Below are positions 1-64,000 of a stretch of DNA of 64,000 nucleotides, piece after piece; positions within the stretch are counted from its first letter, which is position 1, and each line of letters starts with the position of its first letter. The position numbers and the translations under genes are program-made. The notes under the pieces were generated by a model. That model ran no database searches and was not told where the DNA came from. It was given only the letters and a program-made list of their open reading frames with translations. Location: NCBI GenBank assembly GCA_044221725.1, contig JBGAON010000001.1:256001-320000 (forward strand), in the 5' to 3' direction. The stretch is from Elusimicrobiota bacterium (GTDB lineage: Bacteria > Elusimicrobiota > Elusimicrobia > F11).

Positions 1-1815
1 GCCGCTTCGACAAACTACGCGAACGGAATTGCTGTTATTGATCTCGATGGCACGGCCGGAGAAGTAATTACCACAGATCCGACAAATTTCTTTGTCACGA
101 TTGACGTTGGCGATCGCTCGTTATCGGGCAAGTCCACCCGCGGCCATTCGTTTGGCCTTAAGATTAAGACGTTTGGTGATTTCACGTTTGTTCCGCCAAC
201 GGCCGGTGCGTCTACCGACATTAATTATGTTTCGTTGATCACGAATTTGACCACAATTCTCGATGAAGGGGCGATGATCGTGTCGCCCGTGTTCTTGCTG
301 CCGAAGATTTGGGCAAACCCGTATGGCGATGGCTATCCGGCGCTCGATGAGAACGGCAGTCCGGAGCCGAGACGTTACGATTCGGATGGCGTGCCAATGG
401 TTGATGTGGACGATGACGGAGCGAATGACATCATTAAAGATGCCGCGACCGCGCTCCCGGGTGTTGACTTGGACGGCGATGGGCTCATCGAAGTCGATAT
501 GACGCGCAGCGGATTCTTGTCGGTTGACTTTAACAACGACGGTATTCCCGATGACGTGTTGCCCGATCAAAACGGTGACGGAATTCCCGAAATTGACTTG
601 GGTAAAGATGGGTTCGCTGATTTTGGATACATTCCTGAAAAGTGGTCCAAAGAAACGTCGCGCCTGTTCTCGCGTTGGGCGAAGATTAAGAGCGGTGCGT
701 TGGATCGTTACGAGATCGGTCTTGGTGTGAACAATTTAACGAACTCCGTTTCAGAAGCGCAGGGCAACAACGGGTGGGTTACATCGGACAAAGAGAATTC
801 TCTCGAACTAAACAATCTCACTCTGTTATCGGCGGCTGTTGCGCGGTTGTCTCAAAGTATTCCGTTGGATAAAAATCCTCCGTTTGATCTTCTTGTCGAC
901 AACACGAGCGACCTCACGAATTTCACCGGGGAAAATGGGCAAATTCAGGTGGACAGCGAAATCATGTCCTATTCGGTGCGGGCGAATAACGTGTTTCATG
1001 TCAACAAGCGCGGTGAATCGTTTGGAACGCCGCGCGTTGAACACCTGTTGGCGGCTCGCGTGACCAACGAAGCCTATGTTGTCCGTGCGCGTGCGGTGTC
1101 CACGTCGGGCGTTGCGGGTGCAGAAACCGCTATTAAAGTTTATCGCGTCGACCTTTCGCCGCCGTCGATTCCAGGCAAGCCTGTTTCCGACCAAGAGTTG
1201 GCCGGTGGTGCGCCCGCGAAGACCGGTGTGTTCACCATTAAATGGAGCGGTTCAAGCGACAGCGAATCCGGTGTTCGTGCCTACGAAATTCAGGAGCGCG
1301 TGGACAACGACCCCGTGTGGGCCACGATTCGGATGGTTCCCTCGGCGCAGCATTCCCTTTTGGTAGGGAACAAAGACAATCCGTCGAATCTCCCGAAACC
1401 ATCGGGTCACTTCTATTCCTATCGTGTTCGTGCGTTGAATCAAGCGGGTGGCGTGAGCGATTGGTCCGCACCGTCCGCGGCGGCCAGCACCGGCTTCCCG
1501 ACGGAAGCGATCACGAAGGTCACGAACTATCCGAACCCGGTCGACATCCGGCAAGGTCCAACCAATATTTCGTACATCTTGAATGAAGATTCCTCTGTCA
1601 AAATCACTCTGTTCGACATCCTCGGTTACCAAATTCGCAGCTGGGAGTTCTCGGCCGGCGGCAACGGCGGTAAAGCGGGACCGAACGTGTTCAAATGGGA
1701 TGGAACGGATGCCGGCGGTTCCAAGGTGGCTGCCGGTGGATATATCATGCGAATCGAGGTCATTGGTACAAAAGGTTCAACCACCGTAATTCGCAAAATC
1801 GGCATTCTAAACTAA
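1..1815 (+). CDS. C-terminal part of a large secreted/surface protein: DxDxDG Ca-binding repeats, fibronectin type III-like domain, C-terminal FlgD-Ig/T9SS type A-like sorting domain (5' end outside window)
   Basis: Frame 1 is open from base 1 (AASTNYANG...), so the TTG at 235 is not the true start. Repeated DVDDDG, DLDGDG, DFNNDG and DQNGDG motifs. FN3-like segment WSGSSDSESGVRAYEI...YSYRVRALNQAGGVSDWS. Ends NYPNP...VKITLFDILG...WDGTD..G..VAAGGYIMRI...IRKIGILN. Confidence 0.8.
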   Translation, partial: AASTNYANGIAVIDLDGTAGEVITTDPTNFFVTIDVGDRSLSGKSTRGHSFGLKIKTFGDFTFVPPTAGASTDINYVSLITNLTTILDEGAMIVSPVFLLPKIWANPYGDGYPALDENGSPEPRRYDSDGVPMVDVDDDGANDIIKDAATALPGVDLDGDGLIEVDMTRSGFLSVDFNNDGIPDDVLPDQNGDGIPEIDLGKDGFADFGYIPEKWSKETSRLFSRWAKIKSGALDRYEIGLGVNNLTNSVSEAQGNNGWVTSDKENSLELNNLTLLSAAVARLSQSIPLDKNPPFDLLVDNTSDLTNFTGENGQIQVDSEIMSYSVRANNVFHVNKRGESFGTPRVEHLLAARVTNEAYVVRARAVSTSGVAGAETAIKVYRVDLSPPSIPGKPVSDQELAGGAPAKTGVFTIKWSGSSDSESGVRAYEIQERVDNDPVWATIRMVPSAQHSLLVGNKDNPSNLPKPSGHFYSYRVRALNQAGGVSDWSAPSAAASTGFPTEAITKVTNYPNPVDIRQGPTNISYILNEDSSVKITLFDILGYQIRSWEFSAGGNGGKAGPNVFKWDGTDAGGSKVAAGGYIMRIEVIGTKGSTTVIRKIGILN

Positions 1816-1834
1816 ACCTCAAGCAAGCTTTAGA

Positions 1835-3676
1835 TTGCCTGATTTCTGCCTTCAAATTGTCATCAGCAAATCTCTCCTCCGTCATGACCCGCCCCCTAGA
1901 CTCATGATGTCGAACGAAATGCATTTCGTTTGGCGCGGGTCACAAAAGGGTGAAATAGAAATGAACGAAGTAGCAGAGGGGACATCGTTGCTTTATTTTT
2001 GCAAAGCGCTTTTGGCGCTTTGTTCTTCTATTTTTTCCCGGCCCAATCTCTCCTCGAAAACCTCTGCGAAATCGTTGCTCGATAACTATCCATTGTTTGC
2101 GCATCTCACCCGTGCGTTCATGATGATTATGCTTATCGCGTCCGGTTCGCGTTTGTACGCTGGCGGGGAACCCGCCGGTTTCACGCAGTGGGGCGTCGGT
2201 GCTCGCTCGCTTGGTATGGGGCGCGCGTTTCTCGCGGTTTCAGACGATGCCAGCGCTACGTACTGGAACCCTGCCGCGATGGTTCAATTGGAGCGCAAGG
2301 AGCTTATGGCGATGCAGGCCACGCTCTTCCAGCAGACGACGCTCACTTCTCTGAGCTACGCGAGTCCCGGATCCAAAATGGGAGCCTGGGGCTTTAATAT
2401 GACACGGCTCACATCCGGCGACTTCGAAAAAATGTCGGTGACCGTCGATCCGTCGTCTCCGCCCGACAGCCCAACTTATCTTGAAGTGAAAAAGATGGGT
2501 TCTTTTACCGTTGCGCAGCAAGCGATGACGTTCGCTTATGGAAAACAAGTTACAAACAAACTGGCCATGGGGCTTTCTCTTAAACGCATCAGCACGCAGA
2601 TTGATACCTTCACGCAAGCGTTCGCAGCCGTTGACGCGTCCGTTTTCTCGAAGGTAAATGAGAATTATCGTTTTGGTCTTGCCATTCGAAACGCCGTGAC
2701 ACAAGCGCCGGCAACCTCGAGTGATCGTTTGCCTTTAACGGTTCGCGTGGGCAACGCGTACAGCCTTTTGAACAAACGCCTTATCCTCGCCGCGGATTTA
2801 AATTCGAATAAATATTCCGGAATGGGTTGGAACCTCGGTTCCGAATATTGGGCAACGCGAAAAATGGCACTCCGGCTTGGTATCGAAAGCCGCAAAAGTC
2901 AGATCTCTGAGACCACCTTTGGTTTCGGTTTTGCCGCACGGAGCTTGAATTTGGATTTGGCTGTGGGCCTCACCGAACTCGGCATGTCGCAACGGATGTC
3001 GGTGTCGTGGAAATTTGGTCAGGCCGCGGCCCAAGGACGCGGCGATGAAGCACGCCGCTTAATCAAAGCTGGAGAGTCGGCGTTTGCGAAAGGAAATTAT
3101 GCGCAGGCCGTGGCGCGTTTGGAAGCGGCGCTTTCTGTGGATCCGTCGAACAAAGATCTGCAAGCGATGGTGGCAAAGATGAACGCGATTGCCGGTGCGA
3201 TCCCCGCCGCCACTGGCGACGGCGAAATCGACCGTCTGGTGCGCCAAGGTGTGGCGGCGTACGTGCAGGGCGACATGAACACCGCGTACGACTCGTTGCG
3301 CACCGCGTTCGAGAAGAATCCGTCGAACCAAAACCTCATGAATTTCACAAATCGCGTGGCCCGCCAGGCCGGCTTGCCTCAGGTGGAACCTCCGCGCGAT
3401 ACCGTGTCAGGGGCGCGTTGGACGCTCGTTGATCAGAAGCTGCACGATGCGCTGACCGCGATCTACGAAGGCCGTTACGATGTGTCGATCACAAAATGCG
3501 AACAAGTGCTGCGCATTGATCCGAGCAACGTGACCGCGATCGGCCGCATGGGGGCCGCGTTCTTCCTCATGGGCGAAAAAGAGAAAGCGATTACATTGTG
3601 GAAACGCGCGCTCGAGCTGGAACCGAACAACCAGACCGCGATCGACTACCTGCGGCAACTGGGTGCCTATAAGTAA
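1835..3676 (+). CDS. PorV/PorQ-like (FadL-type) outer-membrane beta-barrel with C-terminal TPR domain; true start probably downstream (about 1961-2120)
   Basis: GVGARSLGMGRAFLAVSDDASATYWNPAAM hatch motif, alternating beta-strand pattern ending in MSVSWKFG, followed by TPR repeats (GNYAQAVARLEAALSVDPSN; GEKEKAITLWKRALELEPNN). Confidence 0.8.
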   Translation: MPDFCLQIVISKSLLRHDPPPRLMMSNEMHFVWRGSQKGEIEMNEVAEGTSLLYFCKALLALCSSIFSRPNLSSKTSAKSLLDNYPLFAHLTRAFMMIMLIASGSRLYAGGEPAGFTQWGVGARSLGMGRAFLAVSDDASATYWNPAAMVQLERKELMAMQATLFQQTTLTSLSYASPGSKMGAWGFNMTRLTSGDFEKMSVTVDPSSPPDSPTYLEVKKMGSFTVAQQAMTFAYGKQVTNKLAMGLSLKRISTQIDTFTQAFAAVDASVFSKVNENYRFGLAIRNAVTQAPATSSDRLPLTVRVGNAYSLLNKRLILAADLNSNKYSGMGWNLGSEYWATRKMALRLGIESRKSQISETTFGFGFAARSLNLDLAVGLTELGMSQRMSVSWKFGQAAAQGRGDEARRLIKAGESAFAKGNYAQAVARLEAALSVDPSNKDLQAMVAKMNAIAGAIPAATGDGEIDRLVRQGVAAYVQGDMNTAYDSLRTAFEKNPSNQNLMNFTNRVARQAGLPQVEPPRDTVSGARWTLVDQKLHDALTAIYEGRYDVSITKCEQVLRIDPSNVTAIGRMGAAFFLMGEKEKAITLWKRALELEPNNQTAIDYLRQLGAYK

Positions 3677-3738
3677 AAATCCCATTCAATTCAAGCATGG
3701 AAATCACTCCTCGGTGCCTTTATACTTCTTGAGGAGAA

Positions 3739-5631
3739 ATGCGGATGAATGCTGCCCGTCTGAGAAACGCGCTGTTTTTTAGCGTCCTTTTGCTTAGCCA
3801 GTTTGCTCTGGTCTGGGCAGAAACCGATGCTCCCGACCCGGTTGCTCTTGAACAGGAAAGACGACTTAAAGACGACTCCGAAAAACAAGCCCAGAAAATT
3901 TGCGACAGCATTATGGGTGCGGGTCGATCGAATGTGCTTGTGAATGTGGAATTGGGCTTGGAGAGCACACGCAAGGGCGGGTCCGCCCTTAATCAGAAGC
4001 GTGATTCAAAAAATGGCTTGAACGACGACAATTTTATTTTGCCATGGGTTCCGGCACCGAAATCTGTCACGAAAGAAGAAACTCCCAAAGACATGAGCGT
4101 TGAGAATCAAGCGGCGCAGCAGGCGACGCTCGACGTGAAAACAGTCTTAAAGCGCTTCGATATTACCGTCGTTCACGATGAGAAGGTTCCGGTCGAACGC
4201 GTCGAGATGGCCAAAGGTGCGCTCCAGTCGGCGTTTGACCGCTACGCGTCAATCCTAAAACTGGTCTTCAAGGCGACGACGTTCCAACACGACGTTGAGA
4301 ACTATGACCCGAAAGAATCCATTAAGAAAAATTTCATTCAGTCGCTCGATTTAAAGAGCTTGCTTTACCTGTTCTTGCTCATGCTGGCTTTTATGGTGTT
4401 GCGATTTTTCTTTGGACCGCTCGCCGACTTCATGAAGAACTATATCGAAGGGATGCGCGAGCAATCGAAATCAAAGGTTGAAATGGAAAATCGCAGTGAA
4501 AGTGAAAACGAAACCGATGCCGAGAGCGAAGAGGAAGGAAACGTGGACGGCGAAGGATTGACGCCGGATGAGCAAGCCGCTTTGGAAGCGCAGTTGGCGG
4601 AGGAGGAAGCTATGAAGAAGTTTGAGCCCTTCAAATATGTGACGGACGATAACATTAAGCAGCTTGCGTACTTGCTGCATCACGAGGAACCCTGGATCGT
4701 GGCGCTCGTGATTTCTTATCTGTCGGCCGAACATTCGTTTAAAGTGATGGAGGCGCTGCCGGCCGATCTCCAGGCGAAAGTGGCGCTTGAAACCGCGATG
4801 TACCGCCAAACCTCGCTTGAACAAGTGCAAACCATCGATGAAGACATCAAACAGAAGATCGATTTTGTTGTTGGTGGCCTCGAAAAGCTCGTGGTGATTC
4901 TCGAGAGCTCGGACCGAATGTCGCGCGACAATATTCTCGAATATCTAAAAAATGAAAAGCCGGGCGTGTACGAGCGCGTGCGCGAAAGAATCTTGTTGTT
5001 TGACGACATCGTGAATTTCCCGAAAGTCGCAATGCAGGTGGTTGTGCGGGAGCTTAAGACCGAACAATTGGGGAAAGCATTGCGTGGCGCGAGTCCCGAA
5101 CTTCAAGCAAAGTTCTACGAGAATATGTCGCAAGGCGCCGTGACGTTGCTCAAAGAAGAAATGGAATACGGCCGGCCGGTGACCGACGACCAAATTGAAG
5201 AAGAGCGCCGCAAAATCATCGACATGGTGAAGGTTATGGAAACCGAAGGAAAAATTTCTTTCCGGCAGAAGGGAAAGAGCGGCGCGAATGCGCTTGATCT
5301 CGGCAGCGAAATGCCTGGCATGAGCATGAGTTCGTTGCTGAACAAAAGCAAGCCGAGCGATCCGGAAGGTGCCGCGCAAGCGTACGCTGCGGGCGCCGCC
5401 GCACAGGAGCAAGGAAACATGGAAGAGGCATTGCGACAGTACGAAATGAGCGTGAATATGGATCCAACGGTGGCCGCTGTGCAAATGGCCCTGGCCGGAG
5501 CTTATTACGCTGTTGGACGATACCAAGAATCGTTGGCCGCGTACGATGCGGCGCTACAGATCGAACCGAATCCGGATTTTCAAAAGTGGGTCGATGACTT
5601 TCGTGCAACTCTGGCGACGCCGGCGGCCTAA
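3739..5631 (+). CDS. Fusion protein: signal peptide, FliF-like ring-building domain, TM helix, FliG middle and C-terminal domains, TPR
   Basis: RBS GAGGAG upstream. FliG-like segment LAYLLHHEEPWIVALVISYL...GG...ILLFDDI...ALRGASPELQAKFYENMSQGAVTLLKEEMEYGRPV. TM LLYLFLLMLAFMVLRFFF. FliF-like ICDSIMGAGRSNVLVNVEL...LKRFDITVVHD. The FliG call is strong; the FliF-like call is moderate. Confidence 0.8.
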   Translation: MRMNAARLRNALFFSVLLLSQFALVWAETDAPDPVALEQERRLKDDSEKQAQKICDSIMGAGRSNVLVNVELGLESTRKGGSALNQKRDSKNGLNDDNFILPWVPAPKSVTKEETPKDMSVENQAAQQATLDVKTVLKRFDITVVHDEKVPVERVEMAKGALQSAFDRYASILKLVFKATTFQHDVENYDPKESIKKNFIQSLDLKSLLYLFLLMLAFMVLRFFFGPLADFMKNYIEGMREQSKSKVEMENRSESENETDAESEEEGNVDGEGLTPDEQAALEAQLAEEEAMKKFEPFKYVTDDNIKQLAYLLHHEEPWIVALVISYLSAEHSFKVMEALPADLQAKVALETAMYRQTSLEQVQTIDEDIKQKIDFVVGGLEKLVVILESSDRMSRDNILEYLKNEKPGVYERVRERILLFDDIVNFPKVAMQVVVRELKTEQLGKALRGASPELQAKFYENMSQGAVTLLKEEMEYGRPVTDDQIEEERRKIIDMVKVMETEGKISFRQKGKSGANALDLGSEMPGMSMSSLLNKSKPSDPEGAAQAYAAGAAAQEQGNMEEALRQYEMSVNMDPTVAAVQMALAGAYYAVGRYQESLAAYDAALQIEPNPDFQKWVDDFRATLATPAA

Positions 5632-5633
5632 GA

Positions 5634-7385
5634 ATGAAACCATCCACGGAACTCGACAATCGTCTCACACGACTTCAAAAATGGTCCGAACGCTACGATC
5701 GCCTGCTTGAGCGCGAGGCGCGGTCGATTGAAGCGCTTTTTATACACGCGGTCGCGGACTGGGAAGCGGAAAAAAAGCAGAAGATGGAAGAATATTCTGC
5801 GCAAGAGGCGCAGATCAAGTCTCAGCTGGATCACGCAGGGAAAGAATACGCTCAGTCGAAATATCGGCTCGAGCGAGACACGACCAGCAACAAAACCGAA
5901 ATTAAAAAAAATGAAGACGAATACCGAGATCTCGAAAAGAAATACGAATTGGAGTTGACGCGTTTGGGAGACGAAAAGACCAACGCGCGGGTGTCGCTTG
6001 AACGCCAGAAAAGCGCGCTTACCGAACTTTACCAGGAAAAAATGCGCAATCTTACTGTCACGCGTGCGGGGCTTCTGCGCGAGTGGCAGACCATGGAGAT
6101 CAAAATCCGGGAGACCAAAAATCGCAACGAAGAGGAAATGAAGAAGTTATCGGAAGAGAGCGAAAAAAATATTTCTGCTCTGAGAATCAGTGCCGAAGCG
6201 AAAAAAGAGGGTTGGTCCATCGCGCTGGACACGATTAAGAAAGAGCTGGCGTCGCTCGCAACCGAGCGTGAGCATATTGAAAAGCGTCTTGTCGATATTC
6301 GAGGCGAAAAAGAGAAAGAGCTCAACGAGGCCCGCCTTGCAATGAAGTTGGCTCGGGAGCAGCTCGAGGTGGACAAAGCAACGCTTATCGAAAAAGCCGA
6401 AGAAGATCAGCGCAAATGCGAAGCTGAGGTCGCCGATCTTAGAAACAAGATCCTTGTTGGAGAACGCGAGCTGCAGGATTTTGTTACACGACATGAGTTG
6501 GTCAAGAAGGAAACGGAAGAAGGGTTTTTGAAAGAAGAAAACATGTTGCGGGAGTCGGTTAAAGCTGAAACCGAACGACGTGATTACGAACAAAAGCTTT
6601 ACGAGCAAGAGAAGACGGGCAAGGAAAAAGAACTAAACCGGCTAAAAGAGGAATACGAGAAAAAGAAATGGCAATGGGACAATCAAGTGCGCACGTTAAT
6701 GATGCAGAAGTCCGTGAACGATTCCGAGTACGAGGCAGAGAGGCTGCGCGTGGATCGCGAGGCGCGCACCGCGCTGCGGAGCCTTGAGGCAAAACGCGAT
6801 GAGTTGAAACAGCGACTTGCCGATATTAAAAACCGTCACTCGGGATTAAGTGTCAACGCGGAGAAAGAGATTCAACTGATAAATCAACGTTGGCATTGGA
6901 GACGCGATCGTTTGTGGTCGTTGTGGCAGAGTCGCTTGGACGTGCTGCGGAAAGAGCGGCTGGCGCTGCACGAACAGATCGAAGCGCTCCAGCAAACATT
7001 TGAAAAGAGCAAAGCGCAAATGAACGATTCGGAGCAGCGCGAATCAAAGCGGCTCGATGACATGCAGGGGTTCTTGTTGCAAATGGGCGAGAAGAACAAA
7101 GGGCAACGCAAACAGCACGAAATCCAATTTGAGCTTGAAAAAACGCGACTTTTCGCTCAGATTAAAGAATTGGAGACGTCCATTCTTGATTGGGCGGATC
7201 GATTGAAGCAGGTTCAGTTGGATGTCTCGAAGGAAACAACGGGTGCCGCCGCGCAGGTAAGCTATTTGGACCGTTGGTATCGCGATGAAGAACAGGAAAC
7301 GCAAGCGTTCGTGAAAGAAATTCAGGACGCGATGTCTATCGTTCAAACCGTTTTTGAACAGTTGGGATTTAAAAAGGCAGCGTAA
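5634..7385 (+). CDS. Long coiled-coil protein (583 aa), unknown function
   Basis: E/K/R/Q/L-rich heptad composition along its whole length, no TM or signal peptide, starts 2 nt after the preceding stop. Confidence 0.8.
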   Translation: MKPSTELDNRLTRLQKWSERYDRLLEREARSIEALFIHAVADWEAEKKQKMEEYSAQEAQIKSQLDHAGKEYAQSKYRLERDTTSNKTEIKKNEDEYRDLEKKYELELTRLGDEKTNARVSLERQKSALTELYQEKMRNLTVTRAGLLREWQTMEIKIRETKNRNEEEMKKLSEESEKNISALRISAEAKKEGWSIALDTIKKELASLATEREHIEKRLVDIRGEKEKELNEARLAMKLAREQLEVDKATLIEKAEEDQRKCEAEVADLRNKILVGERELQDFVTRHELVKKETEEGFLKEENMLRESVKAETERRDYEQKLYEQEKTGKEKELNRLKEEYEKKKWQWDNQVRTLMMQKSVNDSEYEAERLRVDREARTALRSLEAKRDELKQRLADIKNRHSGLSVNAEKEIQLINQRWHWRRDRLWSLWQSRLDVLRKERLALHEQIEALQQTFEKSKAQMNDSEQRESKRLDDMQGFLLQMGEKNKGQRKQHEIQFELEKTRLFAQIKELETSILDWADRLKQVQLDVSKETTGAAAQVSYLDRWYRDEEQETQAFVKEIQDAMSIVQTVFEQLGFKKAA

Positions 7386-10087
7386 TGGATAAACCAGAGG
7401 AAAAATCGGGGCCGCTCAAACCGCCGCATCCGCCACCAGGCAAAAAACCTGGTACGCCTTTGCCGAAAGGTCCGGTTCCACCGCGCGGTGGAATGCAGTT
7501 GCCCGGCGTCAAGCCGGTCGCCAAGCCGGCCGTGCCACCAGCGTCGCCGGCCATTCCGCCTTTGCCCCCGCAAGCGAAGCCACCCGCGGGTCCCCCATCA
7601 ATGCCACCGCGACCACCGACACCCCCGGGCATGAGTGCGCCGCCGAGCGTGCCACCGGCTCCACCGCCGTCCGGCGCCGCTGGTCCCTTCACGCCAGCGC
7701 TTTCAAACAAAATTTCAGAAGCCAACGCCGCGACCTCTGAACTGGAGCAACGTATTGCGGATCTTGAGAAGAAGCTGCTCGAAGAACGCGAGAAAGTTTT
7801 GCTGGCGTCGTTGCGAACAAAAGAAGAAGAAGCGGTTTCCGCCAAAGTAGAAACGTCAATCAAGGATATTCAGGAAAAACTGCGTCGCGAAAAACGCGAA
7901 CAAGAATTGGATGAGTCTCGCCGAAAATCGGAAGCGCGTGCGAACGAATTGGAACGTCGCATGGCCGAAGAACGCGAAGCGTGGGTTTCAACGTTGAAAG
8001 GTCAGCTTGGTCAGCGCGATCAGATTACGCAAGAAATGGAGACTCATTTCTCGTCGCGCTTGAAAGACCTGGAATACCGATGGTCACAAGAAAAATCCGG
8101 ATTGGAAAGCGCGCTGCGTGAACGCGAAGCAGAACTCACGCGGGTTCGTCACGAATACCAGATTAAAGGAGAACAAGAGAAAGCGTTTTGGGAAGACCGT
8201 TTGAAATCGGTGGCCGCCGAGCGGGACAAGCTTGAACGTGAACTCGAACGAACGAAAGACAAATTTGCACAAGAAAAAGACCATTTGCTCATTGAACGAC
8301 AATCGCTGCGGGACCAAGTCAGCAAAGCCGACAGCCTTCTTAAGTTCGTTGAAGAACAAACACGCACAGAAAAAGCCGCGATGCAGCGCGAAGCCGAGGC
8401 CCACGCGAATCTTATTCGGCAGCAGGGATCTATTGAGCGCGAAAGTTTCGAAAAGCAAATCGCCAATTTGAACAGTCAGATTCAGACGCAGGTGCGGGAT
8501 CTTTCCGAGAAAACGACCAGTTTGGCGGCGGTAAACCAGCAATTGACAAATGTTCGCGGTCAAATTAATCAATTGGAGTTCCGCCTTTCGGAGCGGGAAA
8601 AGGTGATCGAGGAATATCGACGGAAATCGACCGAGATTGACGGGCTTTCCGATGCGCAACGCAAAAAATATGAGGTCGAGATAGAGCAATTGCAAAACGA
8701 TTTGAGTCGAGCGAAACGAGCGGTCAAGGAGGAGGCCGAACGGGTCATGACCGAATCCGAATCGCGGATCAAAACGTTGCAATCGCGGTTGGATTGGTAC
8801 GACACAAATATAAAACGCGAATACGACAACGCGCGCATGGAAGTTAGCTCGGAACTAACGCAGCTGGAAGTGAAGTACAAAGAAGCACAAAATCAAATTC
8901 GCGAGTTGCAAAAACAGACGGAAAGCAGCGCGAATGTTCAACAAGAGCTGGATCAGGTTAAAGCCGAATGGAAGCAGGCACAGTGGGATTTGGAAGCGCA
9001 GTTAAAAGAAGCGAACGATCAGTTGAAGCTGACGCAAGGAAAACTCGAACAAGCCGAAGACGCTCGCATAAGCCTGGAACAAGAGTTGCGTCAGCGCAGC
9101 GCGAATGCCGATTTTTCTCAGTCGCAAATGGAGCAGCGCGAATTGGAAATTAAAAAACTTCTCGATCGTTCCGATTCTCTCGAGAAGGAGCTCGCTTTAA
9201 AGAAAGAGAAAGAAGCAACGATGGGGGCGCAGTTTGAAGAATACAAGCGGTTGCTGCACGGCAAGGGTCTGCCGGATGTCGAAGAATTACAGAACCAGAT
9301 ACGCGATAAATCCACTGCGCTTGACCGCGCGAAAGAGACAATTCACAAGCTGAACAACGAAATTCAAGACGCCGAAAAGAGGGAACAAATTCTCCGGGAG
9401 AAAGAAAGGTCCGTGAAAGATACGGTCAGTGAAAAAGACGAAATCCTCGCCGAATTCAAAAATCGTGTGGCGACGCTCGATCGAAAATTGAAGCAAGCGC
9501 AGGACGAATTCGCCGCCATGCACGCACAGTCTGCGGAGGAGAAAGAGCGAATTTTGAATCAGGCCGCGCAAGAAAAGGAAAGACTGATCAATCAGAAACA
9601 GATTGAAATTGAACAAGCACGTCGCGCGGCCGCTGAGGAAATGGCTGAGAAGATTCGAGCAGAGTTGCCGCCGCCGGGGCCTGCCCCCGAGACCGTGGCC
9701 GCACAAATTCGCCAAGATTTGGAAGCCGAATACATGGACCGCCTGCGCGACAAGGAATCGGAAGTCGATAGTAAAGTGGCCCAAGCGCGGGAAGAAACGA
9801 AAAAAGAAATGGACCGCCTTAAATGGGAAGCAGAAAGCATGAAAGAGGAGCTCAAACGCGCGCGTGAAGCGCGATCACAAATCGAACGGGAAGCGCAAGA
9901 GCTTTTGCAGCAGGCGGAAGCGCATTATCAACGTGAACTCGCGAAGCATTCACAGGAGATCGATACAACGGTAAAAGAGCAGCCGAAAGGCTTTTTCACG
10001 CGCATCGGACGCATTTTGGATACACCGATTATCGATACTGGCAAGAAAAAGAAAAACGAAGACGATGATTTTACTGCGGCGGCTTAA
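7385..10087 (+). CDS. Long coiled-coil protein (900 aa) with proline-rich N-terminus and C-terminal amphipathic helix
   Basis: About 100 aa Pro-rich head (PPHPPPGKKPGTPLPKGPVPP...), then about 750 aa of coiled coil, then KGFFTRIGRIL. TAATG overlap with the upstream gene. Confidence 0.8.
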   Translation: MDKPEEKSGPLKPPHPPPGKKPGTPLPKGPVPPRGGMQLPGVKPVAKPAVPPASPAIPPLPPQAKPPAGPPSMPPRPPTPPGMSAPPSVPPAPPPSGAAGPFTPALSNKISEANAATSELEQRIADLEKKLLEEREKVLLASLRTKEEEAVSAKVETSIKDIQEKLRREKREQELDESRRKSEARANELERRMAEEREAWVSTLKGQLGQRDQITQEMETHFSSRLKDLEYRWSQEKSGLESALREREAELTRVRHEYQIKGEQEKAFWEDRLKSVAAERDKLERELERTKDKFAQEKDHLLIERQSLRDQVSKADSLLKFVEEQTRTEKAAMQREAEAHANLIRQQGSIERESFEKQIANLNSQIQTQVRDLSEKTTSLAAVNQQLTNVRGQINQLEFRLSEREKVIEEYRRKSTEIDGLSDAQRKKYEVEIEQLQNDLSRAKRAVKEEAERVMTESESRIKTLQSRLDWYDTNIKREYDNARMEVSSELTQLEVKYKEAQNQIRELQKQTESSANVQQELDQVKAEWKQAQWDLEAQLKEANDQLKLTQGKLEQAEDARISLEQELRQRSANADFSQSQMEQRELEIKKLLDRSDSLEKELALKKEKEATMGAQFEEYKRLLHGKGLPDVEELQNQIRDKSTALDRAKETIHKLNNEIQDAEKREQILREKERSVKDTVSEKDEILAEFKNRVATLDRKLKQAQDEFAAMHAQSAEEKERILNQAAQEKERLINQKQIEIEQARRAAAEEMAEKIRAELPPPGPAPETVAAQIRQDLEAEYMDRLRDKESEVDSKVAQAREETKKEMDRLKWEAESMKEELKRAREARSQIEREAQELLQQAEAHYQRELAKHSQEIDTTVKEQPKGFFTRIGRILDTPIIDTGKKKKNEDDDFTAAA

Positions 10088-10268
10088 CGGCACCGAGTTT
10101 TGGCTGAACGCCGAGCTCATTGAGCAAGTGGAGAGCACGCCGGACACCGTGATAACACTCACGACCGGCAACAATATTTTGGTTTTGGATAAGCGAGATG
10201 CTGTGATCGAAAAGATTGTCGCGTACCAGCGTCAAACGAAACTGAAAAAGGAAGAGTCATGGACATAG
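10065..10268 (+). CDS. flbD: Flagellar FlbD (SwrD) family protein
   Basis: MILLRRLNGTEFWLNAELIEQVESTPDTVITLTTG matches the FlbD pattern (MI.LTRLNG..F.LN.DLIE.IE.TPDT.ITL..G), and it sits in the usual position just upstream of motA. Confidence 0.9.
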   Translation: MILLRRLNGTEFWLNAELIEQVESTPDTVITLTTGNNILVLDKRDAVIEKIVAYQRQTKLKKEESWT

Positions 10269-11047
10269 CAACAATTGGCGGAATATTGATTGGCGGTTTC
10301 ATGGTGTTCTTTACGGTGTTTCATTCCGAAGGGATAAAAGGTTTTGCCCCGTTTATGAACGCCGAAGCGTTTTTGATCGTGTTGGGCGGGACCTTCTGCG
10401 CGTTGCTCGTCAATTACCCAATTTCCCAAGTGTTTGGAATGTTCAAAGTGTTGAAAAAAGTGATGAGCAACTACACGGTCGATACGCAAGAAATCGTTAC
10501 GACATTTGTGAAGTTCGCGAAAAAGGCGCGCACCGATGGATTCCTCGCGCTACAGGAAGAAGTTAAAAGTACGAAAGACGATTTTTTGAAACGGGGTGTG
10601 CAGCTTGTGATCGACGGAGCCGATAAAGAATTCATTCAGAACATGATGGAGACGGAACTGGGATTTATTCGAGAGCGGCACAAGGTCGGTCAGGAAATTT
10701 TTAATTCGCTGGGCACCTACGGCCCCGCGTTCGGCATTATCGGCACGATTCTCGGAATGATCATGATGATGAGCACGCTGGACGATGTGGCGCAGGTGCC
10801 GCGCCGAATGGCTCTTTGCTTGTCGGCGGCGTTCATGGGGTTGGGCTCCGGTTATTTGATCTTCTTGCCGATGGCCGGGAAACTTCGTCGCCGATCCGAA
10901 GAAGAGCTTTTAATTAAAGAAATTATTATCCGTGGTGTGCTGCTTCTACAGACTGGGGCGGCGCCCAGCTTGCTCGAGTCCAATCTCAAAGCGTATCTTG
11001 ATCCTGCCACGCGCAGCCTTATCCGGACGACGGCCGGGAACGAGTAA
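10259..11047 (+). CDS. motA: Stator A subunit, MotA/PomA family
   Basis: FLIVLGGT, KARTDGFLAL, DDFLKRGVQLVIDG, GPAFGIIGTILG and FLPMAGKL motifs. Confidence 0.92.
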   Translation: MDIATIGGILIGGFMVFFTVFHSEGIKGFAPFMNAEAFLIVLGGTFCALLVNYPISQVFGMFKVLKKVMSNYTVDTQEIVTTFVKFAKKARTDGFLALQEEVKSTKDDFLKRGVQLVIDGADKEFIQNMMETELGFIRERHKVGQEIFNSLGTYGPAFGIIGTILGMIMMMSTLDDVAQVPRRMALCLSAAFMGLGSGYLIFLPMAGKLRRRSEEELLIKEIIIRGVLLLQTGAAPSLLESNLKAYLDPATRSLIRTTAGNE

Positions 11048-11724
11048 TGTCTCTCAAGCCCCAAAAGGGATTTATTGACGAAACCGATCCGCGCGTCACA
11101 TTGATCGGTCATCCCGCGCCCGCGTGGATGGTGAACTATGCGGATCTTATGACCGAACTTGTCTGTTTTTATTTGATCCTTTACGCATTGTCAGCGGCTC
11201 TTTCGAAACCGGTGCAGGAAGCGAAGAAAGAAGTGGAAGAAAAAATGAAGCAGGAAGAGGTGGCGGGCGACGTTAAAATCACGAAAGACGGCCTTGTTAT
11301 CTCGTTGCAGGAACAGGGATACAAGGTGTTTTTTCAAAGTGGTTCGTCGGAGATGACCGATGAAATGAAAGGGATTTTGAATCAGTTGGCTCCGACGTTT
11401 AAGAAGCTTGCGGAGAAAAAACACGACATCATCGTGGAGGGCCACACCGATGATATTCCGATCCACACAACGAAGTTTGATTCAAACTGGGAATTGTCAA
11501 CGGCGCGCGCGACAACGGTCGTCCAATATCTCATTCATGAACACAAATATCCCCCGGAGCATATTGCGGCGATTGGTTACGGTGAAAACAAGGGATTGCC
11601 CCGTGGCCCCGACGAGGATTTGACCGCGTGGCGCTCCAAAAATCGCCGTGTGGTGTTCCTCATTAAAAATCCCGATTCGCCGGCGAAAACCTCGGAAGTG
11701 GCTGAAGTTTCAGAAGGCCACTAA
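11047..11724 (+). CDS. motB: Stator B subunit, MotB family, with OmpA-like peptidoglycan-binding domain
   Basis: WMVNYADLMT TM motif with the conserved Asp; VEGHTDDIPI...SNWELSTARA...GYGE...NRRV. Confidence 0.92.
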   Translation: MSLKPQKGFIDETDPRVTLIGHPAPAWMVNYADLMTELVCFYLILYALSAALSKPVQEAKKEVEEKMKQEEVAGDVKITKDGLVISLQEQGYKVFFQSGSSEMTDEMKGILNQLAPTFKKLAEKKHDIIVEGHTDDIPIHTTKFDSNWELSTARATTVVQYLIHEHKYPPEHIAAIGYGENKGLPRGPDEDLTAWRSKNRRVVFLIKNPDSPAKTSEVAEVSEGH

Positions 11725-11744
11725 TAAAAAAGTAACCTCCGACT

Positions 11745-12548
11745 ATGAAATTTCCCTCCTCTCGAAAACGGCTCTCAATAATTTTGGTTTCTTTTTTAAT
11801 TGCCCCTATTGGCTGTGTGTCCAAAACACGGTTGCGCAAGACTCTTGTTGAGAACCCTGACATTCTGTCGGACGTCATTCAAAAGAATCCCGATGAATTT
11901 ATAAACGCTTATAAAGTAGCCGCCTCGGCGGTGAGGCAGAAAGAAGCAGCCGAAAAAGCCAAAGAAGAAAAGCTGCGCCGCTACGCCGAATTCGCGGACC
12001 CGAAAAAACCGGTTGTCGAAAAGGACCGCGCCATTCGGGGAAACATAAGTGCGCCGATTCTCATTGTTTGCTACTCCGATTTCCAGTGCCAGTATTGCAA
12101 GCACGGGTTTCAAAATATTGCGGAAGTTCGGGCAAAATACGAAGACAAAGTTTGTTACGTGCACAAAAATTTTCCTTTGCCGTTTCATCCCATGGCCATG
12201 CCCGCCGCGTTGCGTTTTGAAGCGATCGCCCTTCAAAGCGCTGACAAGGCCTACCAATTCCACGATGCCATTTTTATCGACCAGCAACGGCTGGCTGCTG
12301 ATGGGGAAAAATTTTTGGATGAAATAGCAAAGGGTCTTGGTGTCGATATGAAGCGCATGAAAAAGGATCTCACGTCGGATGTTGTGAAGAAGCGCATCGC
12401 TGACGACACAGCCGAAGCAAAAGGATTTGACTTCGATGGCACGCCGGGTTTTATTGTGAGCGGGGTGCGATTTTTTGGCGCTGTTGCGCCGGCCGAGTTT
12501 GAGGATATTATCGACCGGCGGCTTAACGAACTCGAGCCCAAAAAATAA
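11745..12548 (+). CDS. DsbA-family thiol-disulfide oxidoreductase, probable lipoprotein
   Basis: YSDFQCQYC active site, FPLPFHP, and the cis-Pro loop GTPGF. N-terminal hydrophobic stretch ends in APIGC. Confidence 0.85.
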   Translation: MKFPSSRKRLSIILVSFLIAPIGCVSKTRLRKTLVENPDILSDVIQKNPDEFINAYKVAASAVRQKEAAEKAKEEKLRRYAEFADPKKPVVEKDRAIRGNISAPILIVCYSDFQCQYCKHGFQNIAEVRAKYEDKVCYVHKNFPLPFHPMAMPAALRFEAIALQSADKAYQFHDAIFIDQQRLAADGEKFLDEIAKGLGVDMKRMKKDLTSDVVKKRIADDTAEAKGFDFDGTPGFIVSGVRFFGAVAPAEFEDIIDRRLNELEPKK

Positions 12549-14693
12549 TTACGTCTTCGAGAATCGAAACTCGCCCGTTTTTTCGCTGACGCCCACCATA
12601 ATTTTGTCGCCGTCTTTTACGGCGCCTTTCAGTAGCTCGAGCGCAAGCTTGTCCTGAATTTCGCGCTGCAACAAGCGGCGCAGAGGCCGCGCTCCAAACT
12701 CCGAATCAAATCCTTCGTCAGCCAATTTTGTTTTGGCGCTTTTATCGATCGTCAGCGTGATTCCGCGGCGCTCGAGTTTTTCGGATAGGTCGCGCAACTG
12801 CAAATCGACAATCTTGCCGATATCGGATTTGCTGAGTTTGTTGAACACGATGATCTCGTCAATGCGATTGATGAGTTCTGGTCGGAAATTTCGTTTCAAC
12901 TCTTCGGTCACCTTTTTCTCGAGCGTCTGCTTCGGCAGATTTTCTTGAAACAAAGGACTGCCGATGTTTGACGTCATGATGATCACCGAGTTCTTGAAGT
13001 TGACCACGCGCCCTTGGCCGTCGGTCAGCCGACCGTCCTCCAAGATTTGCAGGAGCACGTTAAATACTTCGGGATGTGCTTTTTCAATTTCGTCAAACAG
13101 AATGACGGCGTAAGGACGCCGACGTATCTTCTCTGTCAGTTGTCCGCCTTCTTCGTAACCCACGTAGCCCGGGGGCGCGCCGATGAGCCGGCTCACCGAA
13201 TGTTTTTCCATGTATTCAGACATGTCGATGCGCACAAGCGCGGTCTCATCATCAAACAAAAACCAAGCAAGCGTTTTTGCGAGGTAGGTTTTTCCCACGC
13301 CGGTGGGTCCCATGAAAATAAAGGATCCCTGCGGACGGTTCGGATCCGCCAAACCGGAACGCGAGCGGCGAATGGCGTTTGAAATGAGTTCCACCGCTTC
13401 GTCTTGACCCACGATCCGTTCTTTAAGTTTTTCGTCCATGTGGACGAGTTTGTCGAGTTCGCCTTCCATGAGTTTCGAAAGCGGAATGCCGGTCCATTTC
13501 GCCACCACCTCAGCAATGTCCTCTTCGTCCACTTCTTCCTTCAACATTTTTTGACTTTTTTGAAGCTCGGAAAGTTTGGCCTGTTCCTTTGCAAGCGTCG
13601 CCTCCAAGTCGCGCAAGGTTCCGTAACGAATCTCTGCCACTTTTTCGAGGCGCCCTTCTTTCTCGAAGCGTTCGCTTTCGATTTTTGCGCGTTCCATGGC
13701 TTCCTTCGTTTTACGGATGCGGTCGATAACTTCCTTTTCGCCGGCCCAGTGCTTTTTCATCTCAGACGATTTGTTTTTGAGTTCCGTCAGTTCTTCACCC
13801 AATTTCTTCAATCGCTCGGCGGACGCCGGATCCTTTTCTTTCTTAAGCGCTTGGTTTTCAATTTCGAGCTGCGTGATCTTCCGGTCCAGCTCGTCGATTT
13901 CCGTCGGCAAGCTGTCGATTTCGATGCGCAACTTGGACGTCGCTTCATCGATCAAGTCGATAGCTTTGTCGGGCAAAAAGCGATCGGAAATATAACGATC
14001 CGATAAAGTCGCTGCGGCCACGAGCGCCGTGTCTTTGATGCGAACGCCGTGGTAAACCTCGTAGCGTTCTTTGAGACCGCGCAAAATAGCAATCGTGTCT
14101 TCAACGGTTGGTTCTCCGATGAAGATTGGTTGAAAGCGCCGTTCAAGCGCCTTGTCTTTTTCGATGTATTTCCGGTATTCGTCGAGAGTGGTAGCACCAA
14201 CGCAGCGAAGTTGGCCGCGTGCCAGCGCGGGTTTCAGCATGTTCGACGCGTCGACCGAGCCCTCGGCCCCTCCGGCGCTAACGATCGTGTGAAGCTCATC
14301 AATAAAAAGAATGACTTCGCCGCCCTTGTCTTCAATTTCTTTTAAGACGGCTTTAAGGCGTTCTTCGAACTCTCCGCGGTATTTTGCACCCGCCACAAGC
14401 GAGCCAATGTCGAGCGCGACAATGCGTCGATTTTTCAGCGTGGTAGGAACATCGCCTTGCGCGATGCGCCGTGCGAGCCCTTCCGCAATCGCCGTTTTGC
14501 CCGTCCCAGGATCGCCAATCAGCACCGGATTGTTTTTGGTACGGCGCGACAAAACCTGGATCGCTCGCCGAATTTCGGCGTCGCGCCCGATAACCGGATC
14601 GAGCTTGCCTTGCTTGGCCAGCTCGGTTAAATCTTTTCCAAAACGCTCCAATGCCGGGCGCTGGTCTTCTTGTTGGCTGGGAGAAATCTGCAT
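12549..14693 (-). CDS. clpB: ClpB disaggregase lacking the N-terminal domain
   Basis: Two AAA+ modules ([16 protein letters not shown]), [12 protein letters not shown] pore loop, long middle-domain coiled coil, no IGF ClpP-binding loop. ATG at 14693 follows RBS AAAAGGAGG. Confidence 0.93.
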
Positions 14694-14704
14694 TCGGCCT
14701 CCTT

Positions 14705-14731
14705 TTGGCACTCGAATATTTGGAGCGCTAA
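14705..14731. promoter_or_regulatory. CIRCE element (HrcA operator) upstream of clpB
   Basis: TTGGCACTC-N9-GAGCGCTAA versus consensus TTAGCACTC-N9-GAGTGCTAA: one mismatch per arm, exact 9-nt spacer, abutting the clpB RBS. Confidence 0.88.
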
Positions 14732-14837
14732 TTTTGACAAAAAGTTCCGCCCGTTTGAAGAGTGTGTGGGAATTTTCTAAAGAGAAGTCGGTTGAAAATG
14801 GCGGTCCTTATAATAATCAGGAGGAAGTGCAACTCTC

Positions 14838-15734
14838 ATGAAAATACTTATTTCAGGCGCAACAGGAATGGTTGGCCAAAATCTTTACCTGAACTTGGTC
14901 CGAGAAGGACATGACGTTTTCCGGTTAATGCGGTCGGTCAGCAGTGCGGCCGGAACCGATTTGGTGTGGGATCCTCTCACCGGCAAGGCCGAGAGCGCCC
15001 GTTTTGAAGGATTCGATGCTGTTGTGCATTTGGCGGGGGAAAGTATTGCTTCCGGTCGTTGGACCGAAAAACGCAAAAAACGGATTCGCGAAAGCCGTGT
15101 CATCGGCACAAAGAATCTCACAAATATTTTATCGACGCTGAAACACCCTCCTAAAGTTTACGTCGTTGCATCGGCGGTCGGTTTCTACGGAAGTCGGGAT
15201 GCCGAAGTGCTGGACGAACAAAGCAAACCCGGCACGGGCTTTCTAGCGGAGGTTTGTCAGGAATGGGAAGCCGCAACGCAGGATGCTGCTCAAAAAGGAA
15301 TTCGCACGGTGAATCTCCGGTTCGGAATCATTCTGAGTCCAAAAGGAGGCGCGTTGAAAGTAATGTTGTGTCCTTTCAAAGCCGGTGCCGCTGGAATTAT
15401 CGGAGATGGGAAACAGGTGATGAGTTGGATAGCGCTTCCCGACGCTGTTGCAATTATTGAGTCCGCGTTAACAGACACAAAACTGCAAGGCGCCGTTAAT
15501 GTCGTTTCGCCCGATCCCGTTACAAATGCTGTGTTCACTCAGACGTTGGGCGATGTGCTTAAGCGTCCGACCCTCATCCCAATGCCGGCCTTCGCAGCAC
15601 GGATGGCGTTTGGCGAAATGGCCGACGCGCTGCTGTTGTCCAGCGCGCGCGTGTTGCCGAAAAAACTTCAAGCGGCCGGCTACCAATTTAAATTGCCGAC
15701 ATTAAAAATGGCGCTGCAGACGTTACTGCCTTAG
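14838..15734 (+). CDS. TIGR01777/YfcH-family NAD-dependent epimerase-like oxidoreductase
   Basis: [13 protein letters not shown]ossmann motif; [34 protein letters not shown]. Confidence 0.9.
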
Positions 15735-16256
15735 TTACTTTCCGGTCAGAACAATGGGGCCGCAACCAATGCGGCTTCCGGCGTTACCGACGGGTTGCCC
15801 AAAATCGTCTCTCTTCTCATGGAGCACGACCGCGCGGCCGGCGACGTTAAAGTGCGTTCCGGTGAGGCTGACCCCCGGTATCGTCAGGTTGATCGTGGCG
15901 GATCCTTTTTCATCGGCCGTGATGTTTCCGAGGTCGCCGGGATGAACCTTCGATGCGCCGTCCTTTGTAACGAGTCCGTGCGCGTGTTGATCGGGATTAT
16001 AATGACTGCCGGCGTTTTTGCCTTCGTCGCCGCAATCGCCAAATTCGTGAATATGAAATGCGTGTTCGCCGGACGGAATATTTTCCAATGTGCCGCTGAT
16101 TTTTAGGCCTTGAGCGGTGTCTTCAAATTTCAGTTCTCCCGAGATGTCGGACTCTTCTTTTGTTCCTTCAATGGACGCCATGCCGATCGCGCTCCAGGAG
16201 CGAACGGAAAACGAAGTGAGGAGTGTCGCGAAAAGCATCAATTGTTGTGTCTTCAT
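15735..16256 (-). CDS. sodC: Periplasmic Cu/Zn superoxide dismutase
   Basis: Signal peptide; HAFHIHE, AGSHYNP, HPGDLGNI, VVLHEKRDD and GNAGSRIGCG motifs. Confidence 0.92.
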   Translation of the reverse strand: MKTQQLMLFATLLTSFSVRSWSAIGMASIEGTKEESDISGELKFEDTAQGLKISGTLENIPSGEHAFHIHEFGDCGDEGKNAGSHYNPDQHAHGLVTKDGASKVHPGDLGNITADEKGSATINLTIPGVSLTGTHFNVAGRAVVLHEKRDDFGQPVGNAGSRIGCGPIVLTGK

Positions 16257-16288
16257 AGTTACCTCGATTTTGTAACGATTGAATAATC

Positions 16289-16810
16289 ATGAAAAAAAGC
16301 AAAAATATTATAGAGAAATCGGACTACTTTTGTCGCAGTTTTGATCCGTTTGTTCATCGTACGTCGAGGGTCTTGATCCTCGGTTCGATGCCGGGCCCCG
16401 AAGCGTTGCGCAAACAAGAATTTTATGGATTTACCGGAAATCACTTCTGGACCATCCTGCCGGCGATTCTCGACGAACCGAAATCCAATATATACAAGAA
16501 GAAGCTGTCGATGATGAAAAGAAATCGAATTGCTCTGTGGGATGTCCTTGAGTCCTGCACACGTCCAGGCGCACTGGATAGCTCGATCACCAATGTAGTG
16601 CCAAACCAGATTCCTCGTTTGCTTAAGGAATTTCCAAATATACGAGCGGTGTTTATCAACGGACAGTTCGCGTACAAAACATTTCTCAAATATTTCGCTG
16701 AGCAAATAAAGATTCCGGTCTATGTTTTGCCCTCGACAAGTCCGGCCAACGCGGCGATGCCGCTACAAGAAAAAATTCGTCGGTGGGGTGTCATCCGAGA
16801 ATTTTTGTAG
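16289..16810 (+). CDS. DNA-deoxyinosine glycosylase (UDG superfamily)
   Basis: LILGSMPG..AL....FY....NHFW, IALWDVLESC.R.GALDS.I and LPSTSPANA motifs. Confidence 0.88.
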   Translation: MKKSKNIIEKSDYFCRSFDPFVHRTSRVLILGSMPGPEALRKQEFYGFTGNHFWTILPAILDEPKSNIYKKKLSMMKRNRIALWDVLESCTRPGALDSSITNVVPNQIPRLLKEFPNIRAVFINGQFAYKTFLKYFAEQIKIPVYVLPSTSPANAAMPLQEKIRRWGVIREFL

Positions 16811-16820
16811 GATCTCGCCC

Positions 16821-17339
16821 ATGTTTAAAACTCGTTCTCTCACGGTATCGGCAATGATTCTCATCGCGGCTGTAAGTCGTCTGATCCCACACCCATGGAA
16901 TTTGACACCGGTTGCGGCCATAGCACTTTTTGGCGGTGCGCAATTTTTGGATCGTCGTTCGGCGTTTGTGGTTCCGTTTGCGGCGCTTCTTTTGACAGAT
17001 CTGGTGTTGGGTTTTTATCCGATGATGTTTCTGACGTATGTATGTTTTGGCGCAACGGTTCTCATTGGCCGAACGCTGCGCCAAAATCGCACGGTGTCGA
17101 AAATTATTTTTGCGTCGGTGGCCGCATCGTGGTTGTTCTTTCTTGTTACGAATTTCGGCTGCTGGTTGACGATGGCCGAATATTCGAAAGATCTCACCGG
17201 CCTCGCCGCGTGTTATTCGATGGCCATCCCATTTTTCCGCAACACGCTGATTGGTGACATGTTTTTCTCAGGCGTTTTGTTCGGCAGTTTTGCTCTCTCC
17301 GAAAAGTTTTTCCCTGCTTTGCGCGCACGTTATTCTTAA
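16821..17339 (+). CDS. DUF6580-like small membrane protein (putative transporter/ECF S-component-like)
   Basis: SRLIPHPWNLTPVAAIALFGG, FFLVTNFGCW and AIPFFRNTLIGD motifs; several TM helices; ATG at 16821. Confidence 0.75.
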   Translation: MFKTRSLTVSAMILIAAVSRLIPHPWNLTPVAAIALFGGAQFLDRRSAFVVPFAALLLTDLVLGFYPMMFLTYVCFGATVLIGRTLRQNRTVSKIIFASVAASWLFFLVTNFGCWLTMAEYSKDLTGLAACYSMAIPFFRNTLIGDMFFSGVLFGSFALSEKFFPALRARYS

Positions 17340-17395
17340 TTGCTTTTCATCCGCCCGAAAGCCTTGATTTAAGAGGTCTCTCCCTTTAAATTGGG

Positions 17396-18415
17396 TTGAT
17401 GAATCAACTCAATTTCGTTCACGGAGCGCCGCTCCTTCTGCTTATCCTCGGCTTCCTGTTCGCCTTCAGTAACGGTTTCCGAGACTCGTCCTCAATTGTT
17501 GCCACCGTGGTTTCCACGCGCACGCTTGCGCCGAACGCTGCGTTTTCGTTGTGTGCCGCCTTTGAATTCGTGGGTGCTTTGCTTATTGGCTCGGCGGTCG
17601 CATCGACGGTTCGCAATCGAATCTTTTCAATGGCGATGCCACCAACCCAGCAGGAGGTGGTGCTGACTTCCATTGCGGCGCTTTGCGCCGCTGGTGTTTG
17701 GGGATTCATTAGCTGGTGGCGTGCGTGGCCAACGTCGAACGGGCATGCGTTGCTTGGCGGTTTGACCGGGGCGGGCTCGGCGGCGTGGGGTGTGCAGCAC
17801 ATCCAAAACAAAACTGTTTTTTTTATCGGCTTTATCTTGCTCGCAAGCCCGGTCATTGGTTTTCTGGTTTCTTACGGCGTTACCTCCGTGCTGCGCTGGC
17901 TGGGCGGCTGGTTTACCAAAAAAGCGAAACCGATTACCGACGGCATGCATATACTTTCCTGCATGGCCGTTTCGTGCGCGCATGGCTCCAACGACGGTCA
18001 ATTGGTGATCGGCGTTCTGCTGCCCGTCTTGGGCGGTGTGGCGGGTGCGGCGATTCCTTTTTCGTTGCGTTTTGCGGTGGCCTTGGCCCTTTCTCTCGGC
18101 GTGCTTTTCGGTGGGAGGAGAATTCTGAAAAAGCTTGGCATGAAGTTTTACCGCATCCAGGACACCCAGGGACTGAGCGTCGATATGACCACCGCCGGCA
18201 CCGTGATGGCCTGCGCGGTGGCAGGATTTCCCGCCTCAACGACCCAGGTGATCGCGGGTTCACTGATGGGGGCCGCCGTCGCAAAAAACGCGCGGCGGGC
18301 TCGCTGGCAAGTGGCACAGGAAGTCGCAACATCGTGGCTTGTTACATTCCCAATGGCCGCGCTTTTGGCGTACGTTGCATACGATGTCATTTGTTGGACG
18401 GTGGGCGTGCCATGA
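17396..18415 (+). CDS. pit: Inorganic phosphate transporter, PiT family
   Basis: NGFRDSSSIVATVVSTR, AHGSNDGQ and GFPASTTQVI signature motifs. Confidence 0.9.
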   Translation: MMNQLNFVHGAPLLLLILGFLFAFSNGFRDSSSIVATVVSTRTLAPNAAFSLCAAFEFVGALLIGSAVASTVRNRIFSMAMPPTQQEVVLTSIAALCAAGVWGFISWWRAWPTSNGHALLGGLTGAGSAAWGVQHIQNKTVFFIGFILLASPVIGFLVSYGVTSVLRWLGGWFTKKAKPITDGMHILSCMAVSCAHGSNDGQLVIGVLLPVLGGVAGAAIPFSLRFAVALALSLGVLFGGRRILKKLGMKFYRIQDTQGLSVDMTTAGTVMACAVAGFPASTTQVIAGSLMGAAVAKNARRARWQVAQEVATSWLVTFPMAALLAYVAYDVICWTVGVP

Positions 18416-19014
18416 TGTTTTTTCGGCGGAAAGTGAATTTTTATCGGTTGTTATCGGAGCAGGCACACAAAGTGGAGGAAGGGATGAACGCGCTGCTTAT
18501 TTTTATGCGCGAACCAACGATCCTAAATGGCCGAACTGTGCAACGTCTCGAAGAAGAAGCGGACGAAATTCGAGCAAACATTGCCGAAGAACTGAACAAT
18601 GCGTTCGTAACTCCGATAGACCGCGAAGATATTCACGCGTTGTCCCGATCGGTCGATGACATTATTGATTACGGAAAAACAACGGTTGAAGAGATGATGG
18701 CGTTCGGTGTGAAACCCAACGGTCATTTGTTGTTGATGGCCGAAGCGCTGTGCGAAGCGGCCTCGGCGATCACGAAAGCCATTGGATGCTTGGCACAGAA
18801 CCAAGAAAAAGCAACCGAGTTGGTGCGATTTGCTAAGAAGCGCGAGAACTATGTAGAGCACTGTTACCGCGAAGCGCTCGTGGAACTTTTTAAGACGAAA
18901 AATGTGGTGACGATTCTAAAGGTGCGTGAAATTTATCGCCACATGTCGAACGCGGCCGATCGTGAAGACGAGGCGGCCAATATCGTGAGCAATATTCTTG
19001 TAAAGGCGGCTTGA
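18412..19014 (+). CDS. DUF47/PhoU-like phosphate transport regulator
   Basis: LEEEADEIR...LNNAFVTPIDREDI..LSRSVDDIID. The ATG at 18412 overlaps the pit stop; the longer ORF from 17716 is an artefactual extension. Confidence 0.9.
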   Translation: MMFFRRKVNFYRLLSEQAHKVEEGMNALLIFMREPTILNGRTVQRLEEEADEIRANIAEELNNAFVTPIDREDIHALSRSVDDIIDYGKTTVEEMMAFGVKPNGHLLLMAEALCEAASAITKAIGCLAQNQEKATELVRFAKKRENYVEHCYREALVELFKTKNVVTILKVREIYRHMSNAADREDEAANIVSNILVKAA

Positions 19015-19392
19015 ATGACGAAACGCGTGTTGATTGTGGACGATGAGGAGTGGATTCGCTCGGTGTTGCAGGATTACCTGGAAGAGTCCGGTTATGACGT
19101 TCGAACGGCCGCGACGTTGTCATTGGCGCGAAGCGAGATGGCGCAACAGCAGTTGCCCGATGTAATGGTCGTGGACATGACGTTGCCCGATGGAACCGGA
19201 ATGAACCTTCTAAGCGAAGTACGAAGCGAGCCCCGTACAAAAGAAATTCCGTTTATTCTTATCACGGCCCATACGCCAACAAAGCAGCAGATTAATGAGA
19301 AACAAAACGGCCCGGATGATCTCATCGTGAAACCGTTTAACTTGAAGGAATTCAAAGCACGCCTCGATAAGCAACTTTCCCTCCGCAGTTAG
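19015..19392 (+). CDS. Single-domain response regulator (receiver)
   Basis: VLIVDDE, VVDMTLPDG (phospho-Asp), IPFILITA and KPF motifs. Confidence 0.9.
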   Translation: MTKRVLIVDDEEWIRSVLQDYLEESGYDVRTAATLSLARSEMAQQQLPDVMVVDMTLPDGTGMNLLSEVRSEPRTKEIPFILITAHTPTKQQINEKQNGPDDLIVKPFNLKEFKARLDKQLSLRS

Positions 19393-19411
19393 TCGCTGAA
19401 AATACTCGGTT

Positions 19412-19486
19412 TTCTGTAACGAAACCGTAACACCATCGACGGTTCTTTGTTACAGAAGATTTACGAGAATTTCATGTGATCTTAAG
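19412..19486 (+). promoter_or_regulatory. Helically phased (11-bp) repeat array plus inverted repeat; candidate OmpR/PhoB-type binding sites
   Basis: GTTAC (19449), TTTAC (19460), TTCAT (19471), TTAAG (19482); inverted copies GTAAC at 19416 and 19427; TTCTGTAAC...GTTACAGAA dyad. Confidence 0.6.
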
Positions 19487-19503
19487 GTGCACCCGAGTAT
19501 TAT

Positions 19504-22188
19504 TTGAACATGAAAAACAAAACTTCTCTTCGAGGACGAACTATGAACCGTATTGCTGTTACACTCGCTGCCCTTTTGATGTACAACTCTTTTGCAATGC
19601 CGCTCGCGCAAGCTTCCGCGATTGCGCAACCGCCGATTGGAAATATCTCAAGTCAACACAATGGGTTTATTGCGCAGCCTCAAAAAGTAAAGAAATCGAG
19701 CGACATTCCCGCGTTTCGTGTGCCCGCGTCGGTCGGTTCAATCGTCGAAACCTACGCACCAACGAAAGCCAGCCGTCTCGTTTATCATTTGCAAGACGTC
19801 CACAAGCATGTGCCGGCTCAAATCAATCTGTCCGAAATTGTTTCGCTTCTCGAAGCTCATGCCGCAACCCAGGGAAAGAGATTGGTTGTTGCTGTTGAAG
19901 GTGTCACGGGTTTGGTTGATTCCGATTCCATCGCCAAAATCCAAAATCAAAAGGCCAAGGAAGATGTTGCCGCGGGGCTTCTGAAATCCGGTTACCTGTT
20001 GGGCGAAGAATACGCGGCCATAACCCATGCTCCGGGCCGGATTCAATTAATAGGTATCGAAGAACCAACGCTTTATAAGAAAAACGGCCAAGCTCGCGAT
20101 TTGTCCATCGAATCCCGGGCCGCCGTGCTCAATATTTTGCGCGAGACGCACGCTCAACTCGAAAAGCTTGTTCCGCACAACTTCAATCAAATTTTGACGC
20201 GCCTTGAGACCATGCGTTCGCAGGTGGAACAGGGAACGCTGCCGCTCACCGATTACGTGACGTTCCTCAAAGCGACGAATCCGGCGATCATTGCGCAGCA
20301 TCCGAATTTGGCGCGGATGGCGGCACTCACGGCTGCTGAAGCCGGAATTGATTTTGCGAAAGTTGAAGAGCAAGGCCGCTCACTGGTCCAAGACGTGATG
20401 GTGAACAAATCCGAAACAGAAGTGGATCAAATGCTCACGGATGCCCAGGCGCTCAAAGAGGGTCGGCTTTCGGCTCTCTCCTACTATTCATTGTTGTTGG
20501 GCCAAGCCAAAAAGGACTATCCGATTGTCCGCAAATACGTTGACTACCTTCGCACATCCGATTCGATCAACAGCGACCAGCTGTTCGACGAAGTTCTCGA
20601 GGCTGAAAACCAAATTGCGAAATCGCTCGTAAAGCATCCGGTTGCTATGGAGCTGTACGAATACATTCGTTGGGTGGAACGTCAGGAATGGTTTTTTTCT
20701 CTTTCGATGATTCCGCAGGATTGGGCTGAGCAAAAAAATGTAGAAGCCAAAACGATTATTTCGAAACACTCCGCCATCCGTAGTTTCGTCGCCGAACAGG
20801 TCGGCGATCTCGGTTATGCGTTCAATACCCCGGAGCTTTCGATGGAAACGCTGCTTCCCGCCTACAGCGGTGCGCACACCTTTTATGAAGCGGCGTCCGA
20901 ACGCAATGAGACAATGGTTTCGAATCTGAACAAAATCATTCGCAATCCAGCGAACGACGATGCGGTAATTGCATTCGTGGCCGGTGGCTTCCATACGCCG
21001 GGTATGACAAAGCTTTTAAAAGATGAAGGGTACGCTTACCAAGTGATTCGCCCACAGCTTGAAACTGACGTGGAATTGAGCGAGGAAATTAAATTTCCGC
21101 AGAAAAACGTCAGCTATTACCGCGCGCCTGAAACAATTGCGACCGAGGGCGGAGCAGAAGCGGTCAAAGGTGCAATCGGCAACGCGCCAGCCGTGAATGT
21201 CGAGGATGTGGCGAGACAGATTGAAAAAGGGGCAAGTCCTGAAGAAGGATCCGACCGGGGACCGAACGACGGCGGTCGTAAAGGATTCAGCGTCGTTGAG
21301 GTGTTGGTGGCCATTGTGGGCGTAGCGAGTGTTACTGCCATATCGCTTTATCTTTTCCAAGATTTTCGAGCCGGCACGCTCACCGGTGCAAAAATTGGTT
21401 ATTCCGTCCTCGGATTGTTTGGCGCGCTGGTGTTTGCCGCGATCATGCAGGGCGTAACGGGTAACACGGGTAGTGATTTGGGTGGCGGCAAATCAATCGA
21501 GGCGCAGGCCAGCAACGAAGCAAAAGTCACTACGAATACGTTGCAAGATGAAGCGACGCGGAAGAAAGCCTTTGCGATCGAACTGAAAGCGTTCTTCGAA
21601 AAGTATCGTTCACGGCAGAGCAGCGATCCCCGCCTGATTGTTGCCGATGTCTATGATCAAGACTCGACCAGCGAAACGCAAGCAATAGACGGCGAAGGGT
21701 TTGTAAAAGTGGTACAGGCATTGAGCGTTGTCGCTTCTGGAAGTCCGCTTAACGCAGCAATCGTTGTGAGTGCAAGCGAGGGTGATGTTTCGGTAGTGGA
21801 TGCCTATTCGAATCAAATGCGCGCCTATCAGAATAGTCAAAATGCGCAGGCAGCCGGACTTAGCTTTTTCGGTACCGCCACACAGGGCACAAATGTTCTC
21901 GATACGTTGAAAAGCATTCCGAGTTTGCGCGACAACGCGAATGAGGGAACTGCCTATGTCGTTGGAGGCCAGGCGAGTTACACCGGTGTCGGTGTGGAAC
22001 ACCACTACGTGTCGCGCGGCGCAGTTCAACGCGCGGTGAAAGCCTTTGTTGTGGGGCGATATGGAGCGGGTCATGCAGAAGAGTTGTCACAAGAACTCCT
22101 TAATATTCTTGGTCGCCGCTGGGGCAATATTGAAGGCCACTTCACCGATGCAATGATTACGCAAATGTTCACGGAAATCATGGCATAA
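19504..22188 (+). CDS. Large exported/membrane protein: conserved N-terminal domain (QDxH...EG...RN..M..N...GGFH), internal prepilin-like motif, two TM helices, unknown C-terminal domain; likely start 19543
   Basis: Long clean ORF; RBS GAGGA before ATG 19543; signal peptide ending LAQA; motifs shared with the ORF at 55037; followed by a terminator. Confidence 0.75.
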   Translation: MNMKNKTSLRGRTMNRIAVTLAALLMYNSFAMPLAQASAIAQPPIGNISSQHNGFIAQPQKVKKSSDIPAFRVPASVGSIVETYAPTKASRLVYHLQDVHKHVPAQINLSEIVSLLEAHAATQGKRLVVAVEGVTGLVDSDSIAKIQNQKAKEDVAAGLLKSGYLLGEEYAAITHAPGRIQLIGIEEPTLYKKNGQARDLSIESRAAVLNILRETHAQLEKLVPHNFNQILTRLETMRSQVEQGTLPLTDYVTFLKATNPAIIAQHPNLARMAALTAAEAGIDFAKVEEQGRSLVQDVMVNKSETEVDQMLTDAQALKEGRLSALSYYSLLLGQAKKDYPIVRKYVDYLRTSDSINSDQLFDEVLEAENQIAKSLVKHPVAMELYEYIRWVERQEWFFSLSMIPQDWAEQKNVEAKTIISKHSAIRSFVAEQVGDLGYAFNTPELSMETLLPAYSGAHTFYEAASERNETMVSNLNKIIRNPANDDAVIAFVAGGFHTPGMTKLLKDEGYAYQVIRPQLETDVELSEEIKFPQKNVSYYRAPETIATEGGAEAVKGAIGNAPAVNVEDVARQIEKGASPEEGSDRGPNDGGRKGFSVVEVLVAIVGVASVTAISLYLFQDFRAGTLTGAKIGYSVLGLFGALVFAAIMQGVTGNTGSDLGGGKSIEAQASNEAKVTTNTLQDEATRKKAFAIELKAFFEKYRSRQSSDPRLIVADVYDQDSTSETQAIDGEGFVKVVQALSVVASGSPLNAAIVVSASEGDVSVVDAYSNQMRAYQNSQNAQAAGLSFFGTATQGTNVLDTLKSIPSLRDNANEGTAYVVGGQASYTGVGVEHHYVSRGAVQRAVKAFVVGRYGAGHAEELSQELLNILGRRWGNIEGHFTDAMITQMFTEIMA

Positions 22189-22200
22189 CAAGTTTCTATC

Positions 22201-22240
22201 AAAGCCCCCCTTCGCGAATGCGGAGGGGGGCTTTTTTATT
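22201..22240 (+). terminator. Rho-independent terminator
   Basis: AAAGCCCCCCTTCGC-GAAT-GCGGAGGGGGGC followed by TTTTTT, just after the stop at 22188. Confidence 0.9.
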
Positions 22241-22258
22241 TGGTGTAATGATTCGGTT

Positions 22259-23923
22259 ATGTGGAGCTCTCCTATCCCAGAAAAACGTTGGTTCGGTTTT
22301 CGGCGGAAATTTCGCGGTACGTCAGCGTTCGAATCGCTCGGAAATTTTGAAGAGGCCGCGTTAAATGAACTTGGTTCGTCGCTCGAAGAGCACGAAGCAG
22401 CCACTTTGGGTCGCCTGTTGGCGCGTGGGAAAAAAGTCGAAATAGAAATGTTTATTCGCACGCACGGAGCCAACCCGCTTTTCGAGCCGCAGGGCGATTT
22501 GGACGTGCCCGTGGGAATAGCGAAAGCCGATGTGGTCGATTTGCACAACCTCCCAAGCGCGTCGGCCAACCGCGCCATCTTGGATGGGGAAATTCTCCAT
22601 GTGCTTTTTCAAGCTGGCGAGGCCACGCGGTTTGCGGCAGGTCCGCTTTACCGTGTGAATGTTTTGCAAATAGCGCAGTCACTGACCGCGGATCCTGAAA
22701 TCGCTTTTTACCTGAAAAGCATTCAGCAGGCCCGCTCGGAGATTTCAAAGTCCGTGGGCGATTTGCTGGCGGACGGTTTTCTTGGACCCAAACAGCCACT
22801 GCTCCTGCGGGCGGCGTTGCGCCGGGTTGTTCAGGACGAAATCGATGCCGGAAGATTATCGCCGAGCGAGGCTTGCGAGCGCTATCGTCACGCGCTTTCC
22901 AAGCAGAAAATTCTTTTTTTCGTAAGCCGGCGCGGCAACGTGAATCAGACGCATAATGAAATGTTGCGTGGGACATTTTCGTTTTACGGGTTCGAGCCTG
23001 CGAATATTGTCACGATTGAGCAAGAACTGCTGAGAGGAATTACCGCCGACGAAAATGGGTCACTGTCGCTTCTGAACGGCGAAGAAAATATGGATGCCGG
23101 TGGCCATCTTGCGGCGCTCGTGCAGGCGGTGCGACCCGGAGATTTCACAACGTACACCGAATCAGGTCGCCCCATTAAGCCTATGGAAGTGGACGCTCTT
23201 TCCTACTTTGTGAACCGTGGCGCGAAGGTTATGAATGTGATTCGCATCAACGACATGGACCGGCATTCCACCGAAATCATTAATGGCAAGGCGCTAACGG
23301 TCGCTCAGCGGTTCTTTGAAAATGGTTACGTGAACGTCATTGAGACCGTGGCCAATCCGAAAGGCCAAAAAGGCGGGACCGGAACAACGTTTGGAAATCC
23401 GGACGTCCACGTTTTGACCGAGACGCACGAGAACTCGTTCCCGGCGCTGTCCCGCGCGTTTGAGGCGAGCATGCAGACGTACTTGAAAGAAAGCAAGGGC
23501 GTGCATCCTGCGTATAACGCGATGCGGCAGTTGGCAGATTTGCAAGCGACACGCCACGTTCTCAAGGAATTTGGTGGGCGAATTGTGTTTGTGCCGCGGC
23601 AGAGAGGGGGGCCTGAGGGAGAACCGGAAGGCTCACCTTACGTCGGTGTCGATATGCCGATGGGCGACCTGTCTTTGTTGTACGGTAACTACAAGTCTTA
23701 CATGTTTCAATTTGCTGGCCCCGAAGGCAGCGAGTTGTTAATTCACGATATGAAACAGAAAGAAAATTTGGGTATTGGATTACGCACGTTGCTTCATCAA
23801 CTCGAAGATTCGTTTGTGCTGGCGGCGGCCGAAGAATTGTCCGAAAAAAAGATTATGCCGTTCACCCAGCCGCCCAAACCGCGGTCGTTGTACGGGGCGC
23901 CCTGCCCAGAATTCGATATTTAA
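22259..23923 (+). CDS. Divergent nucleotidyltransferase, UDP-sugar pyrophosphorylase (UDPGP/UAP)-like
   Basis: LFQAGEATRF (cf. LxAGGxGTR), TIEQE, DAGGH, IRINDMD and KGG motifs occur in the order seen in the UDPGP family. Confidence 0.45.
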   Translation: MWSSPIPEKRWFGFRRKFRGTSAFESLGNFEEAALNELGSSLEEHEAATLGRLLARGKKVEIEMFIRTHGANPLFEPQGDLDVPVGIAKADVVDLHNLPSASANRAILDGEILHVLFQAGEATRFAAGPLYRVNVLQIAQSLTADPEIAFYLKSIQQARSEISKSVGDLLADGFLGPKQPLLLRAALRRVVQDEIDAGRLSPSEACERYRHALSKQKILFFVSRRGNVNQTHNEMLRGTFSFYGFEPANIVTIEQELLRGITADENGSLSLLNGEENMDAGGHLAALVQAVRPGDFTTYTESGRPIKPMEVDALSYFVNRGAKVMNVIRINDMDRHSTEIINGKALTVAQRFFENGYVNVIETVANPKGQKGGTGTTFGNPDVHVLTETHENSFPALSRAFEASMQTYLKESKGVHPAYNAMRQLADLQATRHVLKEFGGRIVFVPRQRGGPEGEPEGSPYVGVDMPMGDLSLLYGNYKSYMFQFAGPEGSELLIHDMKQKENLGIGLRTLLHQLEDSFVLAAAEELSEKKIMPFTQPPKPRSLYGAPCPEFDI

Positions 23924-23966
23924 AAAACCCCATTGATTTTTCAGAGGGTTCAGAAAAAAATTATGT

Positions 23967-24596
23967 ATGCGAATCACGGTTGGGGGAGTTCTATTTATTG
24001 GGGGGAGTGCTGCTTTTGTTGCGCTTGGCCCACTGAATTCGTTAGCCCCGATCGATGAAATAAAACACTCTCTGAATTTCATCACGGGGTATTTTCATTC
24101 TGAGCCCGTTGAGACAGCGCCGGTATCGGTCGAAAAGCCTGTTGATTCCAATCCGACACGAAAAGAATCAGCTTCTGTTGATACATCCACGCTGGAATCG
24201 TCGCAACCAAAACCGCCGACCGTGCCAGAAAAACCAGCAACGGCCGAAAATGCAGCTGCGCCTGCGCCAACACCGCTCTCCGTGGCAAATCCTGTCGCTT
24301 CCCCGACGCTTAAAAAAGCAAGGGGGCATCGCCGGGTTCCAAAATTGGGAGAGCAGCCGGTGCAGCTTGCTCTCACAAAAAGGCCGCCGCATTCAAAAGA
24401 ACTTCGACGGAAGAAAAGCGTGGGCTCCGAAGATAAGTTGCTGGGAAGCTACGTTTCGTTGAAGCTGAATTCAGGTCGAGACGTAAAAGGAATCCTGAAA
24501 TCCCGCGACGAACACGAGTACATCATTGAGCTGCCGGGAATGGGACCGTTCAAGTACCCGGCTTCCAACGTAACGGCTGTTACGCCGGTTGAGTAA
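23967..24596 (+). CDS. Hypothetical membrane-anchored protein: low-complexity linker and small C-terminal beta domain
   Basis: N-terminal hydrophobic helix, P/S/T/A-rich linker, C-terminal VSLKLNSGRDVKGILKSRD... Confidence 0.6.
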   Translation: MRITVGGVLFIGGSAAFVALGPLNSLAPIDEIKHSLNFITGYFHSEPVETAPVSVEKPVDSNPTRKESASVDTSTLESSQPKPPTVPEKPATAENAAAPAPTPLSVANPVASPTLKKARGHRRVPKLGEQPVQLALTKRPPHSKELRRKKSVGSEDKLLGSYVSLKLNSGRDVKGILKSRDEHEYIIELPGMGPFKYPASNVTAVTPVE

Positions 24597-25191
24597 TTTT
24601 CCGAACCAAGTTGCCTTTCGTGTCCGTTTCATAAAACAACGGTACGCCCGTTTCAAGATTGAGTTCAAGCACTTGTTCTTTGGTTAGTTTCTCGATCTCC
24701 ATCACAATCGATCGCAAACTGTTGCCGTGCGCAGCGACGATAATATTCTTGCCGGATTTCACGGCGGGCAATATTCTCGATTCAAAATACGGAAGTGTTC
24801 GGGCGGCGGTGTCTTTTAAACTTTCTCCGTTCGGTGGAGCAATATCGTAGCTGCGTCGCCAAATATGGACTTGCTTGTCGCCGTATTTCTTCGCCGTTTC
24901 CGCTTTGTCCAACCCTTGCAAATCTCCGTAGTGACGTTCGTTGAGCGCCTTGTCTTTTTCCACCGGGATGTCGGTTTGGCCCGTTTCTTGGAGAATTATT
25001 TGTAGCGTTCGTTGCGCGCGCTTGAGGTCCGACGTGAACGCTTTATCGAATTTGATTCCTTTTAGGCGCTGACCCGCTGCTTTCGCTTCTTGTTCGCCTT
25101 TCGGTGTCAGCTCGACATCCACCCACCCGGTAAATTTGTTTTCAAGATTCCACTGCGATTGTCCGTGACGGACCAAGACGAGGACTGACAT
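24580..25191 (-). CDS. gpmA: 2,3-bisphosphoglycerate-dependent phosphoglycerate mutase
   Basis: LVLVRHGQSQWNLENKFTGWVDV, LNERHYGDLQG and AAHGNSLR motifs. Confidence 0.95.
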   Translation of the reverse strand: MSVLVLVRHGQSQWNLENKFTGWVDVELTPKGEQEAKAAGQRLKGIKFDKAFTSDLKRAQRTLQIILQETGQTDIPVEKDKALNERHYGDLQGLDKAETAKKYGDKQVHIWRRSYDIAPPNGESLKDTAARTLPYFESRILPAVKSGKNIIVAAHGNSLRSIVMEIEKLTKEQVLELNLETGVPLFYETDTKGNLVRKITQPA

Positions 25192-25202
25192 TTGAGTCTC
25201 CT

Positions 25203-26156
25203 TTAGTTGTTTGTTAACGCCACCGGCCGAAAGCTGGTTGTATGATCCGCCGGTTCAAAGTGTGTAAATTTTTTAAATCTGTTGTACCGCTCGACGATTT
25301 CCTGTTGTTTCAATTGCGTAAGCCGATCCAGACTGAACGATTCAACGTTAAACGACGCCATGACCGTGCCAAAAATAATGGATTGCCGTAGCGACGTTTC
25401 ATCCCAGTAATTGCCGTTTGTTGCCAACGATGAGAAGAAGCCGCCCGCGAAACAGTCGCCGGCGCCCGTCGGATCAAACACGTCCTCCACCGGATAGGCT
25501 GGTACAACAAAAAAGAATTCGCGCGTTACCAGAATCGCGCCGTGTTCTCCCTTTTTAATGATGACCACACGTGGACCCCGTCTCAGCAGGTCGTACCCTG
25601 CTTTGATGAGATTGGTAATGCCAGTAAATTGGCGAGCTTCACCATCGTTGAGAAGAAAGACATCGACTTTCTTAAGCAACCTGTTCAGGCTGTCGGATTT
25701 GATGCCGATCCATAGATTCATTGTGTCGCAGCCCGTTAGTTGTGGAGATCGCACCTGTTCGAGCACTTCAAGTTGGAGATCGGGATCTATGTTTGCCAAA
25801 AAAACGTGGGGTGTGGTGGCATACGATGCCGGAATTTTTGGTTTAAACGATTGAAACACATTGAGTTCGGTGGCCAGCGTTCTCGCCGCGTTCATGTCGG
25901 TCTCGTAAAGTCCGGTCCACCGAAATGTTTTGCCCGTCGTTGTTTCCAACCCTTCTATCGAAATGCCGCGGGAAGTGAGCAGCTGAATATGCTCTTTTGG
26001 AAAGTCGCTGCCGACGACCGCGACCAATCGAACCGGTGCAAAGAAACTCGCCGCGTAGGAAAAATATGTCGCCGATCCGCCGAGCGCTTCTTTTACTTCC
26101 CCAAACGGTGTTTTTATGGAATCCAACGCGACCGAGCCCACCACCAAAATTGACAT
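25203..26156 (-). CDS. PfkB-family carbohydrate/nucleoside kinase
   Basis: LGGSATY near the N-terminus and DPTGAGDCFAGG signature; RBS AGGAGG before ATG 26156. Confidence 0.9.
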   Translation of the reverse strand: MSILVVGSVALDSIKTPFGEVKEALGGSATYFSYAASFFAPVRLVAVVGSDFPKEHIQLLTSRGISIEGLETTTGKTFRWTGLYETDMNAARTLATELNVFQSFKPKIPASYATTPHVFLANIDPDLQLEVLEQVRSPQLTGCDTMNLWIGIKSDSLNRLLKKVDVFLLNDGEARQFTGITNLIKAGYDLLRRGPRVVIIKKGEHGAILVTREFFFVVPAYPVEDVFDPTGAGDCFAGGFFSSLATNGNYWDETSLRQSIIFGTVMASFNVESFSLDRLTQLKQQEIVERYNRFKKFTHFEPADHTTSFRPVALTNN

Positions 26157-26290
26157 TCTTGCCGCCTCCTGGAACCGAAATTTTCCGAGGACGTTTACCA
26201 TAATCAAGTGCCCGGCAGAAACTATTTCGTGGTCCTGGAAAATTTCCGGGGGCTTCTGTTATACTGGCGAGACGGACACATGCACAAAAA

Positions 26291-29200
26291 ATGACACGTC
26301 ATCGTAGATCAAATTCACATTTTGAAAATTTTCCCCGACGGAGAAATTTAGCCTCGCGTTGGGGAATTTTTTGTTTATTGCTGCTTTTCTTTTCGGTTTC
26401 GACGCCTTTGTTCGCAAAACGTTTTGTTCCTACCCGAAAATCCGAAAAACACGAAATAACGTTCCGTTCGCAGGATCCAAAAACATTTTACCGTGCGCTG
26501 TCGTTGTTGCTTGAATCGCAGCCGGCGGACCAGATCAACACCATTAACGCGCGCGCGAGCGTCGCCGAACTTCTTTTTGAGACGGAAAATTATCGCGAAG
26601 CGGCCCAAATTTATTTGCAATTGACCGAGGCTCCGCTCGCTGACGTTTATAAGTTATCGAGTTTTCAATATCGCTTGGCCGAGTGTTATTTTTACATGGG
26701 GCTTTACGGTGAATCCTACGATCAATTTTCGCGCGTGAGAAAAGATGGGCATGTATCCTTGCAAGCGGAGGCCACGCTCGGTATGGCGATGGCGGCTCTT
26801 GCGCAGGGAAATCGGTCCAGCGCGCAGGCGCATCTCGATATCCTGTTGCTTGAGAATGAGTACTACAAAACCTACCCGCGAGCGCTTTACCCGTCGGGAA
26901 TAATGCTTTTTCAAAATGAGCAGTATCAGCGCAGCTTGGCTTTTTTCGAAAAGGACACCAGCGATCCAAAAAATCTTTATTTCGCCGGTATCGCGTATCG
27001 CCGACTGGGCCAATCGCCAAAAGGACTTCAGTATTTTCAAAAGCTGACACAAAAATTCCCCGGCACTGTGTGGGCGCAACGCGGTGCATTTGAAGTCGCC
27101 GAGACCTACTACCAACAACAAGACTACCCGCTGGCGTTTCAGAGTTTTGACCGTTGGCTCAGCGAATTCCCCAATGGAACGCTGCAGGTCGAAGCGCAAT
27201 TCCGCATGGCGTGCGCCGACATGCGCCGCGAACAATATCAACAAGTCGTTAACCGGTTGGAACCGCTGCTGAAACTGGATTTGCGGCCGTCGATGCAAGA
27301 CCGGATTCGTCATTTGGTGACCGAATCCTGGGTGCAGATGGACAAGGTGCCCGAACTTGTGGCGAGTATCAAAAAGAAAGGTCGCGCGCGGGACCGTACG
27401 CCGGACGAGAACTATCAGCTTATGTGGGCGTTGGCTGCGCTCGGTAAATATCAGGAAGCGCTTACCGCGTCAGAGGAGGGGCTCGGCAACTTCTATGACG
27501 CTGAGCTCACTCCAAAGATTTTGCTCGTGGAAGGTTTTTGCTACGACAAGGTGGGGCGACCGGCCGAAGCGCTGGCCGCGTATCAGACGGTTGTTGACCG
27601 TTTTCCGAAATCGGCTTACGCGGCGCGCGCGCTGCATTTGATGTCTCTCGGGTATGTGAAAGCCCAGCGTTGGCAGGAATTGGTCACGCATGTCTATCAC
27701 CACTGGGCGAATTTGCCCGAAGACGTACGAGCGAAATATCCGGAAGTTGAATTTTGGGTGACCGAAGGGCAATTGACGCTCGGAAATTATGAGCTTGCGC
27801 AAAAACGTTACCAACAATATCTTTCCGCGGCGCCCGATTCGCCGCTCACGCCGTACGCCTACCTGGGGTTGGCGGTCGCTCAAGCACAAAACAATCAACT
27901 CGATGCCGGATTTCAGACGCTGCAGCAGTTTGCGGCCATTGCGAAGCAAAAAAACCGAAACGATTGGCTAGCTCTAGCGACTCTTCAGTCGGGAAACATT
28001 TACTACAACCAGAAAAAATACGAACAGGCGATAGGTTTTTTCCGCTCGTTCCAAAAGGATTATCCAGCCGACCCCCGCATTCCCCAGGCGATGTTCCAAG
28101 AAGCCCAAGCTCTTTATCGTCTCGAGTATTACACGGACGCGGTGAATGTGTGGAACAACCTCGCGGACAAATATCCGGACAGCGGATTGACCGAGCGCTC
28201 GCGTTTCCAAGCGGCCCGCACGCTGTTCGACTTGGGCGAGAGCACCGCAGCGGTTAAGGCATTCAATACATTTATTGTGAAGCATCCAACGAGCGATCGG
28301 TTGAAAGAAGCTCGCCTGCAGCTCGCTCACGCGTATTACAACGCCGGGAATTACAAGGAGGCGATCCCGCGCTACCAAGAGTTTTTGCTGCTTTATCCGA
28401 ACGCCGAAGAAGTGGCCAGCGTGCAGGATTTCTTGCAAATGTCGTATGTGCAGGCGGGAAAGTCTGACCAGGAAATTGAACAGCTGACGAAAGGTCAGGC
28501 CAAGTCACAAGTGTTGGCGGACTTGTATTGGGAGAAAGGCGCGAAAGCCTACAATGACAAGGATTACAAAACCGCGCTCGGCTATTTCGAAAAGATTTTG
28601 ATTGAATTCCCGGCGTCGAGCTTGGCGGCGCAAGCCTCGTTCTACCGCGCCGAATCGTTTTTCTTGGAGCAGAAATACGATGAGTCGTCTTCCGCTTACA
28701 AAAATTTCTTAACGCAGTTTCCGAACGATCAGCAAGCTCCAACGGCGCTTTTCCGGTTGGGTGTGGGTCTGTTTAATTTGAACCGCTTTGACGAGTCGGC
28801 CATGACGTTTGAGAGCTTGGTCAAAAAATATCCCGATGACCCCATGGCCGCCACGGCCGCCGAAAATATTCCATTGGCTTACGCCAAAATAGGCAAGAGT
28901 GCAGAATCCGAAAACGCGCTCGAGGCATTGATTAATCGCACATCCGACCCGGCGAAAAAGGCGCAATTAAATTTGCAGCTCGCCCAGATAAAGGAAAAGA
29001 ACGGATTGGCCGCGGACGCTATTGCCTTCTATCAGAAGGTGGATCCTTCGCAAAAGGAATACGCACAAGCAATTTACGGAATGGGCAATCTCTACAGCCA
29101 GGCGGGTCAGTCGGATCAAGAAATGGCGAGCTACGAAAAGTTGCTTAATTCGCAGCCAAAGGATGATCCGTACCGAATCGCGGCGATAAGCCGATTGGCC

Positions 29201-29338
29201 GAACTGTATATTGGCCAAGGCCAGGCACAGAAAGCGCTTTCGACGTACAAAGATGTTGCCGCCAACGCAAAGGACGAAACCGCGTTGGCGAACGCAAAGT
29301 CGCGAATTGAAGAGCTTCAAAAAGTGCTCGCAAACTAG
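26291..29338 (+). CDS. Large exported tetratricopeptide-repeat protein
   Basis: Signal peptide (LLLLFFSVSTPLFA) and many YbgF/BamD-type TPRs ending in 'FP.S' or 'YP.S'. Confidence 0.85.
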   Translation: MTRHRRSNSHFENFPRRRNLASRWGIFCLLLLFFSVSTPLFAKRFVPTRKSEKHEITFRSQDPKTFYRALSLLLESQPADQINTINARASVAELLFETENYREAAQIYLQLTEAPLADVYKLSSFQYRLAECYFYMGLYGESYDQFSRVRKDGHVSLQAEATLGMAMAALAQGNRSSAQAHLDILLLENEYYKTYPRALYPSGIMLFQNEQYQRSLAFFEKDTSDPKNLYFAGIAYRRLGQSPKGLQYFQKLTQKFPGTVWAQRGAFEVAETYYQQQDYPLAFQSFDRWLSEFPNGTLQVEAQFRMACADMRREQYQQVVNRLEPLLKLDLRPSMQDRIRHLVTESWVQMDKVPELVASIKKKGRARDRTPDENYQLMWALAALGKYQEALTASEEGLGNFYDAELTPKILLVEGFCYDKVGRPAEALAAYQTVVDRFPKSAYAARALHLMSLGYVKAQRWQELVTHVYHHWANLPEDVRAKYPEVEFWVTEGQLTLGNYELAQKRYQQYLSAAPDSPLTPYAYLGLAVAQAQNNQLDAGFQTLQQFAAIAKQKNRNDWLALATLQSGNIYYNQKKYEQAIGFFRSFQKDYPADPRIPQAMFQEAQALYRLEYYTDAVNVWNNLADKYPDSGLTERSRFQAARTLFDLGESTAAVKAFNTFIVKHPTSDRLKEARLQLAHAYYNAGNYKEAIPRYQEFLLLYPNAEEVASVQDFLQMSYVQAGKSDQEIEQLTKGQAKSQVLADLYWEKGAKAYNDKDYKTALGYFEKILIEFPASSLAAQASFYRAESFFLEQKYDESSSAYKNFLTQFPNDQQAPTALFRLGVGLFNLNRFDESAMTFESLVKKYPDDPMAATAAENIPLAYAKIGKSAESENALEALINRTSDPAKKAQLNLQLAQIKEKNGLAADAIAFYQKVDPSQKEYAQAIYGMGNLYSQAGQSDQEMASYEKLLNSQPKDDPYRIAAISRLAELYIGQGQAQKALSTYKDVAANAKDETALANAKSRIEELQKVLAN

Positions 29339-29380
29339 GACCGTGTTACGGAACGGTCCATCAATAATTAAATTGAAGAA

Positions 29381-30010
29381 ATGGGAGGAAAGATGCTTCA
29401 CGGTATCACACTAAAAGAATTGCTGCACGTCAGTATCATGATCCCGGTGTTGTTGGTTCTCTCGGTGATTTGCATGTCCGTTATGTTGGAGCGAATGTTT
29501 TATTACTTCCGCCATGCGCGCGTGAACGCTCGGTTCCTGGATCGGGTGCGCACCTACGTAAAAGCCGGGAAATATAACGAAGCGAAGCACGAAGCGGCGC
29601 GCCATCGGACTTTGATTTCCGAAGCGGTGGCCGCGCAAATTGATGCGGTACACCTTCCTCGCAACGAGCGCGAAAGCTTGGTTCTTTTCTATCACCAGCG
29701 GCTTCAATCTCTGCTGGGGAAAAGGCTTTGGATATTCGGAACGCTCAGTTTTATTTGCCCATTGTTGGGGCTCTTGGGAACGGTGCTCGGTGTTATTCGA
29801 TCGTTCGGGGATTTGGCTATTTCCGGCTCGGGCGGTCCGACGATCGTTGCAGCCGGTATTTCCGAAGCGTTGTACGCAACGGCGGCCGGTATTGCGGTGG
29901 CCATCACGGCGGCCGTGATCTACAACTGGTTCAATATTTGGATGAAAAATACGCTGTCGAGCAGTGACATTTTTGGGCAGGAATTAATTTTCCTGACGTC
30001 CGGAAAATAA
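29381..30010 (+). CDS. exbB: ExbB/TolQ-family proton-channel subunit
   Basis: PLLGLLGTVLGVIRSF and GISEALYATAAGIAVAI motifs. Confidence 0.88.
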   Translation: MGGKMLHGITLKELLHVSIMIPVLLVLSVICMSVMLERMFYYFRHARVNARFLDRVRTYVKAGKYNEAKHEAARHRTLISEAVAAQIDAVHLPRNERESLVLFYHQRLQSLLGKRLWIFGTLSFICPLLGLLGTVLGVIRSFGDLAISGSGGPTIVAAGISEALYATAAGIAVAITAAVIYNWFNIWMKNTLSSSDIFGQELIFLTSGK

Positions 30011-30043
30011 CGAATTTGTCGCCCCGGCCAAAAACGTGCCGGG

Positions 30044-30505
30044 ATGACGACTTGGGAGAAAATAATGTCAGAGATGTTGTCCGAAGAGGGAACTGAGGAG
30101 ACCGACAAAATCAATGTCGTCCCATTGGCCGATCTTTCTCTCGTGCTGCTCATCATTCTCATGGTGTTGTCGCCCATGGTGATGTCATCGATGATTCGCG
30201 TTCAAACGCCGCGCTTGGACAAGGTCAAGGCCACAAAGGTTAAAAAAGAGGAAAAGAAAATTCCTGATCCTTTGTTGATCAAAATTACGTCCAAGGGGCT
30301 GTTTCTCAACAATAACCCGATCGATTCAGAATTGTTCTTGGCCGAGCAGATTGCGATCAAAATAGGCGATGAGCCGGAGCGGCCGGTGATTGTTTCCGCG
30401 GACGAGGGAATCCAGGTGGGAGATGTGGTGCACATATTGGATTTGGCGAAACAACATGGCGCGAGCAAGGTTTCGTTGCTCAAAGCCGGGGGCGACGAAT
30501 CATGA
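30044..30505 (+). CDS. exbD: ExbD/TolR-family protein (copy 1)
   Basis: INVVPLADLSLVLLIILMV with the conserved Asp; VIVSAD...VVHILD.AK..GA.KVSL. Confidence 0.88.
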   Translation: MTTWEKIMSEMLSEEGTEETDKINVVPLADLSLVLLIILMVLSPMVMSSMIRVQTPRLDKVKATKVKKEEKKIPDPLLIKITSKGLFLNNNPIDSELFLAEQIAIKIGDEPERPVIVSADEGIQVGDVVHILDLAKQHGASKVSLLKAGGDES

Positions 30506-30918
30506 AAATGAATGGACTTCTTACCGAAGAGCCCACGATCGCGGGCGTTAACATTGTGCCTGTCATCGACCTGTGTCTGGTGCTCCTTATTATATTGATG
30601 GTGACGTCTCCGATGTTGGACCAGGCGGATTTGCCGGTGAAGTTGCCGCAGGCCTCCACCATCGAAAGCAAGGAACGGAACATCTCGGTCACGATTTCAC
30701 CGGACGGGCGCATGGCGGTCAACAGTGAAATTATCGACGCGGCCAACTTTGGCGCGACGCTGCAGAAACATTTGAAAGAAGATCCGGACATTATGGTGAT
30801 TTTGCGCGTCGACAAAAGCGCCACCTATGGTTCGCTCACGAATTTGATTGCGGAATGCAAAAAAGCGGGTGCCACAAATATTTCTATCGGAACGGAGCAA
30901 ACGAAACCCAATGGCTAA
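30502..30918 (+). CDS. exbD: ExbD/TolR-family protein (copy 2)
   Basis: VNIVPVIDLCLVLLIILMVTSP; VKLPQA; VILRVDK...YG. Confidence 0.88.
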   Translation: MKMNGLLTEEPTIAGVNIVPVIDLCLVLLIILMVTSPMLDQADLPVKLPQASTIESKERNISVTISPDGRMAVNSEIIDAANFGATLQKHLKEDPDIMVILRVDKSATYGSLTNLIAECKKAGATNISIGTEQTKPNG

Positions 30919-32212
30919 AGCTGCCTCCATCGATCTTGGATCAAACTGGAACGAACAGGGCCCGTCTTTTGGTCTTGATACGCTCAGCTTTGTGTTTGCA
31001 ATCGGATTGCACATTCCGCTGTTTTTCATTCAGTTGAACATGCCGAAAAAAGCCATCGACACGCACAAAGAGAAATTGGTTTCCGTGGATTTGATTGAGC
31101 AAATAAAACCCAAAGAACCGGAAGTTGCTCCCACCCCAGTGGTCGCCGCGCCGAAAGGTCCAAGTTTGATGGAAAAGTTGAAAGCATTGGTAAAAAAAGA
31201 ACCTCCGCCGCCAGCGCCGCCACAGATAAAGCCAGTCGAGCCTCCAAAATTGGTGGATGTCCCCAAGCCTTTGGCGCTTCAACCGAAACTCGACATGCCG
31301 GAAAAAATTCAGCCAAAGCTTGAGTCCAAATCGGGTTTCCAAACTCAGGCTGATCCGAAGCTCGTGAACGAACAAAAATTGGCGATGAACGCGCCAATTC
31401 CTGGTATCGCGCCGATGTCAGCAAAGAAACTGGGAGTGGTGGATGATCGCAACGCGGTTAAAAACAACAAAGGAAATTTTCAAGTAAAGAGCGATTCGTT
31501 GAAAAGTATTGGTGGCGATGGGCCGGGGCTTTCGGGTGGGGGCGCGCCCGTTATTGCCATTCAAACGGGAAGCAAAGCCACGACGGAAAAATTTTCAGCG
31601 CCCGTCACACAAAAAACGGACAAAGGACGTCTCGGTGCCGTGCCCACAGGAAATCTTAATTCTGGGCCACAACTCGGATTGAGGGATTCGATTATCGCAC
31701 GTGACGCTGCGCCCACGCAGATCAATACGGGGGGGCGTGCGGGCGGTGCCGCTGGCGGTATTCCGGGCGGAACCGGCATGAAAAAAGACGCGGGGCGCTC
31801 GTTTCAGGCCGCGGTGCCGCAAGGCGTGAGCGGAGGGGCGGTGGGCGGGCTTGGCAACGCGGGCGTGGGTTCCGCTCCCGCAATTTCCGCGGTACCCGTG
31901 AAGAAAAAAGAGAAACAGTCGATGTTCTCTATTACGGGCCCGCTCAAGGACCGGAAAATTTTGAAACAGGTGCCGCCGGAATATCCGGCGTGGGCACAAG
32001 CGCAGGGTATTTCGGCATCGGTCGTTTTGGAATTTACAGTCGAGCCGGACGGTTCCGTGAAAAATCTCGTGGTGGTGCGCCGCACGTCGGGGTATCCGAA
32101 GTTGGACGAGACCGCCATTGAAGCGCTGCGGCAATGGAAGTTTGCGCCGTTGGCCGATGGAGAAAATCGATCAGAGGTCGGACTTATAACGTTTAATTAT
32201 TCACTGAGTTAA
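30911..32212 (+). CDS. tonB: TonB-family energy transducer with long Pro/Gly-rich linker
   Basis: TM containing His (AIGLHIPLFF), Pro-rich then Gly-rich linker, C-terminal PEYPAWAQAQG...VVLEFTVEPDGSV...SGYPKLDETAIEALRQWKF. Confidence 0.85.
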   Translation: MAKAASIDLGSNWNEQGPSFGLDTLSFVFAIGLHIPLFFIQLNMPKKAIDTHKEKLVSVDLIEQIKPKEPEVAPTPVVAAPKGPSLMEKLKALVKKEPPPPAPPQIKPVEPPKLVDVPKPLALQPKLDMPEKIQPKLESKSGFQTQADPKLVNEQKLAMNAPIPGIAPMSAKKLGVVDDRNAVKNNKGNFQVKSDSLKSIGGDGPGLSGGGAPVIAIQTGSKATTEKFSAPVTQKTDKGRLGAVPTGNLNSGPQLGLRDSIIARDAAPTQINTGGRAGGAAGGIPGGTGMKKDAGRSFQAAVPQGVSGGAVGGLGNAGVGSAPAISAVPVKKKEKQSMFSITGPLKDRKILKQVPPEYPAWAQAQGISASVVLEFTVEPDGSVKNLVVVRRTSGYPKLDETAIEALRQWKFAPLADGENRSEVGLITFNYSLS

Positions 32213-32214
32213 TT

Positions 32215-33222
32215 ATGAAAAAAGAGAATACCTGCAATTTACAGAAAATCCGTCGCCCCCGCGGAGGCGGGGGCCGAGACACTTTGAAAGTGCGGAAGAT
32301 TTTCAACTGTGTCCGGGTTCCCGCCTGCGCGGGAACGACGATCGCATTATTATCAGTAAGTTTGCTCGCCGCTCCGCTCGATATGACGGTCAAAGGCGAG
32401 ATCAAAGATAAGCTTACGATTGAACGCGTTCCGGTTCCGACCGATGTGGCGCTAAAGGATGTGATCCCATTTTCTCGATTGGGACAGATTGATTGGATCC
32501 TCGGCGAAGAACTGGGTTACATGGACGAAGAAAAGCAGGTGGCGCTCATGGACGTGCACTCGCCAAAAGTTTTTCGGCCGTCGATGATCGAATTCCCCAA
32601 GCCACCGTTCTTCGTGCAGGCCTATCCGCCACCGCCAACACCGGTGATTATCGATCGCAGTCCGAACGCTCCGCCCCCGCGCGGCGAGAACGAAACGTGG
32701 ACGTTCATTGTCGTCGATCAGAACAACAACCTTTTGAAAAAAGTCGACGGTAACACGGTGCCGCCCGAACCCATTCAGTGGGATGGAATGACGAAAGGCG
32801 AATTTATGTTGCGCACGGACGAAATCTATTCGTCGATGCTTGTAATTCAGGAGACGCCAGAAGTGTCACGAACCATTGTCGGAGACCCGATCTGGCTGCC
32901 GGCGCTTCGGTACATCAAAGGCAACAGCATCATTTTCGAATTCAGTAACAAGCGCGTGTACAACGAAAGCCAAGCGACGTTTGCCGCCGGCTTGCAGGTG
33001 CTTGTTGATCAATTAATGAACGAGCTGCGGAAATACGAGGGGGCCCCCTTTACGGTTTCGATTGCTGATAAAGACTTGGATCTCGCGCAGAAGCGCGCGC
33101 AATTGTGGCGGAAGACGTTGCAAGAAAATCTTCTTAAGCCTGCGGACAAATTTAACGTGAAAGTCACAATGCCGACCGATCGGGGCGCCATTACCCAGAT
33201 CGTTCTGGAGATCACGAAATGA
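32215..33222 (+). CDS. Hypothetical exported protein with FlgD-Ig-like (W...WDG) segment and degenerate OmpA-like C-terminus
   Basis: WTFIVVDQNNNLLKKVDG...IQWDG; C-terminal ...LAQKRAQ...; coupled to its neighbours. Start is uncertain. Confidence 0.6.
   Translation: MKKENTCNLQKIRRPRGGGGRDTLKVRKIFNCVRVPACAGTTIALLSVSLLAAPLDMTVKGEIKDKLTIERVPVPTDVALKDVIPFSRLGQIDWILGEELGYMDEEKQVALMDVHSPKVFRPSMIEFPKPPFFVQAYPPPPTPVIIDRSPNAPPPRGENETWTFIVVDQNNNLLKKVDGNTVPPEPIQWDGMTKGEFMLRTDEIYSSMLVIQETPEVSRTIVGDPIWLPALRYIKGNSIIFEFSNKRVYNESQATFAAGLQVLVDQLMNELRKYEGAPFTVSIADKDLDLAQKRAQLWRKTLQENLLKPADKFNVKVTMPTDRGAITQIVLEITK
32251..32340. repeat. Palindromic REP/dRS3-like element lying in the 5' coding region of the 32215 ORF
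   Basis: Left arm CGTCGCCCCCGCGGAGGCGGGGGCCGAGACAC versus the reverse complement of the right arm CGTCGTTCCCGCGCAGGCGGGAACCCGGACAC. Each arm is itself a hairpin, and there is an inner TTGAAA/TTTCAA dyad. Confidence 0.75.
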
Positions 33223-34001
33223 GCCGGCTAGCGCGGCTGCGCGCGGTGGCGTTGCTTCTGGCGTTCGTTGTCGGTGCTCCGTTGCGCGGTGTTTGGGCCG
33301 AAGGCGCGAGCGATCCCCGCGTGAAAGTGTTGTTGGAAGAAGGATTGCGGTTGTACAGCGAGCGTCAATATGTCCGCGCTCTCGATCTTTTTAAACAAGT
33401 TCAGCGCATCGATCCCGACAATGCCACGGCTTCCGAATATATTAAGAGTTCCGAGCAACGTATCAACGAATGGGAAGCCGAGCCGGGCGACAAAAAACGA
33501 GATGCCAACTGGGACACGCTTCTTGGCGATAAGAAAAAAACGGGGCCGGCCGAAAGCGCGGCCAACGCGAACGACATCATCGCGGCACGCAAGTCGCTTG
33601 TGGAACGCATGCGCAACCGCTCGACGAACACCGACAACATCGTCCAGATTCAAGACACGAAACGCGGCCTTGATATCCTCTTGTTCCACGATCAGCTGTT
33701 TCTGCCCGGACTTCAAACGTTGCGCGACGAAGCGCTTCCAATATTGGAAAATGTCGCCATGCTTATCCGAACGAAAGGCGATCGACAGGTGACGGTTCAA
33801 AGCGTGGCGCACACGAATTCAACCGATCCATTTTTGTTGTTTCCCGAGGTATCAAAAGAAGGCGCAGACCCGACGTTGCCGAACATGAAGTCCGGTGGTA
33901 GTTCGCTCCTTTATCAGGATATCGAAGCGACGCGCTCGATGATTCTGTTTACATACCTCGCACAGCGCAGCATGGGAAAAACAACAAAGTCATTCGAATA
34001 A
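33219..34001 (+). CDS. Exported TPR protein with degenerate MotB/OmpA-like domain
   Basis: Signal peptide; one TPR (GLRLYSERQYVRALDLFKQVQRIDPDN); RGLDILLFHDQLFLPG..TLRDEALPILENVA...VTVQSVAHTNS. Confidence 0.65.
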   Translation: MSRLARLRAVALLLAFVVGAPLRGVWAEGASDPRVKVLLEEGLRLYSERQYVRALDLFKQVQRIDPDNATASEYIKSSEQRINEWEAEPGDKKRDANWDTLLGDKKKTGPAESAANANDIIAARKSLVERMRNRSTNTDNIVQIQDTKRGLDILLFHDQLFLPGLQTLRDEALPILENVAMLIRTKGDRQVTVQSVAHTNSTDPFLLFPEVSKEGADPTLPNMKSGGSSLLYQDIEATRSMILFTYLAQRSMGKTTKSFE

Positions 34002-34006
34002 AACCG

Positions 34007-35026
34007 TTGCAACCCCTGTTGGCGTTCCTTCAAAAGTACCCCTTCCTGTTCCGGAAAGACTCCCGAATTCTTGTCGCTTGCTCCGGAGGGCCTGATTCCG
34101 TGGCGCTTGTGCACGCGCTGAATGAACTTGTGGCTCCGTGGAAGTTTCGGTTTGAGATCGCGCACATTAACCACGGTTTGCGCGCGGCGGCGTCGGAAGC
34201 CGACCAGAAATTCGTTAAGCGACTCGCAAGAGAAGCCAAGGTCCCATTTCATGTGAAACACTGCACCGTGCCTACGAATCGAGGAAACCTTGAGGAAATG
34301 GCGCGCGAGCGTCGCTATGCGGCGCTGCTTGAAATCGCGAAGCGCCGTAAAGTCGCCGCCATTTTTACGGCGCACACATTGGACGACCAAGTGGAAACCG
34401 TTATCATGAACATGTTGCGTGGCACCGGTCCCGACGGCCTGGCCGGTATGTCAGAGATGCGATGTTTTGAGAGATCGCGCATTTGGCTCGCCCGCCCGTT
34501 CCTAACGGTCACGAAAAAGGAACTTCTTGAAGGACTTCGCCGTTCCAACCGTCAGTTCCGAATAGATGAGTCGAATCGCGATGAAAAATTTCTGCGGAAC
34601 TGGTTGCGGCAAGAAATGCTTCCCATGTTGGAAAAACGGTCGCCCGGATTTAAGAAACGGATTGCCAATTTGGCGCGTGTTGCAGCCGACGAGAAGAAAT
34701 ATTGGCAACAAGAAACGAAACGAATTGAACAGCAGTTGTTACGCCCGTACAAGGAAGGCCGTTTGCTTGATTTGGGGGGGCTATTAAGTTATTCTCCCGC
34801 GGTTCAACGTCGCTTTCTCCGTCGAGCGCTGGGTCGGGACATCTTGACGTACGATGCCGTTGAACGGTTACGAGAATGGATGCAAGCCCCACCCTCCTCC
34901 GGACGGTTGTGGCAACTGAAACAAGGGTGGACGGTAGAAAGACTTTCCAAGACGAAAGGTTCCCCATCCGCGCAGCTGTTCTGGTTCAAAAAATCAAACC
35001 CCGAAAAGGAAAAACAGTTTTTATGA
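34007..35026 (+). CDS. tilS: tRNA(Ile)-lysidine synthetase
   Basis: SGGPDS PP-loop, HINHGLR, EEMARERRY, TAHTLDDQVET and RNWLR motifs; adjacent to ftsH. Confidence 0.93.
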   Translation: MQPLLAFLQKYPFLFRKDSRILVACSGGPDSVALVHALNELVAPWKFRFEIAHINHGLRAAASEADQKFVKRLAREAKVPFHVKHCTVPTNRGNLEEMARERRYAALLEIAKRRKVAAIFTAHTLDDQVETVIMNMLRGTGPDGLAGMSEMRCFERSRIWLARPFLTVTKKELLEGLRRSNRQFRIDESNRDEKFLRNWLRQEMLPMLEKRSPGFKKRIANLARVAADEKKYWQQETKRIEQQLLRPYKEGRLLDLGGLLSYSPAVQRRFLRRALGRDILTYDAVERLREWMQAPPSSGRLWQLKQGWTVERLSKTKGSPSAQLFWFKKSNPEKEKQFL

Positions 35027-36828
35027 AAAAATTCGATGCTCGGACTTTAGTGTTGTGGGTCATCATTTTCTTGATGATTCTTTTCTTCCTTCAAACCTCG
35101 AAATTTCCAACGCGCGCGAAACTTCCTTATTCCGAATTTAAGCAGCTTCTGAAAGAAGGAAAAATTACCGACGTTCAAATGTCGGATCGGCTTATTGAGG
35201 GCGCGTACAAAGCCGAAACCGGTGGTGAACAGAAATTTCAAACCGTTCCGCTGAACGATCCACGCCTTGTGGACGAGTTGGAGCAATACGGTGTTAAAAA
35301 TTATTCCGGTGCTCAAGATCGCGGTTGGGTAACGTCGATTCTTGCGAATGCGCTCTGGATCGGGCTTTTCTTCTTTTTGTGGTGGATGTTTGTTATTCGC
35401 CAAATGCAAAACGGCGGTCGTCAGGCGATGGCGTTCGGCAAGACGCGGGCCAAGAATCAAACGACGAAGAAAGGGAAAGTTCTTTTTAAAGATGTCGCTG
35501 GTGTTGAAGAAGCAAAAGAAGAACTGAAAGAGATCATTGAGTTCTTAAAAGATCCGCAAAAATTCCAGCGTCTCGGTGGAAAGGTGCCGAAAGGTGTGCT
35601 GCTTTATGGTGCGCCAGGCACCGGTAAAACCATGTTGGCGAAGGCCGTTGCCGGCGAAGCGGGTGTTCCGTTCTTTTCGGCCAGCGGTTCCGAATTTGTC
35701 GAAATGTTCGTGGGCGTGGGCGCCGCGCGTGTGCGCGATCTTTTCGAACAAGGAAAGAAAAACGCGCCTTGCTTGCTGTTTGTGGATGAACTTGATGCTG
35801 TTGGGCGTCATCGTTTCGCAGGAATCGGTGGTGGTCATGATGAGCGCGAACAAACGTTGAACCAAATTCTCGTCGAGATGGACGGATTTGAAAGTCGCGA
35901 AGGCGTAATCCTTATCGCGGCGACGAACCGTCCGGATGTGCTTGATCCAGCACTTCTGCGCCCGGGCCGTTTCGACCGTCACATCATGGTGCCGGCTCCG
36001 GATCTCAAAGGACGCGAAGAAATTTTGCGCGTGCACTCAGCGAACGTAAAAATGGCGCCGGGCGTGGACTTGTCCGTCATTGCTCGCCGCACGCCAGGTT
36101 TTGTGGGCGCGGATCTCGCGAACGTTATTAATGAAGCGGCTTTGTTGGCTGCGCGTTACGATAAGCCCGCTGTCGACATGCATCACTTGGAATCCGCTAT
36201 CGATCGCGTCATGGCTGGCCCCGAACGCAAGTCGCGTTTGTTGTCGGATCACGAAAAGAAAGTGGTGGCGTTCCACGAAAGCGGTCACACGCTTGTCGCG
36301 AAATTAACGCCCGGCACCGATCCGGTTCATAAAGTTTCGATCGTGTCGCGCGGAATGGCGCTGGGCTATACGCTGCAATTGCCGACCGAAGACAAGTATC
36401 TCACGTCGCGCACCGAACTTTATAACCGAATCTTGGTATTGATGGGGGGCCGCGTGGCGGAGCAGTTGGTATTTAAAGAAATTACCACGGGCGCTCAGGA
36501 CGATTTAATGAAAGCAACGAATCTTGCCTCAAAAATGGTGTGTGAGTTTGGAATGTCGGACACGTTGGGTCCGGTGACGTACAAGAAACCGGAATCCGAA
36601 GTTTTTCTCGGCCGCGATATAGCGCACGAACGTGGTTTTTCCGAAGCAACCGCGCAGCAAATCGACGGCGAAGTGAAACGCATTCTCAGCTCCGCACTTG
36701 AGAAAGTAAAAGACTTGCTCGAGAAGAATAGAGAAAAACTTGAGAAGTTGGCTTTGGCGCTAAATGAGAAGGAGAATCTCAACAGCGACGAAATCAACAA
36801 CTTGCTCGGGCTCCCTGCCACCGCTTAA
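35023..36828 (+). CDS. ftsH: ATP-dependent zinc metalloprotease FtsH
   Basis: Two TM helices, [25 protein letters not shown] and the HESGH zinc motif; ATG 35023 overlaps the tilS stop. Confidence 0.97.
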
Positions 36829-36844
36829 GTTAGAGGATATTCCC

Positions 36845-38194
36845 ATTCATAAACGCTTGTTTGGTACAGACGGCATTCGTGGCGTCGCTGGTGAATCTCC
36901 ATTAACAAAACGAGAGATCTATCGGCTCGGATTGGCGGCCGGCCACGTTCTCAAATCAAAAAATGCCGACGGAAAAAAGCGCATTCTCATTGTGCGGGAC
37001 ACGCGTGGCTCCGGCGAGTGGATACTTGCCGAGTTGGCGAAAGGTTTGCGCGATAACGGTATCGATGTTTTTGATGCCGGTGTTCTGTGCACGCCCTCCG
37101 TCGCGTATCTCGTAAAGGCGCACGGCTATGATGCCGGCGTGGTCATTTCTGCTTCGCACAATCCGCCGGAATTTAATGGCATCAAGTTTTTTACGCCGCA
37201 GGGTTTTAAATGGCCCGATGCCTGGGAAAATATCGTTGAAGAGAAGTTTTTCTCCAATGCGTTCCAGCCCGCCGCCAAACGCAAAGGAACGATTACGAAG
37301 GTTCATGAGTTTCATCAGGATTACGAAGCGTTCCTGTTGTCCTCGTTGCCCGATCGGCCGGATTTGTCTTGGATGCGCGTGGCGATTGATTGTTCGAATG
37401 GAGCCAATCACAAAACGGCGCCCGATGTTATTCGCAGGCTGGGTGCCACAATCTTCGCGTTGGGAACAAGTCCCAATGGCCGTAACATTAACGTTGGTTG
37501 CGGTTCCCAGAAAACCGAGAAGCTTGCTCGGCTGGTTGTCGAAAAGAAGTGTCACATCGGTCTGGCGTTCGACGGCGACGGCGACCGTTTAATTCTCGTT
37601 GATGAACGTGGCCGAACGCTGGATGGCGACCACATTCTCGCGCTGCTCGCCAAATTTTTTAAAAAGAAAAAAATCCTTCGCAACAACCGCGTTGTGATCA
37701 CGGTTATGGCAAACCTCGGGTTAAAGAAAGCGCTCACCCAGCTCGGCGTGAAGGTGAGCGAGGTTTCTGTGGGAGACCGCTACGTCTCCGCTGAGATGAG
37801 AAAGAAAAATTCTATTTTGGGCGGCGAGCAATCGGGCCACATTATTTTGGGAGCGCACTTGCCGACCGGTGACGGACTTCTCACGGCCCTGCACGTGCTG
37901 AACGTGCTCGACGAAGAGAGGAGGCGGTTGTCCGAGCTCGTGGCCTGGATGAAAAAATATCCGCAGGTTCTTTTGAATGTTCCGGTGAAAGAGCGCACGC
38001 CGATCGCGGAGCTCGATCACGTGTCAGGAAAAATTTCTTCCGTCGAAAAAATCTTGGGATCCAACGGACGCGTGCTCGTGCGATATTCCGGTACCGAGCC
38101 GCTTTTGCGGATCATGCTCGAGGGTCCAAACAAGAACCAACTAACCACTTTTGCCAATGACATTGCCAAGGCCGTCATCCTGGCAGGTCGCTAG
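36845..38194 (+). CDS. glmM: Phosphoglucosamine mutase (start uncertain: 36764 ATG, 36845 ATT or 36857 TTG)
   Basis: FGTDGIRG, ISASHNP, FDGDGDR, GGEQSGH and RYSGTEP motifs. Confidence 0.93.
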   Translation: MHKRLFGTDGIRGVAGESPLTKREIYRLGLAAGHVLKSKNADGKKRILIVRDTRGSGEWILAELAKGLRDNGIDVFDAGVLCTPSVAYLVKAHGYDAGVVISASHNPPEFNGIKFFTPQGFKWPDAWENIVEEKFFSNAFQPAAKRKGTITKVHEFHQDYEAFLLSSLPDRPDLSWMRVAIDCSNGANHKTAPDVIRRLGATIFALGTSPNGRNINVGCGSQKTEKLARLVVEKKCHIGLAFDGDGDRLILVDERGRTLDGDHILALLAKFFKKKKILRNNRVVITVMANLGLKKALTQLGVKVSEVSVGDRYVSAEMRKKNSILGGEQSGHIILGAHLPTGDGLLTALHVLNVLDEERRRLSELVAWMKKYPQVLLNVPVKERTPIAELDHVSGKISSVEKILGSNGRVLVRYSGTEPLLRIMLEGPNKNQLTTFANDIAKAVILAGR

Positions 38195-38232
38195 CCAGGA
38201 TCCCTTAGAAACATTCCAGGGTGACAAATTGC

Positions 38233-38949
38233 ATGGTTTTGCTCGGCATTAACATCGACCACGTCGCGACGCTGCGACAAGCGCGACGCGAACGCTTTCC
38301 GGATCCCATCGACGCGGCTCGTGAAGCCATCGCCGCCGGCGCCACCGGAATCACCGCGCACCTGAGAGAGGACCGCCGACACATCCAGGACGATGATATT
38401 CGCTGCTTGAAATCGGAATTGAACGTCCCGCTGAATATGGAAATGTCGATCTCGCCCGATATTGTGCGTGTGGCGCTGCGCACACGGCCCGAATGGGTTT
38501 GTCTCGTTCCCGAGAACCGAAGAGAGCTTACGACGGAGGGCGGCTTGGACGTCGAAAAGAATGCAAAGAAGATCGGCCGCGTGATTTACAAGTTAAAATC
38601 CCGTGGTATCAAAGTTTCGTTGTTTGTTGACGCCGACATTGCCACGGTTCGACTTGCAAAGAAGTTGAGCGCCGACGCAGTGGAGCTCCACACCGGAACG
38701 TATGCGCGACTTTTTCGGATGAAGAAGTCTTTCACGAAGGAATTGGCGCGACTCCGCTCGGCGGCCGAGACCGCCGTGGAATTGGATCTTTTAGCGAACG
38801 CCGGTCACGGAATCGATTACGATAACGTGAAGCCGCTGTTGGCGGCGCACCGTTTTAATGAGTTGAATATCGGATTCTCCATCATGGCGCGAGCCATGTT
38901 CGTGGGTGTTCGCAAAGCTGTTAGTGAAATGAAAGCGAAGATGAGGTAA
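38233..38949 (+). CDS. pdxJ: Pyridoxine 5'-phosphate synthase
   Basis: LGINIDHVATLRQAR, HLREDRRHI, LVPE.R.ELTTEGGLD and VELHTG motifs. Confidence 0.95.
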   Translation: MVLLGINIDHVATLRQARRERFPDPIDAAREAIAAGATGITAHLREDRRHIQDDDIRCLKSELNVPLNMEMSISPDIVRVALRTRPEWVCLVPENRRELTTEGGLDVEKNAKKIGRVIYKLKSRGIKVSLFVDADIATVRLAKKLSADAVELHTGTYARLFRMKKSFTKELARLRSAAETAVELDLLANAGHGIDYDNVKPLLAAHRFNELNIGFSIMARAMFVGVRKAVSEMKAKMR

Positions 38950-38958
38950 ATTTTTCTT

Positions 38959-40818
38959 ATGTGCGGAATTCTTGGATACGTTGGTGATTTGAACGCCACA
39001 AATGTTTTGGTTGAGGGTTTGAGAAAGCTCGAATACCGCGGATACGATTCGGCTGGCGTCGCGGTACTCACGACGGGTGGATTTGAGATTCGCCGTTCCG
39101 TCGGAAAATTGAGCGAATTGGAGCACTTGCTTCACAAGCGACCGCTCACCGGTCATTTGGGCGTCGGTCACACGCGTTGGGCCACCCACGGTGCACCAAC
39201 CGAAAAAAACGCGCATCCGCACGCGGACTCGAGCGGAAAAATCATTGTCGTGCACAATGGCATCATTGAGAATTATCTGTCTCTCAAGGAAACGTTGGGC
39301 AAATCCGGTGCAAAATTTGAGTCCCAGACGGACACCGAAGTTGTCAGCCACTTGATCGCGAGTCATTTAAAGAATGTCTCGAAAAACGGGACGCTATCGC
39401 GCGACGAGTTTATCTCCGCGGTTCGGCTCGCGCTCAAGGACATTAAAGGGACGTTTGCGCTCGGTATCGTGTGCGCGGATTTGCCGGACATTGTTATCGG
39501 TGCACGTCGCGATTGTCCACTTATCGTGGGTGTCGGTGAAAAGCAAAACTTTTTGGCGTCGGATGTTCCGGCGATCTTGTCCTATACGCGTGACGTTATT
39601 TTCCTTGAAGACGGCGACATAGCAATTCTCGACAAGGACAAAATCGAATTTATGAACGTGGACGGCGCCAAAGTGGCGCGCAAGATTCACAAAATTTCGT
39701 GGGACCCCGTCCAAGCTGAAAAAGCCGGCTACAAGCATTTCATGATTAAAGAAATCCACGAGCAGCCGCGCGTCGTTGAAAACACGCTGATGGGCCGCTT
39801 TGACGCCAACACCGGTACCGTCGATATTCCAGAGATTGGGCTCAGTGAAGCCGACGTGAAGAAAATTACGCGTGTGCGGTTTCTCGCGTGCGGAACATCG
39901 TGGCACGCCTCGCTCGTGGGAAGCTACCTCATTGAGAAATACGCAAAGATTCCGTGTCATGTCGATATTGCGTCCGAGTTTCGGTACCGCAATCCCATTG
40001 TGGAGCCTGGTACGCTCGTGATCGGCGTGTCGCAGTCCGGTGAAACGGCGGACACGCTTGCGGCGCTTCGACTCGCGAAGAAAGAGGGCGCAAAGGTTCT
40101 CGGTGTTGCAAACGTTGTCGGTTCCTCCTTAACACGCGACGCGCATGGTTGTCTCTTAACTCATTGTGGTCCGGAGATCGGTGTGGCATCGACGAAAGCG
40201 TTCATGGGGCAGCTCGTCGCCATGCATTTGCTCACGCACTACCTCGCGCGGTTGCGCAATTCAATCCCGCTTACGCAATTGACGTCGATGGGACGCGACC
40301 TGGCGCATTTGTCGCAATGGATCACAAAAACCCTCGAATGCGAAAAACGCGTCACCGAAGTTGCGAAAAAATATTTCCGAAAGAAAAACTTTTTGTATTT
40401 GGGTCGTAACTTAAATTATCCGGTGGCGCTCGAAGGCGCTTTAAAGCTCAAAGAAATTTCTTACATTCACGCCGAAGGTTACCCGGCTGGCGAAATGAAA
40501 CACGGTCCCATCGCGCTCATTGACGAAAATGTTCCGGTCGTGTCCATCGTCACGAAGTCGACTGTCTACGACAAAATGGTTTCAAATATTGAGGAAGCGA
40601 AAAGCCGTGGCGCCGAAGTGATCGCTATCGTGAACGAAGGCGATGAACTCGTGAGCGACAAAGCGGCCGATATTATCCGCGTACCGGTTGTTCCGGAAGA
40701 TCTATCGCCGCTTATCAACGTCATCCCGTTGCAGCTTTTGGCCTACCAAATCGCGGTGTTTTTGGGATGCGACGTTGACCAACCGCGGAATCTCGCCAAG
40801 AGCGTTACCGTCGAATAA
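38959..40818 (+). CDS. glmS: Glutamine-fructose-6-phosphate aminotransferase
   Basis: MCGILG, LEYRGYDSAG, GHTRWATHG, SQSGETADT and PRNLAKSVTVE motifs. Confidence 0.97.
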   Translation: MCGILGYVGDLNATNVLVEGLRKLEYRGYDSAGVAVLTTGGFEIRRSVGKLSELEHLLHKRPLTGHLGVGHTRWATHGAPTEKNAHPHADSSGKIIVVHNGIIENYLSLKETLGKSGAKFESQTDTEVVSHLIASHLKNVSKNGTLSRDEFISAVRLALKDIKGTFALGIVCADLPDIVIGARRDCPLIVGVGEKQNFLASDVPAILSYTRDVIFLEDGDIAILDKDKIEFMNVDGAKVARKIHKISWDPVQAEKAGYKHFMIKEIHEQPRVVENTLMGRFDANTGTVDIPEIGLSEADVKKITRVRFLACGTSWHASLVGSYLIEKYAKIPCHVDIASEFRYRNPIVEPGTLVIGVSQSGETADTLAALRLAKKEGAKVLGVANVVGSSLTRDAHGCLLTHCGPEIGVASTKAFMGQLVAMHLLTHYLARLRNSIPLTQLTSMGRDLAHLSQWITKTLECEKRVTEVAKKYFRKKNFLYLGRNLNYPVALEGALKLKEISYIHAEGYPAGEMKHGPIALIDENVPVVSIVTKSTVYDKMVSNIEEAKSRGAEVIAIVNEGDELVSDKAADIIRVPVVPEDLSPLINVIPLQLLAYQIAVFLGCDVDQPRNLAKSVTVE

Positions 40819-40850
40819 ATTTTTGCTACCATCCGTCGCACAGTAGCACC

Positions 40851-40961
40851 CTTATCAAGAGTGGTGGAGGGATTGGCCCAACGAAACCACGGCAACGGTT
40901 CGACTAAACTCGAATACGTGCCAAAGCCAGTTCGCCAGACGTTTGGCGAATAACCGATAAG
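40851..40961 (+). ncRNA. SAM-I (S-box) riboswitch
   Basis: CTTATCAAGAG-TGGTGGAGGGATTGGCCC-AACGAAACCAC-GGCAAC...GTGCCAAAGCC...GATAAG: P1 CTTATC/GATAAG, kink-turn P2, GCAAC core, P4 hairpin. Confidence 0.92.
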
Positions 40962-40973
40962 AGGAACAGTTAG

Positions 40974-41005
40974 CCCCAGAAGGGAAACTTCCTCTGGGGT
41001 TTTTT
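40974..41005 (+). terminator. Riboswitch expression-platform terminator
   Basis: CCCCAGA-AGGGAAACTTCC-TCTGGGG followed by TTTTTT, between the aptamer and the ATG at 41011. Confidence 0.85.
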
Positions 41006-41010
41006 AATTT

Positions 41011-42273
41011 ATGACGACAACGAAAATCAAAGGTCTCAAATGCAAGGAGTGTGGACGGCTTTTCGAAGCCAAGGCGCTGCACGTCTGCGAATTTTGTTTT
41101 GGTCCGCTCGAAGTTGATTACAACTACGACCTAATCAAAAAAACGGTCACGCGCGAATCCATCGAATCGGGGCCGCTGTCCTTGTGGCGCTATTGGGGGC
41201 TGCTTCCGGTTGAATCGAAAGACGTCATTACGCTGCAGGAAGGTTTCACTCCACTGGTTCACGCAAAAAATCTCGGCAAAGCTCTTGGGTTAAAAAATCT
41301 TTACGTTAAAAACGATACAGTAAATCCCACATTCTCGTTCAAAGATCGCGTCGTTAGCGTCGCGCTCACGCGCGCGCGCGAACTTGGTTTTAAGACGGTT
41401 GCCTGCGCGTCAACGGGGAATTTGGCGGGGGCCGTCTCCGCTTATGGAGCTGTGGCTGATCTCAAACGATTTGTGTTTATCCCAGCCGACCTGGAAGAGG
41501 GAAAAGTTATTGGTGCCGGTGTTTACAATCCGATCATCGTCGCTATCGAAGGGACCTATGACGAAGTGAATCGTCTCTGTTCGGAAGTGGCGGACGCTTT
41601 CAAGTGGGCGTTCGTGAACGTGAACATTCGCCCCTATTACGCCGAGGGTTCGAAGACGCTCGGATTTGAAGTTGCCGAACAACTGGGATGGAAAGCACCG
41701 GATCAGGTGGTGGTTCCGGCTGCATCGGGTTCCCTGCTCACAAAAATTTACAAAGGTCTGAAAGAATTTGAACAACTCGGCCTCATTCCTGCGCACAATA
41801 CGAAGTTGAATTGTGCTCAGGCAGCGGGTTGCGGGCCCATCGCGGCCGCGATTCAAGAAGGTACCGATTTGATCCGGCCGGTCCGTCCGAAAACGATCGC
41901 GAAATCGTTGGCGATTGGAAATCCTGCCGACGGCGTTTATGCGTCTCAGCTCGTTTTAAAAACCGGCGGCCAAGGTGTTTCCGTCACGGACGACGAAATT
42001 GTGGAAGGTATTAAACTGCTTGCTTCCACCGAAGGAATTTTCACAGAGACCGCGGGTGGTGTGACGGTCGCTTCCTTGAAACGCTTGGTCCAAACTGGTA
42101 GAGTCGCCGCCGACGACGTGACCGTGGTTTATGTGACCGGGAACGGTTTGAAAACATTGGATGCGGTCCAGGGCAAAGTCAGCAAACCCCACGTCATTCC
42201 TGCTCGTCTGCAAGATTTCAAAAGTCTGTTTGAGAAATTACAGAGTAAGGTCCCTGAGCAGGTAACTGCATAA
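41011..42273 (+). CDS. thrC: Threonine synthase-family PLP enzyme (possibly O-phosphohomoserine sulfhydrylase)
   Basis: N-terminal CxxC...CxxC, NPTFSFKDR PLP lysine, ASTGN, EGSKT and VTGNGLK motifs. Confidence 0.85.
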   Translation: MTTTKIKGLKCKECGRLFEAKALHVCEFCFGPLEVDYNYDLIKKTVTRESIESGPLSLWRYWGLLPVESKDVITLQEGFTPLVHAKNLGKALGLKNLYVKNDTVNPTFSFKDRVVSVALTRARELGFKTVACASTGNLAGAVSAYGAVADLKRFVFIPADLEEGKVIGAGVYNPIIVAIEGTYDEVNRLCSEVADAFKWAFVNVNIRPYYAEGSKTLGFEVAEQLGWKAPDQVVVPAASGSLLTKIYKGLKEFEQLGLIPAHNTKLNCAQAAGCGPIAAAIQEGTDLIRPVRPKTIAKSLAIGNPADGVYASQLVLKTGGQGVSVTDDEIVEGIKLLASTEGIFTETAGGVTVASLKRLVQTGRVAADDVTVVYVTGNGLKTLDAVQGKVSKPHVIPARLQDFKSLFEKLQSKVPEQVTA

Positions 42274-42286
42274 ATTTGGAGGATTC

Positions 42287-42568
42287 ATGCCCGCGAAAGT
42301 ACGGATTCCAGCACCACTTCGAAAGCTTACGAACGACCAAGCGGTCGTCGAAGTGCAAGGCAAAAATATTCAGGAATTGCTCGCCAGCCTCGACAAGAAT
42401 TATCCGGGGCTAAAAGACCGAATTTGCGACGAATCGGGTCAGATTCGTCGGTTCGTCAACATCTTCGTTAATGGAGAAGATATCCGCTTCAAAGATGGCC
42501 CGAACACCAGCGTTGCCGAAGGTGCTGAAGTGTCGATCATTCCAGCCATTGCTGGCGGCTCGTTTTAA
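42287..42568 (+). CDS. MoaD/ThiS/CysO-family ubiquitin-like sulfur carrier
   Basis: VRIPAPLR, RRFVNIFVNGEDIR, and C-terminus IIPAIAGG-SF. Confidence 0.9.
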   Translation: MPAKVRIPAPLRKLTNDQAVVEVQGKNIQELLASLDKNYPGLKDRICDESGQIRRFVNIFVNGEDIRFKDGPNTSVAEGAEVSIIPAIAGGSF

Positions 42569-42625
42569 ACAATCCCGTAGCATTCGCCTCTTGAAATCAA
42601 GCTGTTTTCGAGGCAAACTAGTGTC

Positions 42626-42865
42626 ATGAAGCAAGCGTTGAGTCTCACGTTTCCGTCGAATTTGATCAGAGAACCGATCATTCATCAGATGTCGAAAAAA
42701 TTTGATGTCGTGTTTAATCTCCGTCGTGCAAAGATCACGGAGAAGATTGGCGAAATCGTTTTGGAGTTGGAAGGACAAGAAGAAGCCCTGCGAAAAGCTG
42801 AAAAGTGGCTGAACGATCAAGGGCTCAAAGTCGAACCGATAACAAAGGATACGCTGGAAAGCTGA
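42626..42865 (+). CDS. Stand-alone NIL-domain protein
   Basis: LTFPSNLIREPIIHQMSKKFDVVFNLRRAKIT...GEIVLELEG...GLKVE. Confidence 0.8.
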   Translation: MKQALSLTFPSNLIREPIIHQMSKKFDVVFNLRRAKITEKIGEIVLELEGQEEALRKAEKWLNDQGLKVEPITKDTLES

Positions 42866-42870
42866 CGAAT

Positions 42871-43473
42871 ATGACCAGTGATGTGCTCGTCCTAAATAGA
42901 AGTTTCTTTGCTGTTCAGGTCATTGACTGGCGGCGCGCTCTTAGTTTGGTTTACCTCGATCATGCGCGTGTGGTGGACGAAGATTACCGAACCTACTCGT
43001 TCGAAGATTGGCGCGAGCTGTCGTCCGAAATAACAACCAACCCTTCCGGATTTGTTCACACGCCTTCTTTCAAAATTGCCATTCCCGATGTAATAACGCT
43101 GCGCTACTTCGACGGACTTCCAAAATCCGAAGTAAAGTTTACGCGCCGCAACATTTACGAGCATTACAACTACAAGTGCGCGTACTGCGGAATCAAATTT
43201 ACGTCGAACGAGCTTAATTTGGAACACGTCATTCCGCGCAGTCGTGGCGGAAAGACCGATTGGTCCAACGTCGTCACCTCGTGCATTCCATGCAACCTCA
43301 GAAAAGGCAGTCGTTTGCCCAGCGAAGCGAACATGAAGCTGTTGGTCAAGCCCACGAAACCGAAATGGAGCGGTACGGCCGCGATCGCGTTTCGCCCGGG
43401 TTTCAAAGTTCGTGCCTCGTGGCAACGGTTTGTTGATAATATCTACTGGAATACCGAACTCGATCCTCAATAA
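42871..43473 (+). CDS. HNH endonuclease
   Basis: VLVLN, FTRRNI, CAYCG and LEHVIPRSRGG..DWSNVVTSCIPCNLRKG motifs. Confidence 0.88.
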   Translation: MTSDVLVLNRSFFAVQVIDWRRALSLVYLDHARVVDEDYRTYSFEDWRELSSEITTNPSGFVHTPSFKIAIPDVITLRYFDGLPKSEVKFTRRNIYEHYNYKCAYCGIKFTSNELNLEHVIPRSRGGKTDWSNVVTSCIPCNLRKGSRLPSEANMKLLVKPTKPKWSGTAAIAFRPGFKVRASWQRFVDNIYWNTELDPQ

Positions 43474-43487
43474 CGAGGTGTTTTTCG

Positions 43488-44831
43488 ATGCGTAGATGTT
43501 TTATCTCCATACTTGTTTTGTCCATTTGTTGGTCCTCTGTTTTCGCTGCAGGTCGAAGACCGCCACCATCCAACCTTGATTCCATTCCGGTGCAATTTAG
43601 TTACCTTCCGCAGGTTCAGAAGATGGCGGATCGCTACCGGCTCACCATTCAAACGCCCGAATCGCTGCCGCATTACTTGATTGAGAAAACTCCTAGAAAA
43701 ATTTGGTTGCGGCTTGTTCGTCCATCAACCGATGAATCGCAAATTCTCGAGGGTGACTCTGTGATTCGCGAAGTAAGGCTTGTGCAAAAGCAATATTCGG
43801 CTGACATGATCATGAAACTGGGGGAAGATGCTGTTGCGAATGACGTGTACTTCGATGAAGGCAAAAAGAAAATTGTCGTCGATGTTTTCACCTCTAACCG
43901 TATAAAAAACGATGTTGCGCAGAAGCCTGCCGTTGCGCAAACGGAAACGCCAGTTTTAAAGACGAAGAAAGTTGCGCATGCGAAACATAAAACTGAAAAG
44001 AAAATTGTAGCTGCTCCGGCCCCGGTTATTGTCCCGGCACCGGCCGCCGCTTCGGCTCCCGCCATCGTTGCCGCTCCGGTCGTTTCGGCCAGCGCGACGC
44101 GTACGGAGCCGAAAATTACACGACGCCCCAGCGAAACGGTTGTGGTGATTGACGCGGGGCATGGCGGAATGGATTGCGGTGCCATCGGAACGCGCGGTAC
44201 GCTTGAGAAAGATATTAATCTCGATTTTGCTCGTCAGCTCGCGAAAATGATGACGAAGGAAAAGAATGTGCGGGTCGTCATGACGCGCGACAACGATGAA
44301 TTTGTTGCGTTGCAGGACCGCACGCGTATTGCGAACGACGCCGAGGCCGATTTGTTTGTGTCAATTCATTGCAACGCGTCGCTGTCTCCGAAAAACACCG
44401 GTTTCGAAACTTATTTTCTCTCGCCGGACGCGACCGACAAGGCGGCGGCCTCCGTCGCGCGGCTGGAAAACTCGGTTGTGTCGCTTGAGGCGCACAAAGG
44501 CGCTCCATCGTCGCGGCTGAGCGAATTGTTGGCATCGATGGCGATTGGCAACTTTATCAACGAGTCGTCGAAATTCGCATCGATCGTGTGCCGCACTATT
44601 CACAGTCACACATCTGTCGATAAAGCGGAAGTAAAGGAAGCTGATTTTTTTGTGTTGCGTGGCGCCCAAATGCCCGCTGTTTTGATCGAACTCGAGTATT
44701 TATCGAATCCTATTTCGGAACTGAAGTTACGCTCTTCACGCTACCGTTCGCAGCTCGTGAAAGGTGTTGTTGAAGGAATTAAAGCTTACAACCACCAGGC
44801 CCGGCAAGAACGGGAAGCCTCTCTCCACTAA
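43488..44831 (+). CDS. N-acetylmuramoyl-L-alanine amidase (Amidase_3)
   Basis: Signal peptide; VVIDAGHGG.D.GA, EK..NL, FVSIHCNA and PAVLIELEYLSN motifs. Confidence 0.92.
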   Translation: MRRCFISILVLSICWSSVFAAGRRPPPSNLDSIPVQFSYLPQVQKMADRYRLTIQTPESLPHYLIEKTPRKIWLRLVRPSTDESQILEGDSVIREVRLVQKQYSADMIMKLGEDAVANDVYFDEGKKKIVVDVFTSNRIKNDVAQKPAVAQTETPVLKTKKVAHAKHKTEKKIVAAPAPVIVPAPAAASAPAIVAAPVVSASATRTEPKITRRPSETVVVIDAGHGGMDCGAIGTRGTLEKDINLDFARQLAKMMTKEKNVRVVMTRDNDEFVALQDRTRIANDAEADLFVSIHCNASLSPKNTGFETYFLSPDATDKAAASVARLENSVVSLEAHKGAPSSRLSELLASMAIGNFINESSKFASIVCRTIHSHTSVDKAEVKEADFFVLRGAQMPAVLIELEYLSNPISELKLRSSRYRSQLVKGVVEGIKAYNHQARQEREASLH

Positions 44832-44842
44832 ATCTTTTTGTT

Positions 44843-45655
44843 GTGAAAACCGATCCGAAACTTCCAATAGGAGTCTTTGATTCCGGCCTTGGCGGACTCA
44901 CCGTTGTCCGCGAATTGTCCAAGCGTCTCCCGCACGAGGATTTAATTTATGTGGGCGACACGGCACGCGTTCCGTACGGAACCAAGTCGGCGGAGACGAT
45001 TCGTCGTTATTCGCTCCAAATTTCATTTTTCCTTCTGCAGCGTCACGTGAAGATGATTGTGGTGGCCTGCAACACGTCGAGCGCTTTGGCGCTGCGTTCG
45101 CTCCAGAATTTGCCGATTCCGGTTGTCGGCGTGATCGACCCGGGCGCGCGAGCGGCCGTGAGCACAACCAACTCGTTTCGGGTTGGCGTCATTGGAACGC
45201 CGGCGACGGTTTCGAGTCACGCGTATCGGAGCGCGATTCAAAAGTATGCACCGAGAACGAAAGTATGGGAGGCCGCTTGTCCTCTGTTTGTTCCGCTCGT
45301 CGAAGAGGGATGGTTGCGCGACGATGTCACCACACAAGTTGCGAAAACGTATTTAAAACCGGTGCTCAAAAACAATATCGACACGCTTGTGCTCGGCTGC
45401 ACGCATTACCCGCTTCTCAAAGATACGTTGCAGTCCGTCGCGGGGCACCACGTGAGATTAATTGACTCGGCCGAAGAAACAGCGAAAGAAGTGGACGAAC
45501 GGCTCACGAAGCTGGGCCAGAAAAATACGTCCGCAAAAAAGGGACGCGGCACTTTTTATGTAACCGATAACACCGCTTCGTTTTCTCGGCTCAGCAGTCA
45601 ATTTCTCGGGAGCGGCACCGCCCCCGCCAAACGATTACGCCTGGAAAGTGTTTAG
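44843..45655 (+). CDS. murI: Glutamate racemase
   Basis: IGVFDSGLGGL, VPYG, VACNTSS and LGCTHYP motifs. Confidence 0.95.
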   Translation: MKTDPKLPIGVFDSGLGGLTVVRELSKRLPHEDLIYVGDTARVPYGTKSAETIRRYSLQISFFLLQRHVKMIVVACNTSSALALRSLQNLPIPVVGVIDPGARAAVSTTNSFRVGVIGTPATVSSHAYRSAIQKYAPRTKVWEAACPLFVPLVEEGWLRDDVTTQVAKTYLKPVLKNNIDTLVLGCTHYPLLKDTLQSVAGHHVRLIDSAEETAKEVDERLTKLGQKNTSAKKGRGTFYVTDNTASFSRLSSQFLGSGTAPAKRLRLESV

Positions 45656-45657
45656 CG

Positions 45658-46323
45658 ATGAAAGCTGTTGTGTTGCTGTCGGGCGGGCTCGATTCCACGG
45701 TCGGTTTGTGGTGGGCGCTTAAAAAAGGATTCCGCTGCCGCGCCATTTCGTTCGATTATGGGCAACGGCACCGTCGCGAATTAAATAACGCTCGGCTGGT
45801 TGCAAAGCGCGCGCGGGTACGATTGGATGTTATCCGGTTTCGGCTGCCATGGAGCGGGTCGAGTCTCACGGACGCGAGCGCGGTTCTGCCGCATCGTCGC
45901 GCTGAGAAAATTCCGAAAGAAATTCCTTCCACGTATGTTCCGGGTCGCAATACGCTCTTTTTAAGTTTTGCGATGTCGCTCGCCGATCAGATCGATGCCG
46001 AAGCGATTGTGATTGGTGCAAACGCCATCGATTATTCCGGTTATCCCGATTGCCGCGAGCCGTACTTGAAAGCGTTTGAAAAGGTAGCGACATTGGGAAG
46101 CCGTCTTGGTGCAGAGAAACGCCGTCGCATTGCCATCCATGCGCCGCTTATTCATCTCACGAAGGCGGAAATTGTTCGGCTCGGAAAAAAATTGAACGCG
46201 CCGCTCGAACTGACGTGGTCGTGTTACGCGGGCGGTCGCCGCCCCTGCGGAAAATGTGATTCGTGCGTGCTCCGCGCCAAAGGTTTTCTTGAAGCGGGTT
46301 TCGTCGATGCGGCGCTCAAATGA
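45658..46323 (+). CDS. queC: 7-cyano-7-deazaguanine synthase
   Basis: SGGLDS, YGQRH, TYVPGRN, YPDCR and TWSCY...CGKCDSC motifs. Confidence 0.95.
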   Translation: MKAVVLLSGGLDSTVGLWWALKKGFRCRAISFDYGQRHRRELNNARLVAKRARVRLDVIRFRLPWSGSSLTDASAVLPHRRAEKIPKEIPSTYVPGRNTLFLSFAMSLADQIDAEAIVIGANAIDYSGYPDCREPYLKAFEKVATLGSRLGAEKRRRIAIHAPLIHLTKAEIVRLGKKLNAPLELTWSCYAGGRRPCGKCDSCVLRAKGFLEAGFVDAALK

Positions 46324-47024
46324 CAACGCGGCCCGCGGCTTTTATCAGTGAGATTTACGCAAGCGTTCAAGGCGAAGGTCCGTTCACTGGGGAGCGTCAA
46401 ATTTTTGTGCGATTTGCCGGTTGTCCGTTGCGATGCCGCTATTGCGATACGCTCGACAGTTTAACGATCAAGGGCCACGGTCGTATGCCTCTCGAACACG
46501 TTTTCGCAAAGATTGTGAGTTTGCGCCGGATTTCGAAAGCGGCCACTGTTAGCGTAACCGGCGGCGAACCATTGGTGCAGCCATTTTTTGTGAGGGATCT
46601 CTTCCGGAAATTAAAAAAGGCGGGCTTCAAAACGTATTTGGAGACGGCCGGTGTGCATCCGGATGCTTTGCGCCGTGTCGTTCGGGACGTGGACGTGATT
46701 GCGATGGATATTAAATTGCCGAGTTCGACTGGAAAATCATTTTGGGACGAACATCGGGAGTTCTTAAAGCTCGGCGGCAGAAAAATTTTCGTGAAGGTCG
46801 TGATTGAGAGCCGGTCGCGTTTGTCGGAACTCGAGAAAGCAATCGATCTCCTTGCCAAAAATTCAAAGAAGTCGTTGCTCGTTCTGCAACCGGTGACGCC
46901 GATCAAAGGGCAAGTTGAAGGCGCGAATCCGGACATCATCGCCGAAGCGTACGCGCTCGCGTCGCGAAAGTTACCTCGCGTGCTCGTATTGCCGCAGCAG
47001 CATAAGCTGTGGGGCGTGCGTTGA
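46320..47024 (+). CDS. queE: 7-carboxy-7-deazaguanine synthase (radical SAM)
   Basis: SVQGEG, FVRFAGCPLRCRYCDT, TGGEP and PQQHK motifs. Confidence 0.92.
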   Translation: MTTRPAAFISEIYASVQGEGPFTGERQIFVRFAGCPLRCRYCDTLDSLTIKGHGRMPLEHVFAKIVSLRRISKAATVSVTGGEPLVQPFFVRDLFRKLKKAGFKTYLETAGVHPDALRRVVRDVDVIAMDIKLPSSTGKSFWDEHREFLKLGGRKIFVKVVIESRSRLSELEKAIDLLAKNSKKSLLVLQPVTPIKGQVEGANPDIIAEAYALASRKLPRVLVLPQQHKLWGVR

Positions 47025-47818
47025 GCAAGCCCACGTTCTGTTTGCTCACGGATTTCGGACTCACCGATCATTATGTCGGTGTCATGAAAGGCGCGATTTT
47101 GTCTTTGCTGCCCGACGCACAGATCGTGGATCTCACTCATAACGTTCTCGCTCAAAATATCCGGGTGGGAGCGTTTGAACTTTTGGCCGGATACAAATTT
47201 CAGCCGAAGGGAACCTGTTTTGTGTGCGTGGTGGACCCTGGCGTTGGTACCGATCGTTCGATTCTGTACGCGGAAGCCGGAGATTGGAAGTTTATCGCTC
47301 CCGACAACGGGCTTCTTTCGTGGGTTTTTAATGAGACCAAACCGGCAGAGCTTTTGAAGATTGACGTATCGAAATTCGGCGACAGTATTAGTGCCACCTT
47401 TCATGGCCGCGATGTAATGGCGCCGCTCGCAGCGCGAATTTTAAAAGGGGAAAGCCCTCGTAATTTTGGAAAGCCGGCATCTTCTTTTAAAAAGATTCCG
47501 TTTCCATCGGTCAGGAAAAGTGGCGCGCAGTGGCTCGGGGAAGTATTGGTCGTCGATGCGTTTGGAAATGTGGTGACGAATTTTCGAGCATCCGAAGTTC
47601 GCCCGCTCGCGAAAGCGTCGACGATGTGGATAAAATTCGAAGTGGCAAAGGCCACGGTTCGAGGATTGTCGCGGACGTACAGCGATGGTGAGGGCGGAAA
47701 ACTTATGGCGCTCGAAGGTTCAAGTGGATTTATTGAGATTGCCATCAATCAAGGCAATGCCTCGGAAAAAACAAAGCTCGTGGCGGGTGATAAAGTGACC
47801 ATCCACTTTCGTCCCTAA
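47021..47818 (+). CDS. SAM hydrolase/SAM-dependent halogenase family (DUF62)
   Basis: LLTDFG..D.YVG.MKG, VVDPGVGT.R, APDNG, SATFHGRD and DAFGNVVTN motifs. Confidence 0.9.
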   Translation: MSKPTFCLLTDFGLTDHYVGVMKGAILSLLPDAQIVDLTHNVLAQNIRVGAFELLAGYKFQPKGTCFVCVVDPGVGTDRSILYAEAGDWKFIAPDNGLLSWVFNETKPAELLKIDVSKFGDSISATFHGRDVMAPLAARILKGESPRNFGKPASSFKKIPFPSVRKSGAQWLGEVLVVDAFGNVVTNFRASEVRPLAKASTMWIKFEVAKATVRGLSRTYSDGEGGKLMALEGSSGFIEIAINQGNASEKTKLVAGDKVTIHFRP

Positions 47819-49461
47819 TGGGTCACTCGCAACGCGTTTGGGCGACGCGCCTTTTAATTTTTCTCGTCCCTCTGCTTTTAGCGGCGCCTTTTCTTGATCG
47901 CGCTTATTTTGTGGATGATAGTTACTTTGTCGAAATTGCGACGTGGCTTGAGACTCATCCGCAGCTTCCTTATCACTTCCGCGCCGACGACGCGGGCCTT
48001 CAGAACCGCGGGTGGGAAGAAAATGGTTTTGTGCGCATGGTGAATCCGCTCGTTCATCATTATTATCTGGCGTTCATCATGAAGCTGGGCGGCGCAAACG
48101 AACGGGCCCTGCGTTTCGGATGCGTGTTGCTCGGCTGTTTCTCGGCGCTTTTTATTTTTGGGCTCGCCCGACGTCTGACGGAAAACCCCCTTCTCGCCAC
48201 GTTGCTGACGCTCGTCACGCCCGCCATGTGGCTCACGTCCTACAGTTTGCTGATTGACTCCACCATGGTCTTCTTTGCGTTTGGTGCACTGTATTTCTTT
48301 GTTCGCGCCACCGAATCCCTAGTCCCAAAAGCAATTTTTCATTTGCTGGCCAGCGGCGTGTTTTGTGGCCTCGCGATCCTTTCCAAATACCCGGCAATTT
48401 TTGTGGTGCCTCTCATGCTGGTGTGGCTTCTGTTGCGCCGAAAAAAATTGCCTCAACCTTGGTTGCACGTGCTGCCAATCGTTCTCGGAATTCTATTTTT
48501 GCTTCTTTATAGCGTGTGGACAGCGCGCTTGTACGGACGGCCGCATATCTTAGCGGCCTCGGCTCGCATGGTGCATGTGTTTGGATGGGCTAAGTTTTTT
48601 ATTTTCTTTGTTTTTCTTTCGGGTGCGCTCTTGGTTCCGCTTTTTTCATGGATTGTTGCACCGTTTCGTACGCGTGTGCTCATGATCACGATGATCGTGC
48701 TGGCAACATTTCTTCTTGCGAGTCGGTGGGGCGGTTTTTCGGTGCTCCAGGGGTTTCTGCTCGGACTTTGGCTGGTCACGAGTTTTCTTTTTGTCGGAAT
48801 GTTTGCCGACCTTTATAAACGCTGGGTTTACCCACGCGATCATTTTTTGGCGGTGTGGCTTGTCGGTTTTATCGCGATGATGTTGCTGATTATGGATTGG
48901 GTGGCCGCGCGATACTATTGTCTGGTTGCTCCGGCGGTCGTGTTCGTGGTTGTTCGTACGCTTGAAATTCATTTCCGGGAGCGAGCCATCGCGTTGTTGC
49001 GCCTGCTCATCGGCTTCGTCTGTGTTGCATCGGCGGCCTTGGCGTACGCCGATTACAAGCAGGCGGCGCCATCACGCGCGCTCGTGAGCGAACTCCAGCA
49101 GAAAGGTTTCTCCGGTGGGCCGCGGCATTTCTTTTTGGGCGATTCGTTTACGATGAGTTATTTGAAACAACAAGGGTGGGTTCCGTGTTTTCCCGAAACG
49201 GAATTCCAGATAGGCGACTGGATTCTTTCAAAGGATGTTACGATGCCGCTCGTCTGGTTTGCGCGCAAACCGGTTGGCCTGCGAGAAATTGCTCGCTTTG
49301 AATATCCCTCTCGATTTCCGGTGAGGGTCATGGATTACACTGGTTCGGCGGGTTTTTACGCTTCGGTCTGGGGCGCATTGCCATTCACGTTCACGTCAGG
49401 CCCGTTGGAACGGTTTCATATTTATGAAGTGGTAGAGTTGAGATCCAATGTCCCTTCATAA
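47818..49461 (+). CDS. GT-C fold integral-membrane glycosyltransferase (ArnT/PMT-like), copy 1
   Basis: YFVDD acidic motif after TM1, NPL..YY, G...GLA.LSKY and ARY motifs, many TM helices. Confidence 0.8.
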   Translation: MGHSQRVWATRLLIFLVPLLLAAPFLDRAYFVDDSYFVEIATWLETHPQLPYHFRADDAGLQNRGWEENGFVRMVNPLVHHYYLAFIMKLGGANERALRFGCVLLGCFSALFIFGLARRLTENPLLATLLTLVTPAMWLTSYSLLIDSTMVFFAFGALYFFVRATESLVPKAIFHLLASGVFCGLAILSKYPAIFVVPLMLVWLLLRRKKLPQPWLHVLPIVLGILFLLLYSVWTARLYGRPHILAASARMVHVFGWAKFFIFFVFLSGALLVPLFSWIVAPFRTRVLMITMIVLATFLLASRWGGFSVLQGFLLGLWLVTSFLFVGMFADLYKRWVYPRDHFLAVWLVGFIAMMLLIMDWVAARYYCLVAPAVVFVVVRTLEIHFRERAIALLRLLIGFVCVASAALAYADYKQAAPSRALVSELQQKGFSGGPRHFFLGDSFTMSYLKQQGWVPCFPETEFQIGDWILSKDVTMPLVWFARKPVGLREIARFEYPSRFPVRVMDYTGSAGFYASVWGALPFTFTSGPLERFHIYEVVELRSNVPS

Positions 49462-51055
49462 ACAACGATTGCTCCTTTTTTTCGTCCCAATCATTCTCGC
49501 TCTCCCATTTTTGAATCGCGCTTATTTTGTGGACGATCACTTCTTTGTTCAGATTGCGCGGTGGATCAAAGACAACCCAACGCGGCCATACGATTTTCCG
49601 GACGAAAACTCGGCCACGGATTTTTCACTATCGAAACCAGACCTTTCGATGCGCATCGTTAATCCGCTGTTGCACCATTATTATATGGCCGCCATCATGA
49701 AGGTCGGCGGAGAGCGCGAATGGCTTTTGCGGCTTGGTTGCCTGTTGCTCAGTTGTTGTTCGGCGCTTGTTTTATTTGCGTTGGCTCGCCGGTGGGTTCA
49801 GCATGCGTTCTTGGCGACGCTGCTGATCCTGGTCACGCCGGTGCATTGGCTAACCTCGTACAGTTTGCTCATTGACCCAACGATGGCACTATTTTTCTTG
49901 ATGGCGCTTTACACGTTTGTACGAGCCAGCGAAAGCAATGCGCTTCTATGGCTTGTGGCAAGTGGTCTGTTTACGGGATTGGCGGCAGTCTCGAAGTATA
50001 CGGCGGTTCTTGTGCTGCCGGTGACGTGGGTTTGGCTTGGACTTCACTGGCGCGGTATTCAGCGGAAATTTCTGTTCGCTATTCCCACGCTTATTGGTGT
50101 GGGTATATTGGCGCTGTATGTCCATGCGACAAAAAATCTTTACGGCGTCGGCCATTTGTTTGGAGCGTCGCACGAAACGCTTCATGGCGTGACGGTTGGA
50201 AAGCTGCTCGTGTTAGCAGTGTTCTTGTCGGGTTCGACAATTGTGCCGCTGTTGGTATGGGCCAGTGTGGAGAAGCCTGTCGCGTCGTTTGCGGCGTTGC
50301 TTGTGCTCGCGGTGGTCGGATTTTTCGCGAGTTCGTTGGGCGGCTTTCATCACATTCAGGCCGTTCTTATGGGTATATGGACCGTTACCAGCGGTCTGCT
50401 CATAGTTTCCTTCGTGCGAAATGTTTTGCCTCAAAAGAAACCGACGGACCTTTTCTTGTTTCTTTGGCTGTTGGGGTTTCTTGTGATGATGAGCGTCGTC
50501 ATGCAATGGGTGGCCGCGCGCTATCTCATGATTGGTTTGCCGCCATTGGTTTTTTGTGTTGTGCGGTTGATTGAGACGACCCGCGCCTCCCGCGTGCGCG
50601 AATTTTTGATGGGCGGCATCGCGTTCACCGCTATCGTCGCGTTGAGCTTGGCGATCGCTGATGATCGTCAGGCGGAAACCGCGCGATCGATTGTGAAAGA
50701 GCTCCGCGCGCAAAACCTGTTAGAGAACCCGCGGAATCACTACTTCGCCGAAGCGTACACGATGACGTATCTCGCAAAAGAAGGTTGGAAACCCGTGAGC
50801 AACGTCCATCAATTGCGCCCGGGGGACCGGATCCTTACCACCGAAGTTAGTTTGCCGCTCTTCTGGTTTTTTCGGGAGCGTGTTCCCATGCGGCTCATCG
50901 GGACCGTCCAGATGCCGTCGCGTTTCCCGGTTCGCGTAATGGATTCTCAATCGGCGGCCGGTTTCTATGCATCGGCCTGGGGACCCTTACCGTTCAGCTT
51001 TTCAAAAGGTCCTTGGGAGCAATTTGATTTGTTTGAGATAATCCCGGCACCATGA
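49448..51055 (+). CDS. GT-C fold integral-membrane glycosyltransferase (ArnT/PMT-like), copy 2
   Basis: Collinear paralog of the upstream gene (RAYFVDD, WLTSYSLLID, WVAARY, SRFPVRVMD..SAGFYAS.WG.LPF). Confidence 0.8.
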   Translation: MSLHKQRLLLFFVPIILALPFLNRAYFVDDHFFVQIARWIKDNPTRPYDFPDENSATDFSLSKPDLSMRIVNPLLHHYYMAAIMKVGGEREWLLRLGCLLLSCCSALVLFALARRWVQHAFLATLLILVTPVHWLTSYSLLIDPTMALFFLMALYTFVRASESNALLWLVASGLFTGLAAVSKYTAVLVLPVTWVWLGLHWRGIQRKFLFAIPTLIGVGILALYVHATKNLYGVGHLFGASHETLHGVTVGKLLVLAVFLSGSTIVPLLVWASVEKPVASFAALLVLAVVGFFASSLGGFHHIQAVLMGIWTVTSGLLIVSFVRNVLPQKKPTDLFLFLWLLGFLVMMSVVMQWVAARYLMIGLPPLVFCVVRLIETTRASRVREFLMGGIAFTAIVALSLAIADDRQAETARSIVKELRAQNLLENPRNHYFAEAYTMTYLAKEGWKPVSNVHQLRPGDRILTTEVSLPLFWFFRERVPMRLIGTVQMPSRFPVRVMDSQSAAGFYASAWGPLPFSFSKGPWEQFDLFEIIPAP

Positions 51056-51411
51056 TAGCGCTCACCTTTCTCTTCTATTGGGTCCCCGTCGTCCTTTGGG
51101 CGGGTTTGATTTTTTACCTCTCGAGTATTCCCAGTTTGAATTCCGGATTGGGCGTTTGGGATTTCGTTCTTCGCAAATGCGCGCACGTCTTTGAATACGC
51201 GGTGCTTTCCTTTCTTTTGGCCCGCGCCCTGGGACGCAGCTTCGGGATAACACGAAAAGTCCTCGCGTGGACGGCGATGCTCGCGCTTTTGTACGCAGCG
51301 TCTGACGAATATCATCAGACGTTTGTTCCGGGTCGCGGTCCTTCGGTTCATGATGTGGTGATCGATTCAATCGGAATCGCGCTCGCCGTGTGGATAAAAT
51401 CGCGCGCATGA
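51052..51411 (+). CDS. VanZ-family membrane protein
   Basis: IFYLSS, RKCAHVFEYAVL and YAASDEYHQTFVPGR....DV.ID motifs. Confidence 0.9.
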   Translation: MIALTFLFYWVPVVLWAGLIFYLSSIPSLNSGLGVWDFVLRKCAHVFEYAVLSFLLARALGRSFGITRKVLAWTAMLALLYAASDEYHQTFVPGRGPSVHDVVIDSIGIALAVWIKSRA

Positions 51412-52274
51412 GAAATCGATTCGCTTTGACGTTGCTCGTTCTTTGCGCGTGCACGCCGAACCAACAATTTCATCGCGCTCAGAAACTTCAGAAAAAAGGA
51501 AACTATTATTCCGCGTGGCAAAAGTACCAGGAGTTTGCCGCGCGATATCCAAAAAACCCGCACGCGCCCGAAGCACTTTTCTATGCGGGTTGGATCGCGC
51601 AGCAACAGCGAAACGATTGTGGAATGGCCGGCGTGTTCTACGATCAAGTGGCCGAGCGTTATCCGCAGTCGGATCCGTGGGCACGGCTGGCCGCCCATGA
51701 AAAAAACAATTGTCCGGACTACTTTCCTTTGATGCCGGGGTTTAAGTGGGTCGAAGGCGATTCGGAAACGCAGGGCAAAAACGCACGCGTGGAAACGGTT
51801 TGCAAGTCCGCAGCGGGCGACGGTTCGTTGCCGTCCGAAGCTGGGATTTTGGAGCGCACTTATTTTGCTGGTACCGCAAAATTCAAATCAACGCAGTTGA
51901 TTTACAAGAAAAGCGGAGATGAGCTGCAAGAGTTCACCTCCGAAGACGATCCGCGGTACAAAGTTATTCTCAAAATTCCATCGCAGATGGGCGCGCATTG
52001 GAAAACGAAATGGGCCGAACGGATTTTTAATTACGAGATTGTTGCCGACGATAAGACGGTGAAAGTGGCGGCTGGAGAATTTCGTTCGTGTATTTTGGTT
52101 AAATCCACCGTCGACGGAGTACCGGGTGCCACGCTTGAATATTACGCGCCTTCGGTGGGCCGCATTTTAACGGCTTTTGCAACGCCCAGCGGAGAGAAAC
52201 GGAACACCGAGCTCTTGTCGTACAAACCCGCGGCAGCGGATATTGATTTTAAGGTGAAGACAAACAACCCATGA
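51408..52274 (+). CDS. Lipoprotein with N-terminal TPR and C-terminal beta-rich domain
   Basis: Lipobox LCAC; YQEFAARYPKNPHAPEALF; DYFPL..G..W, VKVAAGEF..C and YYAPSVG motifs. Confidence 0.7.
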   Translation: MRNRFALTLLVLCACTPNQQFHRAQKLQKKGNYYSAWQKYQEFAARYPKNPHAPEALFYAGWIAQQQRNDCGMAGVFYDQVAERYPQSDPWARLAAHEKNNCPDYFPLMPGFKWVEGDSETQGKNARVETVCKSAAGDGSLPSEAGILERTYFAGTAKFKSTQLIYKKSGDELQEFTSEDDPRYKVILKIPSQMGAHWKTKWAERIFNYEIVADDKTVKVAAGEFRSCILVKSTVDGVPGATLEYYAPSVGRILTAFATPSGEKRNTELLSYKPAAADIDFKVKTNNP

Positions 52275-53344
52275 GCCAACTCACATTTGATGGTTTTATC
52301 GGCGGCGCGCCCAGCAAAACGGCGGCGGCGGTGCCCGGCGGCCGATCCGTTGATGAAATAACGAACGGTTCCTGGTACAAGGGGCGCGTGTTGTCTCACT
52401 CATCGATCGGAATGTATCGAGCGTGCCCGCAGCGTTGGAAGCTGCGTTACATCGATAAAGTACCTGAAAAGCCGAAATCTTTTTTCTCGTTTGGGAAAAG
52501 TGTGCATGCCGGATTGGAATTCTTGTTTGAAAAAATTGGGGAAGCTCTGCCAACGCTCGATGACGTGCTCTCCCATTATAAAACCAACTGGTTGCGCGAA
52601 GGCTACGAGACCGGCGCGCAAGAAAAGTGGTTTTATCAAGAAGGGGAACGTATCTTGCGCGGCTTCTACGCCAAGCACCAGGCTGATTTCAAAAAAGTAT
52701 TCCAGGTTGAATTTAAATTCACAATCGGGATCGATGGCGTGCCGGTGACCGGATTTATCGACCGTATCGATAACGCCGTTAATGGTGGCCTAGCGATCGT
52801 GGACTACAAGACCGGAAAGGCTTTTGACAAGTCCCGTGTGCGGAACGATTCCCAAATGACGCTCTATCAGATTGCCTGTCGGGAAGTGTTTCAAAAACCC
52901 GTCGAAAGCGTGACGCTTTATCATTTGAATTCGCTCACGCCGTTGACGGTTCCTGCGCACTCGAAGAAAATGGAAGACGATTTGAAGACGATCGTTATCG
53001 AAACGGCGCGTGGGATTTCCGAACAGAAATTTGATCCAAAGCCCGATGAAAAAGGTCACTGTCAGTGGTGTGACTACGCGCAAATTTGCCCGGCGTTCTC
53101 GGGGAAGAAGTTCTCGGTTGGTTCCGCCGCGTTGCCGGTCGACGTGACCGATAACGTTGATCGGCTCGGTAAATTGGACGTCAAGATCACCGAACTTATG
53201 GCCGAGCGAGCGGAGGTGCAGCAAGACATTTCGACGGCGATGCGCGTCGCCGGAAAAGAAGAACTTTCTGGCCGTCACTTTGTCGCGCGCCAGGAAAAAA
53301 CGGACGACGGTCCGGCCCGGCTTTCCACTTTTCCGAAAGAATGA
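52271..53344 (+). CDS. PD-(D/E)XK RecB-like nuclease with predicted Fe-S cluster
   Basis: S.SSI..Y..CP, G...H, GFIDRID, IVDYKTG, Q...Y and CQWCDYAQIC motifs. Confidence 0.88.
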   Translation: MSQLTFDGFIGGAPSKTAAAVPGGRSVDEITNGSWYKGRVLSHSSIGMYRACPQRWKLRYIDKVPEKPKSFFSFGKSVHAGLEFLFEKIGEALPTLDDVLSHYKTNWLREGYETGAQEKWFYQEGERILRGFYAKHQADFKKVFQVEFKFTIGIDGVPVTGFIDRIDNAVNGGLAIVDYKTGKAFDKSRVRNDSQMTLYQIACREVFQKPVESVTLYHLNSLTPLTVPAHSKKMEDDLKTIVIETARGISEQKFDPKPDEKGHCQWCDYAQICPAFSGKKFSVGSAALPVDVTDNVDRLGKLDVKITELMAERAEVQQDISTAMRVAGKEELSGRHFVARQEKTDDGPARLSTFPKE

Positions 53345-53408
53345 AAATGTACACGGACGACTTGTGGCTTGAGGCAACGTCGCGCCCCATCCTCATCGGA
53401 GAACGAAT

Positions 53409-54887
53409 TTGAACCGCAAGTTGGTCATCGGTGTCGTCGCAACCGCGGTTATCGGTGCGTTGATGCTGCGCCAATGCGGAAAGCGCCAACCGGCACAACC
53501 GCGCTCGGTTGAAGTGGCTGAGACGCCTCCCGCGACAGCGACAACAACGACCGCCGGCCTAAAGGCTCCCTCGGCCACGGCGCTGCCCTCGTTACCTCCA
53601 ATTGTCTCGAAATCCAAGCCAACGCCCATCTCAAAACCGGCCCCGGTTGCGAAGGAAGGACCGGGCGCTGTTTCGACCCCGCCGCCCGTCAAGATTTTTC
53701 CAGAGTTGATTCCCAAAGACATTCGGATCGTGCGCGTGTATTACGCTTCGATGATCACCGGCCCAGCGAGCACGATTGAGTTTGATATCAACGGCTCGGG
53801 TTTCAACAAAGAGTTTGAAAAAATGATCACCGTCGAGTCCGGTCAACCGAACGCGTCGGTCAAAAATCTCGCTCTAATCACACCGAACCAAATTCACGGC
53901 ACGCTCGACATCAATGATAAATCCGCAACGATGCTCGCGTTTCCGAAAGTTCTTATTCAAGGCAAAGTTGTGTTCCAGGCCCCGGAACCTTTCGCGGTCA
54001 TTCGTCCGGGTGAAGTTCTCAATCTTGTCTTCACCGAAATGGGCGAGTCGGGTCGGTCCGGCCGATTCCGAGTGTTCACGAATCTCAATCAAGAAATGTT
54101 TAAGGATTTCAAAGTGACCGTGAGCACGCCATCAATTCGGGTGACCGATGTTTCACCGGCGTTCCCGTTTCTCGTCGACGGAACCATTATCATTGGACCC
54201 GCGGTGGGGGGCGATTACGACATCGCCATAACGTTGAAGGACAAAACATTATGGGAGCGCAAAGGCGTCATTCGTGTTGTTAAACCAAACGTTGGTCAAT
54301 CGGGGCTTATTCAAAAAGTAATGACGCTGGATGGCTATCAACGTCCGGGTGACAAGGTGCGGTTCGCGATTCAGGGCAGTGGTTTTCAACCCGACGATGT
54401 GCATATTCTTCAGGCAAAAGTGCCCGATGTGCCGAATGTTGTTAGCAGCTTCACTTATGTCAGTCCGGGACGATTGGAATTGGTGCTCGACATACCGAAA
54501 GATATTCCGGTCAAGTCCTACGCCCTCACCATTAGCGCCGGCCCAGAGATTCTGCAGAGTTTGCCGGACGCGTTTCGCGTGGTGGGGGCCAATTGGCCCC
54601 GCGATTTGCGGCTCAATCCGGCGCTCGAGCCGGGAGAGAAGAGCGTGTTATCTTTGACCGGCCGCGACTTCGACAAAGATTTCGTTTCGAAATTAAAAGT
54701 AGAGTTTGACGAGCCTGGGCTGACATTGGGGCAGTTCTCTGTTGTTAGTCCGCTCGAGGCATCCGCGGCAATATCGGCCAGTGCGGATGTGAAGCCCGGC
54801 GATTATCTTCTTCGGATAACCTCGGACGGGAAAGCGGTATCTCCCGAGTTTGGCAGCCTGATTCGCGTATCTCCCCCCAAAAAATAA
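53409..54887 (+). CDS. Membrane-anchored protein with Pro/Thr/Ala-rich stalk and about four Ig-like (IPT/TIG-type) repeats
   Basis: N-terminal TM; repeats with I.GSGF / LTGRDF and G.Y.I.I-type ends. Confidence 0.65.
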   Translation: MNRKLVIGVVATAVIGALMLRQCGKRQPAQPRSVEVAETPPATATTTTAGLKAPSATALPSLPPIVSKSKPTPISKPAPVAKEGPGAVSTPPPVKIFPELIPKDIRIVRVYYASMITGPASTIEFDINGSGFNKEFEKMITVESGQPNASVKNLALITPNQIHGTLDINDKSATMLAFPKVLIQGKVVFQAPEPFAVIRPGEVLNLVFTEMGESGRSGRFRVFTNLNQEMFKDFKVTVSTPSIRVTDVSPAFPFLVDGTIIIGPAVGGDYDIAITLKDKTLWERKGVIRVVKPNVGQSGLIQKVMTLDGYQRPGDKVRFAIQGSGFQPDDVHILQAKVPDVPNVVSSFTYVSPGRLELVLDIPKDIPVKSYALTISAGPEILQSLPDAFRVVGANWPRDLRLNPALEPGEKSVLSLTGRDFDKDFVSKLKVEFDEPGLTLGQFSVVSPLEASAAISASADVKPGDYLLRITSDGKAVSPEFGSLIRVSPPKK

Positions 54888-54970
54888 TTCCCATTTCCTA
54901 GCAGGCGAATCGGAAAAGTGCTCGACCGCTCCGTCGTGTTGCACCAGCAACGTGAATTCAGCTCACAATT

Positions 54971-55008
54971 GTTACCTGTTGTTTACAGGAAATTCACGTA
55001 AATTTAAT
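54971..55008 (+). promoter_or_regulatory. 11-bp-periodic direct-repeat array matching the one at 19449-19486
   Basis: GTTAC (54971), TTTAC (54982), TTCAC (54993), TTAAT (55004). Confidence 0.6.
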
Positions 55009-55036
55009 CCGCTTTCGATAGATTGGTTTTAGTTAT

Positions 55037-58000
55037 TTGTTAGGAGATATTTTGCACTTGCCTCGTCTCATCCCTAAATCGCTGTCGGTACTTTTGACCG
55101 TAGTTTTGTTGCTAAATACGGTTCCTTCGCAATCAATTGAGCGGATCCCTCAAGCGCCAAAGTCTGTGTTTTATATTCGAGATATTCACAGAAATCTCGA
55201 TGCGCAGAAGAACATCGCGCAAACAATTTCGCGGATGAGCGGTCAGACCGATCTCGTTGCTCTCGAGGGAGCGTTTGGTCCGCTCGATTTTGAACTATTT
55301 GATACGTATCCTTATTCCGAATCGGTTCGCTCAGCAGCGTCCTCTATGTTGCTGAAGCTGTCTTTGAGCGGCCCCGTGTTTGCGGCGCTAACGCAGCCGA
55401 AGAAAGTTCCGTTCATCGGCGTTGATGACAAAGCGCTTTACCGAAAGAATCGCCTCGCTTACACGTCAGCGTTCCCTTACAAGCGCGCAAATCAAGCAGC
55501 TCTGCGGCGAATGCAAGATGCATTGAACTCTTCAAAGCAGATCGAATATTCGCGCAGGTTGTACGACTTCGATCAAGTCGTGCGGCAATTTCACTCCCAT
55601 CGGTTGTCGCTTTTGGATTTTGTGTCCAAGCTGAATCGTTCGTCCGGATCGTTGGATGATCGGCGATTCCCGCAATTAACAAAGCTTTTACGCGCATCGC
55701 GGTTGGAACACTTTGTAGACGCAAAGAGATCCAAATTGTCGCAAGCATATTTGGCTCTTCTAAAAAATCTCGATGGAGAGATTCTGTACACGGAGATCGA
55801 GAACGCGGAAGCATCGATTTATGGAGAATTAATACGAACGGCCAGTGAAAAGACGTTGTTTGAAAAAGATCAGGCGCTTCAGTTGTGTGAAAAGCTTTTT
55901 TCATTTTCGCTTGGACCAAAGGACTGGGACCGTTACGTTGCGTCGAACGCCGGCGAACCAATTTCTCGATTTCCTGGAAAAATTTATTTTGAAGAGTTCT
56001 ATCGCGCTGCGAAGGCGCGTGACATCGCAATGAGTCGGAATGTTGTTCGCGCCATTCGCCAAACGGGCGCACAACGCGTCGTGCTAGTAACCGGAGGGTT
56101 TCACTCGTCCGGTGTGGAAACCCAGCTCACGCAAGCAGATATTTCAGTGATCCCCTACGTCCCGCGAGTTTCCCATCTAAATGAGAATGATCTGAGCGGT
56201 TACCTTCGTGTGTTTGATCAAGAACAGGCTCCGTTGGAGAAGATTTTTGGTGATGTCGATTTATCGTTGGCCGAATTGGCGTGGTCGCATCGGCAACAGG
56301 CCAACCTGGCCACGGATATTGCCCACAACGAAGCTTTGCGACGACGATTGCCGTTCGCCTTGAAATGGTTTTTACCCCTCTTTTTCGTTCACGTTCCCTT
56401 CTTGTGGAAGATCGTTGAAAGTAACGTTGCCACGGTAAGGCTGGGCGAGCAATCGATCATGGTTCCGGGGCTTTTGGGATGGTTTTTTCTTATCGGTATG
56501 ATAGGGCCATCAACCTTTTTCTCGATATTTCGTTCGTCGCGAAGTTTTGCTTCAACGCGACCGTACGGTCCCTTGGGTCGTTACGTTGAAGGTTGGTACT
56601 GGCTGCCCACATTAAAAATCCGAGAAAGAGACTTTCAGAATTCAAATGTTCCCGCTCAAATCAGGGAGAGACGTGTTGAGAAAGACGGTGCGGTGATTCG
56701 ACAGCGGGCGCTGGAAATCCTGGACCGCGCGAAAAAGGAAAATATTTCTTTGGAAATTGAGTCGCCAACCCGCGGACTTGATGGGCCGGGTTCGGCGTTG
56801 GATTTGCGTGATTATCAACGTCGACTTCGCAAGCCGGGCCACCACAGAATTTCGGAAGTCCCGTCCACGATCACGATTTCTGCGCAGTTAACCTCGGTGA
56901 TACGATTTGAGCGAATTCCTGAATCCGAACGAAAAACGGATGATGGAGCATTGGAAATCGAATATCTCTCGTTGCGCTACGGAAAAAAGAGCGCGCCGAC
57001 CGACAAGTACGGGAAGATCCGATTTTATGGACCGGTGGACATCAACGGCAACGGCCAAACAAAGAAGGGTTACGAAGATATGGCGGGTTATATCTTTCAA
57101 AACCTTTTTGGCTTGGGCGGAGGCATTCGCATCATTGACGAGGCGAATTTGCCATCGGGTCTTGAGTCATCCAATATCACCGTGAAAGCGCTCATCGAAG
57201 CAGCGGCGATGTTAAGTGGCACCCAGCTATCAAAAGCCGACATCTGGGTGCTCGGAGAAGCGCTCGAAAATGACGTGTTCAAAGGTGTGACCGGCGGGCA
57301 AGGGGTGCTTTCGGCCTATACCGGCGGTGCGCATGAGCATCTGTGGTTTCTTGATGGTGACAGGCAAGATCAACGATCGGCGTTTTCAATCGAACTCGTT
57401 CCTCCGAACCAGTGGGAAGCGTTTGCCAGTCATTTCGTTCTGACACACCTTGGGGGGACGACCGAAGCCGGGAGTCCGATTTTGAAGCGTGCGGGTCCTC
57501 TTATCAACAAGATGTGGCTCGATATGTTGAAGCGCGACGAAAAATCCCAGCATCTTTTTGAAGAAATGGTTCCGTTGGCAAACACGTACGCACTGGCCAT
57601 GCTGCACATGGATTTTAAGACGATCGCGCAATCGGTAAATCGGCTTTCGAATATTCGCGACCACCTTTTAAGGCGTTGGTTTGGGCTTATGCTCGATGCC
57701 AAATTAAACCACACCTATGTTCATGATGGCCCGTGGTGGTGGTTGAGGTTGGAGCCTGTGCCGGATTATGCACGAGCGTTTGCCGAGCGGATTGAAGACG
57801 AAGACAAATATCCGGAGTATAAGCCGTTGCAGAAACTGTTGGCGCGCTACGCCGGGCGTGGTCCGGCCTATCTTCGAACGCGCAGTTTGTACACATTGGA
57901 TCCTATCGAAGGGTTCCTAAACCGAGTAAGACGTCGTGGCTTTGGCGCAATGCCAACCGGTGCGGGCGGTCCAGGTGCTATTATCGCAGTGGTTTCTCCG

Positions 58001-58495
58001 AATGGTAAAGCTGCGATTGAGGATCTCATTGCGATTGAGCATCTCGATAAAGACGAGTACGTTCGTCATTGGGTCGATGCGGGCTTGGAGATGAGACGGT
58101 ATTTGGATGTGCGTATCGGATCGCGGGCTGAGATTCGAGGATTCGATAAATTCGTTGATGCGGGTGTCGTGCTTCCCCAAGAACCACTTCGAAAATTTTA
58201 TGATCAAGAAACAGGAAGGATTTTGGACTCAAAACCGGAAGAATTGCCATCCGAGCAGCCGAAGCCGATCAATCGATTGATGACGTTTTTGTCTGTCGCG
58301 ATGGCCGTTTTGTTGTATCCGATCAGCCTGTTGCCAGCGAAGGAAATGGGCGCTTTGGCGCAATCGCTTGAGGACTCCGATTCATCGCCAGAGCAACCGA
58401 CCAAGATGGTGGTCGAGCACCAACAACAGATGCTGACTGGTTCTGTTACCGGAAAATTTCTTTTAAATCCCAAAAAACGGTTGAGTTTCGCGTAA
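55037..58495 (+). CDS. Large multidomain protein: N-terminal domain paralogous to ORF 19504, hydrophobic hairpin, degenerate GHMP-kinase-like domain (likely start TTG 55052)
   Basis: IRDIH...AQKNI...VALEG..G...IGVDD..LY..N...RD..M..N...TGGFH; later SPTRG, LPSGLESSN, EN......GGQG..SAYTGG and GAMPTGAGGPG. AGGAG at 55042-55046. Confidence 0.7.
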   Translation: MLGDILHLPRLIPKSLSVLLTVVLLLNTVPSQSIERIPQAPKSVFYIRDIHRNLDAQKNIAQTISRMSGQTDLVALEGAFGPLDFELFDTYPYSESVRSAASSMLLKLSLSGPVFAALTQPKKVPFIGVDDKALYRKNRLAYTSAFPYKRANQAALRRMQDALNSSKQIEYSRRLYDFDQVVRQFHSHRLSLLDFVSKLNRSSGSLDDRRFPQLTKLLRASRLEHFVDAKRSKLSQAYLALLKNLDGEILYTEIENAEASIYGELIRTASEKTLFEKDQALQLCEKLFSFSLGPKDWDRYVASNAGEPISRFPGKIYFEEFYRAAKARDIAMSRNVVRAIRQTGAQRVVLVTGGFHSSGVETQLTQADISVIPYVPRVSHLNENDLSGYLRVFDQEQAPLEKIFGDVDLSLAELAWSHRQQANLATDIAHNEALRRRLPFALKWFLPLFFVHVPFLWKIVESNVATVRLGEQSIMVPGLLGWFFLIGMIGPSTFFSIFRSSRSFASTRPYGPLGRYVEGWYWLPTLKIRERDFQNSNVPAQIRERRVEKDGAVIRQRALEILDRAKKENISLEIESPTRGLDGPGSALDLRDYQRRLRKPGHHRISEVPSTITISAQLTSVIRFERIPESERKTDDGALEIEYLSLRYGKKSAPTDKYGKIRFYGPVDINGNGQTKKGYEDMAGYIFQNLFGLGGGIRIIDEANLPSGLESSNITVKALIEAAAMLSGTQLSKADIWVLGEALENDVFKGVTGGQGVLSAYTGGAHEHLWFLDGDRQDQRSAFSIELVPPNQWEAFASHFVLTHLGGTTEAGSPILKRAGPLINKMWLDMLKRDEKSQHLFEEMVPLANTYALAMLHMDFKTIAQSVNRLSNIRDHLLRRWFGLMLDAKLNHTYVHDGPWWWLRLEPVPDYARAFAERIEDEDKYPEYKPLQKLLARYAGRGPAYLRTRSLYTLDPIEGFLNRVRRRGFGAMPTGAGGPGAIIAVVSPNGKAAIEDLIAIEHLDKDEYVRHWVDAGLEMRRYLDVRIGSRAEIRGFDKFVDAGVVLPQEPLRKFYDQETGRILDSKPEELPSEQPKPINRLMTFLSVAMAVLLYPISLLPAKEMGALAQSLEDSDSSPEQPTKMVVEHQQQMLTGSVTGKFLLNPKKRLSFA

Positions 58496-60390
58496 TGAGT
58501 GACAGCGGTTTTGTTAGCTTGAATTATGAAAAGATTCCCATGCGGGTGGGCGGCCTGTTTCAGGACGATGTCCAGAAACTAAGCAGCCAAAACGCGAATG
58601 CTCTTCTTCTGGATTTAAGAAAGAAGATTCGTCACGCGGAGAAAGAAAAGAACAAGCAGCTCGCCGCCAAAAGTTATCTGCAAATCGCCATGGTTTTTCG
58701 CGGTCAGCGCAGTTACGGCGCTGCGTTGTCGATGCTTCACAAGGCGCAGTCTCACATTGATCACGCTGTTGATCGCGAGCTGCTTGCAGCACTTTACGAA
58801 GAACTGGCGTGCGTAAACCGTGAGCTCAACCGCAACACGCTCGCGCTCGACTATTCTCAGAAGGCTGTGCATCTTTATCAAGAATTGAAAAAAAATCTCG
58901 AGCTTGGTTGGGCGTACGATAATATGTCCGTCATTTATCACAACATGGCGCGCCGCCACGAAAGTCTAATTTTCGCGAAGAAAGCGCGTGAGATCTTCCT
59001 CGAACACAACAACCCCAGTTGCCTAGCGTGGAATTCGTGCAACCTCGGTAATATAAATTTTGATTTGGGGTCTTATGCCGAAGCGAAGGCGTACTATTTG
59101 GGTGCGTTAAATATTTTCCAGGAATTGGGAATCAAACAAGGCATTTCTTGGACGTTGCTTTGGCTGGGAATGTCGGCGCGCGCGCAAACACAATTTAAAG
59201 AGGCCGAGGAGTTCCTTGAAAAAGCGATTGTTGAATTTCTTGCGCTGGGTATTCACGACCGCGCTGGATGGGCGGTTCTTAATCTCGCCGGAATTCGGTG
59301 GGCGCAGGGCCGCATGAACGATGCGCTGTCACTCAATCAAAAGGCGATTAAGATGTTTCGCTCGCTCAGCAACAACGATGGCCTCGCCTGGGGCACATTC
59401 CAAATTGCGCAAATTTTCCGCGAGCAGGGCCGGCTGACCAACGCGTGGCGTTTGTTGCGCCAGTCGCAGGATCTCTTCAATCACATCGCCAGTCAAAAAG
59501 GCTCGGGCTGGGTGGAATGTGAGTTGGCCGAAATCTATTTGGCGTTATCGGATCAAACGCATGCGTTTGAGTCATTAAAGAAATCAAAGATTATCGCCGA
59601 CAAGCTTGCGTTCCTGCCGTTGAAAATGGAGATCGATAAAAACACCGCGTTGTGGCACATCAATCAAGGACAGCTGGACGAAGCGCTGGCGCTTTTGCGG
59701 TCGGCCGAAGAAACGACTTCGAAAAATCAAATTGTCGAAATTTACGCGGATATCTTGCTCGCGAAAACGAAGGCATTGCTGGCAAAAGGTGATTTGGACG
59801 GCGTGGCCGCCGCAACGAAATCGTTGGCGGAAATTATCGATACGCATCAGTTGGGGCGGCTTAAGCCGCATCTGGATTTGTATCAAGGCGAACACGCAAT
59901 GCTCGTGGGAGACATCGCCAAAGCAGAGAATTTTTTCCAAAGCGCGCTGGACCGTTCGCAAAAACTCGAGCAGCTTCTGTGCTGGGCCGAGGCAAGCTTG
60001 GGTTTGCTGCAAACAGAGAGGATAACCAAGTCGCCGAAACAGCGGCTTCAGACGTTGGCGGGTATCGAAAAGAGAATTCGCACCGCGGGATGCCGATGTC
60101 TAAAGGCAAAAGTATTGGCTTTGGAAGCCATCCTGGATGCTGAAGCAAAGAACACGGTGGATCCCCATTTGGTTGGCCAATGTCTTCGAATCCTTGAAGA
60201 GACGAACCTGCATCTGCTACGGAAGGAATTGCTGGAATTTTTTGTTTGGCTAACCAAGCGAACGGGCCAGGCCGAAGAATCAGAAATTTACGCGTCGGAA
60301 CTGAGAAGCCTCATCGACACTCACAATCTGGGCGAGATAGGCCCCCGGGAGAGATATTTCGAGATTTTTCCGGTATCGGTTATTTCGTAA
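58495..60390 (+). CDS. Cytoplasmic TPR-repeat protein (about 40-aa repeats)
   Basis: Repeats LGWAYDNMS, LAWNSCNLG, ISWTLLWLG, AGWAVLNLA, LAWGTFQIA and SGWVECELA; TAATG overlap with the upstream gene. Confidence 0.8.
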   Translation: MSDSGFVSLNYEKIPMRVGGLFQDDVQKLSSQNANALLLDLRKKIRHAEKEKNKQLAAKSYLQIAMVFRGQRSYGAALSMLHKAQSHIDHAVDRELLAALYEELACVNRELNRNTLALDYSQKAVHLYQELKKNLELGWAYDNMSVIYHNMARRHESLIFAKKAREIFLEHNNPSCLAWNSCNLGNINFDLGSYAEAKAYYLGALNIFQELGIKQGISWTLLWLGMSARAQTQFKEAEEFLEKAIVEFLALGIHDRAGWAVLNLAGIRWAQGRMNDALSLNQKAIKMFRSLSNNDGLAWGTFQIAQIFREQGRLTNAWRLLRQSQDLFNHIASQKGSGWVECELAEIYLALSDQTHAFESLKKSKIIADKLAFLPLKMEIDKNTALWHINQGQLDEALALLRSAEETTSKNQIVEIYADILLAKTKALLAKGDLDGVAAATKSLAEIIDTHQLGRLKPHLDLYQGEHAMLVGDIAKAENFFQSALDRSQKLEQLLCWAEASLGLLQTERITKSPKQRLQTLAGIEKRIRTAGCRCLKAKVLALEAILDAEAKNTVDPHLVGQCLRILEETNLHLLRKELLEFFVWLTKRTGQAEESEIYASELRSLIDTHNLGEIGPRERYFEIFPVSVIS

Positions 60391-60395
60391 GTTTA

Positions 60396-60983
60396 CTAAC
60401 GCTGCAAAATCGCTTCGAGGCCTTTGCGAATCATCATAACCCCAATCGCTGCCAGGAAGATGGCCACTACCTTGGCCAACATTTTCGCGAACGCCTGCCC
60501 TGTTTTTCGCACGATTACATCGGAATAGGTAAACAACAGCAAAGTCAGGACGAGGTTCGCGGTCATCGCGGCCAAGATTGTGATAAGGCTGTAGAGATCG
60601 TGCAAGATAAGAAGTGTTGTAATGAACGCCGGACCGGCGATCAGAGGAATCCCGATTGGAACGACCGCGATCATGTTGTCGTGATGCGTTGCGCCGGTTA
60701 ATTTGGGACTCTCTCCAAACATTTCGCGGATCGAGAAAATCATTAGTAACAAGCCTCCGGCGATTTTGAAATCGGCCGGCGTGATTCCGAGAAACGTGAA
60801 TATGTAGTGACCGATGAGCCCAAAAGATGTGCCCACAAAAAACGCCGTGAGCGTGGCGTGTAGCGCAAGACGCCGGCGTTCGCCGATCGAGTAGCCCTCT
60901 GTGAGACCCACGAACATTGGAAGTACGCCGACGGGATCGATGGCGACAAACAGTGGGATGAATGCGAGAAGAAAGGATTGCAT
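60396..60983 (-). CDS. MarC-family membrane protein
   Basis: LFVAIDPVG..P.F, F.IAGGLLL and AVVPIGIPLIAGPA motifs. Confidence 0.92.
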   Translation of the reverse strand: MQSFLLAFIPLFVAIDPVGVLPMFVGLTEGYSIGERRRLALHATLTAFFVGTSFGLIGHYIFTFLGITPADFKIAGGLLLMIFSIREMFGESPKLTGATHHDNMIAVVPIGIPLIAGPAFITTLLILHDLYSLITILAAMTANLVLTLLLFTYSDVIVRKTGQAFAKMLAKVVAIFLAAIGVMMIRKGLEAILQR

Positions 60984-61013
60984 GGGTTAGAGTTCCTGTC
61001 CCTGTCAGAAAAA

Positions 61014-61086
61014 TAGCGCGGGGCGGGATCGAACCGCCGACCCTGGGCTTATGAGTCCCATGCTCTACCAACTGAGCTACCGCGCC
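61014..61086 (-). tRNA. tRNA with CAU anticodon (elongator Met more likely than Ile2; not initiator), CCA not encoded
   Basis: GGCGCGG-TAGCTCAGTTGGTAGAGC-A-TGGGA-CTCATAA-GCCCA-GGGTC-GGCGG-TTCGATC-CCGCC-CCGCGCT-A folds as a cloverleaf. Confidence 0.93.
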
Positions 61087-61140
61087 GAAATTCGTGCGAC
61101 AACCCGAATTTAGCATGTAGAATCACGTTCGCAAAACATT

Positions 61141-62154
61141 ATGTTCCGTCTGAAAAACCTCGAAATAGCATCCCCGATTATCCAATCGCCAATGGCTGGC
61201 TGCACCGACCTTGCTTACCGGTTGGTGTCCCGGCGCCGCGGTTTGGCGTTTTGTTTCCTCGAAATGATTTCGGCAAACGGCTTTATGCACGAAAGTCGCA
61301 AGACCCGCGAACTTATGAAAACCGTGGGAGAGGACAGCCCGGTCGGTATCCAATTTATGGGTTGTGACCCCGATGTAATGGCAACGGCCGCTGCGCGTGC
61401 CGAAGAGATGGGATTCCATCTCGTTGATATGAATTTGGGCTGCCCCGTTCGCAAGGTCACCTCCACCGGTGCCGGCGCGGCAATGCTGAAAGATCCGAAA
61501 AATACCGAACAAGTCTTCAAAAAAGTCGTGAGCGCCGTGAAATCGATTCCGGTGACAATCAAAATGCGACTGGGTTATGAAGATGCCAGCGGCAACGAGG
61601 CTGTGGAAATCGCGAAGATTGCCGAAGCGAATGGGATTTCTGCCATCACCGTGCACGGTCGAACGCGCGCACAAGGATACACCGGCAAGGCGAATTGGGC
61701 TGCGATCGGTAAAGTAAAAGCGGCGGTGAAGATCCCGGTGCTGGGCAACGGCGACGTTGTCACGGCGGCGGATGCAAAGAAGCTCCAACAGGAAAGCGGT
61801 TGCGATGGCATCATGATCGGGCGCGGCGGCCTGGGGAACCCGTGGCTTTTTAAACAGATCCATGAGCAATTGTTCGAAAACAAAGAGCCTGCACCGCCCT
61901 CAACCGACGACCGCATGAACGCGGTGCTCGAACACATGGAGCTAGAGGTGAAGTACGAAGGAGAACAAAAAGCGGTTTTTCATATGCGCCGCATTGGTTC
62001 GTGGTACATTTCGGGTGTGACAAACGCAGCTCATTGGCGCTCCGAGCTCGTGCGGTGCCGCACAATCCCCGAGATTCGCAATGTGCTCATGAAGGCGTTA
62101 ACCGAGTCCAAAGAGTTTAAGGTCGTGGCATCCACGATGACGGAAGGCCAGTGA
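61141..62154 (+). CDS. dusB: tRNA-dihydrouridine synthase
   Basis: SPMAG, DMNLGCP, PVTIKMRLG, VHGRTR and GNGDV...IGRG motifs. Confidence 0.92.
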   Translation: MFRLKNLEIASPIIQSPMAGCTDLAYRLVSRRRGLAFCFLEMISANGFMHESRKTRELMKTVGEDSPVGIQFMGCDPDVMATAAARAEEMGFHLVDMNLGCPVRKVTSTGAGAAMLKDPKNTEQVFKKVVSAVKSIPVTIKMRLGYEDASGNEAVEIAKIAEANGISAITVHGRTRAQGYTGKANWAAIGKVKAAVKIPVLGNGDVVTAADAKKLQQESGCDGIMIGRGGLGNPWLFKQIHEQLFENKEPAPPSTDDRMNAVLEHMELEVKYEGEQKAVFHMRRIGSWYISGVTNAAHWRSELVRCRTIPEIRNVLMKALTESKEFKVVASTMTEGQ

Positions 62155-63089
62155 CGCGAACAGTTGTTCTGTGCGCGACAGCTCTGTTCGTGATGGCGTC
62201 CTTGCACGCCTCCGATCCAATGGACAACCTGATCGAGCAAGAGAAAAGAGCGCAAGAAGAGCTAAAGGCGAATGATGAAGATTTGCCGCCCGCGTATTTT
62301 TGGGGAGACAAGAGCGCTGTCGAAATAGTTTCTGGTTCGGCGCTCGCCGAAAAATCCAATGTTATTTGCGATCATCTCGAACTCGATGAATTAATTGAAT
62401 TATCGCGCGGTAATCCGGCGGATCTTGAAACGGAACTCAACACCGATCTGCCACGTGTTGGTGCGATGCTCGGCCAGAGTTGTTTGATTCATTCGAACGA
62501 CACATTGGTCGCCATCGGCAAAGGATGGCAGAAAAACGTTACGGTTGGCTCCTTTCTGGTTCGGAAATCCGGCGCGCTTTGTCAGTCTGATTCAGCCAAT
62601 ACGCTGTGGATGAAGTTAAAGGAATCGCTTGCCGATGAGCCGCTGTTTTTTTCGAGCGCCGAAGTGCCGACCGATATCGATAACCATTATTTCGAACTGA
62701 AGGAGCTCCCGTTATTCGACCGTGAAGCCGCCATTCGGAAGCGACTTGTAAAAAACGTCCCGGATCTAACAGAGTTTGGAGTGAAAAGCGTCGCGTTGCA
62801 CGGCGCCAGCGCCACCGAGCTTTTCGTTTTGCGCCGGAAAACCGCAACGCTTGAGGACGACCAGCTACCAAACGAAATGCTCATCTGGGATGATGGTGTC
62901 GACCCGAAAACTTTGTGGATGGAGCGCGTGGACATCAACAAGGGGTCGGGTCACTTGAGGGTGGACGCGTCGTTGGATTTCAACCAAGACGGCATTTCCG
63001 ATGTTATCGTGTCCGGAGACCATAATGGCTGCGTGTATCGCAAGGTCTTTCAAGGCACAAAAGATGGTTTTTCCATCACCTTGTTTTGA
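62151..63089 (+). CDS. Hypothetical exported protein with a C-terminal DxNxDG motif
   Basis: Signal peptide ending SLHA; DFNQDGISDV near the C-terminus; GTGA overlap with dusB. Confidence 0.6.
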   Translation: MTRTVVLCATALFVMASLHASDPMDNLIEQEKRAQEELKANDEDLPPAYFWGDKSAVEIVSGSALAEKSNVICDHLELDELIELSRGNPADLETELNTDLPRVGAMLGQSCLIHSNDTLVAIGKGWQKNVTVGSFLVRKSGALCQSDSANTLWMKLKESLADEPLFFSSAEVPTDIDNHYFELKELPLFDREAAIRKRLVKNVPDLTEFGVKSVALHGASATELFVLRRKTATLEDDQLPNEMLIWDDGVDPKTLWMERVDINKGSGHLRVDASLDFNQDGISDVIVSGDHNGCVYRKVFQGTKDGFSITLF

Positions 63090-63120
63090 AATAGGGCATC
63101 TTGTAAGCTTTTAAAAATCC

Positions 63121-63819
63121 ATGGAGATTTTTGTCCGCTTGTTATTCGGCCATCTGTTGGCCGATTTTACTTTCCAAACCAATTTCATTGCCGACTGGAA
63201 GCGTCGTGAGTTCTTGGGACTCATGGTCCATGTTCTTATTCATCCTCTCTGCTACATCGCTGCTACCTGGCCATTTATGAATGAGGTTTGGCGAATTTAC
63301 GGTTCGGTATCCCTCACTGGCTGGACATGCGTGCTGCTCGCCTCGTTGGTCCACTTTTTTGAGGATTGGTTCCGCGTCACGGTTATCGCCCGTGGTTGGA
63401 ATGATAATACGCTGTTTTATTTGTGGGACCAGGCCGTACACATTATCAGCCTATGGTTTCTCTCACCGGTCACCGGTTATCCCATTGTAAACGATTGGCC
63501 TTTGCTGGGCGTTTTGTTCGTGCTGGTCACTCATTGCGCTACGGTCACTATTTGGTTCATCGAAAAAGACATCTATGGAAGAGAATTTCCGGAAACCGAA
63601 GAGAAATATATTTCGATTCTGCAGCGGCTCGTGGTTTGGCTTGCGTTCTTTTTGCCACATCCGTGGTGGATTTTGGTTCTCGCGTTTGTGCTTTTTAGCT
63701 TTGGTCGCCACGTTTGGACCCGCCGCGTGGATTTCAGTTGGACCAGTGTGATCATGGGGAATTTCATTGCGGTTCTCTGTGGTGTTGTTTCACGTTTTGT
63801 TTTAAAGTTTCATTTCTAA
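63121..63819 (+). CDS. DUF3307-family membrane protein
   Basis: HLLADF.FQT, H..IH, HF..D..R and DQ..H motifs. Confidence 0.8.
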   Translation: MEIFVRLLFGHLLADFTFQTNFIADWKRREFLGLMVHVLIHPLCYIAATWPFMNEVWRIYGSVSLTGWTCVLLASLVHFFEDWFRVTVIARGWNDNTLFYLWDQAVHIISLWFLSPVTGYPIVNDWPLLGVLFVLVTHCATVTIWFIEKDIYGREFPETEEKYISILQRLVVWLAFFLPHPWWILVLAFVLFSFGRHVWTRRVDFSWTSVIMGNFIAVLCGVVSRFVLKFHF

Positions 63820-63843
63820 AATTCCTCGTTTCACCTGTCAGCG

Positions 63844-63981
63844 ATGAGCAAAAAGAAAAAAGTGGCCGTTCGCCGTACTTGGAAAATCAATCCCGCCACG
63901 CGAGTGGAAAAACCTGCGAAGGCTTACGACCGTAAGAAAGAAAAGGCTCGTCTTCGTTCGTTATTAAAGGAACTGCAATGA
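63844..63981 (+). CDS. Small basic protein (45 aa), below the ORF-track size cutoff
   Basis: MSKKKKVAVRRTWKINPATRVEKPAKAYDRKKEKARLRSLLKELQ; its stop overlaps a following ATG (ATGA at 63978-63981). Confidence 0.55.
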   Translation: MSKKKKVAVRRTWKINPATRVEKPAKAYDRKKEKARLRSLLKELQ

Positions 63982-64000
63982 ACCACCCCTCTTCATTTGC

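Follow-up and report, generated by a model that had tools for sequence, protein, structure and literature searches.

The FliF ring of the flagellar motor holds about 34 copies, and the Agl-Glt gliding motor of Myxococcus places an ion-driven A/B motor in a trans-envelope complex. To our knowledge, FliG together with a flagellar-type stator is known only from flagella. Passages of PMC11481574 report that engineered FliF-FliG fusions make rings and that SpoIIIAG, part of the feeding tube in sporulation, assembles as a 30-mer through an RBM3-like domain. A section of one preprint (10.1101/2022.07.08.499144) reports that Elusimicrobiota without flagella have many homologues of motAB, flbD, and fliG, whose role it describes as enigmatic, and passages of PMC13277936 and PMC12204202 do not treat the system that we present here. 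Neither this fusion nor its gene cluster is described in the published full texts searched, a body that most subscription journals lie outside; as far as that search reaches, the fusion system is real, conserved, and undescribed in print.

The window analyzed here is a 64,000-nt stretch of Elusimicrobiota bacterium DNA (GCA_044221725.1, contig JBGAON010000001.1, positions 256,001 to 320,000 forward; genome 93.9% complete), and all coordinates below are window positions. An open reading frame at 3739..5631 (+) encodes a 630-aa fusion, FliF(RBM3)-TM-FliG(M+C)-TPR, identified from Pfam, from homologues (305 at E ≤ 0.001 among 8000 scored, above chance), and from an AlphaFold model; reading frame, length, and overall architecture confirm an original prediction for this DNA. 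That prediction began with a cleavable-looking signal peptide, and residues 1-27 (3739..3819, +) read by eye as a probable one, with a basic N-region, a hydrophobic core, and V-W-A preceding E28, and with a helix at 5-23 in the model. The periplasmic RBM3/beta-collar domain follows (aa 29-186; 3823..4296, +), and its insert carries a conserved LP(W/G)VPxP loop recognized in the alignment (aa 101-107; 4039..4059, +). A single transmembrane helix, expected at about 205-225, is placed by model and hydropathy at about aa 205-226 (4351..4416, +), the only strong hydrophobic segment beyond the N terminus (19-residue windows starting 202-214). The acidic linker that had also been anticipated is disordered in the full-length model (aa 248-273; 4480..4557, +; pLDDT < 50) and stands in place of FliF-C/FliG-N. 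It is followed by the FliG middle and C-terminal domains with their Gly-Gly hinge and torque helix (aa 296-508; 4624..5262, +; Pfam and alignment), and then by a cytoplasmic TPR tail, missing in paralogues, at aa 542-626 (5362..5616, +; Pfam and model), where TPRs had been proposed at about 545-620 and Pfam finds them at about 547-615. The full-length model gives the same order, from a signal-like helix through RBM3 from residue 34, the TM helix, the linker, and FliG-M/C to a TPR bundle. RBM1, RBM2, and FliG-N, already thought to be absent, cannot fit, because the RBM3 helix already begins at residue 34, and what follows the TM helix is the acidic linker and then FliG-M; Pfam likewise returns no FliG_N match.

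Structure prediction and fold comparison identify the N-terminal domain as a FliF RBM3/beta-collar fold, in line with the assignment first made for residues ~45-182. The query's own domain gives no match to a FliF model when searched alone. Of 77 aligned N-domains, 42 match YscJ_FliF_C at E ≤ 0.1 (best 5.6e-7), one homologue (P0120) lies above the cutoff across the whole model, and an N-domain profile finds five matches in the PDB, four of them FliF and one SpoIIIAG. The AlphaFold model of the domain (pLDDT 71.7, low in the insert) has the helix-strand-insert-strand-helix-strand order of the RBM3 topology. With this predicted structure, all 18 Foldseek matches at E ≤ 0.001 are FliF, and an independent wide fold search places three FliF chains on top (Z 11.8, rmsd 2.5 Å, 100 residues), with the best non-FliF fold at Z 8.9 and SpoIIIAG at Z 6.8. 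The SpoIIIAG structure 5wc3 is matched by the PDB profile, Foldseek, and wide fold searches alike; an OsmC/Ohr fold was also considered and is weaker than FliF in the wide fold search. The Foldseek comparison with FliF RBM3 and SpoIIIAG had been proposed beforehand as a check, with the lack of a ring-building-motif fold as a refuting outcome; the fold is there, with FliF ranked above SpoIIIAG. A profile alignment (hhalign) to the single E. coli FliF is weak (probability 9.5, E 0.0034), the FliF equivalog model has no match in the fusion, and the features of full-length FliF, namely TM1, RBM1, RBM2, and a FliF-C tail co-folding with FliG-N, are missing from it.

Pfam places FliG_M at 307-375 (E 2e-13) and FliG_C at 402-507 (E 3.9e-28, 98 bits), and all 13 PDB sequence matches of this region are FliG chains, the best being T. 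maritima FliG-MC (E 7e-37), which bears out the FliG-M/C assignment originally drawn at about 295-508. An MgtE-N identity, whose better fit had been named beforehand as the other refuting outcome, is far weaker and was rejected (E 9e-4, 20.2 bits, under the cutoff of 25.9 and beneath the 98-bit FliG_C match). The full-length FliG equivalog TIGR00207 reaches 124 bits versus a cutoff of 226.7 and aligns at model positions 110-328 only. In a FliG tree holding 53 of 110 rows, with an arbitrary root, the three flagellar FliGs form one group (97/90) and the fusions are not resolved as a single clade.

According to the sections of PMC12505986 on torque generation, MotA R90 pairs with FliG D288/D289 and MotA E98 with FliG R281 (torque residues are numbered here on the E. 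coli proteins, and the fusion alignment has 103 rows). The Gly-Gly hinge is invariant in the fusion family, the D288 position is acidic in 89/103 rows, and the MotA R90 position is Arg or Lys in 49/49; judged from these alignments, the first torque pair is retained. The R281 position is Gly in 89 of the 103 rows and Arg in two, the MotA E98 position is Gln in 40/49, and the second pair is by the same reading lost on both sides; R281 is kept in all three flagellar FliGs compared. The R297 position is mostly Thr or Ser, and the torque helix of the window's fusion has Glu at the D288 and D289 positions, Gly at R281, and Thr at R297. The MotB Asp motif is present in 49/50. The loop before the hinge (M-C loop) is 6-7 residues shorter in the fusions than in flagellar FliG. 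Contraction of this loop goes with the CW state in the part of preprint 10.1101/2024.04.30.591856 that deals with it, and by analogy the fusion FliG may possibly be fixed in a CW-like pose. The FliM-binding EHPQ motif reads EEPW in the alignment of the window's fusion, as was first noted, and its Gln is kept in 8/103 fusion rows. Loss of EHPQ alone is weak evidence against a switch, because a flagellar FliG from a FliM-bearing genome (L113) has lost the motif too; the missing FliM/N genes are the stronger no-switch evidence.

The fusion sits in a tight, co-directional run of genes for a giant protein, a barrel with a TPR domain, the fusion, two coiled coils, flbD, motA, and motB. The window opens on the 3' end of the giant surface protein (1..1815, +), which carries fn3 and a C-terminal, CTD-like FlgD-Ig domain (Pfam); its gene begins about 47 kb upstream and is read as two ORFs of 8021 and 7987 aa with a frameshifted patch between them. 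Next comes a PorV/PorQ-family outer-membrane barrel (1835..3676, +; barrel aa 116-391; NF033709 over cutoff) with a C-terminal TPR tail (nt 3032-3673) that is predicted to be periplasmic, and the real start of this gene is probably downstream of the listed TTG. The fusion is followed by a 583-aa coiled-coil-like protein (5634..7385, +) and a 900-aa Pro-rich and coiled-coil-like protein with a conserved N-terminal motif (7385..10087, +), neither of which has a TM segment. The run then continues with flbD/swrD (67 aa; 10065..10268, +; PF06289, E 1.7e-26), motA of flagellar type (10259..11047, +; best PDB matches flagellar MotA/PomA, E 9e-45), and motB with a plug, an OmpA-like domain, and the channel Asp (11047..11724, +; Pfam and alignment). 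By sequence, this stator has the features that PMC12505986 gives for the flagellar (FIT) class, including a MotA of flagellar type over its full length. Pieces of the fusion and its neighbors also occur in metatranscriptome contigs from one study, most at ≥99%, where DNA carry-over is possible. A promoter and terminator scan gave no excess over shuffles.

This arrangement recurs. Among the best 80 of 153 related stretches, 78 are labeled Elusimicrobiota or Endomicrobia, and with the window and its paralogue added to these 80, the barrel lies immediately upstream of the fusion in 58/65 loci with enough sequence, motA and motB lie inside the locus in 41/51 and are not nearby in the other 10/51, and a giant-protein C terminus is detected upstream in 20/58 loci with enough sequence. 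A second cluster in the window's genome (contig C5) encodes a stand-alone TPR protein of the barrel-tail family, a fusion without the TPR tail, motA, two motB, and a response regulator. Of 17 further non-flagellar FliG loci taken from six genomes, most contain motA, one motB or two, and a member of the TPR family, either stand-alone or joined to a barrel; in a few, the stretch retrieved contains no stator. Many paralogues come with a stand-alone TPR protein that has no barrel attached. c-di-GMP riboswitches lie upstream in 4/6 relatives' loci; an Rfam search found none in the window, in the 56-kb upstream stretches scanned (L004, L105), or at the second cluster.

We surveyed 201 sampled Elusimicrobiota genomes with profiles, finding the N-domain in 67, FliG_C in 71, the TPR-tail family in 69, and the MotB plug in 78 (75 over cutoff), and FlhA and FliM/N in five each. 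The 66 genomes with both the N-domain and FliG_C (carriers) all have MotB and the TPR-tail family, and two of them have FlhA or FliM/N. The original prediction that the putative ring works with neither an export gate nor a FliM switch is supported, as neither is found in the window's genome or in 64/66 carriers. Its description as self-contained does not stand, given the MotB and separate periplasmic TPR family, left unmentioned there, that accompany the fusion in 66/66 genomes and the motA and motB in 41/51 loci. In the window's genome we found no match to flagellin, rod, FlhA, FliM/N, or CheW, with positive controls, and both of its FliG_C matches lie inside fusions. Among the 64 non-flagellated carriers, 52 have at least two FliG copies, and genomes with more FliG copies tend to have more TPR-tail copies (Spearman 0.85, with equal numbers in 41/64 and kin not independent). 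Intact fusion frames are conserved over about 28 families; the survey detected no fusion in two large families with small genomes (0/61, 0/60) or in a mostly flagellated family (0/4). Outside the phylum, a search from a distant homologue (P0200) matched only Elusimicrobiota or hits without a clear taxon label. Candidate look-alike clusters in the ESM Atlas (scores 0.89-0.93), which are leads only, come most commonly from Bdellovibrionota, Cloacimonadota, and Bacteroidota.

Because it joins a FliF ring-building domain to the torque half of FliG and comes with its own MotA/MotB and an outer-membrane partner, the fusion is likely the rotor of an ion-driven envelope motor in bacteria that mostly lack flagella. 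From these parts we infer a scheme for its working. Sec export and signal cleavage would leave RBM3 in the periplasm, anchored by a helix equivalent to FliF TM2; RBM3 would oligomerize into a ring resembling the FliF S-ring, and contacts between FliG-M and FliG-C would make a cytoplasmic ring without the FliF-C/FliG-N joint. Ion flow through MotAB would turn this ring in one direction by a contact of the MotA R90/FliG D288-D289 type, and a system without FliM, FliN, or CheY would have no switch. The LP(W/G)VP loop, a rod grip in FliF, would here bind the periplasmic TPR tail of the barrel, which would in turn hold the product of the upstream giant gene by its C-terminal Ig tag. By moving or rotating this surface adhesin, the motor would serve attachment or motility on surfaces, and the coiled coils and cytoplasmic TPR would be accessories of this subtype. 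That a switchless, MotAB-driven ring passes torque through the periplasmic TPR of the barrel to move a giant adhesin is, in our judgment, about evenly poised between right and wrong. Counting against it are the loss of the R281/E98 pair, a giant C terminus at only 20/58 loci, the 10/51 loci with motAB elsewhere, and the lack of a c-di-GMP riboswitch at either cluster of the window's genome. The stand-alone TPR proteins of many paralogues further imply that a barrel-adhesin output is not universal.

The two prolines of LP(W/G)VPxP are the sole invariant columns of the N-domain (77 rows), and the loop is present in most paralogues and absent from one Elusimicrobiota flagellar FliF. In flagella, beta-collar peptide loops bind the rod and transmit torque, as stated in part of 10.64898/2025.12.04.692373, and the rod-binding loop L2 of Salmonella FliF spans P309-N324 in the corresponding section of 10.1101/2024.04.30.591856. 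The matching stretch of E. coli FliF holds GGVPG, with a three-residue offset that is our own reading, and LP(W/G)VPxP aligns to the FliF GVP in a weak alignment (3-4 residues, E 0.018), which suggests that the loop may be the counterpart of the FliF rod-binding loop. A conserved grip loop with no rod implies some other partner, and the best candidate is the TPR family, which no carrier lacks and which in most cases is fused to the end of a PorV-like barrel. Complex prediction for the RBM3 domain and the barrel TPR tail gives a median of 0.52 with one control at 0.33, and speaks neither for nor against this contact.

The barrel and its neighbors also raise the possibility that the motor powers secretion, replacing GldLM/GldKN and pulling a particular CTD-tagged giant cargo or a barrel shuttle from an SprA-like translocon. 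T9SS secretion does require a proton-driven motor (PMC8986121, in the part bearing on this), and the window's genome encodes CTD-like cargo, 25 PorV-family matches (family over cutoff), and an SprA/Sov-like protein (E 1.6e-31; partial, 108.5 bits versus a cutoff of 200) for which a PDB search found nothing. Twelve of its 18 FlgD-Ig matches are followed by a barrel within 1.5 kb, and cargo followed by its cognate barrel is the T9SS type B gene order, as in SprB/SprF, in the pertinent text of PMC12618676. GldM stays below cutoff and GldN is not found in this genome, but either may be present, as the GldM and GldN controls were likewise under cutoff. However, the SprA-like protein occurs in 184/201 genomes, including 59/61 and 46/60 of the two families without the fusion, and hence the translocon does not need the fusion and the module is not a general secretion energizer. 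A role as obligate energizer of the SprA translocon was rejected on this distribution, and the narrower version, with a particular cargo, we regard as unlikely.

The loss of the R281/E98 pair would also fit a mechanosensor with little or no rotation, in which the ring docks and unplugs MotAB once the surface protein is under load and reports via kinases, response regulators, or the coiled coils. A histidine kinase is fused to two paralogues of the fusion, a response regulator follows the second cluster of the window's genome, and genomes hold up to six FliG copies. Yet the system retains its other torque contact along with the hinge, the MotB Asp, and FlbD, and the gene run of the main subtype has no signaling gene, which makes sensing in place of rotation decidedly improbable.

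The original prediction held that the TPR tail recruits a new partner, and the gene contents fit this in part: a coiled-coil gene is present at 44/48 tailed loci versus 3/20 untailed ones, but the tailed proteins are close kin and paralogues lack the tail. Four tailed loci lack the coiled coil and most paralogues (17/20) have neither, and both tail and coiled-coil gene are therefore optional. That optionality weighs against an output on the cytoplasmic side or in the service of type IV pili, in which the ring would drive or organize the long coiled coils through the TPR with the barrel-TPR as a fixed bearing. Portions of the preprint 10.1101/2022.07.08.499144 (Uzun) suggest a link to twitching, and six PilT ATPases are encoded over cutoff in the window's genome, which gives it another candidate way to move. 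We recognized no pilus genes in the conserved run, and we consider such an output very unlikely.

That the fusion is a decaying remnant of a lost flagellum, as its flagellar parts and the five of 201 genomes of the phylum that keep flagella might suggest, is scarcely credible for intact frames conserved over about 28 families, duplicated in 52/64 non-flagellated carriers, kept alongside conserved non-flagellar partners, and held in two genomes beside a flagellum.

Returning to the rotor reading, a bolder form would place this beside the flagellum and the injectisome as a third kind of machine assembled from flagellar components. It would be a rotary motor with neither secretion nor a switch, in which a one-chain FliF-FliG ring, turned by MotAB, grips the TPR of a PorV-like barrel through the old rod loop and spins or moves an adhesin that may reach about 16,000 residues. 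We advance this tentatively and with some doubt; if true, flagellar-motor mechanics and T9SS-type cargo handling would be combined in one system. With a natural minimal rotor it could be tested whether RBM3 and FliG-M/C suffice for a ring and torque, which way such a rotor turns without FliM/N, and whether a rotor-stator module can exist and function apart from type III export, a question that bears on the origin of the flagellar motor. The fusion also suggests a solution to the published puzzle of why free-living Elusimicrobiota carry orphan motAB, flbD, and fliG, its cluster being a candidate mechanism for their surface motility or adhesion. The candidate look-alikes in Bdellovibrionota, Cloacimonadota, and Bacteroidota may mean that the machine is widespread.

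By full-length criteria the fusion is neither FliF nor FliG, and it lies outside any flagellum. It shares with the flagellar rotor-stator core (FliF, FliG, MotA5B2, FlbD/SwrD) the RBM3/beta-collar fold, FliG-M/-C with the Gly-Gly hinge, a flagellar-type MotA, a MotB with plug, OmpA-like domain, and Asp, and the order flbD-motA-motB. Unlike that core, it is one polypeptide with a signal peptide in place of TM1, has no RBM1, RBM2, FliF-C, or FliG-N, has a shorter M-C loop (6-7 residues), and has lost R281; no export gate, rod, filament, FliM/N, or CheW was found in the window's genome, and the partners are instead a TPR family, a PorV-like barrel, and coiled coils. The engineered and mutant FliF-FliG fusions of Salmonella and Vibrio also put FliF and FliG in a single chain, but those are near full-length laboratory constructs, whereas the fusion here is natural, much shorter, phylum-wide, and without a flagellum. 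Like the T9SS and gliding machinery of Bacteroidota (GldLM, GldKN, SprA, SprB-SprF, PorV), this locus has a PorV-family barrel directly after an Ig-tagged giant protein, its genome encodes an SprA-like protein, and it would join an ion-driven motor to a periplasmic ring. Here, however, the motor is of the MotAB/FliG type, the putative ring is of the RBM3 type with an inner-membrane anchor, the barrel has a TPR tail, the tag is FlgD-Ig, and the SprA match is partial and below cutoff. SpoIIIAG, which makes its 30-mer without RBM1/2, resembles the fusion in having an RBM3-like domain with a beta insert, but it has no FliG or stator and is the more distant fold (Z 6.8 versus 11.8 for FliF). With Agl-Glt, the shared feature is an ion-driven A/B motor, many of the paralogous clusters here having two B subunits. 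AglR is a TolQ-like generic transporter in the passages of PMC12505986 that concern it, whereas this system pairs a flagellar-type MotA with a FliG rotor.

Some paralogues of the fusion have a histidine kinase joined N-terminally to the RBM3-FliG unit (L116:8689-11172 and L118:6753-9620), and the FliG of a divergent cluster, at locus L090, retains an arginine at the position of the E. coli FliG torque residue R281. The MotB of that cluster (L090:12130-13152) gives a weak TPR-like match at its C terminus, and MotB is therefore an alternative candidate partner of the TPR family found as the tail of the PorV-like barrel or as stand-alone proteins. The RBM3 domain also occurs alone, behind a signal peptide, in homologues of ∼165 to 245 aa (P0168, P0175, P0181, P0190, P0204, and L106:7347-8228), some of them recorded as coming from Elusimicrobia, all of which lack the LP(W/G)VPxP loop of the fusion (PGVP loop); the homologue P0184 contains two RBM3 copies.

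At four fusion loci (L054, L057, L058, and L060), a c-di-GMP-I riboswitch lies ∼2 kb 5′ of the fusion, ahead of the barrel gene and of a short gene with a CTD-like product, and the gene following the fusion encodes a coiled-coil-like protein of ∼1,600 aa; no motAB was found near the fusion at these loci. Directly 3′ of motB in the window are a DsbA-like gene and then a Clp-ATPase-like gene, the latter identified by eye (window 11745-14711). Four close relatives likewise have the Clp-like gene after motB. A SAM riboswitch is located at window 40849-40963. The source genome, G000, encodes six PilT ATPases over the family cutoff, and despite these, CheW was not found in it.

Upstream, two giant ORFs of 8,021 and 7,987 aa (G000:C3:209236-257815, ending at window 1815) are separated by ∼650 bp with several frame switches, a pattern that suggests they are probably one surface-protein gene of ∼16,000 aa broken by an assembly error. 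Very large ORFs are numerous in this genome (e.g., G000:C2:219210-273230), reaching 18,006 aa, and the members of one family among them have in common a signal-like stretch at the N terminus and the ending ...A. A Pfam search of window 19504-22188 returned no match.

A SprA/Sov-like protein of 1,799 aa (G000:C4:344418-349817, equivalent to L085:12418-17817) has counterparts in 184 of the 201 Elusimicrobiota genomes searched, and G000 also encodes numerous PorV barrels and FlgD-Ig-tagged proteins. GldM and GldN gave no match over the cutoff, and their controls were equally silent. Together, the SprA/Sov-like protein, PorV barrels, and FlgD-Ig-tagged proteins represent a candidate T9SS-like export route outside Bacteroidota.
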